In this document: positions 1 to 64,000 of the stretch, one piece after another | How positions within the stretch are numbered: position 1 is the first letter of the stretch | Layout: the number at the start of each line of letters is the position of its first letter | DNA from: a virus | DNA length: 64,000 nt | Strand: one strand, 5' to 3' | IMG/VR virus record: IMGVR_UViG_3300045988_147571 | Translations under genes and position numbers: made by a program | The notes under the pieces: generated by a model | The model's input: only the letters and a program-made list of their open reading frames with translations | Told to the model about the DNA's origin: nothing | The model's database searches: none

Positions 1-5
1 GTAAT

Positions 6-1082
6 ATGTGTGGAAAGCTGAAAGATGCTTCCGACTTTTATAAAAGTACAGATCCTCTATGTACTACTGGTGTGACAAGAATATGTAAAATGTGTGCAGC
101 AAAGTTGGCATATTCTGAAGATTTAAAAGGCAATAAGAAAGCCCCTGATGAACAGAGTGTCCAGTTAGCGCTCAGATATTTAGACAAACCTTTCTTTCAA
201 AAGCTTTATGATGAATCTATTCTTGAAGCTGCTAACACTATGTCTGGTAGACCCAAAAATAATACTTGGACTAGTTATATAAAAAATATATCTATGCCAC
301 AATATAATACATTAACTTGGAAAGATGGTGATTGTGGTAATAGTTCTACTCTTCTACCGTCTATTGGGTCTGTAGATAACTCTGATGAAGTAAAAAAAAT
401 GTATAAAACCAATAAAAGAACTGTTATTTCAGCTCTTGGTTATGATCCATTCGAATCTGCTGCTGATGCAGATAAACCATTAATGTATGGAAAATTAGTA
501 GGTTTCCTTGATGAAAGTACGCAAGACGATGAATTGAAGTTAGGTGCCTGTGTAGAGATTGTACATAGTCTTAATCAATCTGAAAAAATCAATACTGTAA
601 TTAATGCTCTGCAGAAAACTCCAGAATCTATTATAAAAAATTCTGCTACTATTAAAGCTCTTGAAGCTACTAAAAAAGACATTATGAAAACTACTCTTGA
701 TTTGGCTCGTGATAATGGAATTAGTATTAAGCATAGTAACAGGAATACTAAGGGTGCTCATACTCTTACTGGTAAACTTAAAATGCTTAAGCAGTCTGAT
801 CTTAGAAGTAAGGAAATGAATCTTTTTGATATTAATACTGCTGAGGGTATGAAACAAGTTGCTGAATTAAGTTTTGAAGCAATTATGAAACAGATTAATC
901 CTGATGAAAATGATTTCGCAGAAATGGTTCGTACTCAGGCTGAGATGATCAAGGAGCTACAGAATAAGTGTGATGTTGCAGAAGAAGAAGCGAGAGTTTA
1001 CAGACGAGAAAATAATGATTTGAAAGAATTTCTACAAGAGAAAAAGTTAATTAATGAATCCGGGGAGGTTATATATGAATAA
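6..1082 (+). CDS. hypothetical protein, possible small terminase or DNA-binding protein (5' end may lie outside the window)
   Basis: Long ORF just upstream of the large terminase. The frame is open to the window edge. N-terminal Cys pairs (C..C, CKMC) look like a zinc ribbon. The C-terminal third is charged and coiled-coil-like (EEEARVYRRENNDLKEFLQEKK). The functional call rests on position only. Confidence 0.4.
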   Translation: MCGKLKDASDFYKSTDPLCTTGVTRICKMCAAKLAYSEDLKGNKKAPDEQSVQLALRYLDKPFFQKLYDESILEAANTMSGRPKNNTWTSYIKNISMPQYNTLTWKDGDCGNSSTLLPSIGSVDNSDEVKKMYKTNKRTVISALGYDPFESAADADKPLMYGKLVGFLDESTQDDELKLGACVEIVHSLNQSEKINTVINALQKTPESIIKNSATIKALEATKKDIMKTTLDLARDNGISIKHSNRNTKGAHTLTGKLKMLKQSDLRSKEMNLFDINTAEGMKQVAELSFEAIMKQINPDENDFAEMVRTQAEMIKELQNKCDVAEEEARVYRRENNDLKEFLQEKKLINESGEVIYE

Positions 1083-1121
1083 TATTTATACTCCTCAGTT
1101 ATGCAAAAGAGGTGCTCAATT

Positions 1122-4100
1122 ATGGTAAAAAACGATGCTGGTATTTGGGTGCCGGATTATAAAAATATATTTGTTCTCCCGTCTAAAGAAGTTATGGCTC
1201 AAAGAAAACTTGATGCCATGGAAGAACTAGCGGAAATACGTGCCTGGGGACTACGTAACCCGGTAAAATGGATTGAAACCATGTTTGGTGTAGAACTACT
1301 GGACATACAGAAATATGCAATTCAAATGTCATGGAATAAAAAATATGCATTATGGTTAGCAACCCGAAACATGGGAAAAGCTTTGGCTTTAGATACTCCT
1401 ATTCCGACTCCTGATGGATATAAGCTTATGTCTGATCTTGAAGTTGGAGACTATGTATTTGGTGATGACGGGGAACCCACACAGATAGTAAATACCTCTC
1501 CTATTTTTTATAACCACACTTGCTATAAAGTGTCATTTGAGGATGGAGAAGAAATAATTGCAGATGCAGATCATTTATGGGAGGTAAAAGCCAAAGATTA
1601 TAGACCTACTATAAGAGTACTAAATACCGAACAAATGTCTAATAATTTTGCACATAAGAGAAAAGATGGAAAAGGCATTGAGTACAAATATAGAGTAAAA
1701 ATAAGTAAACCGTTAGAGTTTCCTGAAAAGGATCTTCCAATTCATCCGTATGTATTAGGTCTTTGGCTAGGAGATGGATGTTCCGAAGATGGGTATATTA
1801 CTTCTTATATAAATGATTCTGTTGACATAATAAATAATATAGAATCTTTTGGCTATTTCGTTTCATCAGTCAAAGACGATTCTGGAAATAATTATAGATT
1901 ACGAATTCAGGATGAATATGGAGTACCGTTAAAGATTTTGTTGCGTGAAAATGACTTATTAAGTAATAAACATATCCCTTATATATATTTTATTGGTAGT
2001 ACAGAACAACGATTACACTTGCTGCAAGGTTTAATGGATACTGATGGTTTTGTCGCAGCGAATTCTACTTACTGTGAGTTCTCGCAAAAAAGTGAACGAT
2101 TAATTATTGATTTTTGTAAATTACTTGATAGCTTATCAATTAAATATTCTAAAAAATATAGATCAACTATATGTAATGGTAAATATTTTGATTCTTATAG
2201 AATTACCTTCTACTCTTCTAAAGAATTTCCATGTGTAAAAATGCAAAGAAAATTTGACAGACTTCCTGATAAAACCAGTGAACGTCAGAAATATAAATCT
2301 ATTGTTAATATAGAAAAAGTTTTTAGTGTGCCGACTAAATGTATAAGAGTTGATAACGATTCGCATTTATTTTTATGTGGAACTAAGAATACTGTAACGC
2401 ACAACAGTACTCTTGTAGGTCTTTATATTATGGCACGTACAATGTTAGTAAATAACTGCCGCTGTTATATATGCTCCGGTACAGCTACTCAGTCTGCCGA
2501 GACATATTTGAAGATTGAGAATATAGCTAAAGATAAAATAGAAAGTTTTTTAGGGTTAACAGACATTTATTTAGGTGAAGTAGTTACAACCCCTAACAGT
2601 GATGGGTGGATTCATAATCCTGCAGGTTTTACATATTCTCTTTATAATGGATCTTTTGTAAAAACTATAAATAGTAATGTTGATGCGTCTCGTGGTTTCC
2701 GAGCTGAATTATGTGTACTAGATGAATGTGCGTTTTTAGGAGAAGAGGTATTTCAAGTTATTGAGCCATTTACTGCACAGGATAAAAACTTCAGACTTGG
2801 TAAGGATAAATCTGGCAAAGAAATTGATGTTAAAGCATTACCTAGAGAATTGCCAAACCAAATGTTATACTGCTCTTCTGCTGGAGAAAAAGATGGATTT
2901 TTCTATACAAAGTATAAACAATACGCACTACAACAAATGTGTGGATCCAGGGATCATATGGTCCTTGATGTTAACTGTGATGTCATGATGAAAGCAACTA
3001 AAAATGGTCGTGGTTGTGATTTTTCTCTGCTTGACAAACAAAAGGTTGACAATGCAATGCGTGAAAATAAAGAAAAAGCTCTTCGTGAGTATTATAATAT
3101 ATTCACTTCTGATGGCGGCGCAGATGCCATCTTCAAACGTTCTATGATAGTAAAAAATTCTACTATCCGTCCCCCAATTATGTTTAATGATACAAAAGAC
3201 AGACTTTTTGCCTTCGCATATGATCCAGCTAGATCTATGGATAACTCTTTTGTCCTTGTTGGAGAATATTATAAAGATTCTTCAGACAATTGGAGAATGC
3301 GTATTGCTAATGGTATTAATTTTATGGATCTTAGTAAAAAGAATAAAACTCCTATGCGTACGCCTGAACAGGTCAAGAAACTGAAACAACTGATCCTTGA
3401 CTATAACGGTGATGGAGTCGATGACTATACAAACATAAGTAATATCTTTATAGATGCTGGTTCTGGTGGTGCCGGTGTTAATATTGCAGATTATCTTATG
3501 GAAGATTGGTATGAAGAAGGACATGAAGGTGAACAGAAATATTTACATAGAGGTCTTATAGATAAAGAACAATCGTCTGATTATGTCAAAAAATTTCCTA
3601 ATGCTGTAGATAAAATTAAATTATTACCGCCTACTATGTATAAATCTATTATCTATGAAGCTGCTATTGAAATGATGAGACTTGATCTCATAGATTTCAC
3701 TGCTGAGTATGATAATAAAGGATATTTAACAATGCTAGATATAGACGAAAAAGAAATGGCAAAAGCAAAAAAAGATTTAATTGCTAAGTATAAAGATAAA
3801 TCTATGTCTAAAGGTGAATTAGATCGTTTAGTTGAAGAAGAACTTCAAGAAAGAAATTTGGCCTCAACTAAAATTTATAAACTATCTCCTGATGAGGAAC
3901 TTGGTCTAGTACAGATTGACTCGCTAAAGGAGGAAATGGTTAATATGGTACGAAAGAAACGAGAATCTGGTAAAGATGGCTTTGAACTGTCTACAGAGAA
4001 GCAAAACAAATTGCATGATGATCGTTCGTATTGTTTCTCAATGCTCTGTTATGGACTCTCAGAACTTCGTAGAGAACATATTAAAAATAAGAAACGTCCC

Positions 4101-4166
4101 AAAAAAGAAAATATAGCTGCTGCTATGCCTATTCGTAAAGGTGTAGTAAGAAAAATGTTTAGTTAG
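1122..4166 (+). CDS. terL: terminase large subunit, interrupted by an intein
   Basis: A Walker A motif appears only after the intein is removed (..ATRNMGK|STLVG..). Also present: Walker B-like CVLDECAF and an RNaseH-like nuclease region (FAFAYDPARS). RBS AGAGGTG lies 7 nt upstream of ATG 1122. The ORF-track start at 1101 has no RBS. Confidence 0.85.
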   Translation: MVKNDAGIWVPDYKNIFVLPSKEVMAQRKLDAMEELAEIRAWGLRNPVKWIETMFGVELLDIQKYAIQMSWNKKYALWLATRNMGKALALDTPIPTPDGYKLMSDLEVGDYVFGDDGEPTQIVNTSPIFYNHTCYKVSFEDGEEIIADADHLWEVKAKDYRPTIRVLNTEQMSNNFAHKRKDGKGIEYKYRVKISKPLEFPEKDLPIHPYVLGLWLGDGCSEDGYITSYINDSVDIINNIESFGYFVSSVKDDSGNNYRLRIQDEYGVPLKILLRENDLLSNKHIPYIYFIGSTEQRLHLLQGLMDTDGFVAANSTYCEFSQKSERLIIDFCKLLDSLSIKYSKKYRSTICNGKYFDSYRITFYSSKEFPCVKMQRKFDRLPDKTSERQKYKSIVNIEKVFSVPTKCIRVDNDSHLFLCGTKNTVTHNSTLVGLYIMARTMLVNNCRCYICSGTATQSAETYLKIENIAKDKIESFLGLTDIYLGEVVTTPNSDGWIHNPAGFTYSLYNGSFVKTINSNVDASRGFRAELCVLDECAFLGEEVFQVIEPFTAQDKNFRLGKDKSGKEIDVKALPRELPNQMLYCSSAGEKDGFFYTKYKQYALQQMCGSRDHMVLDVNCDVMMKATKNGRGCDFSLLDKQKVDNAMRENKEKALREYYNIFTSDGGADAIFKRSMIVKNSTIRPPIMFNDTKDRLFAFAYDPARSMDNSFVLVGEYYKDSSDNWRMRIANGINFMDLSKKNKTPMRTPEQVKKLKQLILDYNGDGVDDYTNISNIFIDAGSGGAGVNIADYLMEDWYEEGHEGEQKYLHRGLIDKEQSSDYVKKFPNAVDKIKLLPPTMYKSIIYEAAIEMMRLDLIDFTAEYDNKGYLTMLDIDEKEMAKAKKDLIAKYKDKSMSKGELDRLVEEELQERNLASTKIYKLSPDEELGLVQIDSLKEEMVNMVRKKRESGKDGFELSTEKQNKLHDDRSYCFSMLCYGLSELRREHIKNKKRPKKENIAAAMPIRKGVVRKMFS
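1380..2405 (+). mobile_element. intein (342 aa) with LAGLIDADG homing endonuclease domain, Ala1, class-3-like
   Basis: In-frame insert between GK and ST of the P-loop. It begins ALALDTPIPTPDG (block A with Ala in place of Cys/Ser). Block B-like DADHLW follows. Two LAGLIDADG motifs are present (VLGLWLGDGC, LLQGLMDTDGF). It ends ..NTVTHN followed by Ser. Confidence 0.8.
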
Positions 4167-4177
4167 GAGGTGAGACA

Positions 4178-5722
4178 TTGGCTATTAAAGAGGAAAAAAC
4201 AACTCAAGAGATAAAAAATTATGCTCTTAAACAACAGGCATTACAAGAAAAATTCGCTCAAGTAAAGCAAGCTGTACAGCTTATTGATTTAACTAAAACA
4301 GAAACAAGAACATTTACTGTATTTAGTAAAGATAAATTACGTCAATATATGCAAAACCCTAAAACCAATGAATCTAACCTTCGTAATTTGAGCAGATTCT
4401 TATATAGAGTTTCTCATAATTACAGAAGACTTATCTCCTATCAGGCAGAAATGGTAGATTTAACAGCTCTTAATGTTATACCTCAGATAGATTTTATTGA
4501 GGATGCGCATGACGATGAAAAAATAAAGACTAGTTATTTTAATACTTTAGTACAACTTGATAAGATGAATATGCAGTCAGAGATTTTAAAATGCCTATTG
4601 ATTGCATGGCGTGAAGATACATTTTATGGTTATACATATGAAGATGATTCTGGTTTCTTTATTTATCCTCTTGATGGAGATTACTGTAAAGTATCTTCTG
4701 TTAATTACGATGGTACTCTTAATTGTGCTTTTGATTTTAGCTATTTCAGAAGTCATACTGCCGACTTGGAATACTGGGATTCCGAATTTAATTCTAAATA
4801 CAATTCTTTTCAAAGTGACAATACTCTTCGTTGGCAAGAGCTGGACCCAGAAAGAACTTTTGTTATAAAAGTTAATATTGATGATCCAACTCTTAACATG
4901 CCACCTCTTTCAGGTTTGTTCGAACCACTTATTGATCTTATTGATCTCCAAAGTATTCAGTCGGTGAAGGATGACTTATCGATTTATAAACTTCTGGTTG
5001 CAAGATTAGAAACACTTACTAATTCTGATGAACCAGATGATTTCTCAGTAGATATTGATACAGCTATTGAATATTATAACAGATTGGTCGAATCTCTCCC
5101 AGACTGTGTATCTGCAGCTATCTCCCCTCTTAAAATTGAACCTATAGAATTTCAAGGTGATCAAACTCAAGATGTTAATAGAATCGCTACTGCCACTTCG
5201 AACTTATTTAAAAATTCTGGTGGTGCACAGATTCTTGATAATGACAAAATCTCAGGTACTACTGCTTTTACTGCTGCTATTCTTTGTGACACAATGATGG
5301 CAATTAAAACTGTCCTTCCACAGATTGAAGAACGAGTTAATAGATATCTTACTTATACAATTGGTGATGATCATGCAAGGGTAAAATATTTTGAAGTATC
5401 TCCTTATACCAAAGCTTCTAAAAAAGAAGAGCTTATGAAATCTGGAGAACGAGGTGTGCCAGTGAAATTAGCTGTTGCTGCCCTTGATGGTATTTCACCT
5501 CTTGAAGCTTTATCTATGGATTATCTTGAAAATACTGTTTTGAAGCTCCATGAAACATGGATCCCATTTAGTACTTCTTTCACATTGAGCGGTTCTGCTT
5601 CACAACAAGTAATTGATGGAAAAACAGATGCTACCAATGGAGGAAGACCGGAATCTGATACTCTTACAGATGAAGGTGAGAAAAGTAGGGAATCTGGAAA
5701 ATCAAGTGAGCAGGAAGGATAA
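4178..5722 (+). CDS. portal protein (putative)
   Basis: 514-aa ORF directly after terL. TTG start preceded by GGAGGTGAG. Size, position and the acidic C-terminal tail are typical of siphophage portals. No motif was verified. Confidence 0.6.
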   Translation: MAIKEEKTTQEIKNYALKQQALQEKFAQVKQAVQLIDLTKTETRTFTVFSKDKLRQYMQNPKTNESNLRNLSRFLYRVSHNYRRLISYQAEMVDLTALNVIPQIDFIEDAHDDEKIKTSYFNTLVQLDKMNMQSEILKCLLIAWREDTFYGYTYEDDSGFFIYPLDGDYCKVSSVNYDGTLNCAFDFSYFRSHTADLEYWDSEFNSKYNSFQSDNTLRWQELDPERTFVIKVNIDDPTLNMPPLSGLFEPLIDLIDLQSIQSVKDDLSIYKLLVARLETLTNSDEPDDFSVDIDTAIEYYNRLVESLPDCVSAAISPLKIEPIEFQGDQTQDVNRIATATSNLFKNSGGAQILDNDKISGTTAFTAAILCDTMMAIKTVLPQIEERVNRYLTYTIGDDHARVKYFEVSPYTKASKKEELMKSGERGVPVKLAVAALDGISPLEALSMDYLENTVLKLHETWIPFSTSFTLSGSASQQVIDGKTDATNGGRPESDTLTDEGEKSRESGKSSEQEG

Positions 5723-5725
5723 GAG

Positions 5726-5911
5726 ATGAAGAAAAATTTTATACAGACTGCCGATCGAGAAACAGCGGATATCTTAAAATCTATTGGCTTTCCTCAGATC
5801 AGTGATAAAAAAGGTATCTATACATTTGCAAATTGCTCTTCTCTCTCATTTGCAAATGTAAATATAGATATAAATAAACTAACTTATACTGATATTTATT
5901 GTGCAAGTTAG
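5726..5911 (+). CDS. hypothetical small protein
   Basis: 61-aa ORF starting 4 nt after the portal stop. No recognisable motif. Confidence 0.35.
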   Translation: MKKNFIQTADRETADILKSIGFPQISDKKGIYTFANCSSLSFANVNIDINKLTYTDIYCAS

Positions 5912-5959
5912 TGCTCCTCTTCTATGAGGATAAAAATATATGATAGAAAGGAGGCTAAC

Positions 5960-7537
5960 ATGAAGAAAAAAGTATTGACATTAGATGATCTCTATTCTTT
6001 TTTTGAGCAGAAAAACCAAACTACTGTTTTTAGTGCAAAAGAATCTGGATTCAATATTGCGGTTCAGGTTCCTGCAAAATTTGAATTAGAAGACTCTAAT
6101 GAAGACGATGGTTTTTTACGAACTAAATTCAAAGTAAATCATTTATATGAAAATAGAAATAAGTCTTATATATCTGAAGAAGCTCAGTTAGAAGCTTTAC
6201 CGTCTTTACATTATAGACCAGTTCTGGCCGCTATTACCACTTTATCTGATGGAACTACAGATTTTACTTCTCATGCTATGGAATTTGATGAAGAAGGAAA
6301 TGTTACATATATTGAACAACCTATAGGTGTTTTTGTTAATCCTGAAGGGTATCATCTCGAATACGATGAAGAGCATGACAAAACTTATGTTATTGCTGAT
6401 GCAGTAATTTATAACGATTATTGTGCTCCTGCTTGTGAAATTATTCAGCGTAAACAAGGAACTAAAGTAAGCTGTGAATTAAGTATTTCAGAACTATCTT
6501 TTGATACTAAAGATAAGGTGCTTCATTTAGATAAATTCAGATACAATGGCGTAACTTGCTTAGGTACTGATCCTATTACCGAAAAGCCTGTTGAAGAAGG
6601 TATGGAAGGCGCCAGATTAGATATTGCTGATTTTAGTGAAGAGAAAAATAGTCTTTTTACTAATACAGAAGAAAAATTGTTAAAAGTTATTCAGTCTTTG
6701 CAAGACACTCTTGCTAAGTTTGAAGTTACAAGTCCAACGAAAGGAGGAAACGAACTGTTGAAACTCAATGAACTATTAGAAAAATATTCTAAAACTGTAG
6801 AAGACCTTGATTTTGATTATGAGTCAATGTCTGATGAAGAGTTAGAAGCTAAGTTTGCAGAATTATTTGATGAACCTGAGGCAGACCCAGAACCAGAAGT
6901 TACTACTGAGCCAGATCCGGAGCCGGAAGATAATTCTGATTTTAGCAAGAAAAAATACACAAAAAAAGATAATGGTAATACAGAAGTTACTTTTGAAATT
7001 AGCCATGAAGATGTGAGAGGTGCATTATATTCTCTTCTGTCTACTTGGGAAGAAAATGATAATGAGTGGTATTACATTAATGCTACATATGATGATCATT
7101 TTGTTTATAGCAACTGGGATGAAAGTAAAATCTTCCGTCAGGGCTATACAAAAGATGGTGATGCAGTATCTCTTTCAGATGAAAGAACTGAGTTATTTAA
7201 AGAATATCTTACTACTTCAGAAAAAGCTGAATTAGAAGAACTCAGAAGTAACTATGCCGCTCTCCAGACTAAAGTTAACGAATACGAATCAAAAGATAAA
7301 GAGGTTGTTCTTAGTGCTGAAATCTACAATGAACTGAAAGATAGAGAAGATTTTAAAGACCTGATTAAAAATCAGGCTGTTTACAGTGTAGAAGAAGTAC
7401 AGACAAAAGCTGATGCTATTTTAGGTAAATATGTTAAAGAAAAAGGCACTTTCAACTATCAGCAGAAACCTAGTGCTATAGGTTTTACTGAACCTAAGAG
7501 AGCTAAGAAACCATATGGAAGTTTATTTAAGGATTGA
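5960..7537 (+). CDS. scaffold-like or prohead-processing protein (putative)
   Basis: AAGGAGG RBS 7 nt upstream of ATG 5960; the ORF-track start at 5924 has none. Acidic Pro/Glu low-complexity linker (EPEADPEPEVTTEPDPEPED) and coiled-coil segments. Lies between the portal and capsid genes. Confidence 0.45.
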   Translation: MKKKVLTLDDLYSFFEQKNQTTVFSAKESGFNIAVQVPAKFELEDSNEDDGFLRTKFKVNHLYENRNKSYISEEAQLEALPSLHYRPVLAAITTLSDGTTDFTSHAMEFDEEGNVTYIEQPIGVFVNPEGYHLEYDEEHDKTYVIADAVIYNDYCAPACEIIQRKQGTKVSCELSISELSFDTKDKVLHLDKFRYNGVTCLGTDPITEKPVEEGMEGARLDIADFSEEKNSLFTNTEEKLLKVIQSLQDTLAKFEVTSPTKGGNELLKLNELLEKYSKTVEDLDFDYESMSDEELEAKFAELFDEPEADPEPEVTTEPDPEPEDNSDFSKKKYTKKDNGNTEVTFEISHEDVRGALYSLLSTWEENDNEWYYINATYDDHFVYSNWDESKIFRQGYTKDGDAVSLSDERTELFKEYLTTSEKAELEELRSNYAALQTKVNEYESKDKEVVLSAEIYNELKDREDFKDLIKNQAVYSVEEVQTKADAILGKYVKEKGTFNYQQKPSAIGFTEPKRAKKPYGSLFKD

Positions 7538-7558
7538 GCTATCAAATAGCTCTTTTTT
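7536..7558 (+). terminator. intrinsic terminator
   Basis: 7-bp stem GAGCTAT/ATAGCTC with a 3-nt loop, followed by TTTTTT. Overlaps the stop codon. Confidence 0.6.
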
Positions 7559-7591
7559 ATTGCCTAAAAATATTTAAAGGAGGAAATAAAA

Positions 7592-8065
7592 ATGGCATCT
7601 AATTTTCAGAAATTTATGGCTACTGCTGAAAAACATGCTGTAGCTGGCAGTTCTAAACTGAAAGCTACTATTGCAGGACATATTTATAATATCCAGATTG
7701 AAGAAGATCTGGATAATGGATCAATTGTTGCAAAAGGCGATTATATCAAACCGGAGACTTATAAAGCAAAAGATTCTACTGGTTTTAAAGGTAAAGTGCT
7801 TGATAAAGCAGCTAATGGTAATTGGTATGTAGAAGTTGAAGAAGCTGGAGACGCTCTCCTGGTTCTGCAGGTACCGATGCTGTATGAGGAATACACTACT
7901 GCTCTTAAACACGAAAGTAATTTCTACAATGCAAATGGAGATATTGTTCGTGCTTATGAACTGTATGCAGGTGACGTATTCGAAGTATCAGCTGAAGGAT
8001 TCTCTGGAACACCTGCTAAAGAATCTGCTGTAACTGTAACAGGCAAAAAGCTGACAATTGGTTAA
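7592..8065 (+). CDS. head-associated protein (decoration or scaffold candidate)
   Basis: 157-aa ORF with AAGGAGG RBS, immediately upstream of the capsid gene. The call rests on position only. Confidence 0.4.
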   Translation: MASNFQKFMATAEKHAVAGSSKLKATIAGHIYNIQIEEDLDNGSIVAKGDYIKPETYKAKDSTGFKGKVLDKAANGNWYVEVEEAGDALLVLQVPMLYEEYTTALKHESNFYNANGDIVRAYELYAGDVFEVSAEGFSGTPAKESAVTVTGKKLTIG

Positions 8066-8083
8066 TGGAAGGAGGAATACATA

Positions 8084-8544
8084 ATGAAACTTAATTTTTC
8101 TAGTAATGAAGTAAGAAACATTTTTGCAGAAAATGATTATGCAGAGTACTCCCAGCTTATGTTTGACACAGCTATGGGAGAAGAAAAAGTATCTACAAAA
8201 GATGCTAATGACAAGATCAGAGAGATCATGTTCTCCGTACTTGGTGTAGATGAAAATTGCACTAAGAAAGAGCTTAGAAAAGCTATTCGTAGACATAAAA
8301 TTGATGTATTTGAAATCATCGAGGAAACAGTAGAGAATCTGCTTGTTTCTGGTTGGGGAGAAAACCCATTCTTCAATGAATTCGTAGAGATTAAATCTAT
8401 GGCTGATGGTGATACTAATGAGTTCTATGTACCGGATGAAGTTATTCTGACAGTGTCTGAACTTGCGGGCAATCACCATGATCTGATCAGACAGCGCCTG
8501 GCAGAAGGACAGACATTCTCTGTTAAAACTTCTTGGTATGGGAT
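8084..8544 (+). CDS. major capsid protein, exon 1 (putative)
   Basis: GGAGG RBS. The ORF runs into a stop 8 nt after the predicted 5' splice site. It joins in frame to 9786..10404, giving about 359 aa. A strong terminator follows exon 2. Identity as the capsid protein is from synteny. Confidence 0.6.
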
Positions 8545-9785
8545 TAACTTTTAGTCCCCTTAACATTGTGAAATGTTTTGAAATAAATAACGCATTGAAT
8601 TGCTGGAAAACCTTAAAGCTAGTTAAACTACAACGTAATCTAAAAAGATAAGCGTGAATGTAACGAAAGTAGAAAAAATTAACTAGATGATACATGGTTC
8701 AATCCTAAATATCATGAGTAATTAGACACCTGTTTATAGGTGTTTTTTATTATGCTCAAAAATAGGCAATCAGCAGCTAAGACTTTTTAAAATGAGTAAA
8801 GTTCAACGACTATCTGGAGACAGAGTACATATACAAGTGTTTGGTATATGGAAGTGGTGCGCACCCTCGATGGGTGAAGATATAGTCTAATCTTTAGCGA
8901 AAGTTAAAGGGCTTTAAGCCAACACGGAGTAGCGTCCGATTAATATCATTTTTCAAAATAATTATATAAGGAACTATGAATGCAAGAAAAATTATGTGGT
9001 ATTTATTGTATAAAAAATACTTTAAATAACAAAAAATATATTGGTATGTCAAGAGATATAAAACGAAGATGGTCCGAGCATAGAACAGAATTAAATAGCC
9101 ACACTCATGTTAATCAATATTTACAATCTGCATGGGATAAGTATGGTAAATCAAATTTTAAGTTCTATGTTATTGAGTTATGTGAAGAAGAAAAACTTAG
9201 TGAACGTGAATGTTATTACATACAATTATATAAATCTTTATCTCATGAAAATGGATACAATTTAACAACTGGTGGTGAAAATACATCTATTGGTAAATCT
9301 GTTATATATTTGAAAGATGGAACGATTTATAACTATGTAAACGAAGCTGCTCAAGAAGCTAATGTTCAGTCCGTAACTATGATTAGTTGGTGCCGCAAGA
9401 AACATAACTATATGTATTTAGATGAATATAACACTCTTTCTAAAACAGAAAAAGAATACTGGAAAAATTTTAATTGGGAAGAATTTGACCATCAAAAATT
9501 AAGTCAAGCACATTCTCGTGAAAATCTCTCAAGGGTCACAATAAACAAATTAAGTCAAGCTACATCTGGAGATAATAATCCAAGAGCACTTAAAGTTTAT
9601 TGCCCACAGCTAGATGAAACATTTGATTGTATAAAATATGCCTCTGACAAATATGGAGTTAATAGAAGTAGCATATCTTCGTGTCTTAAAGGAAGACTTA
9701 AAAGTGCCGGTAAGCATCCCGTTACCGGAGAAAAACTAACATGGGAAACAGTTGAAAAATGATATTGAATTGTTAAATATAAATG
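8545..9785 (+). mobile_element. group I intron (1241 nt) carrying a GIY-YIG homing endonuclease gene
   Basis: Core elements in canonical order: P AATTGCTGGAAAA (8598-8610), Q AATCAGCAGC (8768-8777), R GTTCAACGACTATC (8801-8814), S AAGATATAGTCT (8877-8888). The IGS TTTTAGTCCC (8549-8558) is complementary to the ligated exons GGGAT|TAAAA, with a U.G pair at the splice site. G9785 serves as omega-G. Splicing restores the frame. Confidence 0.8.
8980..9762 (+). CDS. GIY-YIG homing endonuclease (I-TevI-like, with NUMOD-type DNA-binding modules)
   Basis: CGIYCIKN..KKYIGMS..RRWSEH..ERECYYIQ..NGYNLTTGG matches the GIY-YIG catalytic motifs. C-terminal NUMOD3-like (HSRENLSRVTINKLS) and NUMOD1-like (FDCIKYASDKYGVNRSSISSCLKGR) segments are present. 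Lies inside the intron, 3' of the catalytic core. Confidence 0.85.
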   Translation: MQEKLCGIYCIKNTLNNKKYIGMSRDIKRRWSEHRTELNSHTHVNQYLQSAWDKYGKSNFKFYVIELCEEEKLSERECYYIQLYKSLSHENGYNLTTGGENTSIGKSVIYLKDGTIYNYVNEAAQEANVQSVTMISWCRKKHNYMYLDEYNTLSKTEKEYWKNFNWEEFDHQKLSQAHSRENLSRVTINKLSQATSGDNNPRALKVYCPQLDETFDCIKYASDKYGVNRSSISSCLKGRLKSAGKHPVTGEKLTWETVEK

Positions 9786-10404
9786 TAAAATTTACGCAGA
9801 ATATGAGCTGTTTATGGCAGGTCGTATTGACTGGGCTGGATTTGTACAGAAAATCTATGAAGCCTTTGATAAGAAAATCAACGATATGGTATATGCAGCT
9901 GTAATGGCAGCAGGTGAGAAGGTTCTCCCGTCTACACAGTTTAATAAGACAGGTACACTTTCATCAACAACAAAAGATGAGTTTATGACTCTGATTGAAG
10001 ATGTACAGATGGCTACAGGTGATGAAGTAGTTGTTATGGGTACCAAATCTGCTCTTGCAAAACTTTCTGCTATGGAAGATATCACTTGGGTATCTAATGA
10101 GATGAAAAACGAAAGACATACTACAGGTCGTTTAGGTCTGTTTGAAGGTATTCGTCTTGTTGAAATTCCTCAGAGATTTGCAAATAATGATACAACTACT
10201 AAGTTAGTAGATAATACTAAGCTTTTGATTATGCCAGTAGCTGATAATAAATTTATCAAGATCTACAATGAAGGCGACGCTCAGATTAAAGAAGTATCTG
10301 ATGGAAATACAAATATGGATAAAACTATTGAGTATGAATATCAGCTTAAAATGGGTGTAGCTACAATTATTGGTAAACGATTTGGAGTTTGGACACTCAA
10401 ATAA
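9786..10404 (+). CDS. major capsid protein, exon 2 (putative)
   Basis: The frame is open from 9769. The predicted junction reads ..TSWYG-I-KIYAEYELFMAGRIDW... The ORF-track Met at 9814 has no RBS and is probably internal. Confidence 0.6.
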
Positions 10405-10414
10405 AAAACTACTT

Positions 10415-10440
10415 AAAGAGGTGGGGGCTTCCACCTCTTT
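10415..10440 (+). terminator. intrinsic terminator after the capsid gene
   Basis: 10-bp GC-rich stem AAAGAGGTGG/CCACCTCTTT with a 6-nt loop. Confidence 0.65.
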
Positions 10441-10464
10441 AATTGATTAAAAAGGAGTAATAAT

Positions 10465-11004
10465 ATGGCAACAACAAGAAGAGCTGCAACAAAAACTGTT
10501 GCTACTACTGAAAATACTGCAAAGGAAACAGCTCCTGTAAAGACTACTAAAAAGTTTGAACAGAACGAACTTATTGAGTGCCGTTCTTTGGTACAGGGAA
10601 CATTGTTTATGCCTGGTAAACAGAGTGATATTTTATATCGTTGGGACGGTTATGGAGATATCCGTGAAGTAGAATACAGAGATTTATATTCTCTTAAATC
10701 TAGTCGGTCACCATATATTTATGATCCATGTTTCCAAATTGAAAATGATGAATTATTAGAAGATCCTAGATGGAAAGATGTAAAAGATCTCTATGATAAT
10801 CTTTATGATACTTCTGATATTAATCAATTTCTTGCTCTCTCACCAGCTCAGTTTAAGAAAGCACTTGCTGAAGTTCCTAAGGGACTTAAGACAGCAATTA
10901 AAATTGAGGTGGCAACCAGACTGGATAATGGTACATTTGATTCTATTCAGAAAGTACGTGCTGTAGATGAGATTTGTGGTACAGAGTTAGAAAAAATGAT
11001 TTAG
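10465..11004 (+). CDS. hypothetical head-module protein
   Basis: 179-aa ORF with AAGGAG RBS. Basic, Thr-rich N-terminus. No motif recognised. Confidence 0.5.
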   Translation: MATTRRAATKTVATTENTAKETAPVKTTKKFEQNELIECRSLVQGTLFMPGKQSDILYRWDGYGDIREVEYRDLYSLKSSRSPYIYDPCFQIENDELLEDPRWKDVKDLYDNLYDTSDINQFLALSPAQFKKALAEVPKGLKTAIKIEVATRLDNGTFDSIQKVRAVDEICGTELEKMI

Positions 11005-11014
11005 GAGGTATCAT

Positions 11015-11464
11015 ATGACCTCTTATGAAACAGTATTTAAACGATTTGAAAATAAAGTCGAAGACATAAAAGTATTGAAATTAGCATCTGATGACTGGAC
11101 TGAATTGTGCTTAGAATGGCTAAATAGTGCTATTGCAATGATTGAGTTGGACAAGTTAAAAATAGAGCATGATTTAACTAAAAAGAATGATGTTTTGTTT
11201 GAGTTCGAGGAAACTCTTACCAATGGAGAAATTGAAGTAATTGCTCTGTATATGGTCGTTGCATGGTATGACATTCGTTTGAACTCTTTAGAACATACTA
11301 ACATGTTTTATGGTTCAAAGGATGAAAAATGGACCAGCCAAAAGGAACATGCTAATTATATTATGAGTATTCAAAAGAAATATAAAAAGGAAGCCAGAAA
11401 ATATTTTAGGAATCACTCTTCCAGAAGTAATTCTTATCTGGATGGTGAACAAAATGAAATATAA
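11015..11464 (+). CDS. head-tail connector or adaptor (putative)
   Basis: 149-aa ORF with GGAGG RBS. Position and size fit head-completion proteins. Confidence 0.4.
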   Translation: MTSYETVFKRFENKVEDIKVLKLASDDWTELCLEWLNSAIAMIELDKLKIEHDLTKKNDVLFEFEETLTNGEIEVIALYMVVAWYDIRLNSLEHTNMFYGSKDEKWTSQKEHANYIMSIQKKYKKEARKYFRNHSSRSNSYLDGEQNEI

Positions 11465-11768
11465 ATATGGGACTTTTAATGACAATCAGTTTTCTGATTA
11501 TATAAAAATACTACATAATAAAATTCATTGGCTTTTAATATATCAAGAAAATGGCTATCCAAAATTAAGTATCTATTTTAATAGTTTACAATTATACATT
11601 GCAGGATTGGCTGAATTGATTTCATCTCCTTATATAATTGATTTAGCAAACACTATAGAATGTGCAAAAATAGAATTTGAAAGTAATGATTTTAATCATG
11701 ACAAATACAGAAAATTAATATTTGATGCACATACTATTATAGATAAGATAGGTGATAATCATGAGTGA
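11442..11768 (+). CDS. hypothetical head-tail joining protein
   Basis: 108-aa ORF that overlaps its neighbours, suggesting translational coupling. Confidence 0.4.
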   Translation: MVNKMKYKYGTFNDNQFSDYIKILHNKIHWLLIYQENGYPKLSIYFNSLQLYIAGLAELISSPYIIDLANTIECAKIEFESNDFNHDKYRKLIFDAHTIIDKIGDNHE

Positions 11769-12819
11769 TATCTTTAAAAAAAGAATGGCCTTATGCGGTA
11801 ATACAGTATCTGATAGTATTCGTATTCAATCAGATGAAATCATGCAAAAGACATTCACAAATGATCTAGGATATAGACAATGTAAGCTATATTCTAGGAC
11901 GATGGAATACTTAGAAGATGTCGAAATTAAATATCAGTATTCTCAAGTCTACACAATCAATAAAGACCAGGTTGAGTATCTGGCTCAATTCAGACCTGGC
12001 TATTTTCCTGAAAAAAAATATATGGAACCTGATGGAATTGAACGTTTTGGTTTTTATATAGAAATACCTGATAAGAATACAGGTGTACATGAAATGTGGT
12101 TAATCTTAGGAAAGAATGATAAGAACTCTTTTATAAGATATAACATTCTTAAATGTAATTGGATGTTTAAATGGGTAAAAAATAAACAGATTTATAGTTG
12201 TCTCGGTATAATAAGAAACCGCAATAACTACAACAGTGGCGTATGGAGTGATGGATTCTTTACGTCCGTAGATAATCAATCACAGTTTATTATTCCTACT
12301 ACCCCAATTACAGAAACAATTGATTATAATGATCGTTTTATGCTAAGTGACTCTATGATTAGACCTTTAGTTTTTGAAGTATCAAAACTAGAAGATACTT
12401 TCCCATGTGGAGTAACTAAAGTAACGCTTAAACAGGATCATTTCAATAAAGTTACAGATAATGTTGAATTAAAAATATGTGACTATTATGACTCTCCGGT
12501 TATTCCTCAAGAGCCAGAAATAGAGGACATTGTTTTATCATGTTCAGGTACTAATAGAGCTTTACGTGTTGGAGGCTCTAAAAGAACTATTTCAGTTGCG
12601 AGTGATATTAAAGATAAATCTGTCATTTGGTCTTATGAGTTCAATGGAAACAAATTATCTGTAGAAGAATTATCTAATGACTTTGAAATCTCTGAAGGTA
12701 AGAATACGTTAAGTATCAAAGCTTTGTTAAATTATAATAATTTAGGAAAAGTAATAAAGATTATTGCTACTCTTCCAAATAAGCAACCATCTTCTATTGA
12801 ATTGGAGGTGATGCGATGA
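11752..12819 (+). CDS. hypothetical structural protein
   Basis: 355-aa ORF. GTG at 11752 or ATG at 11761. The C-terminal part looks beta-rich and Ig-like. Overlaps its neighbours. Confidence 0.5.
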   Translation: MIIMSDIFKKRMALCGNTVSDSIRIQSDEIMQKTFTNDLGYRQCKLYSRTMEYLEDVEIKYQYSQVYTINKDQVEYLAQFRPGYFPEKKYMEPDGIERFGFYIEIPDKNTGVHEMWLILGKNDKNSFIRYNILKCNWMFKWVKNKQIYSCLGIIRNRNNYNSGVWSDGFFTSVDNQSQFIIPTTPITETIDYNDRFMLSDSMIRPLVFEVSKLEDTFPCGVTKVTLKQDHFNKVTDNVELKICDYYDSPVIPQEPEIEDIVLSCSGTNRALRVGGSKRTISVASDIKDKSVIWSYEFNGNKLSVEELSNDFEISEGKNTLSIKALLNYNNLGKVIKIIATLPNKQPSSIELEVMR

Positions 12820-13382
12820 ATCAAGAGCGTATTGATAGATTATTTTCTTGTAGAAATGAACAGGGATTTGACAGTATTTCTTATGATAAGAGAAAAATCT
12901 TAGAAGATTTATACAAAGATTCAGATATTATTGAAATCTTAAATAATAAAGAACTTCAAGCAGTTAATGCGTGTCCGGAAGATTATTATAATGTAAATAT
13001 TTATTCTTTTTTAAAGATTCCAGATGCACAAAGTAAAGTCAAAAACTTTATTTGCTTTGAAGTAAATGACACTGAAATTGTATACTCAAATAATATTATG
13101 GTTTCTAAACAAATTATTTTTAGAACTATAGCTCACCAGGATGATGTCAGTACTATTTGGGGTATTGATCGACAGGATTTACTAGCAGCTTTAGTTAAAG
13201 AAAGATTTCAATGGTCAAACATATTAGGTACGCAGTTAATAAAAACATATGATTCTGGCAAAGTGGCTGAAAATGGTTATTACTATAGGAATATGTATTT
13301 TGAACAGACTGCTCCGAATGATATTCAAAATAGGCTTAAGAGTAATCGCTTAGATAAGTTAGGTCGTGATTATTATGGATAA
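12816..13382 (+). CDS. hypothetical structural protein
   Basis: 188-aa ORF with an ATGA overlap onto the upstream gene. Confidence 0.5.
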   Translation: MNQERIDRLFSCRNEQGFDSISYDKRKILEDLYKDSDIIEILNNKELQAVNACPEDYYNVNIYSFLKIPDAQSKVKNFICFEVNDTEIVYSNNIMVSKQIIFRTIAHQDDVSTIWGIDRQDLLAALVKERFQWSNILGTQLIKTYDSGKVAENGYYYRNMYFEQTAPNDIQNRLKSNRLDKLGRDYYG

Positions 13383-14166
13383 ACTTCTCATTTATTTAGG
13401 TGAGAATCTTAAAATTAATGATCAGATTACTATTTATCAACCTTCTATTCTTGATATAGCTAAATATGGAGAAAATCATTATTTTAATGTAGTTTATAAA
13501 ATATGTTCTATACCTTCTGATTATAAGTCTGAATTGTGGGATCTTGGTTATAACTATAGTAAGTTGGATGATTTTGATTTATTCATACTTCTTACTCGTG
13601 ATATAGGTGTTGAAGATACCTGTCTTCTTTTAGGTGATACTATTTCATTGAAAGATATGACACCTTTAGTCGATCCGGAAACTCATAATATAATGCTTTA
13701 TGATGAAAATACTGAATTAATAATTACTCGTGATATATACATAGAAATGATATCTTTCATTCGTGAAATGCACAATATTCATCCTAAGCGTGAACGAGCT
13801 GCAAACAAAGAAACCTTACAGCTATTAGTAGATGAAGATAGAAGAAAAAAAATTCAAAGAGTAAAAGAAACTTCTCAAGAACCCTCTCCGGGTTCTTTTT
13901 TATTGCCTTTAATTTCATCTATGGTAAATAGTCCTGGTTTTAAATATGACATTAACAGTCTTAAAAGTCTTGGAATCTATGCATTTTTAGATTCTGTTCA
14001 AAGGATTCAGGCCATTAATACTGCTGCATCCATCTCTGCAGGAATGTACAGCGGAATGGTTGATATGTCTAAGAATCCAAATCTACTTAAACAATTAAAT
14101 TGGTTGCGTGACTTATCTAATGAGTACTCCTCTTCGAGCAATGTACGAGTCACTAAAACCGAATAA
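13366..14166 (+). CDS. hypothetical structural protein
   Basis: 266-aa ORF. GTG at 13366 or ATG at 13375. Overlaps the upstream gene. Confidence 0.5.
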   Translation: MIIMDKLLIYLGENLKINDQITIYQPSILDIAKYGENHYFNVVYKICSIPSDYKSELWDLGYNYSKLDDFDLFILLTRDIGVEDTCLLLGDTISLKDMTPLVDPETHNIMLYDENTELIITRDIYIEMISFIREMHNIHPKRERAANKETLQLLVDEDRRKKIQRVKETSQEPSPGSFLLPLISSMVNSPGFKYDINSLKSLGIYAFLDSVQRIQAINTAASISAGMYSGMVDMSKNPNLLKQLNWLRDLSNEYSSSSNVRVTKTE

Positions 14167-14187
14167 TAAATCAAGGAGGAAAATATT

Positions 14188-14988
14188 ATGGCAAATTTTG
14201 ATTCTCTGGTTATTGATAGAGTCTTAGAAATTGTTGGTGAAAATAGCGATGGAGAATTACTCTATCTGTTAAACAATTTATCTAATGTTTCTATTAATAC
14301 AACTTCTGAAAGTAAAGATAAAACAGACGCTCTTGGCGTATTAATTAAGAGATTTTATACTTCCAAATCTGTAGAAGTATCTGCTGATTGTAACTTACTT
14401 TCATTCTCTATGCTGTCTCAGACTTTTGGTACAGATAAGATTGTTGCTTCAAAAGAATCTAAGATTCTTGCACCAAAAATCTTACATATTGATACTACAG
14501 GTATTAAAGAGTATACAATTCCTGAGAAGCTGAAACCGAAAGCTCCACTTACAAAGCTTTATGCTCTGGAAGCAAATGGTACTTTAGGAAAAGCATATAG
14601 CGCTTCTTCTACTGCTGCTCCATCTGCAACTGAATTTGTATATGCTGAAGACAGTGGAAAAATCACTCTTCCAACTGGAGTAACAGGTACTCTTATTGCT
14701 AAATACGAGTATGAAACAGAAAATGGTGTTAAGGTTACTAATGAGTCTGATAAGTTCCCAACAACCTCTTCTCTGACAATGAAAGTTCTTGTTGCAGATA
14801 CTTGTTCTGTAGATACTGTACGTGCAGCTTATATTGTATTCCCAAGTTTCCAGGTATCTCCAGATTGCGACTTAACACTGGAAACAGATAGTACAATTTC
14901 TTTCTCAGGTGTAGCTCAGAAAGATTATTGCCAGACTGGTGCTCCACTGTATTACATTGTAATGACAGAGGATGATGTAGAGGAATAA
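14188..14988 (+). CDS. major tail (tube) protein (putative)
   Basis: AAGGAGG RBS, 266 aa, beta-rich. Followed by a strong terminator, as the capsid gene is. Lies upstream of the tape measure gene. Confidence 0.5.
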   Translation: MANFDSLVIDRVLEIVGENSDGELLYLLNNLSNVSINTTSESKDKTDALGVLIKRFYTSKSVEVSADCNLLSFSMLSQTFGTDKIVASKESKILAPKILHIDTTGIKEYTIPEKLKPKAPLTKLYALEANGTLGKAYSASSTAAPSATEFVYAEDSGKITLPTGVTGTLIAKYEYETENGVKVTNESDKFPTTSSLTMKVLVADTCSVDTVRAAYIVFPSFQVSPDCDLTLETDSTISFSGVAQKDYCQTGAPLYYIVMTEDDVEE

Positions 14989-15002
14989 TCCTTGAATTGT
15001 TA

Positions 15003-15030
15003 TACCCCGGATTCGTCCGGGGTATTTTTA
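15003..15030 (+). terminator. intrinsic terminator
   Basis: 9-bp stem ATACCCCGG/CCGGGGTAT with a 6-nt loop, followed by TTTT. Confidence 0.7.
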
Positions 15031-15049
15031 AGAAAAGGAGGAATACTCA

Positions 15050-15367
15050 ATGAAATCAAAACCAAGAATTTGTGTAACTTGCGGCACTACTTATGAGTAT
15101 TGTCCTAAGTGTTCAAAAGATGCTGATAAACCTGTTTGGATGGTAGCTTTTCATACAGAAGAATGCAGAAAAACATACAATGTTATTGCAAAGTATAACA
15201 CTGCCGACATATCCAAAGAGGAAGCAAAAAAAGAATTAATTGGTATTGTTTCTCATAATGTAAAATTTACTGCTCCTATTCAGGAAAAGGTTGATGAAAT
15301 TATGAAAGAAGAAACAATGCAAGAGAAACCTACCGTAAAACGTAGAAAAATAGTGACGGAAAATTAA
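15050..15367 (+). CDS. zinc-ribbon protein
   Basis: CVTCG..x9..CPKC near the N-terminus. AAGGAGG RBS. 105 aa. Confidence 0.5.
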   Translation: MKSKPRICVTCGTTYEYCPKCSKDADKPVWMVAFHTEECRKTYNVIAKYNTADISKEEAKKELIGIVSHNVKFTAPIQEKVDEIMKEETMQEKPTVKRRKIVTEN

Positions 15368-15377
15368 ATACTTTATT

Positions 15378-15421
15378 AAGGGGAAAGCCGCACTATTTTT
15401 GCAGTTTCCCCTTATTTTTTT
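15378..15421 (+). terminator. intrinsic terminator
   Basis: 9-bp stem AAGGGGAAA/TTTCCCCTT followed by ATTTTTTT. Confidence 0.6.
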
Positions 15422-15432
15422 GGAGGAATTAA

Positions 15433-15642
15433 ATGGAGATTGTAATACCTAACTTAAAAGGAGTTCCTTATGATCCTGTTCAAGCCGTAAGAATTATTGA
15501 TCCACATCAACAGAAACTCTATCTCAAGCATGGGGTAAAACCATTAGATGTTTATTATAGTCCAGATGTGATCGTAATGGTGTTTGATAAGAAAGAAAGT
15601 TATCCGTATTACAAAGAATATCAAAATCATACTTTGGAGTGA
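15433..15642 (+). CDS. hypothetical small protein
   Basis: 69-aa ORF with GGAGG RBS. Confidence 0.45.
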   Translation: MEIVIPNLKGVPYDPVQAVRIIDPHQQKLYLKHGVKPLDVYYSPDVIVMVFDKKESYPYYKEYQNHTLE

Positions 15643-15646
15643 TAAC

Positions 15647-16129
15647 GTGAGGAACTATAAAAAAAGATCTAAATACGGTGTTGATCAAACAACTAAAGGT
15701 AAACAGAATCGTACTATTGTAGATAGAAAAACAGAAAAAGAAGTATGTTTCGATTCTCTATTAGAGAAAAAGTTTTATGAAGACATCATATGTACTGGGT
15801 TAGATTCCGGTGAAATTATAGATTATGAACTACAAAAGAAATACAAATTACAACCATCTTTTAAACATAATGGAAAGACTATACGAGCAATAGACTATGT
15901 AGCAGATTTTTGGGTTAAATACTCAGATGACAGCGAAAAAGTATTTGATACAAAAGGTGGAATGGTTGATCCTTCTGCTAAGATCAAACGAAAATTAATG
16001 TATTATATCTATCCTGATTTAGATTACGTATGGATTACTCATACTAAATCCACTGGTTGGATTGATTGGGATGAAAATGAAGCTTTAAAAAGAGCAAGGA
16101 AGAAAGAGGGAAAAAAGGATGGAAATTAA
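15647..16129 (+). CDS. PD-(D/E)xK nuclease-fold protein (DUF1064-like)
   Basis: ..RAIDYVADFWV..x12..VFDTKG.. fits a D...(D/E)xK restriction-endonuclease-like core. GTG 15647 is preceded by GGAG. The ORF-track Met at 15584 overlaps the previous gene by 59 nt. Confidence 0.45.
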   Translation: MRNYKKRSKYGVDQTTKGKQNRTIVDRKTEKEVCFDSLLEKKFYEDIICTGLDSGEIIDYELQKKYKLQPSFKHNGKTIRAIDYVADFWVKYSDDSEKVFDTKGGMVDPSAKIKRKLMYYIYPDLDYVWITHTKSTGWIDWDENEALKRARKKEGKKDGN

Positions 16130-16631
16130 TATTTTAGAATTTGTAAAAGAATATAAAGAAAACCCTATGGAAGCTTTAGGGAAACTTGAGGTTGAAAATT
16201 ATGTGCCGTTTGCTACAAAAAGAGCACTTATAGATACAGTTATTGAAAGTATTCTCGAATACGATACTTCTCTTCTTACATACGAACCTATGAACAAACA
16301 TTTAAACTTTGTTCTTTCCTGTGTAATCATTTATACGAATCTTGTTTATGAAGATGAAGAAGGACTTGATGCTTATGATGCATTAGTATCTTCTGGTCTT
16401 TTAGATAAAATTATTGAAATGATTGGTGTAGATTACAGCGATATGGTCGCTATGTTCGAAGAAACACTCTCTGCCCGTATTTCATTTACTAATTCTATTT
16501 CTAATAGATTTAGTGCTTTTCTGGGTGTGCTAGAAAATGTTTTTAAAAATGCATCTCCAGAGCAGTTAGATTATTTACGAAAGTTGGCTGATACAGATGG
16601 GGACAATACCACAGCTAAGAGCGCTAATTAA
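16119..16631 (+). CDS. tail assembly chaperone candidate
   Basis: 170-aa acidic ORF upstream of the tape measure gene. The call rests on position only. Confidence 0.35.
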   Translation: MEINILEFVKEYKENPMEALGKLEVENYVPFATKRALIDTVIESILEYDTSLLTYEPMNKHLNFVLSCVIIYTNLVYEDEEGLDAYDALVSSGLLDKIIEMIGVDYSDMVAMFEETLSARISFTNSISNRFSAFLGVLENVFKNASPEQLDYLRKLADTDGDNTTAKSAN

Positions 16632-17061
16632 CGAAGGAATAACTATAGGCTTACAGCAGTTCGTTAATGAATATAAGCCTAAAATGGAACAAGATGCTCA
16701 GAAATCAGAAGAAAAATATTACAATGACTATTCTTCCTGGGCTGACGGATATAGACATTTTGATTTAAAAAACATTCATACTATTACAGGTTTTGCTTTC
16801 AGTAGAAGCGCAGAGCTTAGGGCACGATTTGATTCAAGCAAAATGGCTGGAGGTCATGGAATCTGGAGACCTTTAAGTGATTATACTGCTGATCCAGAAA
16901 CTGTTTTTTCATGGGGATTTGAAACAGGTAATCATGGATGGTATGTAGGAAAAACTCCTATTAGAACTTATTGGGAACAATATTTCCGAGCAAGAAAAAC
17001 ACAAGCCAAAGGGCAAGCTACAAAATTTGTTATCAGCGGATTACATTCTGTTGGTTTATAA
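16597..17061 (+). CDS. hypothetical protein upstream of the tape measure gene
   Basis: 154-aa ORF overlapping the previous gene by 35 nt, in the +1 frame. Confidence 0.4.
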   Translation: MGTIPQLRALINEGITIGLQQFVNEYKPKMEQDAQKSEEKYYNDYSSWADGYRHFDLKNIHTITGFAFSRSAELRARFDSSKMAGGHGIWRPLSDYTADPETVFSWGFETGNHGWYVGKTPIRTYWEQYFRARKTQAKGQATKFVISGLHSVGL

Positions 17062-17078
17062 AAGTGAGGTGAGAAAAA

Positions 17079-19613
17079 ATGGCTGATTATACAATACAAG
17101 TAGGCGTAGAAGTTGAAGATAGTAAATTGGATGCGCTGGAAACACGAATTAATTCATTAAAAGATAAACATGTTAAACTCAATGTGGATTTTGGTAATAG
17201 TAAGCAGTTGGCTAGAAACGCTCAGACAGCGGTAAAAACTATTAATAAAGCTACTGTAAAAGCTGCCAAAAACAGTCCTTCAATTAAGGGGGCCAATCTT
17301 GTAGAACAAATGGTTGATCCCGAAAAAGCTTTAAAAGCAATGTCTAGTACAGTTGGCAAGCTATCTAAATATCAGGGAAAACTTGATTTAGGAGAAGTAA
17401 GACTTTCAGTTAATCAAGGGATTATGGGAGAACTAGATGGTCTTCTTAGTAAATTAAATGAAATTAAAGCAACTGCTAAGAACATGGGATCCATCAAACT
17501 TACTGTTGGTGATAATATTAAAACACAAGACGGTAAAATAGTTGTTGGATCAAATAGCAGTGCCTCTACTGGTTCTGTCAGATCATCTGGACTAACACTT
17601 AGACAAGCGCAGGCCGAAATCAAAAAAAATATGAAAACCATTGGTACTTTACAAGAACAGTATATCAATGGTCATGTTGATGAATCTACATATAGACAGT
17701 CAAAAAAAACTATAGGACAAAGAAATGCTTATTTAGCAAGAATGGTGCAAACTCAAGGTACTGCTTCTGACTGGGTTACTTCTGCTACTGATTTTAGAGA
17801 AGCTCAAGCCAAGAATCGAGCTGCCTATAGAGAGATGATGTCTAGTGCTGATGCCTATGATAAAGTAATTAGTGATTTGGGTGAAAAACAAAAAACATTT
17901 AATGAAGCTGCTCAAGTATATAATTCTAACAGTAGAAGTCCATTAAATAAGACTTTAGGACCCGGATATCAAGCAAGGCTTACAGCTTTTAATGATGTCT
18001 ATGGTCAATTAAAAGAGTCACATGATAAAATCTCCACGCTTACTGGAGATGAAAAAGATCTTGAAAAAGTACGTTTCAGCGCTCTTAAATCTGAAGCTAA
18101 TCGTCAAGCCAGACAGCTTAATAATGTGAGTCAGTTTTTCTCAAAAACTCCAAATAAATATAGTAGATCTGAATTTGTAGGTACAGACTTAGATGTGACT
18201 TCTGATAAAGTTCAGAATAAAATGTCACAAATGGTTGATAATCTTGCTAATGGCAGTAGATATACTAAAGAATTTAATGCAGCACAAGGAAAAATGTATG
18301 CTACAATAGACAGAGGCTCTGGTGTATTTGAAAAATATCAGCTTGCATACAAAAATGGGCCAGGTAATATCGATCAGTCTCTTAGCAAAGTCACTCAGAG
18401 CGTAAAACCTCTTTCTAGTTACATTTCTGAAATGGGACAAAAGTTCCGTAGTCTTAGCCAGTATCTTATCAGTAATTTCGGATTCCAAGCTTTAACAACA
18501 GGTATCAGATCAGGTGTTACATCTATAAAAGAATTAGATTCAGCAATGACTGAATTAAAGAAAACCTCTGAAGGTACAAAACAGGAATATAGAGACTTTA
18601 CTACTCAAGCTAGGAGTGACGCTAAAGATATCGGTAGTACGACTACTCAGATTACTAATAGTGCTGCTGATTTCTCACGTCTTGACTACACACTTGGCGA
18701 ATCTCAAACTCTAGCTAAAAATACTGGTATATTAAAAAATGTATCAGAATTTGAGTCTATAGATGATGCAACAACTGCTATGATTTCTATGATGAAAGCA
18801 TATGATGTAAAAGTTGATGATTCTATGGATCTCATTGATAAAATGAATCTTATTGGTAACAACTATGCAATTTCTACAGATGGAATTGCTACCGCTTTAC
18901 AAGATTCAGGTTCAGCATTGGTAGCAGCGGGAAACGACTTTGACAAGTCAGTTGCTCTTGTGACGGCTGCTAATAGTGTAGTACAGGACCCATCAAAGGT
19001 AGGCGCTGGTCTTAGAACAATTGCTTTACGACTTAGAGGCACTTCTGCTGAAGAATTATCTTCTATGGGTGAAGATACAGAAGGTCTTGTAGAGACCACT
19101 TCTAAACTTAATTCAAATATTAAATCTCTTACTGCCGTTAACGGTAAGGCTGGAGTTTCTATTCTTGATATGAATGGAAACTATAGAGATACTTATGATA
19201 TTTTAAAAGATATCTCTCAGGTTTGGGATGATATTGGTAAGCAAGATTTGGCAGATGGTCAGAATAGACAGGCTGCTCTGCTTGAAATGATGGCAGGAAA
19301 AAATAGAAGTAATATTCTTGCATCCATATTACAGCATCCTGAATTACTTACAGATGTTTATAATGATTCCGCAAATAATTATCAAAATTCAGCTCAGAAC
19401 GAGCTTAATACATACCTTGATTCTATCGAAGCAAAAACAACTAAAATTAAAGAATCTTGGTCACAGTTATGGCAATCAGAAGGTAGTACTAATACTTTTA
19501 AAGGATTGCTTGATATTGGCAACGGCGCTGTAGGACTCTTAAATGGTTTAGGACTCAATAAAACCTTAGCCGGAGTCGGCGGTATGCTTGTTAGCCATGC
19601 TATGAACTGGGGT
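17079..19613 (+). CDS. tail tape measure protein, exon 1
   Basis: Contains a TP901-type tape measure core (..DATTAMISMMKAYDV..NNYAISTDGIATALQDSGSALVAAGNDFDKSVALVTAANSVVQDPSKVGAGLRTIALRLRG..). GAGGTGAG RBS. Exon 1 ends on a codon boundary (..HAMNWG) at the predicted 5' splice site. Confidence 0.85.
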
Positions 19614-20033
19614 GGGACAAATTATCAGTTGGTCCTTTAGAAAACGCCCCATGTAACCTGGTGGTGACACGGAACGATCTCATATGAGAAAGGGGTTACT
19701 AAGCAAACAACCGAAACTGTCTTTATTCGAAGGAATAGAGAAATGCTTTTAATTTGGCATTCAGGGTGAACCGAAGTATATACTACTCCCCTATTACAGT
19801 AATGTAATAGGTATAGTAACAACGTATATATATGGGTAATCTGCAGCGAAGCTTCTTTATTTTATAGAGAAGAACGTTCATCGACTATAATGGGAACTTG
19901 GTCTCCGGATCAAGAAGGAATAGTCAGGACTGTTAGGCAGCTTACGCCGAATAAATTAAAGGGTAAATACATCTTACTCTTGTAAGCAATCTTACCTTAT
20001 GTGCAAAGGTGATGTAAGCACAAAAGCAAGAGA

Positions 20034-20144
20034 TTACTCTCCTGCTTCTTTATGTTTAATATAATATGTACAATCTTCATTTTCAAAGTAAGGACATTCC
20101 TCTTCCTTACATTCTTTGTAGAGAGGACATTCTAATATTTCCAT
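20034..20144 (-). CDS. 36-aa four-cysteine peptide (MEILECPLYKECKEEECPYFENEDCTYYIKHKEAGE)
   Basis: Hand-translated; below the ORF-track size cutoff. GGAGG lies about 10 nt upstream of the ATG on the minus strand. Last gene of the antisense cassette. Confidence 0.4.
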   Translation of the reverse strand: MEILECPLYKECKEEECPYFENEDCTYYIKHKEAGE

Positions 20145-20219
20145 AATCTTTAAACCTCCATAGTATAGTTTTGTTGACTGTCTAAAAGAAATTATTGATT
20201 AATTTTCAGAATATAACCT

Positions 20220-20771
20220 TTAATGATTTAAAAAACATTGATCTAACTCTAATAATATTTTTTCCAAATCATCTATATTGATAATAAGAAAAAATTTTCC
20301 TTTATGATCTTCTCTAATATCTTCGTCTTCAAATTGTATAGCTTTTATTTCAGTACTTGCGTTATGAGTTAATGGATGAATCATTAAACGATCATGGCAG
20401 ACAGCATTCCTTAAATGTTTAATTACATTTCTTTCACAATTATTTTCTTTGTATGTGTTTTTATAGATCTCATTATACGTCTTATTAGTGAGTCTTTTTA
20501 ATGTAGGCACATTCTGAAAATTATCTTTTCTATTAGATAGATAATTAAAATATTTCTCTTTTGGAAAAACAAGTAACCCCAAAAAAGAATTTATTAATTG
20601 AGTGACCTCATAACATTTTTGATACTCAAATTCATTGGCAAACATAATTCTTTTTAAACAAGAAATCTCTTTATTTTTATTATGTCCAGCTAATTTTTGA
20701 ATCATGAAATAATTCATTTGTGTCCTACAAATAAACTCTTTAACATAATCATCATCTTTAAAATTACTCAT
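20220..20771 (-). CDS. HEPN-like protein (R-x4-H motif)
   Basis: ..NVIKHLRNAVCHDRLMIHP.. matches the HEPN R-x4-6-H RNase signature (RN...H) in a predicted helical 183-aa protein. GGTGAT RBS. The start lies 6 nt after the stop of the upstream zinc-ribbon gene. Confidence 0.5.
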   Translation of the reverse strand: MSNFKDDDYVKEFICRTQMNYFMIQKLAGHNKNKEISCLKRIMFANEFEYQKCYEVTQLINSFLGLLVFPKEKYFNYLSNRKDNFQNVPTLKRLTNKTYNEIYKNTYKENNCERNVIKHLRNAVCHDRLMIHPLTHNASTEIKAIQFEDEDIREDHKGKFFLIINIDDLEKILLELDQCFLNH

Positions 20772-20777
20772 AAACTA

Positions 20778-21281
20778 TCACCAAGTATATCCACAAGAGT
20801 TACACTTAAAGCTCTTGTTAATCTTCTTACTGAATAATCCCAATATTCCTACTGATACCATACGTTCTCCTGTAGAGATTTTACGAATATTGGTGGAACC
20901 ACATGTTGGACACTTAGGCCCAGTAGAGAATTTCTGAGCATTCTGTTTGGCATACCACTGGTCTGTTATCCTGTTTTGCTCTTCTATTCCTTCAGGAGAT
21001 TCACTATATTTTCTTTTTTTAACGGCAGAGTAATCTACTTCATTGTCTAACTTTCCATAAAAATATTTTTGCCTAAATATCTCAGATGATTCCAAATGAC
21101 TAGGACAATGACCATCATGAGTTTTCTCATATTCTTTTGATAGCTCCATATATGCTGTAGACCAATCAATGCCAGTACCTATATAAGTTCCAGTTTCACA
21201 GGTATAACATTTATCTCCTATTTTATAAGAAGAAGATGTACTAGTCTTTCCACATTTATTACAAAATAATAATTCTTCCAT
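20778..21281 (-). CDS. double zinc-ribbon protein
   Basis: N-terminal CNKC..x14..CYTC and C-terminal CPTC..x28..CNSC. 167 aa. First gene of the antisense cassette. Confidence 0.6.
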   Translation of the reverse strand: MEELLFCNKCGKTSTSSSYKIGDKCYTCETGTYIGTGIDWSTAYMELSKEYEKTHDGHCPSHLESSEIFRQKYFYGKLDNEVDYSAVKKRKYSESPEGIEEQNRITDQWYAKQNAQKFSTGPKCPTCGSTNIRKISTGERMVSVGILGLFSKKINKSFKCNSCGYTW

Positions 21282-21322
21282 ATTGTTCCTTTTTATTATA
21301 TATAGTAATTAAGATTAGCTAT

Positions 21323-21331
21323 ATTATATCA
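21323..21331 (-). promoter_or_regulatory. extended -10 promoter element (TGATATAAT) for the antisense cassette
   Basis: The reverse complement of 21323-21331 reads TGATATAAT. It lies about 40 nt upstream of the zinc-ribbon ATG and 10-18 nt inside the intron 3' end. The -35 region would fall in tape measure exon 2. Confidence 0.45.
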
Positions 21332-21340
21332 CACAGTTTG

Positions 21341-24300
21341 GTTTTCGCCAAGAATGAAGATGGAGAAATTTTACCGCAATCACGAAGAGCTCAACGTAAT
21401 GCTGCTATAGCGAAAGGTTATGTAGAAGCCAATAAAAATTGGCAAGCATATTCAGATGATTTAGAAGTTCTTAAAGAGCTTAACAAGCAACTTGATAATA
21501 ATGGTCAGGCCATTACAGACAACGAGCAACGTATGGCCAAAGCAAATGAAGTAACGAAGAATGCTAGTCAAAGAGCTAAAGATTATGGTAAACAAATGGC
21601 CACTAATGCTAAGACTCTCACTGATTTTAAAAGAGAAAATGAGGTAGAGAAACCTGATCAACAGAAACAAGGGAAATGGTCCGATGGTCTAAAAAGTATG
21701 GCATCTGCAGGTCTCTCAATGATTGGCAATGCTTTTATTTCCGCTGGTGTTGGAATGCTTGTGCAAGGAGCTTTCTCATTGCTTGGTAAAGGCATTGACG
21801 CTTTCGTTCATAAAAATGAGAACTTAATTGCTAAAGGTCAAGAAGCAAAAGAATCCATTCAATCCCAAACTAAAGCCTATGAAGACCAGAAAGCATCTCT
21901 TGGAGAACTTACTTCCAAATACACAGAATTATCTAAAGGCGTAAAAATATCTGGTAATTCTATTAAAAATATTAGTCTTACAGATGATGAATATAAGGAT
22001 TTCTTAAATACAAGTAATCAGATTGCTGCCGCAGCACCTAGTCTCACACGTTCATGGGACTCCCAGGGTAATGCCATTCTTAATGCTGGGACTAATGCTG
22101 AGGATTTAAACACTCAGATTAATGATTACTTGAAGTTACAGAGGAACCTTACTTACTATGATACTAAGAAAAATATTAGTAATCAGTATGAGGGATATGA
22201 AACTGCTTTAGGTACTAACGAGCGTCAAAAAAATGATTACAAAGATAAATATGATGCAGCAAAATTTAAAGTTAATTCTATGCAGAATTTTTCGAATATG
22301 CTTAAAAAGCAAAAAAAAGGAGAAGATACCTTTAGCTACACATTGGATCAAGCTGCATATGATGCACTCGGCAATACCTTTGGAAAAGCAATAAAAAACT
22401 ATACACAATCTGCTGATGGTCAAACAATAACTTTGGAATTTGATGGCAAACAATTAGATTTTCTTAACAACGAAGCAGCCAACATATTAAGTTCTGATAG
22501 TAGTGAACTTCAAGAAGCTCATACCAATTTAGTTAATACACAAGAATCTATAGATGCAGCAAAAAGAGAAATGGTTTCTTCTATCAAGTCAATGGCAAGC
22601 ACTATTGATTCTTTTGATAGCTGGGACGATCAAGATAAAGCATCAGAATTTCAATCACAGTTGAATAGTATGCTTAATTCTACGGACAATACCAGATTGC
22701 TTAATGATTTTAAAGAATCCGGTAAAGATATGGACACATGGCTTCGCAATAACATTGTGAACCCTATGTCAACTGCAAATTCAGATGAACAAAAACTTTG
22801 GGAACAAGCATTTGAAATGGAGCCTAAAGATAAAGAAACAGTTCAAGAATTTGCCGCTCGTAGAAATAATCTTTTCGATCAGATTGCTGCTATTTCTGAC
22901 AGTGATTTTTGGGATAGAGATACACTTGGAGAAGCTTTTGGCTTTAACCATACAGAATATGATGATAATGGAAAAGCTGAATTTGTATGGGAAAATCAAG
23001 ATAAGTTAAATCGAATACAAGACGCATTGAAAAATGCAAAAGCCAGTAAAACAAAAGGCGATGCTTCTGATGTAAGAACAGATCTTAATAATATGACCCC
23101 TGATGAGTTGGACATAGCTGTACAAGTTATTACTGACTCAGATGCTTTAACTTCTATAGATTCTTTTTATGAGGCATTCGAAAAGGCTAAACAAGCAGCT
23201 AAAAATATGAGTGATCAGGCAGCCGTTTCTTTAGATTCAATGGAAACTAAAGTATCAACTGCTAAGTCTACTCTTTCTTCTATGGGAACTATTCTTACAG
23301 AGACTACTTCTGCAGGCGGAGTTTCTAAAGACAATGTTAAGATTCTTTCTACTGCTTTCAAAAATGTGAAAGACCCTCGTGGCATTGAGCAAAATGTTAA
23401 TGATTTATTCACCACTACTTCTGATGGTATCAAACTAAACATAGATGCTTTGAAAACCTTTACGGAATATCAGACTGAAGCCACTGATGGAGATTTCGAA
23501 AAGGGTATTAAGTTACAGACTAAAGCTATTGCCGAGCAAGCAGAAGAAACAGATAAAGCTTGGAAAGCTATTGCTAAAGCCGATGACAAGGAAGCAGCTA
23601 GAGCAACTTATAACGCAGAAAAAGATAAATTAAAAGATGCTAGAAACGAATATTTATCTTATATGCAATCTCAGTCTGAATGGCAAGCAACTAAGAAACA
23701 GCAACAGGAACTTCTTTCTTATTATTCTCAGTGGCAACGTGCCCAGAGTACGGAGAATGCCGGAGATAAATATAATAACATTGTTGCCGGACTAAAAAAT
23801 GCTAAAGATGCATATGATAAAGGTCTTGTAGGTACAGATGATTTTAAATCATTTGCTGCTCTTATTTCTCCTACAGGTTCAGATGATAGAGCAAACTTTG
23901 CAGAGAATTATGGTAAAGCTGTAAGATACCTCACAGAAGATAAGACAGGTGTTAATAATTTCTTAGCTGATCTTAAATCTAAGGGTATGGCATCTTATGA
24001 TGATGCAAGTAAAAGATGGTCATTTGACATAGATGATATGAGTAAAGCCGCTCGATCAATGGGAATCAGCAAAGAATTCATGAGTGCTAACTTCGGTCGT
24101 CTTCGTGATTATGGCATTGATAATAATTTTATATCATCTACAGAAGAAGGTATAGATAGGGTTCAGGAACTTACTTCTGCTCTTTCAGACGAACAAAAAC
24201 GACTTGAAGAATTAAAGAATACGGATAGCACCAATACTACTGCTATTACTGCTTCTGAGGACAAAGTTAATAAATATAAACAGGATTTAAAAGAAACCTA

Positions 24301-27300
24301 TGATAATATGGGTGACTACTCTGAAGATGCTGCACAGACTGCTGTTGATAATTTTAATTCGGCAGCAATGGGTGTACAATCATATCAGAATGCAATAGAA
24401 AATGTTAAAAAGAATGAGAATCTGACAGAAGCTCAAAGAACTTCTGCAATTAATCAATTAATAGCTAAACAGGAAGAATTAGCTGCCACTTACGGTACTA
24501 CTGTTAAAGAATTATTAGGAGCAGATGTATCTTCATTAATGGATGGCATTATAACAGATTCTGCTTCTGTTACTACTGCTCTTGATGGTATCAATAAAGC
24601 ATATGAAGAACAGAACACAGATGTTACTTCTTTAGTTGACACTCTTGGAAAATATACTTCTGAACAGTTAGAAGGTATAGATTTCAATGATGGTAAGTGG
24701 GATACTGAATTAGGCGATGCTGAAAAAGCTGTTGAGTCTTTATGTGAGAAGCTTGGTTTAACAAAAGACCAAGCTCGTTCTGTTATTGAGGCTTTAAAAG
24801 AAGCTGGTAAATTAAAAGATTCTGAGGAAAGTAGTGATTCCTCTAAAGAAACTACTAAGGGGTCTTGGGAGAAACCACAGACTGCTGAACAGATGGGATT
24901 CGGTGATGATCCTGACAGAGCTGCTGAATATACACATTCATTGGAAGCTCTTACTGCTGCCCATAAAGAAAATGATGCCGCTACTGAAAAGTCATTTGAA
25001 ACCCTTTCTAAATATAATCGTACACAATTAGAGGGTATCAAATTAAATGATGGTGCTTATAATGTTGAGGGTATAGAACAGGCTGAAGATGCCATACAAC
25101 AGTTAGCAGATAAGACTCAGTTGTCTAAAGATCAGATTCTTACTGCTCTTGAAGGTCTTGGTGTTTTGAAAGTTAATGCTCCTACTATGGATGCGACAAA
25201 AGGTTTGGAAGATTTAGTTTCTGAGGCTAAAGATGCACAGGACGAATTGTCTGATCTTACTGGTAAAACATACACATTTGATTTTGATACTACTGATTTA
25301 GATACTGCTCATAAACAGGTAGCTGACCTGCAGGAAGAAGTAAATAAATATAGAGATCGTGATGGTAAATACCATCCAGAGATTACTGGCGGAGAACAGG
25401 TGCAATCAATGTACAAAGCCGCTATTGCTCAAGAACAGAATGCTGAATATAGTTCTTCTGCTATTGGACAGTCTAGTTTATCATCAGATGTCGTACAAGC
25501 TGCTCAAGATTTTATGACAGCTAAGAATGAAATGGATCAGCAAACTCAACTTTATCAAAATGGAATGGATAATACTCTTGATAAAGCTACAGAGAAAGCT
25601 AACGCCGCATTTGAATCTTTACAACAAGCTCAAACTGATTCGGGTATTGAACTTGTAGATACTAATAATATTCAAAAAGCTGAAAATCAGTTACTTTCTA
25701 TGACTGATAAAGATTTACAGGCTAAAATAGATGTTCAAGCAGATACAAGCGATGCCGAAGCAGAATTAGATGTCCTAGAAGAATTGGACGGATCTACACT
25801 TAAGCTTACTTGCGAATTATCGGATGAAGATAGTTTTGAACGAGCTAAATCTGCTATTGAATCTATGCCAGCTAACACCGTTACAACCGTAGATATGGAA
25901 GTTAATGGTGAAGAGGATGTAGAGAAAGCAACAGAGCTTATTGAATCGGCACCTACTGATGGTACTGAGCTAGTTGTTAACTGTCATGTTGATAATGCTG
26001 AAGACTTAGATAAAATAAATGAAGCTGCTGCAACTGCCAAAGCAAACGGAGCAAATATTAAAATAAACGCTACTGTTGGTGAAGTGGATGCTTCAACTGC
26101 TACGAGTACAGAACCTGTTAAAATGACAGGTGAAATAGAAAGTGCAGAATATACTGGCGCTCCAGTTGAAATAGAAGCTACAGCAAATATTACTAATGTG
26201 ACTAATGGTGATTCCGCAGAAGTTAATCCTACAATAAATACGGATGAAGTGGATAACTATACTGTCGATGACAAAGAAGTAAATGTTGATTTTAAAAAGA
26301 ATTCAGATGAAGTTGATAATTATCAACCGGACGATAAAGATGCAACTGCCTATTATGGAGTAGATTCTTCAGCACCAGATAGTTATCAGCCGAGTGATAA
26401 AGATGCATATATCACGTATCATATACGTGTTGAAGGAGGAATAGCTGCTGGCATTCCAAATAGTCCTTCTGGAGGATCTGGTGGTTCTTTTGCTACAGGT
26501 ACAATGGCATCAGTTGCTCGTGCAGATGGTACAATGTACAATGCACCTTGGAACTATCAACTTCTCTCTTCTGCTTTTGCAAAAGGAGATGCTGCTTTAC
26601 ATAAAGACGAAAAAGCGTTAGTAAACGAAGTCGGGACCGAATCTATTGTGCGTGACGGTACTTGGTTTACGATTCCTGGCGGAGCACATCTTGAGAATCT
26701 TAAAAAAGGAGATATTATTTTCTCTGCTCAACAGACTAAAGATTTACTTGAACATGGCGCAACACCGGGACATGCTAGAACTTATGCACAAGGCACAGCC
26801 CCAGGATTAAGTATCTCTCCTGCTTTCTCATCTGGTTCTAGTTCTTCTACTAACACAGAATTAGATAACAAAATCAAAGAAGTTAGTACTCAGGCAAAAG
26901 ACTGGATAGACGTAGCTCTTGATCGTTTAGAGAGAATCGTTGAAAAATACAAAGACACTGCTGAAAGTGACTATTCCAACTATAGAGCTTCTATTAAGGC
27001 TTACAATTCAGCACTTAAAAATCTTAAAAACCAATTAAAGACTCAAAAAGATTCCAGAGCAAAGTATGTAACTAAAGCAGACGAAGTCGCTTCTGCTGTC
27101 GGATTGTCTGACGATTTAAAAAAGAAGGTTCAAAATGGTACTATCAATATAGAGAACCTGTCAGAAGATGATAAAAAACGTGTTGATGCATATCAGGAAT
27201 GGTATGAAAAAATCTTAGACTGTGACAAAGCTATACGTCAGCTCACTATTTCGCAGAAAGATTTAGCTAAAGCTAAAGTTGATCGGGTTACTGAAGCTTA

Positions 27301-30013
27301 TGACACTGTTATAGGCAAACGTGAAAGTAAAGCTGAATATTACAAAGCAAAACAGGAATTAAGAATCACTCAAGGTTACAATCAGAAACCTGGATCTATT
27401 TATGAGAAGTATATAAAAAATGAACTTTCTTATACTAATAAACAGAAGAAACTTACTGATAAGGAAATAAAAACCTATAAAGGTAAGATGAAAGAATATC
27501 TTGCAGAAAATGGTCATAAAACTGTTGATCCTGAATATCAGAAAATGAAGAAACAGCTTTATGATCTGGAAACCTCAGCTGTTAAATTAGAGAATGAAGC
27601 CGCACAGTTAAGACAGGCTCTACAAGATAATCGTGAACAGATTAAACAATGGGCGGTTGACCGTTGGGAAAGAGCTGGTAGTAAACAAGATGCAGTAATT
27701 AATTATAAGACTGTTTCTGATGATCCAAACTATCAGATCAAGGAAAAGGATTACACTGAGAGAATCAAAACAAATAATCGTCAGATTATAGCTTTACAGA
27801 AGTTGAGAGCAGAAAAAGCTGAGTACTATGACAGTTATTTTAAGAGCGGAAACAACGAAGAAGCTCAGAAATATCTTGAAGCTATTGCTCAGATTGACGA
27901 ACAGATTCTAAAACTTGGAGCTAGTACAGAAGAGTTAAAGAATCAAATCATGGAACTTCGTTGGAAGCCATTTGAAGATATTCAAGATGACCTTTCTAAT
28001 GTAATCAGTGAGTATCAAACCATGCAGAAGCTTCTTGGTGATACAGAAAGTTTCTACAATGACGATGGATCTTTCACTGAAAATGGTTTGACAAATATCC
28101 TTCTTTTACAGGAATCTATTGATGTTACTAAGCAGAAAATAGCTAACTATAGAGAAGCTTTAGACAAACTAGATGAACAGTATAAGAATGGTTGTTATAG
28201 TCAGGAAGAATATACTGAGAAATCTAAAGAGCTATTAAACGGATTACAGCAAGAGTCTGCTGCCCTCTCTGATTTGCAACAGAATATGCTTACAATGTAT
28301 GAGACTCAGGTTAAAACTGAGAATGATCTCTTACAGAAAAATATTGATAAGCGTTTGGAAGCTCTTGATGCTAAAGAGAAGTATTATGAGTATGATAAGA
28401 CTTTGAAAAAGAAGTCTAAAGATATTAATACTCTGAAGGCACAGATAGCAGCCCTTGAAGGAACAAGCAATGCTGCTGCCAAAGCCCGTTTAGAAAAATT
28501 AAAGGCTGAATTAGCAGAATCTGAAGAGGATATGCAAGATACTGTTCATAATCATGAAACTGAAATGAAGAAAACAGGTTTTGAGAATCTTCAATCAGAT
28601 GCTGAGAAAGCTCTTGATAATACCTTAGATGCACTGAAAAAGAATACCAATTTTCAGCAAGCAGTTATTGGTAATATGTTATCCAATGTAACTGCTAATT
28701 ATGATAGTACCTATAGTCATCTGCATGATGTTATGGATCAATATGGAGTACAGGTGTCTACTACATTTGATAAGATGATTACTAAGTCTGCTAATTTTAA
28801 TACGTCCTTAGTAGCACAGACTAAAGCTATGCAAGATGTTATTAATATGGCTACTAAACTTCCTGCCAATCTTGGCGGGACTGCTACTGACATTGTAAAT
28901 AATACTGCTAAAGTTAATGGTACTTCAACCGGAGCCGGTAATGTAACGCCGGGAAAAGTAAATGATACGACTTACTCTCTGAAGTTAAATGCATCAGAAA
29001 TTTATCTAACATACAGTCATTTGAAATATTCATTGAAAGCTACATGGTCTCCAAGTAAACCGGAACACTCTGATATTGAATGGTCGAGTACAGATAAATC
29101 AGTTGCAAAGGTCTCAACTTCTGGTGTTGTTACAGGTGTAGCTGCGCCACTTAGTAAACTTGGATTAATGTCAAGAGATGAATCTTTGACTAGAAAATGT
29201 AAGATTATTGCAAATGGTGGTCCGGGTCTTGCAAAAGCTGAGTGTACGGTACATATTATGCCAGATGAACATTATAATGCCATTAAGCAATATGCTGATA
29301 AAGTTGGCATCGATACTTCTAAAGAAGGCAATAATCTTAGAGATGCTATGGAATACGCTTATAAAAATGGTGCATTCCGAAGCAATCAGTCAAGTACCGC
29401 TGTTGAAGGATTCCAGAAAGCTTATCTAAAAGACTGGTTTAATGCTCTTCCAGACCGTCCTAACGGTGCAACGGATGTTCCTAGTGGAGTTAGTCAGCTA
29501 GCTGGATATTTCTATTCCAAAGGTAAACAAGTCACACGTAATGATATGCAGAAACTTGCTGATATCCTTCAGATTAAAACTCCGGGAGTTGGAAGTTATG
29601 ATACCTGGGGTGGCACACTTAAAAATAAGATTCTGAAAGCATACAAAGCTTATGGTTATGCTACTGGTGGCGTAATCAATAGACTTGTTCCTGCCAATAT
29701 GGAAACACTCTTAGGTAAAGCAATCATCTCCAATGGAGATCAAGGTTTTATTGGCGCTAAAGTTGGAGAAACCGTAATGACTGAAGAGTTCACTCGTTTG
29801 CTCAAACCTTCTATTGCTGCAATGAGCGACTTTACCAATATGTTTAACCCAACTACTCCTATTGCTACCACAAATAATGATTATTCTATCAACAATGAGG
29901 TAAACATTAATGTAGCAAGTATGAGCAGTGATTTAGACATCCAAGATGTCGCCAATAAAGTCTCTACAATTATTAATAAGAATATGACTAGAGACTGGAG
30001 AAAACTTAGATGA
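21341..30013 (+). CDS. tail tape measure protein, exon 2
   Basis: 2890 codons of mostly coiled-coil, Ala/Lys/Glu/Gln-rich sequence. An internal tape-measure C-terminus-like motif is present (ALVNEVGTESIV..IPGGAHL). A Big_2-like Ig domain lies near the C-terminus (..KATWSPSKPEHSDIEWSSTDKSVAKVSTSGVVTGV..). No RBS precedes the ORF-track TTG start at 21338. Confidence 0.8.
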   Translation, partial: VFAKNEDGEILPQSRRAQRNAAIAKGYVEANKNWQAYSDDLEVLKELNKQLDNNGQAITDNEQRMAKANEVTKNASQRAKDYGKQMATNAKTLTDFKRENEVEKPDQQKQGKWSDGLKSMASAGLSMIGNAFISAGVGMLVQGAFSLLGKGIDAFVHKNENLIAKGQEAKESIQSQTKAYEDQKASLGELTSKYTELSKGVKISGNSIKNISLTDDEYKDFLNTSNQIAAAAPSLTRSWDSQGNAILNAGTNAEDLNTQINDYLKLQRNLTYYDTKKNISNQYEGYETALGTNERQKNDYKDKYDAAKFKVNSMQNFSNMLKKQKKGEDTFSYTLDQAAYDALGNTFGKAIKNYTQSADGQTITLEFDGKQLDFLNNEAANILSSDSSELQEAHTNLVNTQESIDAAKREMVSSIKSMASTIDSFDSWDDQDKASEFQSQLNSMLNSTDNTRLLNDFKESGKDMDTWLRNNIVNPMSTANSDEQKLWEQAFEMEPKDKETVQEFAARRNNLFDQIAAISDSDFWDRDTLGEAFGFNHTEYDDNGKAEFVWENQDKLNRIQDALKNAKASKTKGDASDVRTDLNNMTPDELDIAVQVITDSDALTSIDSFYEAFEKAKQAAKNMSDQAAVSLDSMETKVSTAKSTLSSMGTILTETTSAGGVSKDNVKILSTAFKNVKDPRGIEQNVNDLFTTTSDGIKLNIDALKTFTEYQTEATDGDFEKGIKLQTKAIAEQAEETDKAWKAIAKADDKEAARATYNAEKDKLKDARNEYLSYMQSQSEWQATKKQQQELLSYYSQWQRAQSTENAGDKYNNIVAGLKNAKDAYDKGLVGTDDFKSFAALISPTGSDDRANFAENYGKAVRYLTEDKTGVNNFLADLKSKGMASYDDASKRWSFDIDDMSKAARSMGISKEFMSANFGRLRDYGIDNNFISSTEEGIDRVQELTSALSDEQKRLEELKNTDSTNTTAITASEDKVNKYKQDLKETYDNMGDYSEDAAQTAVDNFNSAAMGVQSYQNAIENVKKNENLTEAQRTSAINQLIAKQEELAATYGTTVKELLGADVSSLMDGIITDSASVTTALDGINKAYEEQNTDVTSLVDTLGKYTSEQLEGIDFNDGKWDTELGDAEKAVESLCEKLGLTKDQARSVIEALKEAGKLKDSEESSDSSKETTKGSWEKPQTAEQMGFGDDPDRAAEYTHSLEALTAAHKENDAATEKSFETLSKYNRTQLEGIKLNDGAYNVEGIEQAEDAIQQLADKTQLSKDQILTALEGLGVLKVNAPTMDATKGLEDLVSEAKDAQDELSDLTGKTYTFDFDTTDLDTAHKQVADLQEEVNKYRDRDGKYHPEITGGEQVQSMYKAAIAQEQNAEYSSSAIGQSSLSSDVVQAAQDFMTAKNEMDQQTQLYQNGMDNTLDKATEKANAAFESLQQAQTDSGIELVDTNNIQKAENQLLSMTDKDLQAKIDVQADTSDAEAELDVLEELDGSTLKLTCELSDEDSFERAKSAIESMPANTVTTVDMEVNGEEDVEKATELIESAPTDGTELVVNCHVDNAEDLDKINEAAATAKANGANIKINATVGEVDASTATSTEPVKMTGEIESAEYTGAPVEIEATANITNVTNGDSAEVNPTINTDEVDNYTVDDKEVNVDFKKNSDEVDNYQPDDKDATAYYGVDSSAPDSYQPSDKDAYITYHIRVEGGIAAGIPNSPSGGSGGSFATGTMASVARADGTMYNAPWNYQLLSSAFAKGDAALHKDEKALVNEVGTESIVRDGTWFTIPGGAHLENLKKGDIIFSAQQTKDLLEHGATPGHARTYAQGTAPGLSISPAFSSGSSSSTNTELDNKIKEVSTQAKDWIDVALDRLERIVEKYKDTAESDYSNYRASIKAYNSALKNLKNQLKTQKDSRAKYVTKADEVASAVGLSDDLKKKVQNGTINIENLSEDDKKRVDAYQEWYEKILDCDKAIRQLTISQKDLAKAKVDRVTEAYDTVIGKRESKAEYYKAKQELRITQGYNQKPGSIYEKYIKNELSYTNKQKKLTDKEIKTYKGKMKEYLAENGHKTVDPEYQKMKKQLYDLETSAVKLENEAAQLRQALQDNREQIKQWAVDRWERAGSKQDAVINYKTVSDDPNYQIKEKDYTERIKTNNRQIIALQKLRAEKAEYYDSYFKSGNNEEAQKYLEAIAQIDEQILKLGASTEELKNQIMELRWKPFEDIQDDLSNVISEYQTMQKLLGDTESFYNDDGSFTENGLTNILLLQESIDVTKQKIANYREALDKLDEQYKNGCYSQEEYTEKSKELLNGLQQESAALSDLQQNMLTMYETQVKTENDLLQKNIDKRLEALDAKEKYYEYDKTLKKKSKDINTLKAQIAALEGTSNAAAKARLEKLKAELAESEEDMQDTVHNHETEMKKTGFENLQSDAEKALDNTLDALKKNTNFQQAVIGNMLSNVTANYDSTYSHLHDVMDQYGVQVSTTFDKMITKSANFNTSLVAQTKAMQDVINMATKLPANLGGTATDIVNNTAKVNGTSTGAGNVTPGKVNDTTYSLKLNASEIYLTYSHLKYSLKATWSPSKPEHSDIEWSSTDKSVAKVSTSGVVTGVAAPLSKLGLMSRDESLTRKCKIIANGGPGLAKAECTVHIMPDEHYNAIKQYADKVGIDTSKEGNNLRDAMEYAYKNGAFRSNQSSTAVEGFQKAYLKDWFNALPDRPNGATDVPSGVSQLAGYFYSKGKQVTRNDMQKLADILQIKTPGVGSYDTWGGTLKNKILKAYKAYGYATGGVINRLVPANMETLLGKAIISNGDQGFIGAKVGETVMTEEFTRLLKPSIAAMSDFTNMFNPTTPIATTNNDYSINNEVNINVASMSSDLDIQDVANKVSTIINKNMTRDWRKLR

Positions 30014-30014
30014 T

Positions 30015-30040
30015 AAAAGGACTGTTCCGACAGTCCTTTT
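30015..30040 (+). terminator. intrinsic terminator after the tape measure gene
   Basis: 10-bp stem AAAAGGACTG/CAGTCCTTTT with a 6-nt loop. Confidence 0.55.
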
Positions 30041-30074
30041 ATTGTACAAAAATATAAATGAAAGAGGTGAATAA

Positions 30075-31019
30075 ATGTTACAATTTGAATTTGATGGACA
30101 CAATTCTAATGAATACGGGATTATAGTAACCGCTATTACAGATAATGATAATCTTGAGAGCAGATCTTTGCAGCTAGGAGAAAAGAACCGATATAGAGCA
30201 AGGGAAAATCATTTTGGTGCACTTTATGATGGAAACTACTCTTTTACTCTAAGTATTATGAAAAATCCTTGTAGAACTGTAAATGTTGTGCCAAATTTAG
30301 TAGAAGGAATAGTTAAATATCCAGAACAATGTAGACCTACTATGGAAAACAATATTCTTACTTTCCCATTGGATTATACTCCAGATATTAAACAGGGTAC
30401 AATGCAAATGAATAATACTGATTATTTATCTTCAAGCAATATTCGTATAATAAACAGTTGGCTAACTTCTCCGCAAACCCCAAGACTGTTTAAAATAATT
30501 GGTGGAGACTATTTTTATGAAGAAATAGAATTTTTTGTTACTTTTACAGAAATTAATACTGATCATGTGATATTTCCATATGAAATGAACTTTACAGTAA
30601 CTTGTGATAGTCCTTATGGATACACTCCAGAATTTACGCATAGTATCACCTCTTCTTCCACTCTTACAAAAACTCATGTAATTAATAACACTTCTGATTG
30701 CCATGAAGATTATATTTATCCTCTTATCAAAATTTCTCCTAAAAGTCATGGTACTATAACAATCCAAAATGTAACAGATAATAATGGTACAATGAAAATT
30801 GACGCATTGAAGAATGACAATTTTTATATTGATTGTCAGCATTTAAAAATATATGACACAACTAATTCTATTATAAGTTTTGAGAGTCTAGGTGTAAAAG
30901 ATACAGATAATATATACTGGCCTAGATTAGCTTATGGTGAAAATATATTAAAATTTACTGGTGATGCAACATTTGAAATTATTTATAGAGAGCCAAGAAA
31001 GGTAGGTGCGTTCGCATGA
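30075..31019 (+). CDS. distal tail protein Dit (putative)
   Basis: 314-aa ORF immediately after the tape measure gene. The N-terminus MLQFEFDGHNSNEYGIIV resembles siphophage Dit proteins. GAGGTG RBS. Confidence 0.6.
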   Translation: MLQFEFDGHNSNEYGIIVTAITDNDNLESRSLQLGEKNRYRARENHFGALYDGNYSFTLSIMKNPCRTVNVVPNLVEGIVKYPEQCRPTMENNILTFPLDYTPDIKQGTMQMNNTDYLSSSNIRIINSWLTSPQTPRLFKIIGGDYFYEEIEFFVTFTEINTDHVIFPYEMNFTVTCDSPYGYTPEFTHSITSSSTLTKTHVINNTSDCHEDYIYPLIKISPKSHGTITIQNVTDNNGTMKIDALKNDNFYIDCQHLKIYDTTNSIISFESLGVKDTDNIYWPRLAYGENILKFTGDATFEIIYREPRKVGAFA

Positions 31020-34000
31020 AAATAAACCATAAATATGATGTTTATGGACGCACTGAGCCTTCAATTATATATTTAGCCAAACCAGGCAAAAGATTATTCT
31101 GTGCTCTTGGTGGAATTGACAGTTCTACTGTCTCACTATCATTAAAAACAAATAATACAGCAGAGCTAACATTCACAGTAGATAAGTATATAAATAATGC
31201 CCTTACTGATGGATATGAAGAATTAGATGAATTGATGGAATTATACTGTGATGGAATTTGGTTCAAAATTGTAGATCCGCCCACGATTAGCAACAATGGA
31301 ATGCGTGAAACCAAAGAAATCACTGCTGAATCTTATGAGATTATGCTTACCCAGTATAAATTGAAAAACTTTAAAATCAATATGGGTGAAGAAGATTCAT
31401 ATGAAATGATGTATCAAGCTACTCATGACAAAAGCAAGTTTTATCAAATTAAATTCTACGACCCAGACAATGAAGATTTAAGTTTTCTTCATTTAGTCTT
31501 AAAACATGCAGATGTTCCTGGATGGAAAATAGGATATGTAGATAATATTACTCCTGATGATGACGGAAAACTACTTCCTAATAATATTTGTAACTTTGAA
31601 GTAGACGACCAGAATGTGTATGCATTTTTAACTCAAGAAGCTGCTCAAGGTTATAAGTGTGTATTTGAATTTGATACTGTCAATATGACTATAAATGTTT
31701 ATAGACCTGACAGCTTAGGAAAAGATACAAATGTAGTCTTGGGATTTAGGAATATACAAAATAGCGTAACCATTTCCAGAGATGAAAATTTAGTTACACA
31801 ATTTTATGTTGAAGGCTTAGATGATTATAATATTGATGCAGTCAATTTTGGTGATTCTGTAATTACTGATCTTTCCTATTTTATACGTGAGCCTTACATG
31901 GATACTTCACTACAAGAAAAATATAATGCATGGCAAAGCTACCGGGAGTCCCGCAGAGAAGAGTTTATTAATTTATCCAAAGAATATAATAAAAATCTGG
32001 AAGTTCTTACTGAATTAATGAATAGAGTCCCAATTGATACTGCTCAAACAAATTGGTTCGGGAAAAAAGTTGAAGATTTAAAAGATGCATATAATGCTAA
32101 CATGGCAATCATTAAGGGTTTAGAAGCTCTATATGTTGACGATGAAAAGAATTTTGATTTAGAAGCTTTAAAAAAGTCACATGATTGGCCTTTATATGAA
32201 TCAATTATGAACTACACTCTTCCATCTATTGTGGCTGCATTACAAGCTCAAGACGAAACCGTAGAAGGATTCGGTAAAGGAAATATTATTTCATGTGTAA
32301 ATCCGATTGTATTGGGCCAAGATTGGTATATGGTAAACCCTGGAACTTCTTCTTTTCAAACTATACAAATTGATGATGCTCCTGCTTATGGAATCACTCG
32401 TGGAGTTAAAGTAACTGGTACTAATGGAGGAATTTATCAACACAATATTAGTATTGAACCATCTCAGAGATATACTCTTAGTTGTTTTGTAAAAGGATCC
32501 GGTACATTTTATCTTGGTTATAATAACACCGGAGAGGACAGAAAGAATATTTCTTATAACATCACATCTTCTTGGACCAGAGTTTATACTTCTTTCAATC
32601 TTTCTTCTCGTTTAATTGATGTAGCATTCACTGGAACTAATGATTTCACTATATGCGGTATGCAATTAGAGATGGGCGATTCACCTAGCCAGTTTGGGTA
32701 TTTCACGCAATCTGAAAATATTATAAAAGCTTATGAGACTGATTGGAAGTTATACGGAATCTCAGAATTAAAAGTAAAGATTTCAACTTACGATAGCTGT
32801 ATTAAAGAATTAAAAAAGAGTGGTTATGCAGATGGGTATAATCCTTTATCTGGATATGAAGAAGCATATTTTACTCAGATGCATCAAAAATATCTGGATT
32901 ATCTGAATTTAAAAGATCAGGCTGAGGCTGCTTTAAAAGAACGCCAGGCTGAATATGATAAGGCTAAGAAACCTGAAATTCAAGAGAAACGAAATCAGAT
33001 TGCAAAAGATGTATTACTTGAAAATTTTGGTAAAATACAGAACAAATATTCAGCATTTACTGATAAAGAAACATATATTATTAAGAGTTTATATAGCCAA
33101 TCCACTTATACAAATGAAAATATTATTGTTACTACTCTTGACAGTACTGCTGATGCCGTAGATAAGTCTAAAGTTCTTTATGATGATGCATTGGAAGAAT
33201 TGTATGTGGAATCACATCCACAATATACATATACTGATGATGTAGAGAATGTATACGCTCTTCCAGAGTTTAAGGAGTACCATGAACAGCTTGCAGTAAA
33301 TGATTTTGTACGTGTAGGAATCACTGATACTAATTATATTAAACTAAGAGTAATTGAGATCACATATAATCCTTGTGATTTAGATGAATCTATGGAAATT
33401 ACTTTTAGCAATATGATTCAGTACAAAGCTAAAAGGAATGATTATAATACTCTTTTAAACGATGCTCTTAATACTTCCAACCGTAATGGTGGTCGTGTTA
33501 ATTCAGTCAACAAATCTACTACTTCTGACTATGTAATCACTTCTGATGCTATTAAGCAGATTTTCTCAAATCCTCTCTTCAATTCAATGTTAGGTGGAGC
33601 TACTACCGGAGGAACTGGATCAGGAGGCACTATTACTGCTGGTATGATCGTTGCAGAACTCGTGAAAGCAAAAGAAGGTGTATTTGATAAGCTTACTGTT
33701 GATACTGCTTTCATGAAATATCTCGATGTAAAACTTGTTTCCGCAGATAAGATTACAACTCGTATTCTCGAAGCGGAACAGGCAAATATTGAAAAGCTGT
33801 CAGCTAAGATTATAGAATCTAATCAGATTAATGCTGATATGATCAATGTGAAAAATCTCCTGGCAGGAAATGCTGGTGTAGGTAATCTCCAGGCAGTACA
33901 TCTTACTGCTCAGAATGTAACTATTGACCAAGCAGTAATCACGGATCTTATTGCTAAGAAGATGACTGTAGCTGACTTAAATACTCATACTGCTACTGCT

Positions 34001-37000
34001 GATGAGTTTATGATCATCTCTAGTGGAAAAGCTGGTATTGCCTTTAAGAATAGCACTCAGCAGTTCTATGATTCAACAGGAGCTGTTAGGGTACAGATTG
34101 GTCAGGATGGTACCGGAAAGTTTAATTTTGTTGTCAAGAACGGTGATAAGACAGCATTATTTGATGAAAATGGTATCACTCAAACAGGTATTCCTGATAA
34201 CACTATTGTCAATAATATGATCTCTGATGGAACAATCAATAAAGAAAAACTAAGTTTTACTATGGTAGAACCGAATGAACAAGGTGGAATTGATATCAGT
34301 CAGGTATACCTTGATGGTAAAAAGTTCGGTCAGCAATATACTTCATTTAAAGACCAGACAACTGAGCAGATTACTAACATTACTGATCCTCAAAAGGGTC
34401 AAATCGTACAGAGTATACAAAACAGTTTGTTTAATGAGGACGGATCATCTATCTATACAAAATATACAGAGTATAAACAAACTGTTGATGGAATTACTCA
34501 GACGGTTTCAAATAATAAGCTTGATACGGACAAAAAGCTTGATGCAGCTTCTACTTCTATAACACAGACTGCTGATAAGTTGAATCTTATTGCTACTGGT
34601 GGGACTGGAGAATCTAAATTAGAGCTGACCCCAGATTTTATAAATCTTGTTTCATCTAAAGTTGTAGGTATTAAAGCAGATCAGATCAATATTGATGGTG
34701 TGATTACAGCAATCAATACCAATGGCACAACTGCAGGTAAGACTCAGATTGATGCTGGAGCTATCAGTACAGAGAATGTTAATGCTCTCTTGATCAAAAC
34801 AGGAAAACTGAAATCTAATAATTATAAAGATCCTTCAAACACTTCTCCTCTTTATTCCCAGGCAGGAACATTGATTGACATGGAGAACGGCGCTATTACT
34901 TCGAAGAACTTTAGTATAGATACTTCAGGGGAAGCTCATTTCAAAGGTAACGGAGAGTTTGGTGGAAAGATTTCTGCTAATTCCGGTTATATTGGTGGCG
35001 AAAAAGGTTTCGTTATTGAAGCTGGAAAATTGTATTCTGGATTAAAAGATTTTCCTACTCAATACCCATCTTCTATTTCAACGAATAAAAATGTATATGT
35101 AGGAATCAATGGCATTGCTCTTGGTGACGGTAATTTTATGGTTGATTCTAACGGTAAGATGTATGCTAATCAAGGTGAGTTTACAGGTAAGATTGCAGCT
35201 AATGATGGATTTATTGGTGGATGGATTATTTCAAGTAATTCTTTAACTGCTAATAATGGAAGCATAAGTATAAGTCCAGATGGTATTCATTGGGGTGATT
35301 ACCTAAACATTAATAGTCAAGGCGCTACATTTAAAGGTCATATTACAGCCACTTCAGGGAGCTTTACGGGAGATGTAATTGCTAATTCACTTACACTTGG
35401 ACCAGGTTCAACTGTTAACGGACTAAGTTATAATGATCTTAACGATAGACCTAATATTCCATCTGATCTTAGTGGGTATATTACTGTTGATGGAAAAATT
35501 GGTATTATTCAAAATGAAGATCAAGAAATACCCTCTGGAGCAACTGGATTTAAAGTATCAAAAAATGGTTTGTTACAAGCAAGTAATGCTATTATTTCTG
35601 GAACTATTTACGCTTCTTCTGGTACTTTCGCCGGAAATGTAACCGCAAGAACAATGACTGCAAAAAGAAGTTATAGCATTTATTATAATGATGTAAACGG
35701 TAACCCTACTGATTCAAGAGAAATCATCTCTGCTACTAATTGGGGACTTACAAGCGGTGATTTAAGATTCGGGCTAAATGATGATTGCGGATATATGATA
35801 TCTACAGATGTTGGTGGCAAGAACACCTTGCGAATAATGGGAGATACTCTCCTTGTTACCGCGCCTATGCAAATACAAAGCAATTGTTTAGTACAAAGTC
35901 AATTTGTTATAGATACTAAAACAGGATCTATTCCTTATCAGAATATGAAATGGACACCATATGAAGTTAATAGTTCTGGAAATCCAATCTATCTTGATTA
36001 TGATAATCAAAAATATTTTTCATATAATGGATATGGACATAATCATACGTTGCTTCCAAATACAGAAGGCGGTTGTGCAATTGGTATTGGTAACGTAGAT
36101 AAGCAAGATGCTGATGTTACCGCTACATGGTGTATTATGCCTTATAATATTTATACTGAAAAAAAAACTGATGAGAATACAAACGGAATCCCGGTTATAA
36201 CAAGTATCAAAAGAGATGCAAGTGCAACTATGAATATTGGTTCTAAAAATAATAAATTTAATTGTTTGTATGTAAACGCAATTCATATGGGTGGACACAC
36301 ATACACATCTTTAAATTCTGGTGGCGGAAAGATTGCTTCTTACAAAGCAACTGCCAGTCAAGTTAATTATAACGATGATCCTAAAGTAGAGACTTCTGTA
36401 AACACTGCCGGAGATACTTTGACATTTAAATTTAGTATCCCTAAGGGAAAAGACGGAACCAATGGTATAGATGGTGCTCGTGGTCCGAGAGGATATCAAG
36501 GAGATCCTGGACCAGCTGGACCACGGGGAGAAAAAGGTGAACCTGGTTCAAGCGGGATTTTTGATAGCTCTCAAGGTGGAATTGGAGCAAGTTATAATGG
36601 AACTCATAAAATTTTACCAAAATTAAATGGTTCGTGGACTAAAAATGTAATTAATTTAGGATCATCTAATTATCTATTTGCATCTGTTTGGGTTAATGGA
36701 GGTACTTGCAGTGGCTCTGATAGAAATATTAAAGAAGAAATTAATCTATATCATGAAAATATAGAAAAAGCATATATGGAATTTCAACCTGTATCATACA
36801 AATTTAAAAATTTCGTTAGTACAGATAGCCATGATAGAATCCATTATGGATTGATTGCACAAGATGTAGAAGATACTTTGCACAAATATAATATCACGAA
36901 TGAAGAGGCTGGTTTTTTATTAATTGATTATCTTGATAAGCCAAACGAGGCAGGGAAATTAGTAAATTATGGACTTAGATATGGCGAATTTATTCCACTT

Positions 37001-37168
37001 AATATGCATATGACACAGAAAGCTCATCGCAGAATAGACTCTCTTGAAGAACAAAACACATCTCTCAAATCTGAGAATCAATCCCTTAGAAACGAAATTC
37101 TTATGCTCCAGGGACAACTATCTCTTATAAATCAACGATTACAAAAATTGGAGGAAAAGGCATGTTAA
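31016..37168 (+). CDS. tail-associated protein Tal / tail fibre with CBM-like insert, collagen-like stretch and S74 chaperone domain
   Basis: 2050 aa, ATGA-coupled to Dit. CBM-like segment (..YTLSCFVKGSGTFYLGY..WTRVYTSF..). 12 G-X-Y triplets (GKDGTNGIDGARGPRGYQGDPGPAGPRGEKGEPGSSG). C-terminal GSDRNIKEEI..HYGLIAQDVE.. is typical of the peptidase S74 intramolecular chaperone auto-processing domain. Confidence 0.7.
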   Translation: MKINHKYDVYGRTEPSIIYLAKPGKRLFCALGGIDSSTVSLSLKTNNTAELTFTVDKYINNALTDGYEELDELMELYCDGIWFKIVDPPTISNNGMRETKEITAESYEIMLTQYKLKNFKINMGEEDSYEMMYQATHDKSKFYQIKFYDPDNEDLSFLHLVLKHADVPGWKIGYVDNITPDDDGKLLPNNICNFEVDDQNVYAFLTQEAAQGYKCVFEFDTVNMTINVYRPDSLGKDTNVVLGFRNIQNSVTISRDENLVTQFYVEGLDDYNIDAVNFGDSVITDLSYFIREPYMDTSLQEKYNAWQSYRESRREEFINLSKEYNKNLEVLTELMNRVPIDTAQTNWFGKKVEDLKDAYNANMAIIKGLEALYVDDEKNFDLEALKKSHDWPLYESIMNYTLPSIVAALQAQDETVEGFGKGNIISCVNPIVLGQDWYMVNPGTSSFQTIQIDDAPAYGITRGVKVTGTNGGIYQHNISIEPSQRYTLSCFVKGSGTFYLGYNNTGEDRKNISYNITSSWTRVYTSFNLSSRLIDVAFTGTNDFTICGMQLEMGDSPSQFGYFTQSENIIKAYETDWKLYGISELKVKISTYDSCIKELKKSGYADGYNPLSGYEEAYFTQMHQKYLDYLNLKDQAEAALKERQAEYDKAKKPEIQEKRNQIAKDVLLENFGKIQNKYSAFTDKETYIIKSLYSQSTYTNENIIVTTLDSTADAVDKSKVLYDDALEELYVESHPQYTYTDDVENVYALPEFKEYHEQLAVNDFVRVGITDTNYIKLRVIEITYNPCDLDESMEITFSNMIQYKAKRNDYNTLLNDALNTSNRNGGRVNSVNKSTTSDYVITSDAIKQIFSNPLFNSMLGGATTGGTGSGGTITAGMIVAELVKAKEGVFDKLTVDTAFMKYLDVKLVSADKITTRILEAEQANIEKLSAKIIESNQINADMINVKNLLAGNAGVGNLQAVHLTAQNVTIDQAVITDLIAKKMTVADLNTHTATADEFMIISSGKAGIAFKNSTQQFYDSTGAVRVQIGQDGTGKFNFVVKNGDKTALFDENGITQTGIPDNTIVNNMISDGTINKEKLSFTMVEPNEQGGIDISQVYLDGKKFGQQYTSFKDQTTEQITNITDPQKGQIVQSIQNSLFNEDGSSIYTKYTEYKQTVDGITQTVSNNKLDTDKKLDAASTSITQTADKLNLIATGGTGESKLELTPDFINLVSSKVVGIKADQINIDGVITAINTNGTTAGKTQIDAGAISTENVNALLIKTGKLKSNNYKDPSNTSPLYSQAGTLIDMENGAITSKNFSIDTSGEAHFKGNGEFGGKISANSGYIGGEKGFVIEAGKLYSGLKDFPTQYPSSISTNKNVYVGINGIALGDGNFMVDSNGKMYANQGEFTGKIAANDGFIGGWIISSNSLTANNGSISISPDGIHWGDYLNINSQGATFKGHITATSGSFTGDVIANSLTLGPGSTVNGLSYNDLNDRPNIPSDLSGYITVDGKIGIIQNEDQEIPSGATGFKVSKNGLLQASNAIISGTIYASSGTFAGNVTARTMTAKRSYSIYYNDVNGNPTDSREIISATNWGLTSGDLRFGLNDDCGYMISTDVGGKNTLRIMGDTLLVTAPMQIQSNCLVQSQFVIDTKTGSIPYQNMKWTPYEVNSSGNPIYLDYDNQKYFSYNGYGHNHTLLPNTEGGCAIGIGNVDKQDADVTATWCIMPYNIYTEKKTDENTNGIPVITSIKRDASATMNIGSKNNKFNCLYVNAIHMGGHTYTSLNSGGGKIASYKATASQVNYNDDPKVETSVNTAGDTLTFKFSIPKGKDGTNGIDGARGPRGYQGDPGPAGPRGEKGEPGSSGIFDSSQGGIGASYNGTHKILPKLNGSWTKNVINLGSSNYLFASVWVNGGTCSGSDRNIKEEINLYHENIEKAYMEFQPVSYKFKNFVSTDSHDRIHYGLIAQDVEDTLHKYNITNEEAGFLLIDYLDKPNEAGKLVNYGLRYGEFIPLNMHMTQKAHRRIDSLEEQNTSLKSENQSLRNEILMLQGQLSLINQRLQKLEEKAC

Positions 37169-37386
37169 AAATTAGTGAAACAAGAAATGTATCCGGTCAG
37201 GTTATGATCGGTTCTGACGAAAATGCAAAACAGGTTGCTTATCTTAATGCTTCTGTTAGCAAGGATGGCAATGTAAATATCAATAAATCTATTCAAGATA
37301 GCGAAACATTTAAAACAAATAAAGAAGCTGTGCTGAAAGATTTTACAGAGTTTGAAACATACGTATATGGAATTATTCCTGAATAA
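37162..37386 (+). CDS. hypothetical small protein
   Basis: 74-aa ORF overlapping the Tal stop. Confidence 0.4.
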   Translation: MLKISETRNVSGQVMIGSDENAKQVAYLNASVSKDGNVNINKSIQDSETFKTNKEAVLKDFTEFETYVYGIIPE

Positions 37387-37389
37387 ATA

Positions 37390-37415
37390 AGAGGCCTGAG
37401 CAATCAGGTCTTTTA
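37390..37415 (+). terminator. intrinsic terminator (weak)
   Basis: Stem around CCTGA/TCAGG that extends with G.U pairs, a 4-nt loop and a T-run. Confidence 0.4.
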
Positions 37416-37428
37416 TTATACAAAGAAG

Positions 37429-37812
37429 GTGAAATATTTGACCAGTCGAGAATATGAACTTGAATTAAAGAAAATCAAAGCAAAAAATCGACAGATTGAA
37501 ATGAAACGAAATCTGAAGGCGGCAAAAGTTAAAAGATTCAATATTCCAAGAGTCTCTACAAGTAAATTAATACTTGTCGCTGTACTTTTACTTAATCTAC
37601 AGATTATTCATTTTGTAGAAAAAGCAATTATGACCTATGGAGATTTATCTGCTCTCTACGCTCTCATTGCTATCCCAGCAACACTCGTCCCTACAGTTTG
37701 GGCTTATTATGCAAAGGCTCGTGCAGAAAACTGCACAGGAGGCATTACTTATGATTCTGCAATGGAACAACTTAGACAGCAAGACTCTTCAGATGATGAA
37801 GCAGTCGGTTAG
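37429..37812 (+). CDS. membrane protein (two predicted TM helices), holin candidate
   Basis: GTG start. Hydrophobic segments LILVAVLLLNLQIIHFV and LYALIAIPATLVPTVWAYY. Confidence 0.4.
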   Translation: MKYLTSREYELELKKIKAKNRQIEMKRNLKAAKVKRFNIPRVSTSKLILVAVLLLNLQIIHFVEKAIMTYGDLSALYALIAIPATLVPTVWAYYAKARAENCTGGITYDSAMEQLRQQDSSDDEAVG

Positions 37813-37823
37813 GAGGAAAAATT

Positions 37824-38222
37824 ATGGACATTAAACAGGGTATTCAGGATGTATTATATCTGATCATTACTGGTATTCTCCCACTTCTTATTACATATGG
37901 AGTCCTTTTTCTTAAAGTAAAGATCAAGGAACAGGAGAAACAGCTTGAGAATGATCAGCTCGTAAAATATATTGATGCTGCTACTGATGCTATCAGTAAA
38001 GCTGTACTTACAGTAAATCAGACGTATGTAGATTCATTGAAGAAACAAGGTAAGTTTGATGAAGCGGCGGCTAAAACAGCAAAACAGATGGCAATTGATA
38101 AAGCTAAGGCTCTTATTACGGAGAATTCAAAAAAAGCCATCGAAACATTGTATTCTGACTTTGAAGCATATCTCAATGATGCTATAGAAGAACTTGTCAG
38201 AGAAAATAAATTTACAGTTTAA
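37824..38222 (+). CDS. holin-like membrane protein (LL-H-type architecture)
   Basis: GGAGG RBS. One N-terminal TM helix (VLYLIITGILPLLITYGVLFL) followed by an amphipathic Lys/Ala-rich helical tail ending ..AIEELV. This resembles Holin_LLH proteins. Confidence 0.4.
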   Translation: MDIKQGIQDVLYLIITGILPLLITYGVLFLKVKIKEQEKQLENDQLVKYIDAATDAISKAVLTVNQTYVDSLKKQGKFDEAAAKTAKQMAIDKAKALITENSKKAIETLYSDFEAYLNDAIEELVRENKFTV

Positions 38223-38243
38223 ATAAAAAGGAGAACAAGGATT

Positions 38244-38681
38244 ATGAAGAAAACTATCGTAAATGCAGACGTTGTGGCTATGTATAAAACATTAAATACT
38301 ATGAAAAGTCGTTCAGATATTGTGCCAGGAGATGTTGACGTATTCTGGGCTAATACAATGAATCTGAAAACATTAAAAGCGCAGGCAGATAAGATTGCTG
38401 AGTTCGAACAGGAGCTTATTAACTCCTTTTTTACAGAAGAAAACTCTCATGTTGTTACAGATGAAAGTGGTAATGAAACTGGACGTGCTCTTAACGATGA
38501 TATAAAAGACACTGTTGTCCCTGAGATTCAGGAAGGTCTGCAGAAAATTTATGATAAGACTTGCGAGCTTGATATCGAGATGATTCCTAAAGAGTCTCTT
38601 AAGAAGATGCTCAAAGCAAATGAAGATAAGCTGTCAATGCTCGACATGACAGTAATGTACAATTTTGTAGAAGGTGAATAA
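38244..38681 (+). CDS. hypothetical protein
   Basis: 145-aa ORF with AAGGAG RBS. Confidence 0.45.
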   Translation: MKKTIVNADVVAMYKTLNTMKSRSDIVPGDVDVFWANTMNLKTLKAQADKIAEFEQELINSFFTEENSHVVTDESGNETGRALNDDIKDTVVPEIQEGLQKIYDKTCELDIEMIPKESLKKMLKANEDKLSMLDMTVMYNFVEGE

Positions 38682-38683
38682 TA

Positions 38684-39151
38684 ATGGCAACATACATTCA
38701 GGGAATCCAAACCTCTGTTGGTGTTGTTAAGTATGATTATAATTATTTGGCGAATCTCCCTGAATCAGATGCAACATTATCTAAACAGGGAGGATTTGCT
38801 GATGCTCTTATTGTAGGAAGAAAATTTGTTCAGTTAGGTGCTGATGTTGATAAATTGAAAGAATCTATGACTAATGCACAGAAAGCAATATCAGATCTTC
38901 AGACTGCAGATGGTTCTACCAATACAGCTATAGAACAAATTAATACATCATTACTTGACATTACTAACAGTATTGAAACTATTCAGAGCAATATCACATC
39001 TCTGCAGAGCAGTGTTAATACACTAAACAAAAATGCTACAGAGATTAAAAATACTGCGAATACTGCTAACACTGCAGTTACCGCTTTACAGAAAACTGTC
39101 TCTTCTCTTCAGACAAGAATTGAGACATTAGAAAAAGCCCAGACTAAATAA
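38684..39151 (+). CDS. coiled-coil structural protein
   Basis: 155 aa with heptad-like Thr/Asn/Ser/Leu repeats (..ITNSIETIQSNITSLQSSVNTLNKNATEIKNTANTANTAVTALQKTVSSLQ..). Confidence 0.45.
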   Translation: MATYIQGIQTSVGVVKYDYNYLANLPESDATLSKQGGFADALIVGRKFVQLGADVDKLKESMTNAQKAISDLQTADGSTNTAIEQINTSLLDITNSIETIQSNITSLQSSVNTLNKNATEIKNTANTANTAVTALQKTVSSLQTRIETLEKAQTK

Positions 39152-39165
39152 GAAAGGAGGATGTT

Positions 39166-39873
39166 ATGTATACACTAAAAATTTCAGATGATAATACCGT
39201 TACTACTACGGTAAAAGAAACTCTTATTGAAAGAAGCAATTATGTAGATAGAATTCAGATCGTGACAAATAAATTATACAGAGAACAGATCGATATGTCT
39301 GATACTACTGTTTATATGAAATATAAGCTTCCGGTATCAAATAAGATCAAAATGACACAGCTCACTGTAAATGATCTTGAATATGAAACAAACTACATAC
39401 AGTATCTGATTCCTGTTGATGCAGGATTAACAGCCGAAGCTGGAGATATTGAAGTATCATTCACATTTCTGAAACTTGTTGCTAATGACGACGGAACTTA
39501 CACTTCTTATATTCGAAAGACCACATCTGGTGTTATTCATATTACTCCACTTACACAATTTGATAAATATGAACCTTCTGAGATGTTCACTGAAATTGAT
39601 CAGAGACTGCTTGCAATAGAAGGATACATAAAAGATCTGGATGCTCTTAACAAGGCGACATATGAAAATGCAGTAAAAGATATTCGTCTTGATACAGAAA
39701 AAAGAAAAGTAACTTTAACAAATAATGATGGTGAGGATACCGGTGAAGGTATTGCTATGACAGATCTTTCTAAGATGGTTGGCGAAGACCTCACAGGAAA
39801 AGATCCTGATGGAGTTCAGGATGGTGTCGTACATCTCGATCAGGTTATTGACCTGGATAAATTACTAATGTAA
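39166..39873 (+). CDS. baseplate protein with BppU-like Ig domain (tentative)
   Basis: AAGGAGG RBS, 235 aa. The segment ..LTAEAGDIEVSFTFLK.. is echoed in the N-terminus of the next gene (..VTASAGDIIFEITA..). Confidence 0.35.
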   Translation: MYTLKISDDNTVTTTVKETLIERSNYVDRIQIVTNKLYREQIDMSDTTVYMKYKLPVSNKIKMTQLTVNDLEYETNYIQYLIPVDAGLTAEAGDIEVSFTFLKLVANDDGTYTSYIRKTTSGVIHITPLTQFDKYEPSEMFTEIDQRLLAIEGYIKDLDALNKATYENAVKDIRLDTEKRKVTLTNNDGEDTGEGIAMTDLSKMVGEDLTGKDPDGVQDGVVHLDQVIDLDKLLM

Positions 39874-39887
39874 AGGAGTCATGTATT

Positions 39888-42800
39888 ATGTCGTTTAAAG
39901 ATGCTAAGAAACTTGCTGCAGCTAACTCAGCAAACACGACTTTGATGACCGCTGAGTTGGCCGCAGTCACCATTGATGATGATTATACGTTATGTACTGA
40001 TGGACGCTATGAAGTATATAACAAATATAGCGATGATAATTTTTCATCAGTGGACAATTTAAAAAATATAACCGTTGACTCTTCACAGATCAATATCATG
40101 CAGGAAGAAAACAGTCAGTATATGCCATTCAGAATTCCAAGATACTGGGATGGAATGGATCTTATGGATATGTTGATTCAGGTAAGATATCAGTCTGTGG
40201 CTCAGAGCAAAGGTCAGATTGCAAATGTGATCAATGTTGCATCAAGTTCTACTCATATTACTTTTGGATGGCTAATTGATGCAAATGTTACTGCTTCTGC
40301 AGGTGATATTATATTTGAAATCACAGCAACTGGCTTAAATGAAAAAGGAAAAAACTATATTTGGAGAACCAGACCAAATGGTAAGTTTACTGTTCTGGAA
40401 GGTCTGAATTATGATGGCATCATTGAACCATCTGATGATTGGTATACAAGCTTTGTCAATATGGTCTTAGGACATGTAGCCGAAGCAAAACAGTATGCAG
40501 ATGAAGCCAAAGCTTCTGCCGCTTCTATTAATGTAGATGATATTAAGGCAGATGTAACTTCTTCTGTTACAAAAAATCTAAATCAGACCGTAGCTGAGTC
40601 TCTGAAAGATTATTATACAAAAACAGAAATTGATCAGACTGTAAATGAATTAAATACTGCTATCTCCAGTATTGACAGTCTGAAAAACTTAAAAGTTGAA
40701 TATGATAATACAACTGGACATCTCGTATTTAAAGATAAAGAGGAACAGATTGGCGAAATTACAATCAACAGTCTTTCCAATCTTGTCGTTGAATATTCTG
40801 TAGTCAATGGCAAAGGTTCACTCGTGTTTAAGAATGGAGAAACAGAGATCCAGACTGTAGAACTTAGTTCTATTGAACCGTCTGCCGCATGGACTTCTGC
40901 TCTTAAAGAGGACATTTCTAAGAGTACAGATGAAAAGCTCTCTCCTGTTGTAGATCGTGTGTCTGCTCTTGAGACTGCAAAAGATGATCTGGCAGGCAAA
41001 GTTGAAACAAATACAACTGATATTTCAGGTCTGAAAACAGATGTAGCTGGATTAAAAGAATCTAACGAAACAATTTCTGCTACTACTACAGAAACCAAAA
41101 ATACGGTAGATATTCTGAAGCAGAATGTTTCTGGTTATGATTCTCAGTTTGAATCCATCAATAGTGACATTACTGCGATCAATGAATCTATTAAGGATTT
41201 AGGTAAAAATACAGGTCATGAGTATGACGTTTCTTATGAAGAAAATGTTTTTACTCTGTATGAAGATGATGTAATTAAGAAACAGTTTACAATCACTGGT
41301 GGCTCTGGACCATCTGACACTACTACGGTCACAATCGAGAGAATTACAAGTTCTGATGCGATCTTCTTAGCAGGAAACTCTGCAGTGATCGAATATAACT
41401 TTACCTCTGTAGATAATACAGGAGATACAACCGGTAATGGTACTGCTACATGGCGTGTCGGAAGTACAACAGTTGCTACTACTGTAGCTGCTCAGGGTAA
41501 GAATAGTTTTGATATTACACAATATCTGAAAAATGGTGCAAACTCTATTAGACTTTCTATCACTGATAGTTTTGGTACAATCGCTACTAAGACTTGGACC
41601 ATTACAATTGTTGACTTTAAAATTGAGAGTATTTTTGATGATACACTCTTCTATTCAGACGAGGTAACATTTAGATATACTCCATATGGTGATATTAATA
41701 AGACTGTACATTTTGTTCTTGATGAAAAAGAAATTGCAGGAGTTGAAACAACTGCTTCTGGTAGACAGATGACTTATACTTTGGCAAAACAGAGTCATGG
41801 TGCTCACCTTCTGAAAGTGTATATGACTGCAAGTATCAATAATCAGGACGTAACTTCTGAGTCAGTATATAAAGATATTATCTGGGTTGAACAAGGAAAT
41901 ACTACTCCTATTATTGGATGTTCTATGGTTGAATTTACTGCAAAACAGTACAATACAACAAGCATCAAATATGTTGTATATGATCCAGAACATAATCCTG
42001 CTACTGTAAAACTCTTTGTTGATGGCAAAGTTGCTTCTACTCTTACTGTTGGAAGAACTGCTCAGATCTGGAGCTACAAGTCTACCGAAATAGGCAAACA
42101 GTCTCTTACTATCAGTTGCCGTAGAATCACAAAGATTCTTACTGCTACTATTGAGAAACTGGATATCAATGTATCTCCGGTAACTACAAACCTTGCATTT
42201 GACTTTAATCCATCTGGTAAAAACAATGGTGAAGCTGACTGGCTGAAGATCAATGATAATCTTACAATTGAAGTGTCAGATAACTTTGATACAACAAATG
42301 GTGGTTATCAGGTCGATGAAGATGGAGATACTTATTTCTGCGTAAAAGCAGGAACTGCTGCTACTATCCCATATCAGTTATTTGCTGATGATGCAAAGAA
42401 AACTGGCAAGAACTTTAAATTCATTTATAAATGTACAAATGTAAAGAACTATGAAGCTCAAGTACTCTCCTGTTTTGCAGATAATCTTGGTTATACTGTA
42501 AAAGCTCAGGAAGCAACACTGAAATCTGAACAGAACGAAATCTCTGTCCCATATTGTGAAGATTACTATATGGAGCTGGAATTTAATATTCTGCCGGACA
42601 GTGAATATACAGAAATGGTTATGTGGGTTGATGGCATTCCTACAAGAGTAAAACTGTATGCCACTTCTGATAGTTTCACGCAGACAAATCCTGTAGGTAT
42701 TACAATCGGTTCTGATGACTGCGACGTTATTGTATACAGAATAAAAGCTTATACAATGAACCTCACTGATGATGAGATTCTGGATAACTTCATTGCTGAT

Positions 42801-45800
42801 GCAAAAAATGCAAATGAAATTATCAACCGATACAACCGCAATGATATTCTTGATTCTTCTGGTGGACTTGATCCTGATGTACTGGCCGAAAAATGTCCAG
42901 ACTTGAGAATCATTAAACTGGAAGTACCAGTATTTACAACTGGTAAGAAAAATAAAGTACCATTTACATCTGTACAGCAGATCTATAAGAATGGTCGTCC
43001 TGTTGATAACTGGATCTCTCGTGATGGTATTCATAATGGACAGGGAACCTCTTCTGAATATTATGGTGATTCTGGTCGAAATCTGGAACTTAACTGTAAG
43101 AATGGATTTACATTCGCAAATGATACAACTGCCGATGTTTATTCTATGGATGAAAATGCTATTGGAATCAACTATTTCAATGTCAAAGTAAATATTGCTT
43201 CTTCTGAGAATATCAATAATGCAGGTCTTCAAGGAGAATATCAGGAATTCAACCCATATATCCGTCCTGCTAGAAAGAAAGATCCTCGTGTACGTGATAC
43301 TATGCAGTTCTATCCTTGTGTTGTATTCTTAAAAGAAACAGATGTAGATAATGCTGTAGAGTTCAAAGACGGTCAGTGGCACTTCTATGCTGCAGGTGAT
43401 ATTGGTAACAGTAAGAAGAATACAGTTGCACAGGGAATGGATCCAGAGAATCACAAAGAATTCATTGTTGAAGTGTCAAATAATACTGATCCTCAGTGCC
43501 GTTTCTTATCTGATGACTTATCAAATGAAGAATGGGGTGGAGATACTTCATTCGAAATGAGATATCAGAATCCAAATTGTACAAAAGAAGAAATTCAGGC
43601 TGGCAGACAGGCTTGGAACGATCTTTTGACTTGGGTTGTAAATGCTGATTCTGAAACATTTGTAAAAGAGTTTGAACAGCACTTTATTAAAGACTCATTA
43701 CTCTTCTATTACTTATTTACCGAAAGACATACTATGGTAGATAACAGAGCAAAAAATACTTTCTGGCATACAGAAGATTTGGTTCACTGGGATTTATGTA
43801 TGGATTATGATAACGATACTGCAATGGGTAATGATAATGAAGGTGGATTAACTCTTACTTACGGATATGAAGATACTGATACTATTGGAACAAAATCAGT
43901 CTTTAATGCATCTGATAGTAAAGTGTTCTGTTATATCAGAGATTACATGTTTGATGATCTGCAGAGTATGTTCCTTCAGATGGAGGCCAAACTTACATGG
44001 TCTGCAAACCGTATCTTAAATAAATTCGAAACTCTTCAGAATTATAAACCGGAACGTCTCTGGATCGCTGATATGAGAAGAAAGTATTTCAGACCTTACG
44101 AGGATAAAGGTACGACTTCTTATCTGGAAATGATGAACGGAAGCAAGAAACAGCAGAGACGACAGTTCCAGAAATATCAAGAGAAATATATTGCATCTAA
44201 ATATGTAGGTTCTACTACTACCTCAGATGTAATCACAATCCGTGGTTACACTCCAACAAACTGGACTGGTGTAAAACCGGATGGTACATTCCATATTGTT
44301 CCTTATGCTGATTCTTATGTTGATGTAAGATTTGGTTCTAACCTTGTTCGTCAAAGAGCTAAGAGAGGTCAGACTTATACAGTCAAATCTCCTATTGCTG
44401 CTATGAACGATACAGAGGTCTATGTATATAATGCATCTTTGATGCAATCCATTGGTGATATTGCGCCATTCTATCCGGGATATACAAATTTCAATCAGGG
44501 TGTAAAAATGACAGACATTCTTATTGGTTCTGATGTTGAAGGATATCAGAATACAAATATGAATGATTTCTCAATCGGACAGAATGTTCTTCTGGAACGA
44601 CTGAATCTTGAGAATCTGCCAAACCTGAAAAAGACAATCGACCTTTCTAACTGTAAAAATCTCGAAGAGTTTCTAGCAGAAGGATCTGGTATTACAGGTG
44701 TTATCTTTGCTCCTGGCGGAAAGATTGAAACTGCTCATCTTCCTGCCATCGCATCTCTTACCGGAAAGAACCTGTATAGATTGACCGATCTTACTATAAC
44801 AAGTTATGCAAATCTTACTACTCTGTCTCTTGATAACTGCAATACTTTGGATGCAAAAGACATTATCAATAAAGCTACTGGATTAACCAGAGTTCGTGTA
44901 ACTGGCATCAATTGGGAACTGGACGATACTACTCTGCTTGACAGATTAGCAAAAATGACTGGTATTGATGATAACGGATATAACTCTGTACATTCTGTTC
45001 TTATAGGAACTGTACACATTCCTGTTATGAGACAGCAAAGACTGGATGAATTCGCTGAATTATGGCCAGATTTAGAGATTACCTACGATTCAATTATCAC
45101 TCAGTTCAAAGTAACATTTGTCAACGACGATGAAGAAAATACAGTTCTTGATATCCAGTACGTTGATAAAGGTGCAAATGCAGTTGATCCTATTACAAGA
45201 GAAATTGATCCGATTCCTACTCCTACCAAAGAAAGCACAATCAAACTTGATTATACATTCAAAGGCTGGAATGGATCTCTAACTGGAATCTTCGCTGACA
45301 GAACTATCAAAGCTGTATACAATAGCAAAGTGCGTGAATATACAGTAAAATATGTTTCTAAAGGATTAACTCTACAGGAGTCTACTGGACAGTATGGTTC
45401 TTATATTAAGTATGAAGGTGACACTCCTACTTATACTGCTGAGGAATCTGCTTATAAATATAATCTATTCAAAGGTTGGGACAAATCTGGATTCGTTGAT
45501 GGTGAGAAAACTATCAATGCTGTGTATGAAACCTGCGAATATGTAGATGGATACTTTGACGGAAAAGATCTGTCAAATATGACTCAGGTTGAGCTTTATA
45601 CTCTTATGAAAATGGGACTTGAAACAAAAGCTCTGTCTCTTAAAGATACATTAGATTTTAAGCTTGGTGTTGATTATTCCTATGGAGATATTGAAGAACA
45701 TGAAGTAATCTCTGCTTCTACTAAGTTTGATGGAACAAATTATATTGACACTGGACTGAAAATCATGGAGAAAGATAGAGACTTTACTGTTGCTATTGAC

Positions 45801-46778
45801 TTTGAATTTGATGCAGGAAATAATGTCAATGCTACTCTTGCTCAGTGCTTCCAAAGCGATGGTTCTAATGGATTCAGACTGTGGTATTCTCAAGAACCTA
45901 GATTTTCATGGAATACTGATAGTGTATCTCCTTCTGCTGGAACAAACAGAGAAATCGTAGTATTCCGTCATGAAGCTGGAAGTCAGAAGCTTTATGTGTA
46001 CAATTCAAACATGACTGGGAAAGAAGTATCTTCTACTACTCTGAATGCGATCAGGATTCCAGAGCATAGTTCCACTCTCGTATTTGGATGTTCTAAAGCT
46101 GACGACGGAGCATATGAAAACTTTGCAAAAGGCACTGTACATTGGGCTAAGGTTTGGTATGCGGATCTTGGTGAAGAACAATGTATGGATATTGCTTCTT
46201 GGATTCATGAAATTATTCCAATGGAAGTGGCTAAGTTTAAAGGATATTATCTGTCTGACGTTGCTTCAAAGAGAGCTAACATTACATTTGTTGCTTCTAA
46301 TCTACTTGGTACAGAAAAACCTTATAATAATAAGAGCACAAATGCAGGTGGATGGGCTGATTCTACATTGAATACTTGGCTGAATACCAGACTGCTTAAA
46401 GCGATCTCTCCTTTATGGAAAGCATTGATTAAACCAGTCAAAGTATACTCTTCTATCGGTAATAAATCCAATGACACATCTGTATCTAACTGTAGATTCT
46501 ATATTCCGTCTTTATATGAAGTTGATCCTACATCTGCTTCTGAACCATATATCTCTGAAACAAATGCTCCTATTGTTTATTTCACAGATGATGATACCAG
46601 AAAGAAAGCAAAATCTTCTGCTCCTACGGAGTATAAATCTTACTGGACCAGATCTCCGAATGCTACAGTTGCAAATTGGTTATATACAGTCAATGAAGCC
46701 GGTGGAACATATGGATTCTCTTATCCAGGACAGAATTCTGGAATCTTACTTATGTTCTCAATTTCAAGTGAGGGGTAA
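39888..46778 (+). CDS. giant multidomain baseplate / receptor-binding protein (2296 aa)
   Basis: Segments by eye: coiled-coil stalk; CotH-like segment (FYYLFTERHTMVDNRAKNTFWH..HWDLCMDYDNDTAMG, tentative); leucine-rich repeats (LERLNLENLPNLKKTIDLSNCKNLEEF..); two Listeria-Bacteroides-type repeats (YTFKGWNG.., YNLFKGWDKSG..); LamG-like region; DUF6273-like C-terminus (..GGWADSTLNTWLN..FYIPSLYEV..YWTRSP). Confidence 0.6.
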   Translation: MSFKDAKKLAAANSANTTLMTAELAAVTIDDDYTLCTDGRYEVYNKYSDDNFSSVDNLKNITVDSSQINIMQEENSQYMPFRIPRYWDGMDLMDMLIQVRYQSVAQSKGQIANVINVASSSTHITFGWLIDANVTASAGDIIFEITATGLNEKGKNYIWRTRPNGKFTVLEGLNYDGIIEPSDDWYTSFVNMVLGHVAEAKQYADEAKASAASINVDDIKADVTSSVTKNLNQTVAESLKDYYTKTEIDQTVNELNTAISSIDSLKNLKVEYDNTTGHLVFKDKEEQIGEITINSLSNLVVEYSVVNGKGSLVFKNGETEIQTVELSSIEPSAAWTSALKEDISKSTDEKLSPVVDRVSALETAKDDLAGKVETNTTDISGLKTDVAGLKESNETISATTTETKNTVDILKQNVSGYDSQFESINSDITAINESIKDLGKNTGHEYDVSYEENVFTLYEDDVIKKQFTITGGSGPSDTTTVTIERITSSDAIFLAGNSAVIEYNFTSVDNTGDTTGNGTATWRVGSTTVATTVAAQGKNSFDITQYLKNGANSIRLSITDSFGTIATKTWTITIVDFKIESIFDDTLFYSDEVTFRYTPYGDINKTVHFVLDEKEIAGVETTASGRQMTYTLAKQSHGAHLLKVYMTASINNQDVTSESVYKDIIWVEQGNTTPIIGCSMVEFTAKQYNTTSIKYVVYDPEHNPATVKLFVDGKVASTLTVGRTAQIWSYKSTEIGKQSLTISCRRITKILTATIEKLDINVSPVTTNLAFDFNPSGKNNGEADWLKINDNLTIEVSDNFDTTNGGYQVDEDGDTYFCVKAGTAATIPYQLFADDAKKTGKNFKFIYKCTNVKNYEAQVLSCFADNLGYTVKAQEATLKSEQNEISVPYCEDYYMELEFNILPDSEYTEMVMWVDGIPTRVKLYATSDSFTQTNPVGITIGSDDCDVIVYRIKAYTMNLTDDEILDNFIADAKNANEIINRYNRNDILDSSGGLDPDVLAEKCPDLRIIKLEVPVFTTGKKNKVPFTSVQQIYKNGRPVDNWISRDGIHNGQGTSSEYYGDSGRNLELNCKNGFTFANDTTADVYSMDENAIGINYFNVKVNIASSENINNAGLQGEYQEFNPYIRPARKKDPRVRDTMQFYPCVVFLKETDVDNAVEFKDGQWHFYAAGDIGNSKKNTVAQGMDPENHKEFIVEVSNNTDPQCRFLSDDLSNEEWGGDTSFEMRYQNPNCTKEEIQAGRQAWNDLLTWVVNADSETFVKEFEQHFIKDSLLFYYLFTERHTMVDNRAKNTFWHTEDLVHWDLCMDYDNDTAMGNDNEGGLTLTYGYEDTDTIGTKSVFNASDSKVFCYIRDYMFDDLQSMFLQMEAKLTWSANRILNKFETLQNYKPERLWIADMRRKYFRPYEDKGTTSYLEMMNGSKKQQRRQFQKYQEKYIASKYVGSTTTSDVITIRGYTPTNWTGVKPDGTFHIVPYADSYVDVRFGSNLVRQRAKRGQTYTVKSPIAAMNDTEVYVYNASLMQSIGDIAPFYPGYTNFNQGVKMTDILIGSDVEGYQNTNMNDFSIGQNVLLERLNLENLPNLKKTIDLSNCKNLEEFLAEGSGITGVIFAPGGKIETAHLPAIASLTGKNLYRLTDLTITSYANLTTLSLDNCNTLDAKDIINKATGLTRVRVTGINWELDDTTLLDRLAKMTGIDDNGYNSVHSVLIGTVHIPVMRQQRLDEFAELWPDLEITYDSIITQFKVTFVNDDEENTVLDIQYVDKGANAVDPITREIDPIPTPTKESTIKLDYTFKGWNGSLTGIFADRTIKAVYNSKVREYTVKYVSKGLTLQESTGQYGSYIKYEGDTPTYTAEESAYKYNLFKGWDKSGFVDGEKTINAVYETCEYVDGYFDGKDLSNMTQVELYTLMKMGLETKALSLKDTLDFKLGVDYSYGDIEEHEVISASTKFDGTNYIDTGLKIMEKDRDFTVAIDFEFDAGNNVNATLAQCFQSDGSNGFRLWYSQEPRFSWNTDSVSPSAGTNREIVVFRHEAGSQKLYVYNSNMTGKEVSSTTLNAIRIPEHSSTLVFGCSKADDGAYENFAKGTVHWAKVWYADLGEEQCMDIASWIHEIIPMEVAKFKGYYLSDVASKRANITFVASNLLGTEKPYNNKSTNAGGWADSTLNTWLNTRLLKAISPLWKALIKPVKVYSSIGNKSNDTSVSNCRFYIPSLYEVDPTSASEPYISETNAPIVYFTDDDTRKKAKSSAPTEYKSYWTRSPNATVANWLYTVNEAGGTYGFSYPGQNSGILLMFSISSEG

Positions 46779-46807
46779 CCATTCCCCTCTTCTAAGGAGG
46801 ATATCAC

Positions 46808-47050
46808 ATGTATTATAAAGTAATCAAAAATGATGAAGTTGTAGATGTCCTTGAACATATCCTGTATATCAAATATCAGGAAAAACATAGTCTGTTGCTT
46901 CTATGTGATATCACAGAGGCGCAGGCTATTTTAAGTTCAGACGGAAAATATGGATGGCACATTGAAGGTCTCTATAATTTTCCGCCTGATAATGACATCT
47001 ATACAATAAAAGAAATTTCAAAATATGAATATGACAAATTAAAGAGGTGA
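46808..47050 (+). CDS. hypothetical small protein
   Basis: 80-aa ORF with AAGGAGG RBS. Confidence 0.45.
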   Translation: MYYKVIKNDEVVDVLEHILYIKYQEKHSLLLLCDITEAQAILSSDGKYGWHIEGLYNFPPDNDIYTIKEISKYEYDKLKR

Positions 47051-47057
47051 TCACAGC

Positions 47058-47921
47058 ATGGCGTTAATTCCAACCTGGTATTCTGCATCAACTAAACAAA
47101 TTGCAGAAAAGGCTTTACAAAGAGGGGTGCTGAAGTACCCAGGACTTTGTTACATCCAAGACAGTAAGAGTATAGCGTGGGTGACCATCGACAATACATT
47201 AGAATATGTTAAAGGGGACAAACAGATCACAGATGTAAAATGCATCGGATCAAACCTTATGTTTTTCTCTGGAGATAAACTACTTTTCTCTTACGACATA
47301 TCTATGACTGACGAAGATAAAGGTCATATTGTTGAAGAAGTCAAGAAAACAATTGGATTAGATAATTATGTCAAATCTTCTGAGCTTTCTACTCTTTTAG
47401 ATAATATAATCGGTAATCTTGAAGATAAGTCCACTGTTGTAGACTATATCAACAGCTTATCTTATAACAAATTATCTGATGTACCTATTGTAAATCTTAT
47501 AGGTACACTTACTGTTCCTGTGAAGATATTATCACTTGATGATGGTATTTATAAAGTAAAAGGCCAATGTATCATTGGCGGAAACAATACTACTGTTCAA
47601 TCTTCTGCAGACGACGTTCTGTATCTTGTATCTCATGACGCTGATACTTCCAGCACAACAATCACAAAAATGCAAGGAAAATCAATTACATTGTATTTCA
47701 TTCAGCAAGATGGTGAATATACGACTGATCGTTATGTCACTGAAAGCTGGATTAATGAACAGAATTTTGCAAGTGCTGATTCTGTAAAAGAATACGTTTC
47801 AAATATCATTGAGGAAACCGTTTTAAATGTTTTAGATGATCATATTGATGCTGCTTTAGATCGAAAACTTGGAGGTATTGATTCCGAAGATTTAACAAAT
47901 ATATTTCAAGGAGGAAACTAA
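47058..47921 (+). CDS. hypothetical structural protein
   Basis: 287-aa ORF inside the fibre block. Confidence 0.45.
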   Translation: MALIPTWYSASTKQIAEKALQRGVLKYPGLCYIQDSKSIAWVTIDNTLEYVKGDKQITDVKCIGSNLMFFSGDKLLFSYDISMTDEDKGHIVEEVKKTIGLDNYVKSSELSTLLDNIIGNLEDKSTVVDYINSLSYNKLSDVPIVNLIGTLTVPVKILSLDDGIYKVKGQCIIGGNNTTVQSSADDVLYLVSHDADTSSTTITKMQGKSITLYFIQQDGEYTTDRYVTESWINEQNFASADSVKEYVSNIIEETVLNVLDDHIDAALDRKLGGIDSEDLTNIFQGGN

Positions 47922-47923
47922 TT

Positions 47924-48994
47924 ATGGCAAAATTACAGTTCGCTACACTTTCTAATCTTCAGGAGTTCTTAAATCTGCATAATGTACAGATTGACTCTAA
48001 AATCAGTGAAGCTGTTAAAAGCTCAATTAAAACAGTATCTCAGTCAGAAGACGGATACACACTTTATTTCTACACAAAAACTGCTCCAGTAACTATTGAT
48101 GAAGCAGCATTTACTATTACTATTCCTCAGCCGACAGGAAAAGCTGACAAAGTAAAAGGCGCAGTAAAAGGTCATATTGCAGGTCTTGATGCAAACGGCA
48201 ACCTTACTGATTCTGGTAAGTCAGTTGCTGATTTTGAAGTAGCTGGTGCTGCTGAAAAAGCAAAAACAGAAGTGATGGGATATGTTGGTACTATTCCTGC
48301 TGATGCTAAAGCTAAAAATGTAGTTGCTTATATCAAAGAAGCTGTTACAGCTGGTCAGTATGATGATTCTGAATTAAAAGCAAACGTAGCTGCTAATACA
48401 GCTGCTATTGGAACTCTTAACGGTACTGGCGAAGGCTCTGTAAAGAAAGCTGTTGCTGATGCTGTAGCTTCTATTGTTGCTGATGCACCAGAAGCATACG
48501 ACACACTGAAAGAGATTTCTGACTGGATTTCAAGTCATGCATCTGATGCCGCAACAATGAACAGTCAGATTAAAACAAATAAGACGGATATTGCTAATCT
48601 GAAAACTTTGATTGGTACTCTTCCAGATACAGCTACATCCAAAGATATTGTAAGCTATATCGCTGAATATGTATCTAAAGCTCTTGCTGATTCTGACCTT
48701 TCTCAGTATGCAAAAGCTGCTGATCTTAAAGCTGCTGTAGGAAGAATTGATGCTATTGAAAAGAAATTACCTACATTAGAAGCTGCTGATAAAACAAACG
48801 CCGATAATATCGCAGCTATAACAACAAGAGTAACTACTGCCGAAGGTAAGATTACTGCTCTTGAAAAAGACCTTGCTGCTGAAAAACCGAAGATTGCTAA
48901 GAATACATCTGACATCACCGCTCTTAAGGGGCTTGTTGGAGATGGATATGAAGCAATTCCAAGTGCATCTATCAAAGGTTTATTTACTGCGTAA
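47924..48994 (+). CDS. Ala-rich fibre-like protein
   Basis: 356 aa with a fibre-type motif (KADKVKGAVKGHIAGLDANGNLTDSGKSVADF) and Ala/Lys/Thr-rich coiled segments. Confidence 0.5.
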   Translation: MAKLQFATLSNLQEFLNLHNVQIDSKISEAVKSSIKTVSQSEDGYTLYFYTKTAPVTIDEAAFTITIPQPTGKADKVKGAVKGHIAGLDANGNLTDSGKSVADFEVAGAAEKAKTEVMGYVGTIPADAKAKNVVAYIKEAVTAGQYDDSELKANVAANTAAIGTLNGTGEGSVKKAVADAVASIVADAPEAYDTLKEISDWISSHASDAATMNSQIKTNKTDIANLKTLIGTLPDTATSKDIVSYIAEYVSKALADSDLSQYAKAADLKAAVGRIDAIEKKLPTLEAADKTNADNIAAITTRVTTAEGKITALEKDLAAEKPKIAKNTSDITALKGLVGDGYEAIPSASIKGLFTA

Positions 48995-49002
48995 AAGAAA
49001 AA

Positions 49003-49020
49003 GAGGGCATTTCTGCCCTC
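49003..49020. terminator. bidirectional terminator between convergent genes
   Basis: Stem GAGGGCA/TGCCCTC with a 4-nt loop, flanked by A-runs and T-runs. Confidence 0.55.
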
Positions 49021-49032
49021 TAAAATATTACT

Positions 49033-49371
49033 TTATTTTGCTTCTAACATATATTTAATAAATGAACCTATAGAAGCATTCTTCATATCTTCAATGGATA
49101 ATAACTTATGTCCATCTGATATGAGTTGTCTCATGTAATCAAATACATGAGCATTATGTATAATATTCTGGATTTCATCGAAAGTTATCATATCCATTGT
49201 GTTCATTTCGAAAAGCAATATTTTTGTTCCTTTTCTATTTTTATGTGTATCAATGAATTTTTTAATCGTTTCTTCGTCTGTAGTATTAACTTCATCTACT
49301 ACATAACTTTCAAAGTGATCCAGACGAATACATAATAATTTAATATAGCTTTTTATTTCAAAGTTAGCCAT
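49033..49371 (-). CDS. hypothetical protein, reverse-strand moron
   Basis: 112 aa with a perfect AAGGAGGTG RBS on the minus strand. It is one of only a few minus-strand genes in the window. No TM helix or motif recognised. Confidence 0.6.
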   Translation of the reverse strand: MANFEIKSYIKLLCIRLDHFESYVVDEVNTTDEETIKKFIDTHKNRKGTKILLFEMNTMDMITFDEIQNIIHNAHVFDYMRQLISDGHKLLSIEDMKNASIGSFIKYMLEAK

Positions 49372-49460
49372 AATTCACCTCCTTTCCAATAACATTATAT
49401 ATTAATATTATCGAAATTTCTGCAGGTAAATTATGGAAATAGGAAGGATGTGAATAAAAA

Positions 49461-52400
49461 ATGAAGCAACAATTTCTTGATCTTAATGGATTAACAGAAT
49501 TAGTTACATATTTAAAAAAGAGTATAACAGAACAAAAAGAAATACTTCCATATGCTTCCAATAAGCTGTTTCCTTCTACAGGTAATGTAAATACAATTTA
49601 CATAGATACAGCAACAAATATCATTTATCGTTGGGACTCATCGAACAAGAAATATGAAATATTGGCTAAAGCAGTGAAATCAGTATCTATCTCAGAAAGT
49701 ACTGAAAACGGAAAAATCACACTCACTGTAGATGGTAATAAAACTACTGTTCCTATTCATGGATTGGGATCTGCTGCATATACAAATTCAAGTGCTTACT
49801 CTCCTGCCGGGCATACTCATACAAAAGCTCAGGTGGGGCTTGGCAATGTAGATAATACTGCTGATGCTAATAAAAGTGTAAAACATGCAATTACTGCTGA
49901 TAGTGCAACTACTGCAGGAACAGCTACAAATGTATCCGCTGGAGAAGGTACTGCTGATGCAGCTAGACATGTTTGGTTTTCTGACTCTGCTACGGAGACA
50001 AAGCGAGCATACAGCAATAAGTTTAAATATAATCCTGTTACTAATAATCTGACGGTAAATGTTACAGGAAATGCTGCAACTGCAAGTAGTGTCGCATGGG
50101 GTAACGTTACAGGGAAACCTTCTACCTATGCTCCTTCTGCTCATAATCATGATGATTCTACTATCACTTCTCTCAATGCATCAAAGCTTTTTGGAACAAT
50201 TGACATAGCAAGACTTCCACATGGAGCATTAGAAAGATGTGTAATTGTTGCAGATGATACTGCGAGATTTGCTCTTACTACTGCTAAAATTCAACTTGGT
50301 GATACAGTCAAAGTAAATAAGACTCAGAAAATGTATTTTGTTATTGATGATAGTAAATTGAATTCTGAGGCTGGTTATACAGTTTATACTGCAGGATCTG
50401 CTACTTCTGTACCTTGGTCAGGTGTAACAGGAAAACCTACAACATTCACACCAAGTTCTCATACTCATCCATATCTTAGTGCTTTGAGTGTTTCTGGAAA
50501 AACTATTACTTATACAAAAGGTGATGGAACTACTGGGACTATTACTACGCAAGATACATGGAGAGGTATTCAGAATAATTTAACAAGTACAAGCACAACT
50601 GATTCTTTGAGTGCCGCTCAAGGTAAGATTTTGAAAGGATTAGTTGATGAAAAACTGTCATTGAGTGGTGGCACTATGACTGGAAATATTGCTTATAAAG
50701 GTTCTAAAGCTACTTATGAAATGATTAAATTCATAGATAATTCAAGTGATACATATGGTAATGGTATTGCTATTGGCGGCGGTGGTCTTACTATTATCGG
50801 AGGCGGAGAATCTTCTGATGTTATAAAAAATGCTGCCAGTAGTGGCGGGGAAGAGCGATTAGTTCTTGCAAATGATGGTGCAATTGAATTTTATACCAAT
50901 TGTCAGGATGGTATAGATAAATCTGTACATACAACCATTGATAATACTGGACTTTTTTCAGGTACTGCTGCCAATGCAAAAGCCGTACCATGGAGCGGAG
51001 TTACTGGAAAACCTACAAGTTATCCGCCAAGTAGTCATACTCATGCTTATTTGCCATTGTCTGGGGGAACTATGACTGGCGCTCTTAACTTCGCAAACGG
51101 CATTTGGAATGTAGTTGGCGATGATGTTGCGATCGGTGATATGAATATTAGTGGTACATTAGGTGTTATGGGTAAGAATGGTAATACAGCTATTAAATTG
51201 GTTCAATATGGTGCGTCTACAACATCTGGATCAGCTGCTCCTGGAGTCACATGGATTTGTACAGGTGCTAATGCTTCTACTATTTCTGGAACTTTGTCTG
51301 GTACATTTTCTGGTAATTTGAGTGGTACTGCTACTTCGGCTAACGCTGCTCCGTGGTCTGGTATTACGGGGAAACCAAGTACATATCCACCATCAAGTCA
51401 TACACATAATTACGCTGGCTCCTCTACAGCTGGTGGAATTGCTTATAATGCTAATGCACTATATAAAAATTCATCAACAAGACAAACTTCTGCAAATTAT
51501 GATTTAACAAACGATAATATTTATGCTCATAGGGTTACTTATTCTGTTGCTTCAAGCACTATGACAACAGCAAAACCACCTACTGATGCACATATCCTTA
51601 CATTTGGTTGGGACACTAATGCTGGTTACGGCGCACAGTTTGCAGTTGGTAATTCATTTTCAAACCATTTATATATTCGAGGAGCAAAATCTGAAACGAA
51701 AGATAACAAAAATGTATGTACGTGGGAATCTAGTTGGAGAACTGTTTTGGATTCTGGAAACTATACTTCATATACAGTTACAAAAACTGGTTCTGGTGCA
51801 TCTGGTACATGGGGAATTAATGTCTCTGGAGGCGCTGCTTATCCTACAGGTTTTAATTCAAGGGTTACTTCGGCTACTTGGGGAAATCAAACAGGTACTT
51901 TAATCACAGACTGGCATACAAGTAATGGTGGAGATATTCAATTTCGTGATAACAGTGGCCAGTTAAATGTAATTACCGATGGATTCTTTTACCAAAACGA
52001 AGGTAGAAATTTAGTTCTTGATTCATCGAATTATAGCAACTATGCTGCAACAAAAGGACATACGCATAACTATGCAGGATCAGCGTCAGCAGGTGGAAAT
52101 GCGAACGCAGCTGTAAAATTGGCTAATGCAAGAAAAATTGGTAATGCTTCATTCGATGGTACTGCTAATATTACCTTATCTCAGATGGGACTTAACGTTC
52201 CTGTTGAAATTACAAAAGCTGACTATCTTGCAAAAAAGAAAGCTGGAACTTTAAATGCAAATACCTATTACAATGTTATTGATGAATATGATTCTGCAAA
52301 TGTTATTAACGACTCATCTGTAACAGCCAACAGTGCATTTTCAAGTACTAAATCGGAAAAAACATATGCAAAGAAAAGCGCCATAATTAATACTACTCTT

Positions 52401-52643
52401 ACAGCTAGTAAATGGACTGGTTCCTCTGCCCCGTATACATATGTATTACCTGTATCTGGTGCAACTACTTCAAATATAGTAGAAATTAATTATGCTTCTA
52501 ATGCATCATCTCAAGCAATAGAGGCATATCAGAACGCTATGTTAGCAGATGGAGGACAGACTACAAATCAGATTACTATAAAAGCAACCGAGAAACCAAC
52601 TGTAGATATTCCTATTACTATTGTTATAAGAAATGATTTATAA
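49461..52643 (+). CDS. tail fibre protein with repeated GKP..PS.H.H motifs
   Basis: 1060 aa. Four copies of (W)(S)G(V/I)TGKP(S/T)x(Y/F)xPS(S/A)H(T/N)H, plus GHTHTK and GHTHNY. Fibre motif AVKLANARKIGNASFDGTANITL. Gly/Ser/Thr/Ala-rich. Confidence 0.7.
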   Translation: MKQQFLDLNGLTELVTYLKKSITEQKEILPYASNKLFPSTGNVNTIYIDTATNIIYRWDSSNKKYEILAKAVKSVSISESTENGKITLTVDGNKTTVPIHGLGSAAYTNSSAYSPAGHTHTKAQVGLGNVDNTADANKSVKHAITADSATTAGTATNVSAGEGTADAARHVWFSDSATETKRAYSNKFKYNPVTNNLTVNVTGNAATASSVAWGNVTGKPSTYAPSAHNHDDSTITSLNASKLFGTIDIARLPHGALERCVIVADDTARFALTTAKIQLGDTVKVNKTQKMYFVIDDSKLNSEAGYTVYTAGSATSVPWSGVTGKPTTFTPSSHTHPYLSALSVSGKTITYTKGDGTTGTITTQDTWRGIQNNLTSTSTTDSLSAAQGKILKGLVDEKLSLSGGTMTGNIAYKGSKATYEMIKFIDNSSDTYGNGIAIGGGGLTIIGGGESSDVIKNAASSGGEERLVLANDGAIEFYTNCQDGIDKSVHTTIDNTGLFSGTAANAKAVPWSGVTGKPTSYPPSSHTHAYLPLSGGTMTGALNFANGIWNVVGDDVAIGDMNISGTLGVMGKNGNTAIKLVQYGASTTSGSAAPGVTWICTGANASTISGTLSGTFSGNLSGTATSANAAPWSGITGKPSTYPPSSHTHNYAGSSTAGGIAYNANALYKNSSTRQTSANYDLTNDNIYAHRVTYSVASSTMTTAKPPTDAHILTFGWDTNAGYGAQFAVGNSFSNHLYIRGAKSETKDNKNVCTWESSWRTVLDSGNYTSYTVTKTGSGASGTWGINVSGGAAYPTGFNSRVTSATWGNQTGTLITDWHTSNGGDIQFRDNSGQLNVITDGFFYQNEGRNLVLDSSNYSNYAATKGHTHNYAGSASAGGNANAAVKLANARKIGNASFDGTANITLSQMGLNVPVEITKADYLAKKKAGTLNANTYYNVIDEYDSANVINDSSVTANSAFSSTKSEKTYAKKSAIINTTLTASKWTGSSAPYTYVLPVSGATTSNIVEINYASNASSQAIEAYQNAMLADGGQTTNQITIKATEKPTVDIPITIVIRNDL

Positions 52644-52658
52644 AAAGGAGGCGATAAC

Positions 52659-53201
52659 ATGGCAATTTACAAAGGTGAACAATGTCTTGCCGGAGTTGGT
52701 AAGAATGCAACTATTAAAATCGGTACTGCTAAAACAGGTACTTCAGCTGCAGTAACCAATTCTGGTACAGATACAGATGCAATATTAAATTTTACACTGC
52801 CCAAAGGTGATCAGGGAGTTGGAATTTCAAGTGTTATCCCTCATTATCTTGCAAGTCCTAAATCACAGGGAGTAACCAGATCAACTACTGGATGGGCGAC
52901 TTCCGCTCAGGTTATGACATCTACAAACAAATATTTGTGGTGCTATCATGAATTTGTTTTGACAAACAATAATCATTTGTACACTACTCCAACAGTTATA
53001 GGTGTTTATGGAGATAAAGGTGATCCGGGTACAACTGATTATAATGGATTACAGAATAAACCGGTCGTTAATGGAGCTGTAACTGCTTATCAGTCAGATA
53101 TTATGAAATCTCAGTTAAGAAATGTGACATTCTCTACTGAAGAACCTAAGACATCTGATGGTAAGCCTGGTGATATGTGGGTGGTGTATGTCGATGAGTA
53201 A
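52659..53201 (+). CDS. fibre adaptor-like protein
   Basis: 180 aa with GGAGG RBS. Its C-terminus KPGDMWVVYVDE parallels KNGDIWIVYDS of 55918..56196. Confidence 0.5.
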   Translation: MAIYKGEQCLAGVGKNATIKIGTAKTGTSAAVTNSGTDTDAILNFTLPKGDQGVGISSVIPHYLASPKSQGVTRSTTGWATSAQVMTSTNKYLWCYHEFVLTNNNHLYTTPTVIGVYGDKGDPGTTDYNGLQNKPVVNGAVTAYQSDIMKSQLRNVTFSTEEPKTSDGKPGDMWVVYVDE

Positions 53202-55902
53202 TATTAAAACTGGTGATATTTTAAACTTTGGTTATACTGGTGCTGTTCAGAGTGTAACATTGCCTAAAGGAACATATAAATTGGAGTGTTGGGGCGCTCA
53301 GGGTGGAAATAGCAATCAATCAAACGGAACTTATGGTAATGGTGGAAAAGGTGGATATTCTACTGGTATTTTAAATGTTTCAACTAATACCACTATATAT
53401 ATAACAGTAGGAGGGCAAGGTCAAAATGGTGCCCTTAATACTAGAACTGCTGGTGGTTTTAACGGTGGTGGTGATGGTTATGGTACTAACAACTCTGGCG
53501 TAGGTGGCGGAGGTGGTGGAGCTTCTGATATTTCTTTAATGCATCCTGTATTTTCACAGTCATCTTATTTTATAAATAAAATTCGAGATACAAACTCACT
53601 ATTAAGTAGAATTATCGTAGCAGGTGGCGGAGGATCTGCAGGATATGATGTTAGTAATAATGCAGCTAATGGTGGTGCTGGCGGAGGTACTACAGGACAA
53701 GATGGATTATCAAACCGCGTTTATCATGGCACTGGCGGAAAACAAACTACTTTTGGTACAGGAGGATCATCAGAGGAATCTAATAGGTATTCCGTCCAAG
53801 CTAAATTCGGATGTGGAGCATCAGCCAGTAATTCTACAGATGTAGCGCCTGGTGGAGGCGGTGGCTGGTATGGAGGTGGATTACATTGTGATTCTGCTGG
53901 TGGCGGTTCTGGTTATGTCTACACCTCTTCTACAGCCTCTAATTACCCATCAGGTTGTTTATTAAACTCTTCTTATTACTTAACCGATGCCAAAACCATA
54001 GCAGGCAATAATTCTTTTGTTTCTCCCACAGGTTCATCTGAAACCGGACACTCAGGCAATGGATATTGTCGAATTACTGTTATTAAATGTAAGAGTACTG
54101 CGCTATATACCAGAATAAATAATTCAATGAAAAAGGCTATTGCTTTTTATTTTAAATTAAATAATAACAAAATGTACGGTGTTGGTTCTGCTAATTTTAA
54201 TGGTACTGTTATGAATTTTGATTATACTGGTTCAGTTCAAACTGCTACATTGGCTCCTGGAACATATAAGTTAGAATGCTGGGGTGCTCAAGGCGGGAAT
54301 TGCTATTGGAGTAGCGTGGAACGCCCTGGAAGTTTAGGCGGGTATAGTTCGGGCATTTTAAAAATCACTTCTAAAACAAATTTATTTTGTTACGTTGGTG
54401 GCGCCGGTGAAAGACGGACAATTGTTTCGATGGGTGGTGGTGGCTTCAATGGTGGAGGTCATGCATATAGTTATACATCTTCTAATCCGTCAGGAGCTGG
54501 TGGAGGAGGTTCAGATATAAGGATTGGAACCGATTCTCTATATTCAAGAGTTATCGTAGCAGGTGGAGGAGGCGGAGCAGGATATGATAATTCTGGAAAT
54601 TATGGGTATGGTGGAGGAACAGTTGGGGGCACTCAAACTGTTAACAGTAATTCCGAACGACAGGCAAATGGTGGTTCTCAAACTAACGGTGGTATAAATA
54701 AATCTGGATATACTACTTCAGGAGCTTTTGGTGTCGGAGGAAATGGAACTCAACAATGGACTTCCGGCGGCGGTGGCGGCTGGTATGGAGGAGCTGGTTG
54801 TTACTGTGATTATGCTGGCGGAGGTTCAGGTTATGTATATACTTCATCTACAGCTAAAAACTATCCATCTGGATGTTTGTTAAACTCTTCTTACTATCTC
54901 ACTAATGCTTCTACTATTGCTGGCAACAAATCATTCCCTTCTCCTACAGGTTCTACAGAAACAGGACACTCAGGTAACGGCTATGTAAGAATCACTAAAT
55001 TAACAGATGTAATATATCTCACTCATGCTAATAACGACATAATGAATTTTGATTACACAGGTTCCACACAATCTAAAACTCTAAAACCAGGTACATATAC
55101 AATAGAATGCTGGGGTGGCCAAGGAGGAAGTTATAGTAGTTACATAGGCGGATACGGTGGTTATTCCAAAGGCACAATTACTCTTACTAAGGTGACTACT
55201 GTTTATGTGTCTGTTGGCGGAGCTGGATCTTCCTCTTCTACTACTGCAGGATTCAATGGTGGAGGAGCTGGTATTTCTTCTGGTAGAGGTGGCGGCGGCG
55301 CCACAGATGTTCGTATAGGTCAAAATTCTCTATATTCAAGAGTTATCGTGGCTGGGGGCGGAGGAGGCGCTGGAGTTACAGGTGCTAATGTTAATCCTTG
55401 TGGTTGTGGCGGTGGAGAATATGGTGGAGATGGCTATAATAATAATACCACTGGTTCCTATACTACTGGTCAAAACAGATCTGGTGGTAGCGCTTCTCAA
55501 ACTGCAGGTGGAATAACTTGGAATACAGGCGCTCAGGCTACTTTTGGTCAAGGCGGAAATGCTTCTGGCTACTCTTGTGGAGGAGGTGGTGGCGGCTGGT
55601 ACGGTGGAGGCGGTGCATATGATAGTGACTCTGACTCTGATGGACGTTGGGGTGGAGGTGGATCTGGATATGTTTATACCTCTTCTACAGCTAAAAATTA
55701 TCCTAACGGATGCCTACTCAATTCCACTTATTATTTAACGAATGCTCAAACAATAGCCGGAAACACTTCTTTCACTTCTCCTACAGGATCAGCAGAAACT
55801 GGACATACAGGTAACGGATTCTGCAGAATTACAAATTTGAACCCAACACAATATGGATTATACGTAAAAACTAACTCAGGTTGGAAACACATAGATTTAT
55901 AA
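53194..55902 (+). CDS. glycine-rich-domain protein (three tandem domains)
   Basis: Three copies of about 270-300 aa, each running from NF(G/D)YTG..Q..TL.PGTYKLECWGAQGG through GGFNGGG, GGGG(A)SD(I/V)R, VIVAGGGG and GGGGGWYGG to SGYVYTSSTA.NYPSGCLLNS.YYLT.A.TIAGN.SF.SPTGS.ETGH.GNG(Y/F)(C/V)RIT. ATG 53194 overlaps the upstream stop (ATGAGTAA). The ORF-track start is 53158. Confidence 0.7.
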   Translation: MSNIKTGDILNFGYTGAVQSVTLPKGTYKLECWGAQGGNSNQSNGTYGNGGKGGYSTGILNVSTNTTIYITVGGQGQNGALNTRTAGGFNGGGDGYGTNNSGVGGGGGGASDISLMHPVFSQSSYFINKIRDTNSLLSRIIVAGGGGSAGYDVSNNAANGGAGGGTTGQDGLSNRVYHGTGGKQTTFGTGGSSEESNRYSVQAKFGCGASASNSTDVAPGGGGGWYGGGLHCDSAGGGSGYVYTSSTASNYPSGCLLNSSYYLTDAKTIAGNNSFVSPTGSSETGHSGNGYCRITVIKCKSTALYTRINNSMKKAIAFYFKLNNNKMYGVGSANFNGTVMNFDYTGSVQTATLAPGTYKLECWGAQGGNCYWSSVERPGSLGGYSSGILKITSKTNLFCYVGGAGERRTIVSMGGGGFNGGGHAYSYTSSNPSGAGGGGSDIRIGTDSLYSRVIVAGGGGGAGYDNSGNYGYGGGTVGGTQTVNSNSERQANGGSQTNGGINKSGYTTSGAFGVGGNGTQQWTSGGGGGWYGGAGCYCDYAGGGSGYVYTSSTAKNYPSGCLLNSSYYLTNASTIAGNKSFPSPTGSTETGHSGNGYVRITKLTDVIYLTHANNDIMNFDYTGSTQSKTLKPGTYTIECWGGQGGSYSSYIGGYGGYSKGTITLTKVTTVYVSVGGAGSSSSTTAGFNGGGAGISSGRGGGGATDVRIGQNSLYSRVIVAGGGGGAGVTGANVNPCGCGGGEYGGDGYNNNTTGSYTTGQNRSGGSASQTAGGITWNTGAQATFGQGGNASGYSCGGGGGGWYGGGGAYDSDSDSDGRWGGGGSGYVYTSSTAKNYPNGCLLNSTYYLTNAQTIAGNTSFTSPTGSAETGHTGNGFCRITNLNPTQYGLYVKTNSGWKHIDL

Positions 55903-55917
55903 AAGGAGGGCTTAACT

Positions 55918-56196
55918 ATGCCAATTATATTTCATGGAACAGGTAGTGGCGGCTCTGCTAAAAAACTAAAAACCGCACGAACTATTAATGGTACGAATTT
56001 TGATGGTACAGCTAATATTACTACTTCTAGTTGGGGAACAACAAGAACCGTTACTGTAGGAAATACAAGTAAATCTGTAAATGGTTCTGGAAATGTAAGT
56101 TGGTCTATGGATGAAATAGGTATTCATGTGTCTAGTTCTGAGCCTACTGCTTCTCAGGGAAAGAATGGTGATATTTGGATTGTTTATGATAGTTAA
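55918..56196 (+). CDS. fibre adaptor-like protein
   Basis: 92 aa with GGAGG RBS. Carries the fibre motif KLKTARTINGTNFDGTANIT and the C-terminus KNGDIWIVYDS. Confidence 0.5.
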   Translation: MPIIFHGTGSGGSAKKLKTARTINGTNFDGTANITTSSWGTTRTVTVGNTSKSVNGSGNVSWSMDEIGIHVSSSEPTASQGKNGDIWIVYDS

Positions 56197-56207
56197 AAAT
56201 AGAAAGG

Positions 56208-58616
56208 ATGGTGAGAGTTATGGCTTGTAGTTCTGGATGCGGTACAAGTTGCTCTACGAATTGTTCTACTACTTCGTCTGGAAACTGCGGTGGATGTGGT
56301 ACTGCGTGTTCTACAAGTTGCCAAACCACTGCTAGTGGTCAAAGTTGTAGTGGATGTGGAACATTGTGCTCAAGTAGTTGTGGTGATAGTTGTCATGGCA
56401 CCTGTAGCGGTAGTTGCGTCGGTACTTGTAGTGATACCTGCACCGCTGGTTGTAACACTACTTGTTATTATACTTGCACCGGCACTTGTGATAGCACTTG
56501 TTCTGCAAGTTGCGCAAATGATTGTTCCGGTACTTGCTCAGGAGGCTGTCAAGGTTGTACTGCTTCATGTCAAAATGATTGTTCTGGTTGTTCTGGTTGC
56601 GGAGGATCTTGTTCACACAGCTGTTCAGGCGATTGCGAAGGCGGCTGTTACGGATCATGCAATACTACTTGTACCGCTGATTGTCAAAATGACTGTAGCT
56701 CTGGATGTAATGATGGATGTAAAGATTCTTGCAAAAACACTTGTAAAGATACATGTACCGGTACATGCGTAGGCGGATGCGGTGCTTCTTGTGATAATAC
56801 CTGTAACACTGGATGTGAAAACTCTTGTAGCTCTAATTGCACATCATTATGTAGCATAGCTGGTACTTATGGTGAATCAGAAACCAATATATTAAACTTT
56901 GATTACACTGGTGCTGTTCAGAGTGTAACATTGAAACCCGGGAGATATGTGCTTGAATGTTGGGGTGCTCAAGGTGGTAATGGATGTACGGGAAATTCAT
57001 ATAAAGGCGGTGCCGGAGGATATTCCAAAGGTACTCTCACACTAGCCAAAACAGAAACTTTATACATATATGTTGGTGGACAAGGAGTTAGCGCTGCAGC
57101 TTCTGGCAATGGAAATATTCGAGAAGGTGGATTCAACGGTGGTGGATCTGGACGTGATTGGGGTAGTACTGGTCATGGCGGTGGCGGAGGTGGTGGCGCC
57201 TCTGATATTCGAATTATAACTGATAGCTTCTATGCTCGTGTTATAGTCGCCGGCGCTGGTGGTGGAGCTTCTGATAATGGAGCAGGCGGTGCTGGCGGCG
57301 GCACTTCTGGGATTTCATCATCCTCTTCCGCTGGAACAGCAACTGGAGGCAGCGGTTTTGGTCAAGCGGCGGCATCAAGTTGCACTTCCTATGAATGTGG
57401 TGGCGGTGGCGGTGGCTGGTATGGCGGCTATGGCGGATCTTCAGAAAACTATCCTGGCGGTGGTGGATCAGGTTACGTATATACATCTTCTTCTGCTTCT
57501 AACTACCCTTCTGGGTGTCTCTTAAATTCTTCATACTATCTCACCGATGCTCAAACCATTGCAGGAAATCAAACTTTTAAATCACCTACCAATACAAATG
57601 AAACGGGTCATTATGGTAATGGCTATTGTCGAATTACATGTTATGTTCCTAAGAAATCATATTTCTGCAAAGTGGGTAATACTATAAAACAATCTCCTGT
57701 TGTAATTGCAAAAGCAAATAATAAATTATTCGACACAGGAGCCGCAGTAATGAATCTTAGTTATACAGGAACTTCTCAAAATGTAGTCCTTCCAGCAGGT
57801 ACGTATAAATTTGAATGCTGGGGAGCACAGGGAGGTTATAGATCATCTTCTACTTATGGCGGTAAAGGTGGTTACTCCGTCGGAACTATTACGCTTACAC
57901 AAACAACTAATCTATTTGTATATGTTGGAGGTTCAGGTAACTCTGCTACTGCTTATACTAATGGTATATATGCTGGTGGATTTAACGGCGGTGGTTATAG
58001 ATATGGATATAAAGGTGGCGGTGGTGCTACTGATATTCGTATTGGTAAAGATGATCTTTATGCAAGAATAATTGTTGCAGGCGGTGGAGGTTCTGATGGT
58101 GCTAGTAATAAAACAGGTATGTATGGTGGAGGACTCGAAGGTGGAACTACTACTGAAAGTTGTGGTTCTGGTGGATATGGAGGAACACAAACAGGAAATA
58201 CGTGGCTAACTACTACTCGAACCACTTCTGCTACATCTACTTCTAACTGTTATGCTGGATTTGGATTCGGCGGAAATGGATGTTATAGTTCTTCTGGCTA
58301 TGCAGGTGCTGGCGGTGGAGGCTGGTATGGAGGTTCCGGTTCATATCCAGATGGCTCTGGCGATGATGACAGAGGAGGAGGCGGCGGCTCAGGTTATGTT
58401 TACACTGCAAAAACTGCTGCAAATTATCCTTCTGGAAATTACGTCAACTCTTCTTATTATCTCACTGACGCTTCCACTGTCGCAGGAAATCAATCATTTA
58501 CTGCTCCAGATGGATCAACTGAAACTGGTCATTCCGGTGATGGATTTTGTCGTATTACAAGGCTCAAAAATGCGACAGTATATGTAAAACAAAATAATGT
58601 ATGGATCAAGAGCTAA
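56208..58616 (+). CDS. CXXX-repeat / glycine-rich-domain fusion protein (virion fibre-like)
   Basis: The N-terminal ~215 aa are Cys-tetrad repeats. Two glycine-rich domains of the type in 53194..55902 follow. ATG 56220 is better spaced from AAAGGA/GGTGAG than the ORF-track ATG 56208. Confidence 0.7.
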   Translation: MVRVMACSSGCGTSCSTNCSTTSSGNCGGCGTACSTSCQTTASGQSCSGCGTLCSSSCGDSCHGTCSGSCVGTCSDTCTAGCNTTCYYTCTGTCDSTCSASCANDCSGTCSGGCQGCTASCQNDCSGCSGCGGSCSHSCSGDCEGGCYGSCNTTCTADCQNDCSSGCNDGCKDSCKNTCKDTCTGTCVGGCGASCDNTCNTGCENSCSSNCTSLCSIAGTYGESETNILNFDYTGAVQSVTLKPGRYVLECWGAQGGNGCTGNSYKGGAGGYSKGTLTLAKTETLYIYVGGQGVSAAASGNGNIREGGFNGGGSGRDWGSTGHGGGGGGGASDIRIITDSFYARVIVAGAGGGASDNGAGGAGGGTSGISSSSSAGTATGGSGFGQAAASSCTSYECGGGGGGWYGGYGGSSENYPGGGGSGYVYTSSSASNYPSGCLLNSSYYLTDAQTIAGNQTFKSPTNTNETGHYGNGYCRITCYVPKKSYFCKVGNTIKQSPVVIAKANNKLFDTGAAVMNLSYTGTSQNVVLPAGTYKFECWGAQGGYRSSSTYGGKGGYSVGTITLTQTTNLFVYVGGSGNSATAYTNGIYAGGFNGGGYRYGYKGGGGATDIRIGKDDLYARIIVAGGGGSDGASNKTGMYGGGLEGGTTTESCGSGGYGGTQTGNTWLTTTRTTSATSTSNCYAGFGFGGNGCYSSSGYAGAGGGGWYGGSGSYPDGSGDDDRGGGGGSGYVYTAKTAANYPSGNYVNSSYYLTDASTVAGNQSFTAPDGSTETGHSGDGFCRITRLKNATVYVKQNNVWIKS
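56226..56852 (+). repeat. coding tandem repeat: (C-x3)n, 52 Cys in about 209 codons
   Basis: Hand count gives 52 Cys, with 44 of 51 Cys-Cys spacings exactly CxxxC. The other residues are almost all G/S/T/N/D/A. Confidence 0.9.
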
Positions 58617-58635
58617 GGAAACTTAGCTCTTATTT
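58608..58635 (+). terminator. intrinsic terminator
   Basis: 10-bp stem AAGAGCTAAG/CTTAGCTCTT with loop GAAA. Overlaps the stop codon. Confidence 0.55.
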
Positions 58636-58654
58636 AAATTAAGGAGGATTTTCT

Positions 58655-59026
58655 ATGAAACTTATTTTAAAAGACAATACTGAAATTACAGTAACTCGTA
58701 TGAACAATACTTATGCATACGAAAATTTCGTAGATGGTATGGGTTATGACATGAATAAAAATATTTCTGCAAGTTTTACTATTTTCGACTCCGATAAAAG
58801 CTTTGAAGAATTAAAAACTATTTTATCAGGAGAAAATAGAGAAGGATTTAGACTTGCTTATGGCGTAACAGAAAAAGATTTCCCAGGAATGAAAATCGAA
58901 TCTATTTCTGAGGATATTGCCAATGATAGAAGTATTATCACAATTTCTATGAATGGAACTAAAGTAGAAGAAAAAACAGAGAACTCAGCTACAGATGCTG
59001 AAAAAGATACAAATAAAGAAGTTTAA
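58655..59026 (+). CDS. hypothetical protein (first gene of the maturase unit)
   Basis: 123-aa ORF with AAGGAGG RBS. No motif recognised. Confidence 0.5.
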   Translation: MKLILKDNTEITVTRMNNTYAYENFVDGMGYDMNKNISASFTIFDSDKSFEELKTILSGENREGFRLAYGVTEKDFPGMKIESISEDIANDRSIITISMNGTKVEEKTENSATDAEKDTNKEV

Positions 59027-59060
59027 TTAGTCAACAAAGGATAGAAAGGAATAAACAGAT

Positions 59061-59390
59061 ATGAGAAGAATTATTGTAAAAATTGATCGTGACAAAGCAG
59101 TTGAACTTGAAAGAGTTAACTTTGAATTAAGTTTTACAAAGGATGTTATACAAAGACTTATTGAGTCCCATCCGAATGATACAGAGCTTATTAATGGAGA
59201 AGTATTCCAGAAATATAATCGTCAGGGCGCAGAACTTCAGGCTAAATACTCTCTCCTTGCTGCCGAAATTGAAAGAGAATATATCCCTGAGAAATTAAAA
59301 GGTCATAAGTATACATGGAATATTCCTAATGGTACAAATGACTTTATAATTGATATTCAGTGTAATTGTGAAATCGAGGGAATTGAATGA
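59061..59390 (+). CDS. candidate CXXX-repeat modification system accessory protein
   Basis: 109-aa helical ORF whose stop overlaps the radical SAM start (ATGA). The call rests on context only. Confidence 0.4.
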   Translation: MRRIIVKIDRDKAVELERVNFELSFTKDVIQRLIESHPNDTELINGEVFQKYNRQGAELQAKYSLLAAEIEREYIPEKLKGHKYTWNIPNGTNDFIIDIQCNCEIEGIE

Positions 59391-60721
59391 GAAAACATGA
59401 ACAATATTCTGATCAGATAGCTAGGTTGTATCCGCCAGAGAAGCCTGAGACCGATGACGGACAACGAATTTTAACTCAAAGCGTTACTTTTCAAGTAACT
59501 GATGATTGCAATCTCGCATGCAAATATTGTTATCAAACCTGCAGAAATAAGCGTTCGATGTCATTTGAAACTGCAAAGAAATTTGCTGATTTAATTATTT
59601 CAGGAGATAAAGGCTTTTCTAAGTATATCAACCCAGAGAAATCTCCAGGATTAGTTGTGGATTTTATTGGAGGAGAACCTTTTCTTGAAATAGAATTGAT
59701 TGACCAGATTTGCACATATATCATGGATCGATTGATAGAACTTGATCATCCATGGGCCATGAAAACTAAATTTTCTATATGTTCTAATGGTACTCTTTAT
59801 AGAGAACCTAAAGTGCAGGATTTCTTACGTAAATGGGCCAATAGATTATCTTTTTCAGTCACTATAGATGGTAACAAGGAATTACATGATTCTTGTAGAG
59901 TATTCCCTGATGGAAGTCCAAGTTATGATCTTGCAGTTGATGCAGCTACAGACTGGATGAAAAAAGGTTATTATATGGGAAGTAAGATTACTATAGCTCC
60001 TGGCAATATAAGTTATCTTTATGATGCAATAGTTCATATGACAGAACTTGGCTATAATGAAATTAATGCTAACTGTGTATTTGAAGAGGGATGGACTACT
60101 ATGCATGCTACTGTTCTTTATGATCAAATGAAACGTATATCTGATTATTTCTTAGAAAAAGATTATGATTTCGAACATGACTTTTTCTGCTCTTTATATA
60201 ATGATGATTTCTTTAAACCAAAAGATGTGGCAGAGATTCAAAATTGGTGCGGTGGGACAGGTTCCGCTATGATTTCATGTGATCCTGATGGACATATTTT
60301 TCCTTGCATCAGATATATGGAATCTTCTCTTAATGGACAACAAGAACCTTATTCTATTGGAGATGTAGATAATGGGATAGGCTACTGTGATTGTTATAAA
60401 TGCAGACTTAATTGCCTTAATTCTATTGATCGTAGAACTCAGAGTACAGATGAGTGCTTCTACTGCCCTATTGCAGAAGGCTGTGCATGGTGTTCAGCTT
60501 ACAACTATCAAGTATTTGGAACTCCGGATAAAAGAGCGACATTTATCTGTGTTATGCACAAAGCTCGTGCTTTAGGTAATTATTACTTCTGGAATAAATA
60601 TTATAGAAAACATGATCTGAAAAAACGTATGGAGATTTTTGTGCCTGATGAATGGGCACTTGAGATTATCTCTGAATCAGAACTTAATATGTTGAAAGAA
60701 TTGGAAAGAGAGGACGATTAG
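59387..60721 (+). CDS. radical SAM / SPASM-domain maturase
   Basis: CNLACKYC (CxxxCxxC), GGEPF, and C-terminal auxiliary-cluster motifs WCGGTGS..CDPDGHIFPC and CFYCPIAEGCAWC. 444 aa. Confidence 0.85.
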   Translation: MRKHEQYSDQIARLYPPEKPETDDGQRILTQSVTFQVTDDCNLACKYCYQTCRNKRSMSFETAKKFADLIISGDKGFSKYINPEKSPGLVVDFIGGEPFLEIELIDQICTYIMDRLIELDHPWAMKTKFSICSNGTLYREPKVQDFLRKWANRLSFSVTIDGNKELHDSCRVFPDGSPSYDLAVDAATDWMKKGYYMGSKITIAPGNISYLYDAIVHMTELGYNEINANCVFEEGWTTMHATVLYDQMKRISDYFLEKDYDFEHDFFCSLYNDDFFKPKDVAEIQNWCGGTGSAMISCDPDGHIFPCIRYMESSLNGQQEPYSIGDVDNGIGYCDCYKCRLNCLNSIDRRTQSTDECFYCPIAEGCAWCSAYNYQVFGTPDKRATFICVMHKARALGNYYFWNKYYRKHDLKKRMEIFVPDEWALEIISESELNMLKELEREDD

Positions 60722-60735
60722 TCCTCTCTCTTTTT
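60707..60735 (+). terminator. intrinsic terminator
   Basis: 9-bp stem AGAGAGGAC/GTCCTCTCT with a 5-nt loop, followed by CTTTTT. Overlaps the stop codon. Confidence 0.6.
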
Positions 60736-60821
60736 AATATCCATAGTCTATATTTACATTTCTATTTTAAGAACAATCAGTTCTTATCTTTAATTCACAT
60801 CTACGAAGGAGGCTTGATATT

Positions 60822-62504
60822 ATGACAGAAATCAAAGGTATTGATGTTTCCCGTTGGAACGGAACAATTGATTGGAAAACTGTTGCTAATTATGGCATGG
60901 GCTTTGCTATCCTAAGAATCACAGAAAAAGGAAATATTGTTGATAGCACATTCGAACCAAACTACAAAGGCTGCATTGAGAATAAGATTCCTGTTGGAGT
61001 CTATAAATACAGCTATGCTACTACTATTGCTCAGATTGAAGATGAAGCAAATGTAGTTATTAAAACATTGAATAAAAGAAAACTGGATTATCCAGTATTT
61101 CTTGATATAGAGGATAAATGTCAGGAGAATTTATCTGACAGTTTAATGATGAAAATGATTGAAACGTTTAGAGCTATTATTGTCAAAGCTGGATATAAAT
61201 TTGGTATTTATTGCGGTTATTCTTGGTATCAGAACCAGTTACCAGAGGGCGCGAAAAAGTACGATTGCTGGGTTGCTCGATATCCTAATAATGATACCGG
61301 TGAATTACAGGAAAGATTAAGAGTTCCTGCTTCTACTGGTGTTATTGGATGGCAATATTCTAGTAAGGCAACCATTCCTGGAATGCCAACAAAAACCGAT
61401 CGAAGTGTATTCTATAAAGACTATTCTAAATCTTCTACTACTTCTACAAACTCTCCCAAACCAACAACTACACAAGGAAGTGATGCTATGAACAAAGAAA
61501 AGGCTATTGATGCTCTTATTGCTTGCGCTGAAAATGAGGTTGGATATTTAGAAAAGAAATCTAACTCTCAGCTTGATGATAAGACTGCAAATGCGGGTTA
61601 TAATAACTATACTAAGTACTGGAGAGACGTATATCCAGAATATCAGGGACAGGCATGGTGTGCTGCATTTGTGAGCTGGTGTATGATGAAAACATTCGGT
61701 CTTGAGACAGCTAAAAAGCTCCTTAAACATTGGCCTTATGTATATTGTCCTACTCTTGGAAATCTCTTTACAAAGTATGCAAATCCACAGCGAGGAGATA
61801 TTGTAATCTTCTATCGTAATGGCACATTTACACATACAGGATTAGTTACTAAAGTTGAAGGGGATAAGTTCTACACAATTGAAGGTAATACCTCAGGAGG
61901 ATCTTCTATCGTTCCAAATGGTGGTGGAGTTTATGCAAAATCTTATTATAATTCAAATCTTCCAGGCACTAAATTCTGTCGTCCAGACTATTCTATTGTC
62001 AAATCTATCCTGACATCTAATGCCTCTTCTACACCATCTCCTGCACCCGTACAGCCATCTTATACAGCATGGGTAGGTTCTTGTACAACTAATGGAACAG
62101 ACGTGTTCTCAGACGCTACAGGAGCATCTAAACTAAATATATATCCCAAACTTAATGCAGGTAATCTTGTAGACATCATCGGTGAATCTGGCACAAGATA
62201 TCAGGTTCGTATTGCTGCAAAATATGTTGGTTATGTAGAGAAATCTAACATTAAAAATCCTGCTGCAACAACTACAAAGAAATATCCATTTGTAGGAAAA
62301 GTAACGGCAAATAAATTGAATGTTCGTAAGAAAGCTGGTACTGAACATCCATTACTTCCAGAGTATCCGCAGCTAAATAAAGACAATCTTATTAATGTCC
62401 TTGGAGTTACAAAAGATACTAAAGGTGACAGATGGTATAAAGTATCAATCACAAAAAAAGAATACATCGGCTATGTGTCAGCCAAGTATATTACTAAAGC
62501 ATAA
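60822..62504 (+). CDS. endolysin: GH25 muramidase + CHAP + SH3b-like repeats
   Basis: The N-terminus GIDVSRWNGTIDWKTV..FAILRI is typical of GH25. A Ser/Thr/Pro linker follows. CHAP motifs are GQAWCAAFVSWC and FTHTGLV..EGNT. Two C-terminal SH3b-like segments. AAGGAGG RBS. Confidence 0.8.
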   Translation: MTEIKGIDVSRWNGTIDWKTVANYGMGFAILRITEKGNIVDSTFEPNYKGCIENKIPVGVYKYSYATTIAQIEDEANVVIKTLNKRKLDYPVFLDIEDKCQENLSDSLMMKMIETFRAIIVKAGYKFGIYCGYSWYQNQLPEGAKKYDCWVARYPNNDTGELQERLRVPASTGVIGWQYSSKATIPGMPTKTDRSVFYKDYSKSSTTSTNSPKPTTTQGSDAMNKEKAIDALIACAENEVGYLEKKSNSQLDDKTANAGYNNYTKYWRDVYPEYQGQAWCAAFVSWCMMKTFGLETAKKLLKHWPYVYCPTLGNLFTKYANPQRGDIVIFYRNGTFTHTGLVTKVEGDKFYTIEGNTSGGSSIVPNGGGVYAKSYYNSNLPGTKFCRPDYSIVKSILTSNASSTPSPAPVQPSYTAWVGSCTTNGTDVFSDATGASKLNIYPKLNAGNLVDIIGESGTRYQVRIAAKYVGYVEKSNIKNPAATTTKKYPFVGKVTANKLNVRKKAGTEHPLLPEYPQLNKDNLINVLGVTKDTKGDRWYKVSITKKEYIGYVSAKYITKA

Positions 62505-62515
62505 GGAGGTATATC

Positions 62516-63064
62516 ATGGGCATTGAACAGATACAGAAAATCCATGAATTTGGTGAGATCAATGTAATCATAGTTGTACTTCTTGTTGCTGCTTTAGTTA
62601 TTGCTCTGCGAGCTGGTTGGGAAAAACTTCTTGATGCGCTTGGACTTGAAACTAAGGCTTCTTTAAGACAGAAAGCATTAGATCAGAAACTTTCTGATAT
62701 GGAACAGAAGATTTCTGATTTTGAGGACTCTCAGCATGCATATCATGATCAATCTATTAGTATTAGAGATGATTTAAAGACGAATCAGAACACTCTTTGT
62801 ACACAGCTTACTGATTTAACTAATTTAATGCAGAACTTTATAACTAATCAGGATGAATGCACTGTAGCTGCATTTAGAAGCTCTCTATGGAGAATGCATA
62901 GAGACTTTATGACACAAGGATATATTACACCGGATGGATTAAAAACATTCCTTGAAATGGGGAAACTTTATGAAAAAGCTGGCGGAAATGATATTTATCA
63001 TGAGAAATTACTTCCAGATATTGAATCTTTGGAAGTCAGATATACAAAAGACAGCGTACTATAA
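62516..63064 (+). CDS. membrane-anchored protein next to the endolysin (lysis accessory candidate)
   Basis: GGAGG RBS. One N-terminal TM helix (INVIIVVLLVAALVIAL) followed by a coiled-coil. Confidence 0.4.
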   Translation: MGIEQIQKIHEFGEINVIIVVLLVAALVIALRAGWEKLLDALGLETKASLRQKALDQKLSDMEQKISDFEDSQHAYHDQSISIRDDLKTNQNTLCTQLTDLTNLMQNFITNQDECTVAAFRSSLWRMHRDFMTQGYITPDGLKTFLEMGKLYEKAGGNDIYHEKLLPDIESLEVRYTKDSVL

Positions 63065-63067
63065 TTT

Positions 63068-63106
63068 ATGGGTAGTCAGGCATTATGCTTGGCTACCCAT
63101 TTTTTT
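63068..63106 (+). terminator. intrinsic terminator
   Basis: 8-10 bp stem ATGGGTAG../..CTACCCAT followed by TTTTTT. This replaces the 5' part of ORF-track ORF 63068..63373. Confidence 0.6.
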
Positions 63107-63144
63107 ACTTTTATGTTATACTTTTTCAGAGAGGTGAACACAAT

Positions 63145-63373
63145 GATAAGATATGAATATGAACCGGGATTTTGCAGGCAACTACATTACAATGGTCTCT
63201 GGAAAGTTGAATACGAAGGAGTTCCTGGGCACTTTAAAAAGGTCAAGATGGCATGCGATTGTATTAAAGATGGATGCGACCAGGACTGCGAAGTGTTTGG
63301 AACTGTAGCTGATGTGAAAAATCCAAACATGGAATGGCATATGCGAGATGAAAATGGAAATATGGTTGGATGA
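63145..63373 (+). CDS. small Cys-rich hypothetical protein
   Basis: GAGAGGTGA RBS upstream of ATG 63145. 76 aa with CDCIKDGCDQDC. Confidence 0.45.
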
Positions 63374-63374
63374 A

Positions 63375-63411
63375 AAATGGACAGTTGAGTGTAATACTCT
63401 TCTGTCCATTT
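63375..63411. terminator. bidirectional terminator between convergent genes
   Basis: 10-bp stem AAATGGACAG/CTGTCCATTT with a 17-nt loop. Confidence 0.5.
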
Positions 63412-63414
63412 AAA

Positions 63415-63690
63415 TTATACTGTTTTAATCTCTTTATCAAGTATATTCCGGACTTCTTCCACAGTTAGTCCTTTTTCTCGAAGTAATTTTGCCAAATCTT
63501 TCATAGACTGTTCTTCTTTAAATTTTGCTTCATTCTTTTCTGCTACTGCAAGGTCTTTTATAAGACTCTTTTTCTGTAATCTCAAGCCTTTAATATCTTC
63601 TGTAAGTTTTGCAATTTGTTCTTCTATAGATGTAATTTGTGATTTAATTTCATTCGTTGTCGATTCTGCTACTCGTCTTTTACCCCTCAT
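63415..63690 (-). CDS. coiled-coil hypothetical protein
   Basis: GGAGG lies 8 nt upstream of the Met at 63690. The ORF-track start at 63699 has no RBS. 91 aa, Lys/Glu-rich. Confidence 0.5.
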   Translation of the reverse strand: MRGKRRVAESTTNEIKSQITSIEEQIAKLTEDIKGLRLQKKSLIKDLAVAEKNEAKFKEEQSMKDLAKLLREKGLTVEEVRNILDKEIKTV

Positions 63691-63720
63691 TTGAAGCACC
63701 TCCTAATATAATTATAAATA

Positions 63721-63749
63721 ATCATATCATAAAATTATAAGAGGTGCAA
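63721..63749 (-). promoter_or_regulatory. sigma70-type promoter candidate TTGCAC-N17-TATGAT
   Basis: On the minus strand, TTGCAC is at 63749-63744 and TATGAT at 63726-63721, with a 17-nt spacer. It lies upstream of the 63690 gene. Confidence 0.35.
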
Positions 63750-63835
63750 GATATTACCGGAGTGTTAACATTGTTTCATCTACCTCCTCTGGTAGTTATT
63801 TTAGAAAAATTGTCTCATTGTACTGCTCGGTTTTG

Positions 63836-63857
63836 ACACCATTTGTACACCATTTGT
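63836..63857. repeat. perfect tandem direct repeat ACACCATTTGT x2
   Basis: Read directly from the sequence. It overlaps TTGACA (63833-38) and the -35 of a possible plus-strand TTGTGT-N17-TATAAT promoter (63854-63882). Confidence 0.7.
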
Positions 63858-64000
63858 GTGTTAAGTTACGTGAGGATATAATATAATACGTGAATGTTAA
63901 TCCTTTAAATCTGCAAGATAGGGTTGAAAAATGGCTCTATCATTACATCTTTATGATCGTATTGTTATTAATAAAAAATGTCAATACAATTTATATATAT

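Follow-up and report, generated by a model that had tools for sequence, protein, structure and literature searches.

The locus lies within a 64-kb window (the whole stretch of viral DNA that was analysed, from a source phage described as a gut phage), whose genes run in order from terminase and portal through tape measure, Dit and fibres to the cassette presented here and a GH25, CHAP and SH3 endolysin. This gene content is that of a siphovirus-like structural module, in which the cassette sits between the tail-fibre genes and the endolysin (60822..62504, Pfam matches), the gene that begins the lysis module; the late-operon position just before lysis proposed in the initial annotation is thus borne out. 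At the center is an ORF for an 802-aa target protein (56208..58616), which carries a Cys-X-X-X repeat module (56226..56855), the predicted maturase substrate, and two glycine-rich modules of the ALK_LTK_GRD type (56886..58598). It is followed by ORFs for a 123-aa protein (58655..59026), a 109-aa accessory protein (59061..59390) and a 444-aa radical SAM/SPASM maturase (59387..60721). Directly 5' of the target gene is a 92-aa ORF (55918..56196) that resembles a tail-fibre N-terminus (phrog_26292, phrog_21722 and phrog_20242), and upstream of it lies a 914-aa glycine-rich paralogue (53158..55902) with three modules and without Cys repeats; all of these features, and the hairpins described below, are on the + strand. 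The 914-aa paralogue is itself preceded by a 180-aa ORF (52659-53201) similar to the 92-aa one, and the two have in common a C-terminal end of the form GD(I/M)W(I/V)VY.

The 109-aa and maturase ORFs overlap in an ATGA, an arrangement that amounts to translational coupling, with a GAGGG ribosome-binding site 8 nt upstream. The three-gene unit had been described as bounded by terminators, and hairpins do occur at both ends: the terminator-like one at the maturase-gene end (60707..60729) has a good CTTTTT tail, whereas the one over the target-gene stop codon (58608..58631) combines a 10-bp stem with a weak T tract (ATTTAAAT) and has AAGGAGG and the ATG at 58655 directly 3' of it, so that it would act as a weak terminator or attenuator and transcription from the fibre gene could plausibly continue past it. 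The sequence features reported initially (ORFs, motifs, hairpins and Cys repeats) were all recovered in place.

Residues 7-216 of the target contain 52 Cys, with a Cys-to-Cys spacing of exactly 4 in 44 of 51 cases. This periodicity is far beyond chance, the 44 CxxxC matches comparing with 5.5 ± 2.2 (maximum 13) when the same residues were permuted (n = 2000), and it is not a recent DNA tandem repeat, since TRF detects only three short, weak arrays. The TIGR04114 'Cys-rich repeat' model matches residues 99-231 in 5 stretches (32.7 bits, cutoff of 20 passed). In related phages the Cys columns are 96-100% conserved, as opposed to 36-48% identity at the X positions, and a further phage clade (L149; L numbers denote individual loci) has a standalone all-Cys protein of 262 aa with which the module shares 45-51% identity. 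The X positions are rich in Ser, Gly and Thr; a conserved acceptor residue was sought among them and none was conserved enough to name, while acidic residues amount to 14 Asp+Glu for the 52 Cys. The 802-aa ORF is the sole Cys-repeat ORF in the window, and no other Cys-rich candidate substrate was found there. The true start is probably the ATG at 56220, with a protein beginning MACSSGC, because a mere 2-3 nt separate the ATG at 56208 from the GAAAGGA ribosome-binding site before it; whichever start codon is used, the repeats begin at residue 3-7 and a leader is absent.

The two glycine-rich modules (residues ~227-478 and ~514-797, with PHROG matches at 227-478 and 514-797) are recognized by PF12810 (326 bits, 2 stretches) and have their paralogues in the 914-aa protein encoded upstream, which carries three such modules (PF12810, 510 bits, 3 stretches, likewise with PHROG matches). 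The 802-aa protein also matches phrog_1589, phrog_5811 and phrog_7388, and the PHROGs matched by the glycine-rich proteins are all of unknown function; the sequence match to structures of the ALK extracellular region (PDB 7mzy and 7lrz) is weak (E 0.003). Phage targets mostly stand alone, measure 150-550 aa and carry no recognized structural domain, and the glycine-rich fusion is confined to the window clade.

Profile and motif evidence make the 444-aa enzyme a full TIGR04115 member, with its radical SAM and SPASM cysteines all intact. The NCBIfam search of 59387..60721 returned 'radical SAM peptide maturase, CXXX-repeat target family' as top match with 533 bits against a cutoff of 350, and the names given initially for the CXXX trio exist in that form. 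The next family is PapB (NF047865, 170 bits, E 6e-50, below the 340-bit cutoff), followed by the SCIFF maturase (TIGR03974, 98 bits vs. 425) and QhpD (TIGR03906, 97 bits vs. 453) models; phrog_1802 scores 239 bits. Identity as an anSME was rejected, with 38 bits against a cutoff of 349. The closest characterized relatives are PapB and then the SCIFF maturase CteB, QhpD and CcpM, with anSME far more distant, and a sequence comparison with the PDB puts CteB first (5wgg, E 3e-19, maturase residues 27-375). The maturase carries CNLACKYC (CX3CX2C) at residues 41-48 and GGEP at 95-98, and its seven SPASM cysteines (C288, C307, C357, C360, C366, C369 and C388) are invariant across maturases 35-58% identical. 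The enzyme has no RRE-type recognition domain of its own: its CX3CX2C lies at residue 41, whereas outgroup SPASM maturases have theirs at ~110, behind a longer N-terminus that could accommodate an RRE. It is encoded by the sole radical SAM gene in the window.

Its small neighbor (59061..59390) has no direct match in NCBIfam, but a deep profile of its family (266 clusters at 50% identity) brings out a remote relationship: hhalign against the TIGR04116 family gives 92.5% (P 4.8e-7, 86 columns) with decoys at ≤1.5%, and reciprocal HMM matches reach E values down to 5e-7. Profile comparison thus identifies the 109-aa protein as remotely homologous to TIGR04116, the family named 'CXXX repeat peptide modification system protein'. 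The AlphaFold2 model (pLDDT 90.6) comprises a strand, a helical hairpin and a beta-hairpin, is devoid of an RRE fold and has no informative structural neighbors; the protein had been called helical, which it mostly is, with a small three-stranded sheet in addition. That it acts with the maturase is our guess at its role.

To gauge how widely the cassette recurs, we surveyed 79 IMG/VR viral loci with maturases 41-99% identical. The co-occurrence that the initial annotation had suggested looking for is evident: a Cys-repeat ORF adjoins the maturase in 73 of the 79 loci and a 109-aa-family ORF in 74, with varying target architecture and gene order. Persistence of this synteny in many phages, despite their divergence, speaks for enzyme and target being functionally linked. 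The phage maturases cluster apart from the bacterial ones in a clade of their own, whose members have a longer N-terminus; 58% of them, but no bacterial maturase, carry an EQYxDxIARLYP-like motif. TIGR04119 is absent from the 79 viral loci, neither a Tat signal nor TatA/TatC occurs at the phage loci, and no signal peptide, exporter or protease was found for phage targets. Tail-gene neighbors (baseplate, minor-tail or fibre) are present in every one of the independent lineages whose neighbors were checked, and include a BppU_N baseplate protein (L131), the baseplate wedge families phrog_6 and phrog_1160 (L149), the minor tail protein phrog_6211 (L051 and L205), tail fibre proteins (L160, L175 and L195) and a fibre carrying a PTR repeat (L048), with fibre-like genes flanking the cassette on both sides in L001 and L175. 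The 123-aa protein, initially counted as part of the cassette unit, is present here but not universal: it occurs in 20 of the 79 loci and in some clades only, its homologues adjoining the maturase in the window clade and in L043, L048, L131, L163 and L189, and lying downstream of it in L043 and L048. It is beta-rich (AF2 pLDDT 60, no significant fold match) and has no match in Pfam, NCBIfam or PHROG.

The locus thus combines three identified parts, a pairing conserved in many phages and a position in the tail module, and we consider it fairly probable that it encodes a phage-adapted CXXX-repeat radical SAM maturation system whose target is a tail-associated protein. Late in infection the phage would make such a protein with ~50 Cys-X-X-X repeats in its first ~210 residues, and the next three genes would supply the TIGR04115-family radical SAM/SPASM enzyme and its small TIGR04116-like partner. 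In the reducing cytoplasm of the host, the two would act on the Cys-repeat module many times over, with host SAM and host reductants driving the maturase. The most likely outcome would be many short-range thioethers from Cys sulfur to a carbon of nearby Ser, Thr, Gly, Asn or Asp, by which the bridged low-complexity stretch could become a stiff rod, resistant to reduction and proteases, that is built into a tail fibre or baseplate appendage. Thioether cross-linking is favored because the nearest characterized relatives with solved chemistry form Cys thioethers, and the process may be oxygen sensitive; PapB-type Cys-Asp links as the general modification were rejected, the module having only those 14 acidic residues. 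Incorporation into the virion, and with it the 'virion protein' label applied initially, is suggested by the gene neighborhood and the fusion to glycine-rich modules. The description as a 'RiPP-like system', by contrast, has to be abandoned: as no leader, protease or exporter was found, the product is a modified protein that falls outside the RiPP definition. Recurrence of the cassette in many unrelated phages points to an undescribed enzymatic modification of phage tail parts, probably by cross-linking.

The same partners could carry out a different chemistry, with Cys converted to formylglycine, dehydroalanine or a thioaldehyde, neighboring residues epimerized or methylated, or metal or iron-sulfur clusters loaded onto a metallothionein-like array. 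We found no published chemistry for the TIGR04115 family or the CXXX system in the literature searched, consistent with the earlier impression that it is unsolved; moreover, no X position stands out as an acceptor, acidic residues are too few for PapB-type links, bacteria need a second, SPASM-only protein (TIGR04119) that hints at more than one step, and the Tat export of bacterial targets is typical of proteins that fold or gain cofactors before export. We nonetheless regard this as unlikely, if worth keeping in view, given that PapB, the SCIFF maturase, QhpD and CcpM act on Cys-rich substrates and those solved form thioethers, that anSME scores so far below its cutoff, and that the seven SPASM cysteines have all been kept, as they are in enzymes that form thioethers.

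A modified target might also function outside the virion, as a fibre scaffold or chaperone, a lysis-released product, or a redox or metal buffer, a role that would suit the standalone phage targets, the glycine-rich PHROG families of unknown function and the proximity of the window's cassette to lysis genes. Against this, the window clade fuses its Cys module to fibre-like modules, the cassette lies within baseplate or fibre gene runs in ~10 lineages, with fibre-like genes on both sides in L001 and L175, and the phage targets have no signal peptide, exporter or protease, and we judge such a role improbable. It seems very improbable indeed that the adjacency is fortuitous or the cassette a passive bacterial moron, with the maturase serving another substrate and the Cys region forming a disulfide-bonded or metal-binding stalk: while the TIGR04115 family is mainly bacterial and prophages do acquire host genes, 73-74 of 79 viral loci keep the pairing, even where maturase identity falls to 41% and gene order is rearranged, the phage maturases have their own clade, N-terminus and motif, TIGR04119 and Tat, the partners in bacteria, are missing throughout, and the window offers no other Cys-rich candidate substrate.

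The phage-adapted maturation system that we favor is best viewed against its bacterial counterpart, which is defined by genome context and comprises the TIGR04115 maturase, the TIGR04116 small protein, the TIGR04119 'CXXX repeat peptide maturase' and targets of TIGR04114/04117/04118; the trio named initially had the families right but lacked TIGR04119 as a further component. We found no publication on this system or its phage form in the literature searched. The window maturase scores 533 bits with TIGR04115 vs. 630 bits for a Bacteroidota example (L002), phage and bacterial targets have in common the Cys period of 4 and the Ser/Gly/Thr-rich X positions, and the phage 109-aa protein, though homologous to TIGR04116, stays below its threshold. 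TIGR04119 is separate in Bacteroidota or fused to the radical SAM protein in Clostridia (~720 aa), and missing in phages. The target's size had been taken as unusual and at 802 aa it is large, but bacterial targets range from Tat-signal proteins of 83-290 aa in Bacteroidota to as much as 667 aa and 122 Cys in Margulisiibacteriota. Phage targets sit in tail gene modules without Tat, whereas the homologous bacterial ones are Tat-exported, so that the ancestral target role would be extracellular but not necessarily structural.

Among characterized enzymes, QhpD, a radical SAM protein of the family TIGR03906, puts Cys-Asp/Glu thioethers into the quinohemoprotein amine dehydrogenase subunit QhpC. 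This enzyme sets a precedent for SPASM cross-linking of a protein retained as a structural part instead of a released peptide, though QhpC differs from the phage target as a small enzyme subunit with few bridges in a non-viral system. CteB (the SCIFF thioether maturase, 5wgg) has the same radical SAM core and two-cluster SPASM domain, but its whole N-terminal region, an RRE-type leader-binding domain, has no counterpart in the window maturase, the alignment starting at CteB residue 93. PapB, the closest characterized family, is the ranthipeptide maturase that installs Cys-Asp/Glu thioethers in the CX3D motifs of PapA (freyrasin) (PMC9413430, PMC10739248), and the substrate Cys contacts its auxiliary cluster (PMC10177961). 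PapB and the window maturase are both SPASM enzymes with a four-residue-spaced Cys motif that is acted on repeatedly, as predicted here for the phage; the residue four after Cys is Asp in PapA vs. another Cys in the phage target, and the substrate a short peptide with six motifs vs. a ~210-residue module of a large protein. The likeness to the ALK/LTK glycine-rich domain (PF12810) concerns only the target's fused domains and is silent on the modification system. Finally, cultured jumbo phages of Erwinia, Salmonella and Cronobacter also encode SPASM-type enzymes, in pairs such as gp183 and gp184 of vB_EamM_ChrisDB, annotated only as 'putative radical SAM superfamily protein'. These are 24-26% identical to the window maturase (gp183 scores 126 bits with PapB and 114 bits with TIGR04115, both below cutoff) and differ from the present system in having two radical SAM genes vs. 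one and facultative aerobes as hosts; in ChrisDB they lie directly 3' of the small Cys-repeat proteins gp187 (131 aa, 20 Cys, 13 CxxxC) and gp186 (72 aa), near a 'putative virion structural protein'.

The maturase ORF (444 aa, 59387-60721) aligns over the full TIGR04115 model for CXXX-target maturases (positions 1-359) at 533.3 bits against a curated cutoff of 350, and a profile check thus upholds the family assignment suggested in the initial annotation. Scores against PapB (NF047865, 170 bits, cutoff 340), the SCIFF maturase (TIGR03974, 98 bits, cutoff 425), QhpD (TIGR03906, 97 bits, cutoff 453) and anSME (TIGR03942, 38 bits, cutoff 349) all fall below threshold, and CcpM gives 95 bits (cutoff 500). 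The enzymes of other phage-clade loci reach 437 (L048), 420 (L051), 519 (L131) and 467 bits (L050), and those of locus L001 (301 bits) and of the Margulisiibacteriota locus L110 (275 bits) lie below the TIGR04115 cutoff yet still have this family as their top match. When maturases at only 35-58% identity are aligned, the radical SAM CX3CX2C motif (CNLACKYC, residues 41-48) does not vary, and neither do the seven SPASM cysteines of two auxiliary clusters (C288, C307, C357, C360, C366, C369 and C388); the closest relative of solved structure is CteB (5wgg). Outgroup SPASM maturases have this motif near residue 110, and its start at residue 41 here leaves too short an N-terminus to accommodate an RRE domain. 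In a rough neighbour-joining tree the phage-type maturases group together and apart from the bacterial types; their N-terminus is longer than the bacterial one, and 58% of viral maturases, and no bacterial one, carry an EQYxDxIARLYP-like motif. At some loci the gene is interrupted by an intein (Intein_splicing together with a LAGLIDADG homing endonuclease, seen at 6870-9221 of L039 and also in L034-L038, L147 and L148, and probably in L189, L201 and L212) that is inserted exactly within CX3CX2C (CNLA/C...HN/CSYC, slashes marking the junctions), with resulting ORFs of 783-799 aa.

In the window, the maturase is the last of four co-directional ORFs on the plus strand, following the 802-aa Cys-repeat target (56208-58616), a 123-aa ORF (58655-59026) and the 109-aa partner (59061-59390), whose ORF it overlaps at an ATGA with a GAGGG ribosome-binding site ahead. 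One terminator-like hairpin lies at 58608-58631 and another at 60707-60729; since the T tract of the former is weak and AAGGAGG and an ATG come immediately after it, this hairpin may only attenuate, without fully stopping, transcription coming from the fibre genes. PHROG and Pfam scans identify a large terminase (1101-4166), a portal (4178-5722), a tape measure protein (17079-19640), Dit (30075-31019), fibre-like proteins up to 56196 and an endolysin with GH25, CHAP and SH3 domains (60822-62504). By this gene content the window represents the structural module of a phage, in which the cassette has tail-fibre genes on one side and lysis genes on the other, in line with the initial annotation. 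Megablast of 56000-61000 against INPHARED retrieved no close relative among deposited phages.

Several other features of the same module merit mention. The large terminase ORF (1101-4166) is unusually long at 1021 aa, with PHROG matches limited to residues ~80-470, and a GIY-YIG homing endonuclease is found at 8980-9762. A minus-strand island at 20220-21281, set within the plus-strand module, holds two ORFs, one of 183 aa and one of 167 aa with 9 Cys, and coincides with the sole segment of negative GC skew in the window. Three giant tail-region ORFs of 2891, 2050 and 2296 aa occupy 21338-30013, 31016-37168 and 39888-46778, respectively. Small ORFs resembling tail-fibre N-termini precede both glycine-rich proteins, one of 180 aa (52659-53201), which extends 44 nt into the 914-aa ORF, and one of 92 aa (55918-56196), ahead of the target; they share a C-terminal ending, GD(I/M)W(I/V)VY, and may be adaptor proteins or pieces of a split fibre gene. 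Fusion of the 92-aa ORF to the target by frameshifting or read-through was considered and rejected: the frames differ, two stop codons intervene, and the ORFs are kept separate in locus L039 as well.

The target carries 52 cysteines in residues 7-216, with 44 of the 51 Cys spacings equal to four, and its 44 CxxxC matches compare with 5.5 +/- 2.2 upon shuffling of the same residues. Only three short, weak repeat arrays underlie the Cys region at the DNA level, which rules out recent DNA slippage as the source and makes the periodicity a property of the protein. Among the HMMs for known targets, TIGR04114 scores 32.7 bits on residues 99-231 (cutoff 20, five stretches) and 9.2 bits on residues 1-231, with no match to the full-length protein, for which composition filters are probably responsible, and TIGR04117, with 21 bits, misses its cutoff of 50. 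The X positions are mostly Ser, Gly and Thr, then Asn and Asp, as in bacterial targets. In related phages, conservation is 96-100% at the Cys columns, versus 36-48% identity at the X positions, and despite the tendency of aligners to favor Cys-Cys columns in a periodic sequence, the number and spacing of cysteines are clearly maintained. The remainder of the target comprises two ALK_LTK_GRD-type glycine-rich modules (PF12810, 326 bits), with three more such modules and no Cys repeats in the preceding 914-aa protein; a tblastn search with the glycine-rich part returned no match at 1e-10, possibly through low-complexity masking. A standalone 262-aa all-Cys protein from the clade of locus L149, whose maturase is 67% identical, shares 45-51% identity with the N-terminal module, and this homologue indicates that the 802-aa target is an L149-type module fused to fibre-like modules.

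The start codon of the target is probably the ATG at 56220 (MACSSGC...), so that the repeats, which begin at residue 3-7, are essentially N-terminal and have no leader. With neither leader, protease nor exporter found, and no protease or transporter gene in the cassette, the product is not a RiPP in the strict sense and is better described as a modified protein; the RiPP-like label first given to the system holds for its enzyme machinery and fails for its product.

The 109-aa partner has no direct match in NCBIfam, Pfam or PHROGs, and TIGR04116, the small-partner family (cutoff 50 bits), matched neither it nor its L048 and L131 homologues even at E <= 10. A word-indexed search recovered only 31 metagenomic relatives, and a first hhalign comparison of the family with TIGR04116, based on 25 close sequences (Neff 2.5), returned a probability of 0.8%. 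This negative outcome was reversed once exhaustive HMM searching had enlarged the family to 266 clusters at 50% identity: a 146-sequence alignment matched 58 TIGR04116-type ORFs with a probability of 92.5% (P 4.8e-7) over 86 columns, near full length for both, where reversed or column-shuffled decoys gave at most 1.5% and an unrelated small family 4.9%. A TIGR04116-family HMM in turn matches distant members of the 109-aa family with E down to 4.8e-7. The deep-profile alignment, the clean decoys and the reciprocal matches together identify the 109-aa protein, at the level of sequence profiles, as a remote TIGR04116 homologue. Its AlphaFold2 model (pLDDT 90.6) shows a strand, a long antiparallel helical hairpin and a beta-hairpin, a predicted fold on which we reject a stand-alone PqqD-type RRE. 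Against the PDB the model yields nothing significant (best E 0.45), and its sole near-significant neighbours, in BFVD, are uncharacterised ~90-aa proteins from uncultured gut phages. The 123-aa protein, for its part, is clade-restricted; its AlphaFold2 model has a pLDDT of 60 and no significant Foldseek match, the top non-significant ones being baseplate and tail-tip proteins.

The survey for co-occurrence of enzyme and target that had been proposed at the outset was run on IMG/VR. A first scan yielded 47 loci, in which a Cys-repeat ORF was present on the maturase strand wherever sufficient upstream DNA was available. A second, seeded with a diverse maturase alignment, gave at least 235 candidate relatives, from the best 80 of which (41-99% identity) 79 loci were surveyed: a Cys-repeat ORF stands beside the maturase in 73 and a 109-aa-family ORF in 74, with a homologue of the 123-aa protein in 20. 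TIGR04119, the second maturase of bacterial systems, and canonical TIGR04116 are found at none of the 79, and the former is also absent from the 64-kb window. Gene order varies, with the target before or after the enzyme, and the target itself takes three forms: a shared N-terminal domain of ~110 aa, marked by an "E..RR" helix and a "GSSxSxC(R/N)xxCTGxC" junction and followed by repeats to the C-terminus; all-Cys proteins whose repeats begin at residue ~5; and the glycine-rich fusion, which is restricted to the window's clade. The shared N-terminal domain has no Pfam or PHROG match. Apparent Tat signals on the viral targets of L163, L183, L185 and L193 were dismissed, as the pattern RR.[FLIVKM] merely matches the "E..RR" helix. 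Neighbouring genes encode a BppU_N baseplate protein in L131, a prophage beside SmpB and RNase R; a baseplate wedge (phrog_6 and phrog_1160) in L149; a minor tail protein (phrog_6211) in L051 and L205; tail fibre proteins in L160, L175 and L195; and a fibre with a PTR repeat in L048. Together, these data show that an intact TIGR04115 enzyme, a TIGR04116-like partner and a CXXX target are co-inherited within phage tail modules, and that the phage-type cassette is widespread and consistently tail-associated in independent lineages. In the 246-kb IMG/VR contig L209, radical-SAM-like ORFs of 444, 373, 278 and 603 aa stand in a row within 2039-11347 and are followed by two large Cys-repeat proteins (551 and 421 aa).

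Comparison of 80 reference-genome loci with the 79 viral ones resolves four architectures. The Bacteroidota type combines Tat-signal targets of 83-290 aa with a radical SAM enzyme, a separate TIGR04119 protein, TIGR04116 and, usually, TatC. In the Clostridia type, short peptides of 58-100 aa accompany a ~720-aa fusion of radical SAM enzyme and TIGR04119, together with TIGR04116 and no Tat components. The Margulisiibacteriota type features targets of 495-667 aa with up to 122 Cys, the radical SAM enzyme only, a TIGR04116-like protein and no Tat, and the phage type likewise has the radical SAM enzyme only and no Tat, with targets of 150-830 aa and the 109-aa family. Large targets are therefore not peculiar to phages, which corrects the initial emphasis on target size as a distinctive trait, and because the Margulisiibacteriota loci do without TIGR04119, this second maturase may not be universal in the bacterial system either. 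In these Candidatus Termititenax/Margulisiibacteriota MAGs (L110-L114), the Cys-repeat proteins bear the ~110-130-aa N-terminal domain common to many phage targets and are accompanied by a 399-aa radical SAM enzyme and the TIGR04116-like protein, in a neighbourhood that looks flagellar by eye. A further record, L002 (MT837480, 6.8 kb), was deposited as 'Bacteriophage sp.' and encodes a complete Bacteroidota-type system, with a Tat-signal Cys-repeat protein, TIGR04115 (630 bits), TIGR04119 (235 bits), TIGR04116 (105 bits), TatA and TatC, and no phage genes; it is probably a Bacteroidota fragment.

The observation that opened this work is thus confirmed, and its interpretation is supported with the corrections described. 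We tentatively propose, as a reading that we hold to be somewhat more apt to fail than to stand, that many tailed phages, chiefly those of the gut and of further anaerobic settings, build tail-appendage shafts that are ladders of dozens of thioether rings, which a phage-encoded radical SAM enzyme would install with the aid of its small partner. As for the way in which the system most probably works, the 109-aa protein would, upon late expression, help present the unstructured repeat to the RRE-less maturase, which would then move along it at the expense of host SAM and reductant. The modification would most likely be short-range Cys thioether formation, given that the closest characterised relatives, PapB, CteB and QhpD, all make Cys thioethers; in PapB, a substrate Cys contacts an auxiliary cluster (PMC10177961). 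PapB itself forms a Cys-Asp link (PMC9413430, PMC10739248) within a CX3D/E substrate motif, whereas here each Cys is followed, four positions on, by a further Cys; with this spacing and only 14 Asp and Glu against 52 Cys, a PapB-type link is rejected as the general modification, and Ser, Thr, Gly or Asn would be likelier acceptors. The rationale for such bridges could be that the cytoplasm is no place for disulfides and that a reducing, protease-rich gut would break them, while thioethers would provide permanent stiffening.

Three rival explanations were weighed. Adjacency of enzyme and target could be coincidental, but this is very unlikely, as a Cys-repeat ORF recurs beside 73 of the 79 viral maturases surveyed even though gene order is rearranged. 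The target could instead be non-structural, as the glycine-rich proteins match only PHROGs annotated as of unknown function; the context, namely its location among fibre and baseplate genes, its fusion to fibre-like modules and the fibre-N-terminus-like ORF upstream, points to a putative virion structural protein. Finally, the enzyme could perform chemistry other than thioether bridging, although the shared thioether activity of its closest characterised relatives favors thioethers.

If the thioether-ladder proposal is correct, it would provide the first instance of a structural virion protein modified post-translationally by a radical SAM enzyme, assign function and chemistry to an uncharacterised bacterial family, and define a new protein material, both reduction- and protease-proof, that fits the gut lumen where disulfides fail. 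More broadly, it predicts that enzymes covalently modify phage tail proteins on a large scale, and it opens the chemistry of the entire family to direct testing. The CXXX-repeat family is widespread in gut Bacteroidota and Clostridia, and our search of the full-text literature found no published function for it and no description of its chemistry or of a phage version. With some 80 loci surveyed of at least 235, and 266 clusters of the partner, the cassette is no isolated case and makes up a substantial share of gut phage biology that lacks annotation. As the phage version is minimal, with a target, a small partner and one enzyme, stripped of Tat export and of the second maturase, it offers the easiest route to the chemistry of the family. 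Work on protein materials and peptide engineering would likewise take an interest in a genetically encoded enzyme able to place ~50 cross-links along a simple repeat, as is already apparent in the PapB literature with a far simpler substrate.

A phage-type cassette is present in the isolate Bacterium D16-76 (L107), and L130 (GCA_031551385.1) is a further candidate for a cultured prophage that carries one. A more distant relative provides an experimental handle in a cultured jumbo phage. In Erwinia phage vB_EamM_ChrisDB (L213, KX397366, 2490-6296), the Cys-repeat proteins gp187 (131 aa, 20 Cys, 13 CxxxC) and gp186 (72 aa) are encoded directly upstream of the radical SAM genes gp184 and gp183, near gp189, a 'putative virion structural protein'; gp183 scores 126 bits against PapB and 114 bits against TIGR04115, both below cutoff. 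Similar radical SAM genes are present in 80+ Erwinia, Salmonella and Cronobacter jumbo phage records, and a 'Radical SAM superfamily protein' is common to the Dickeya/Erwinia 'hairy Myoviridae' jumbo phages AD1 and Y3 (PMC6143709).

The phage system belongs to the CXXX-repeat radical SAM kind, known from curated HMMs only. To our knowledge, wherever phage particles are known to be strengthened by covalent bonds the chemistry is autocatalytic, with the isopeptide bonds of the HK97 capsid as an example. A dedicated, SAM-consuming iron-sulfur enzyme that a phage encodes for the modification of its tail protein would introduce a new principle into virion assembly. Compared with the bacterial CXXX system, the phage variant has a separate maturase clade, a diverged partner, no TIGR04119 and no Tat component, and its target is embedded in tail modules and, in the window's clade, fused to fibre-like domains.
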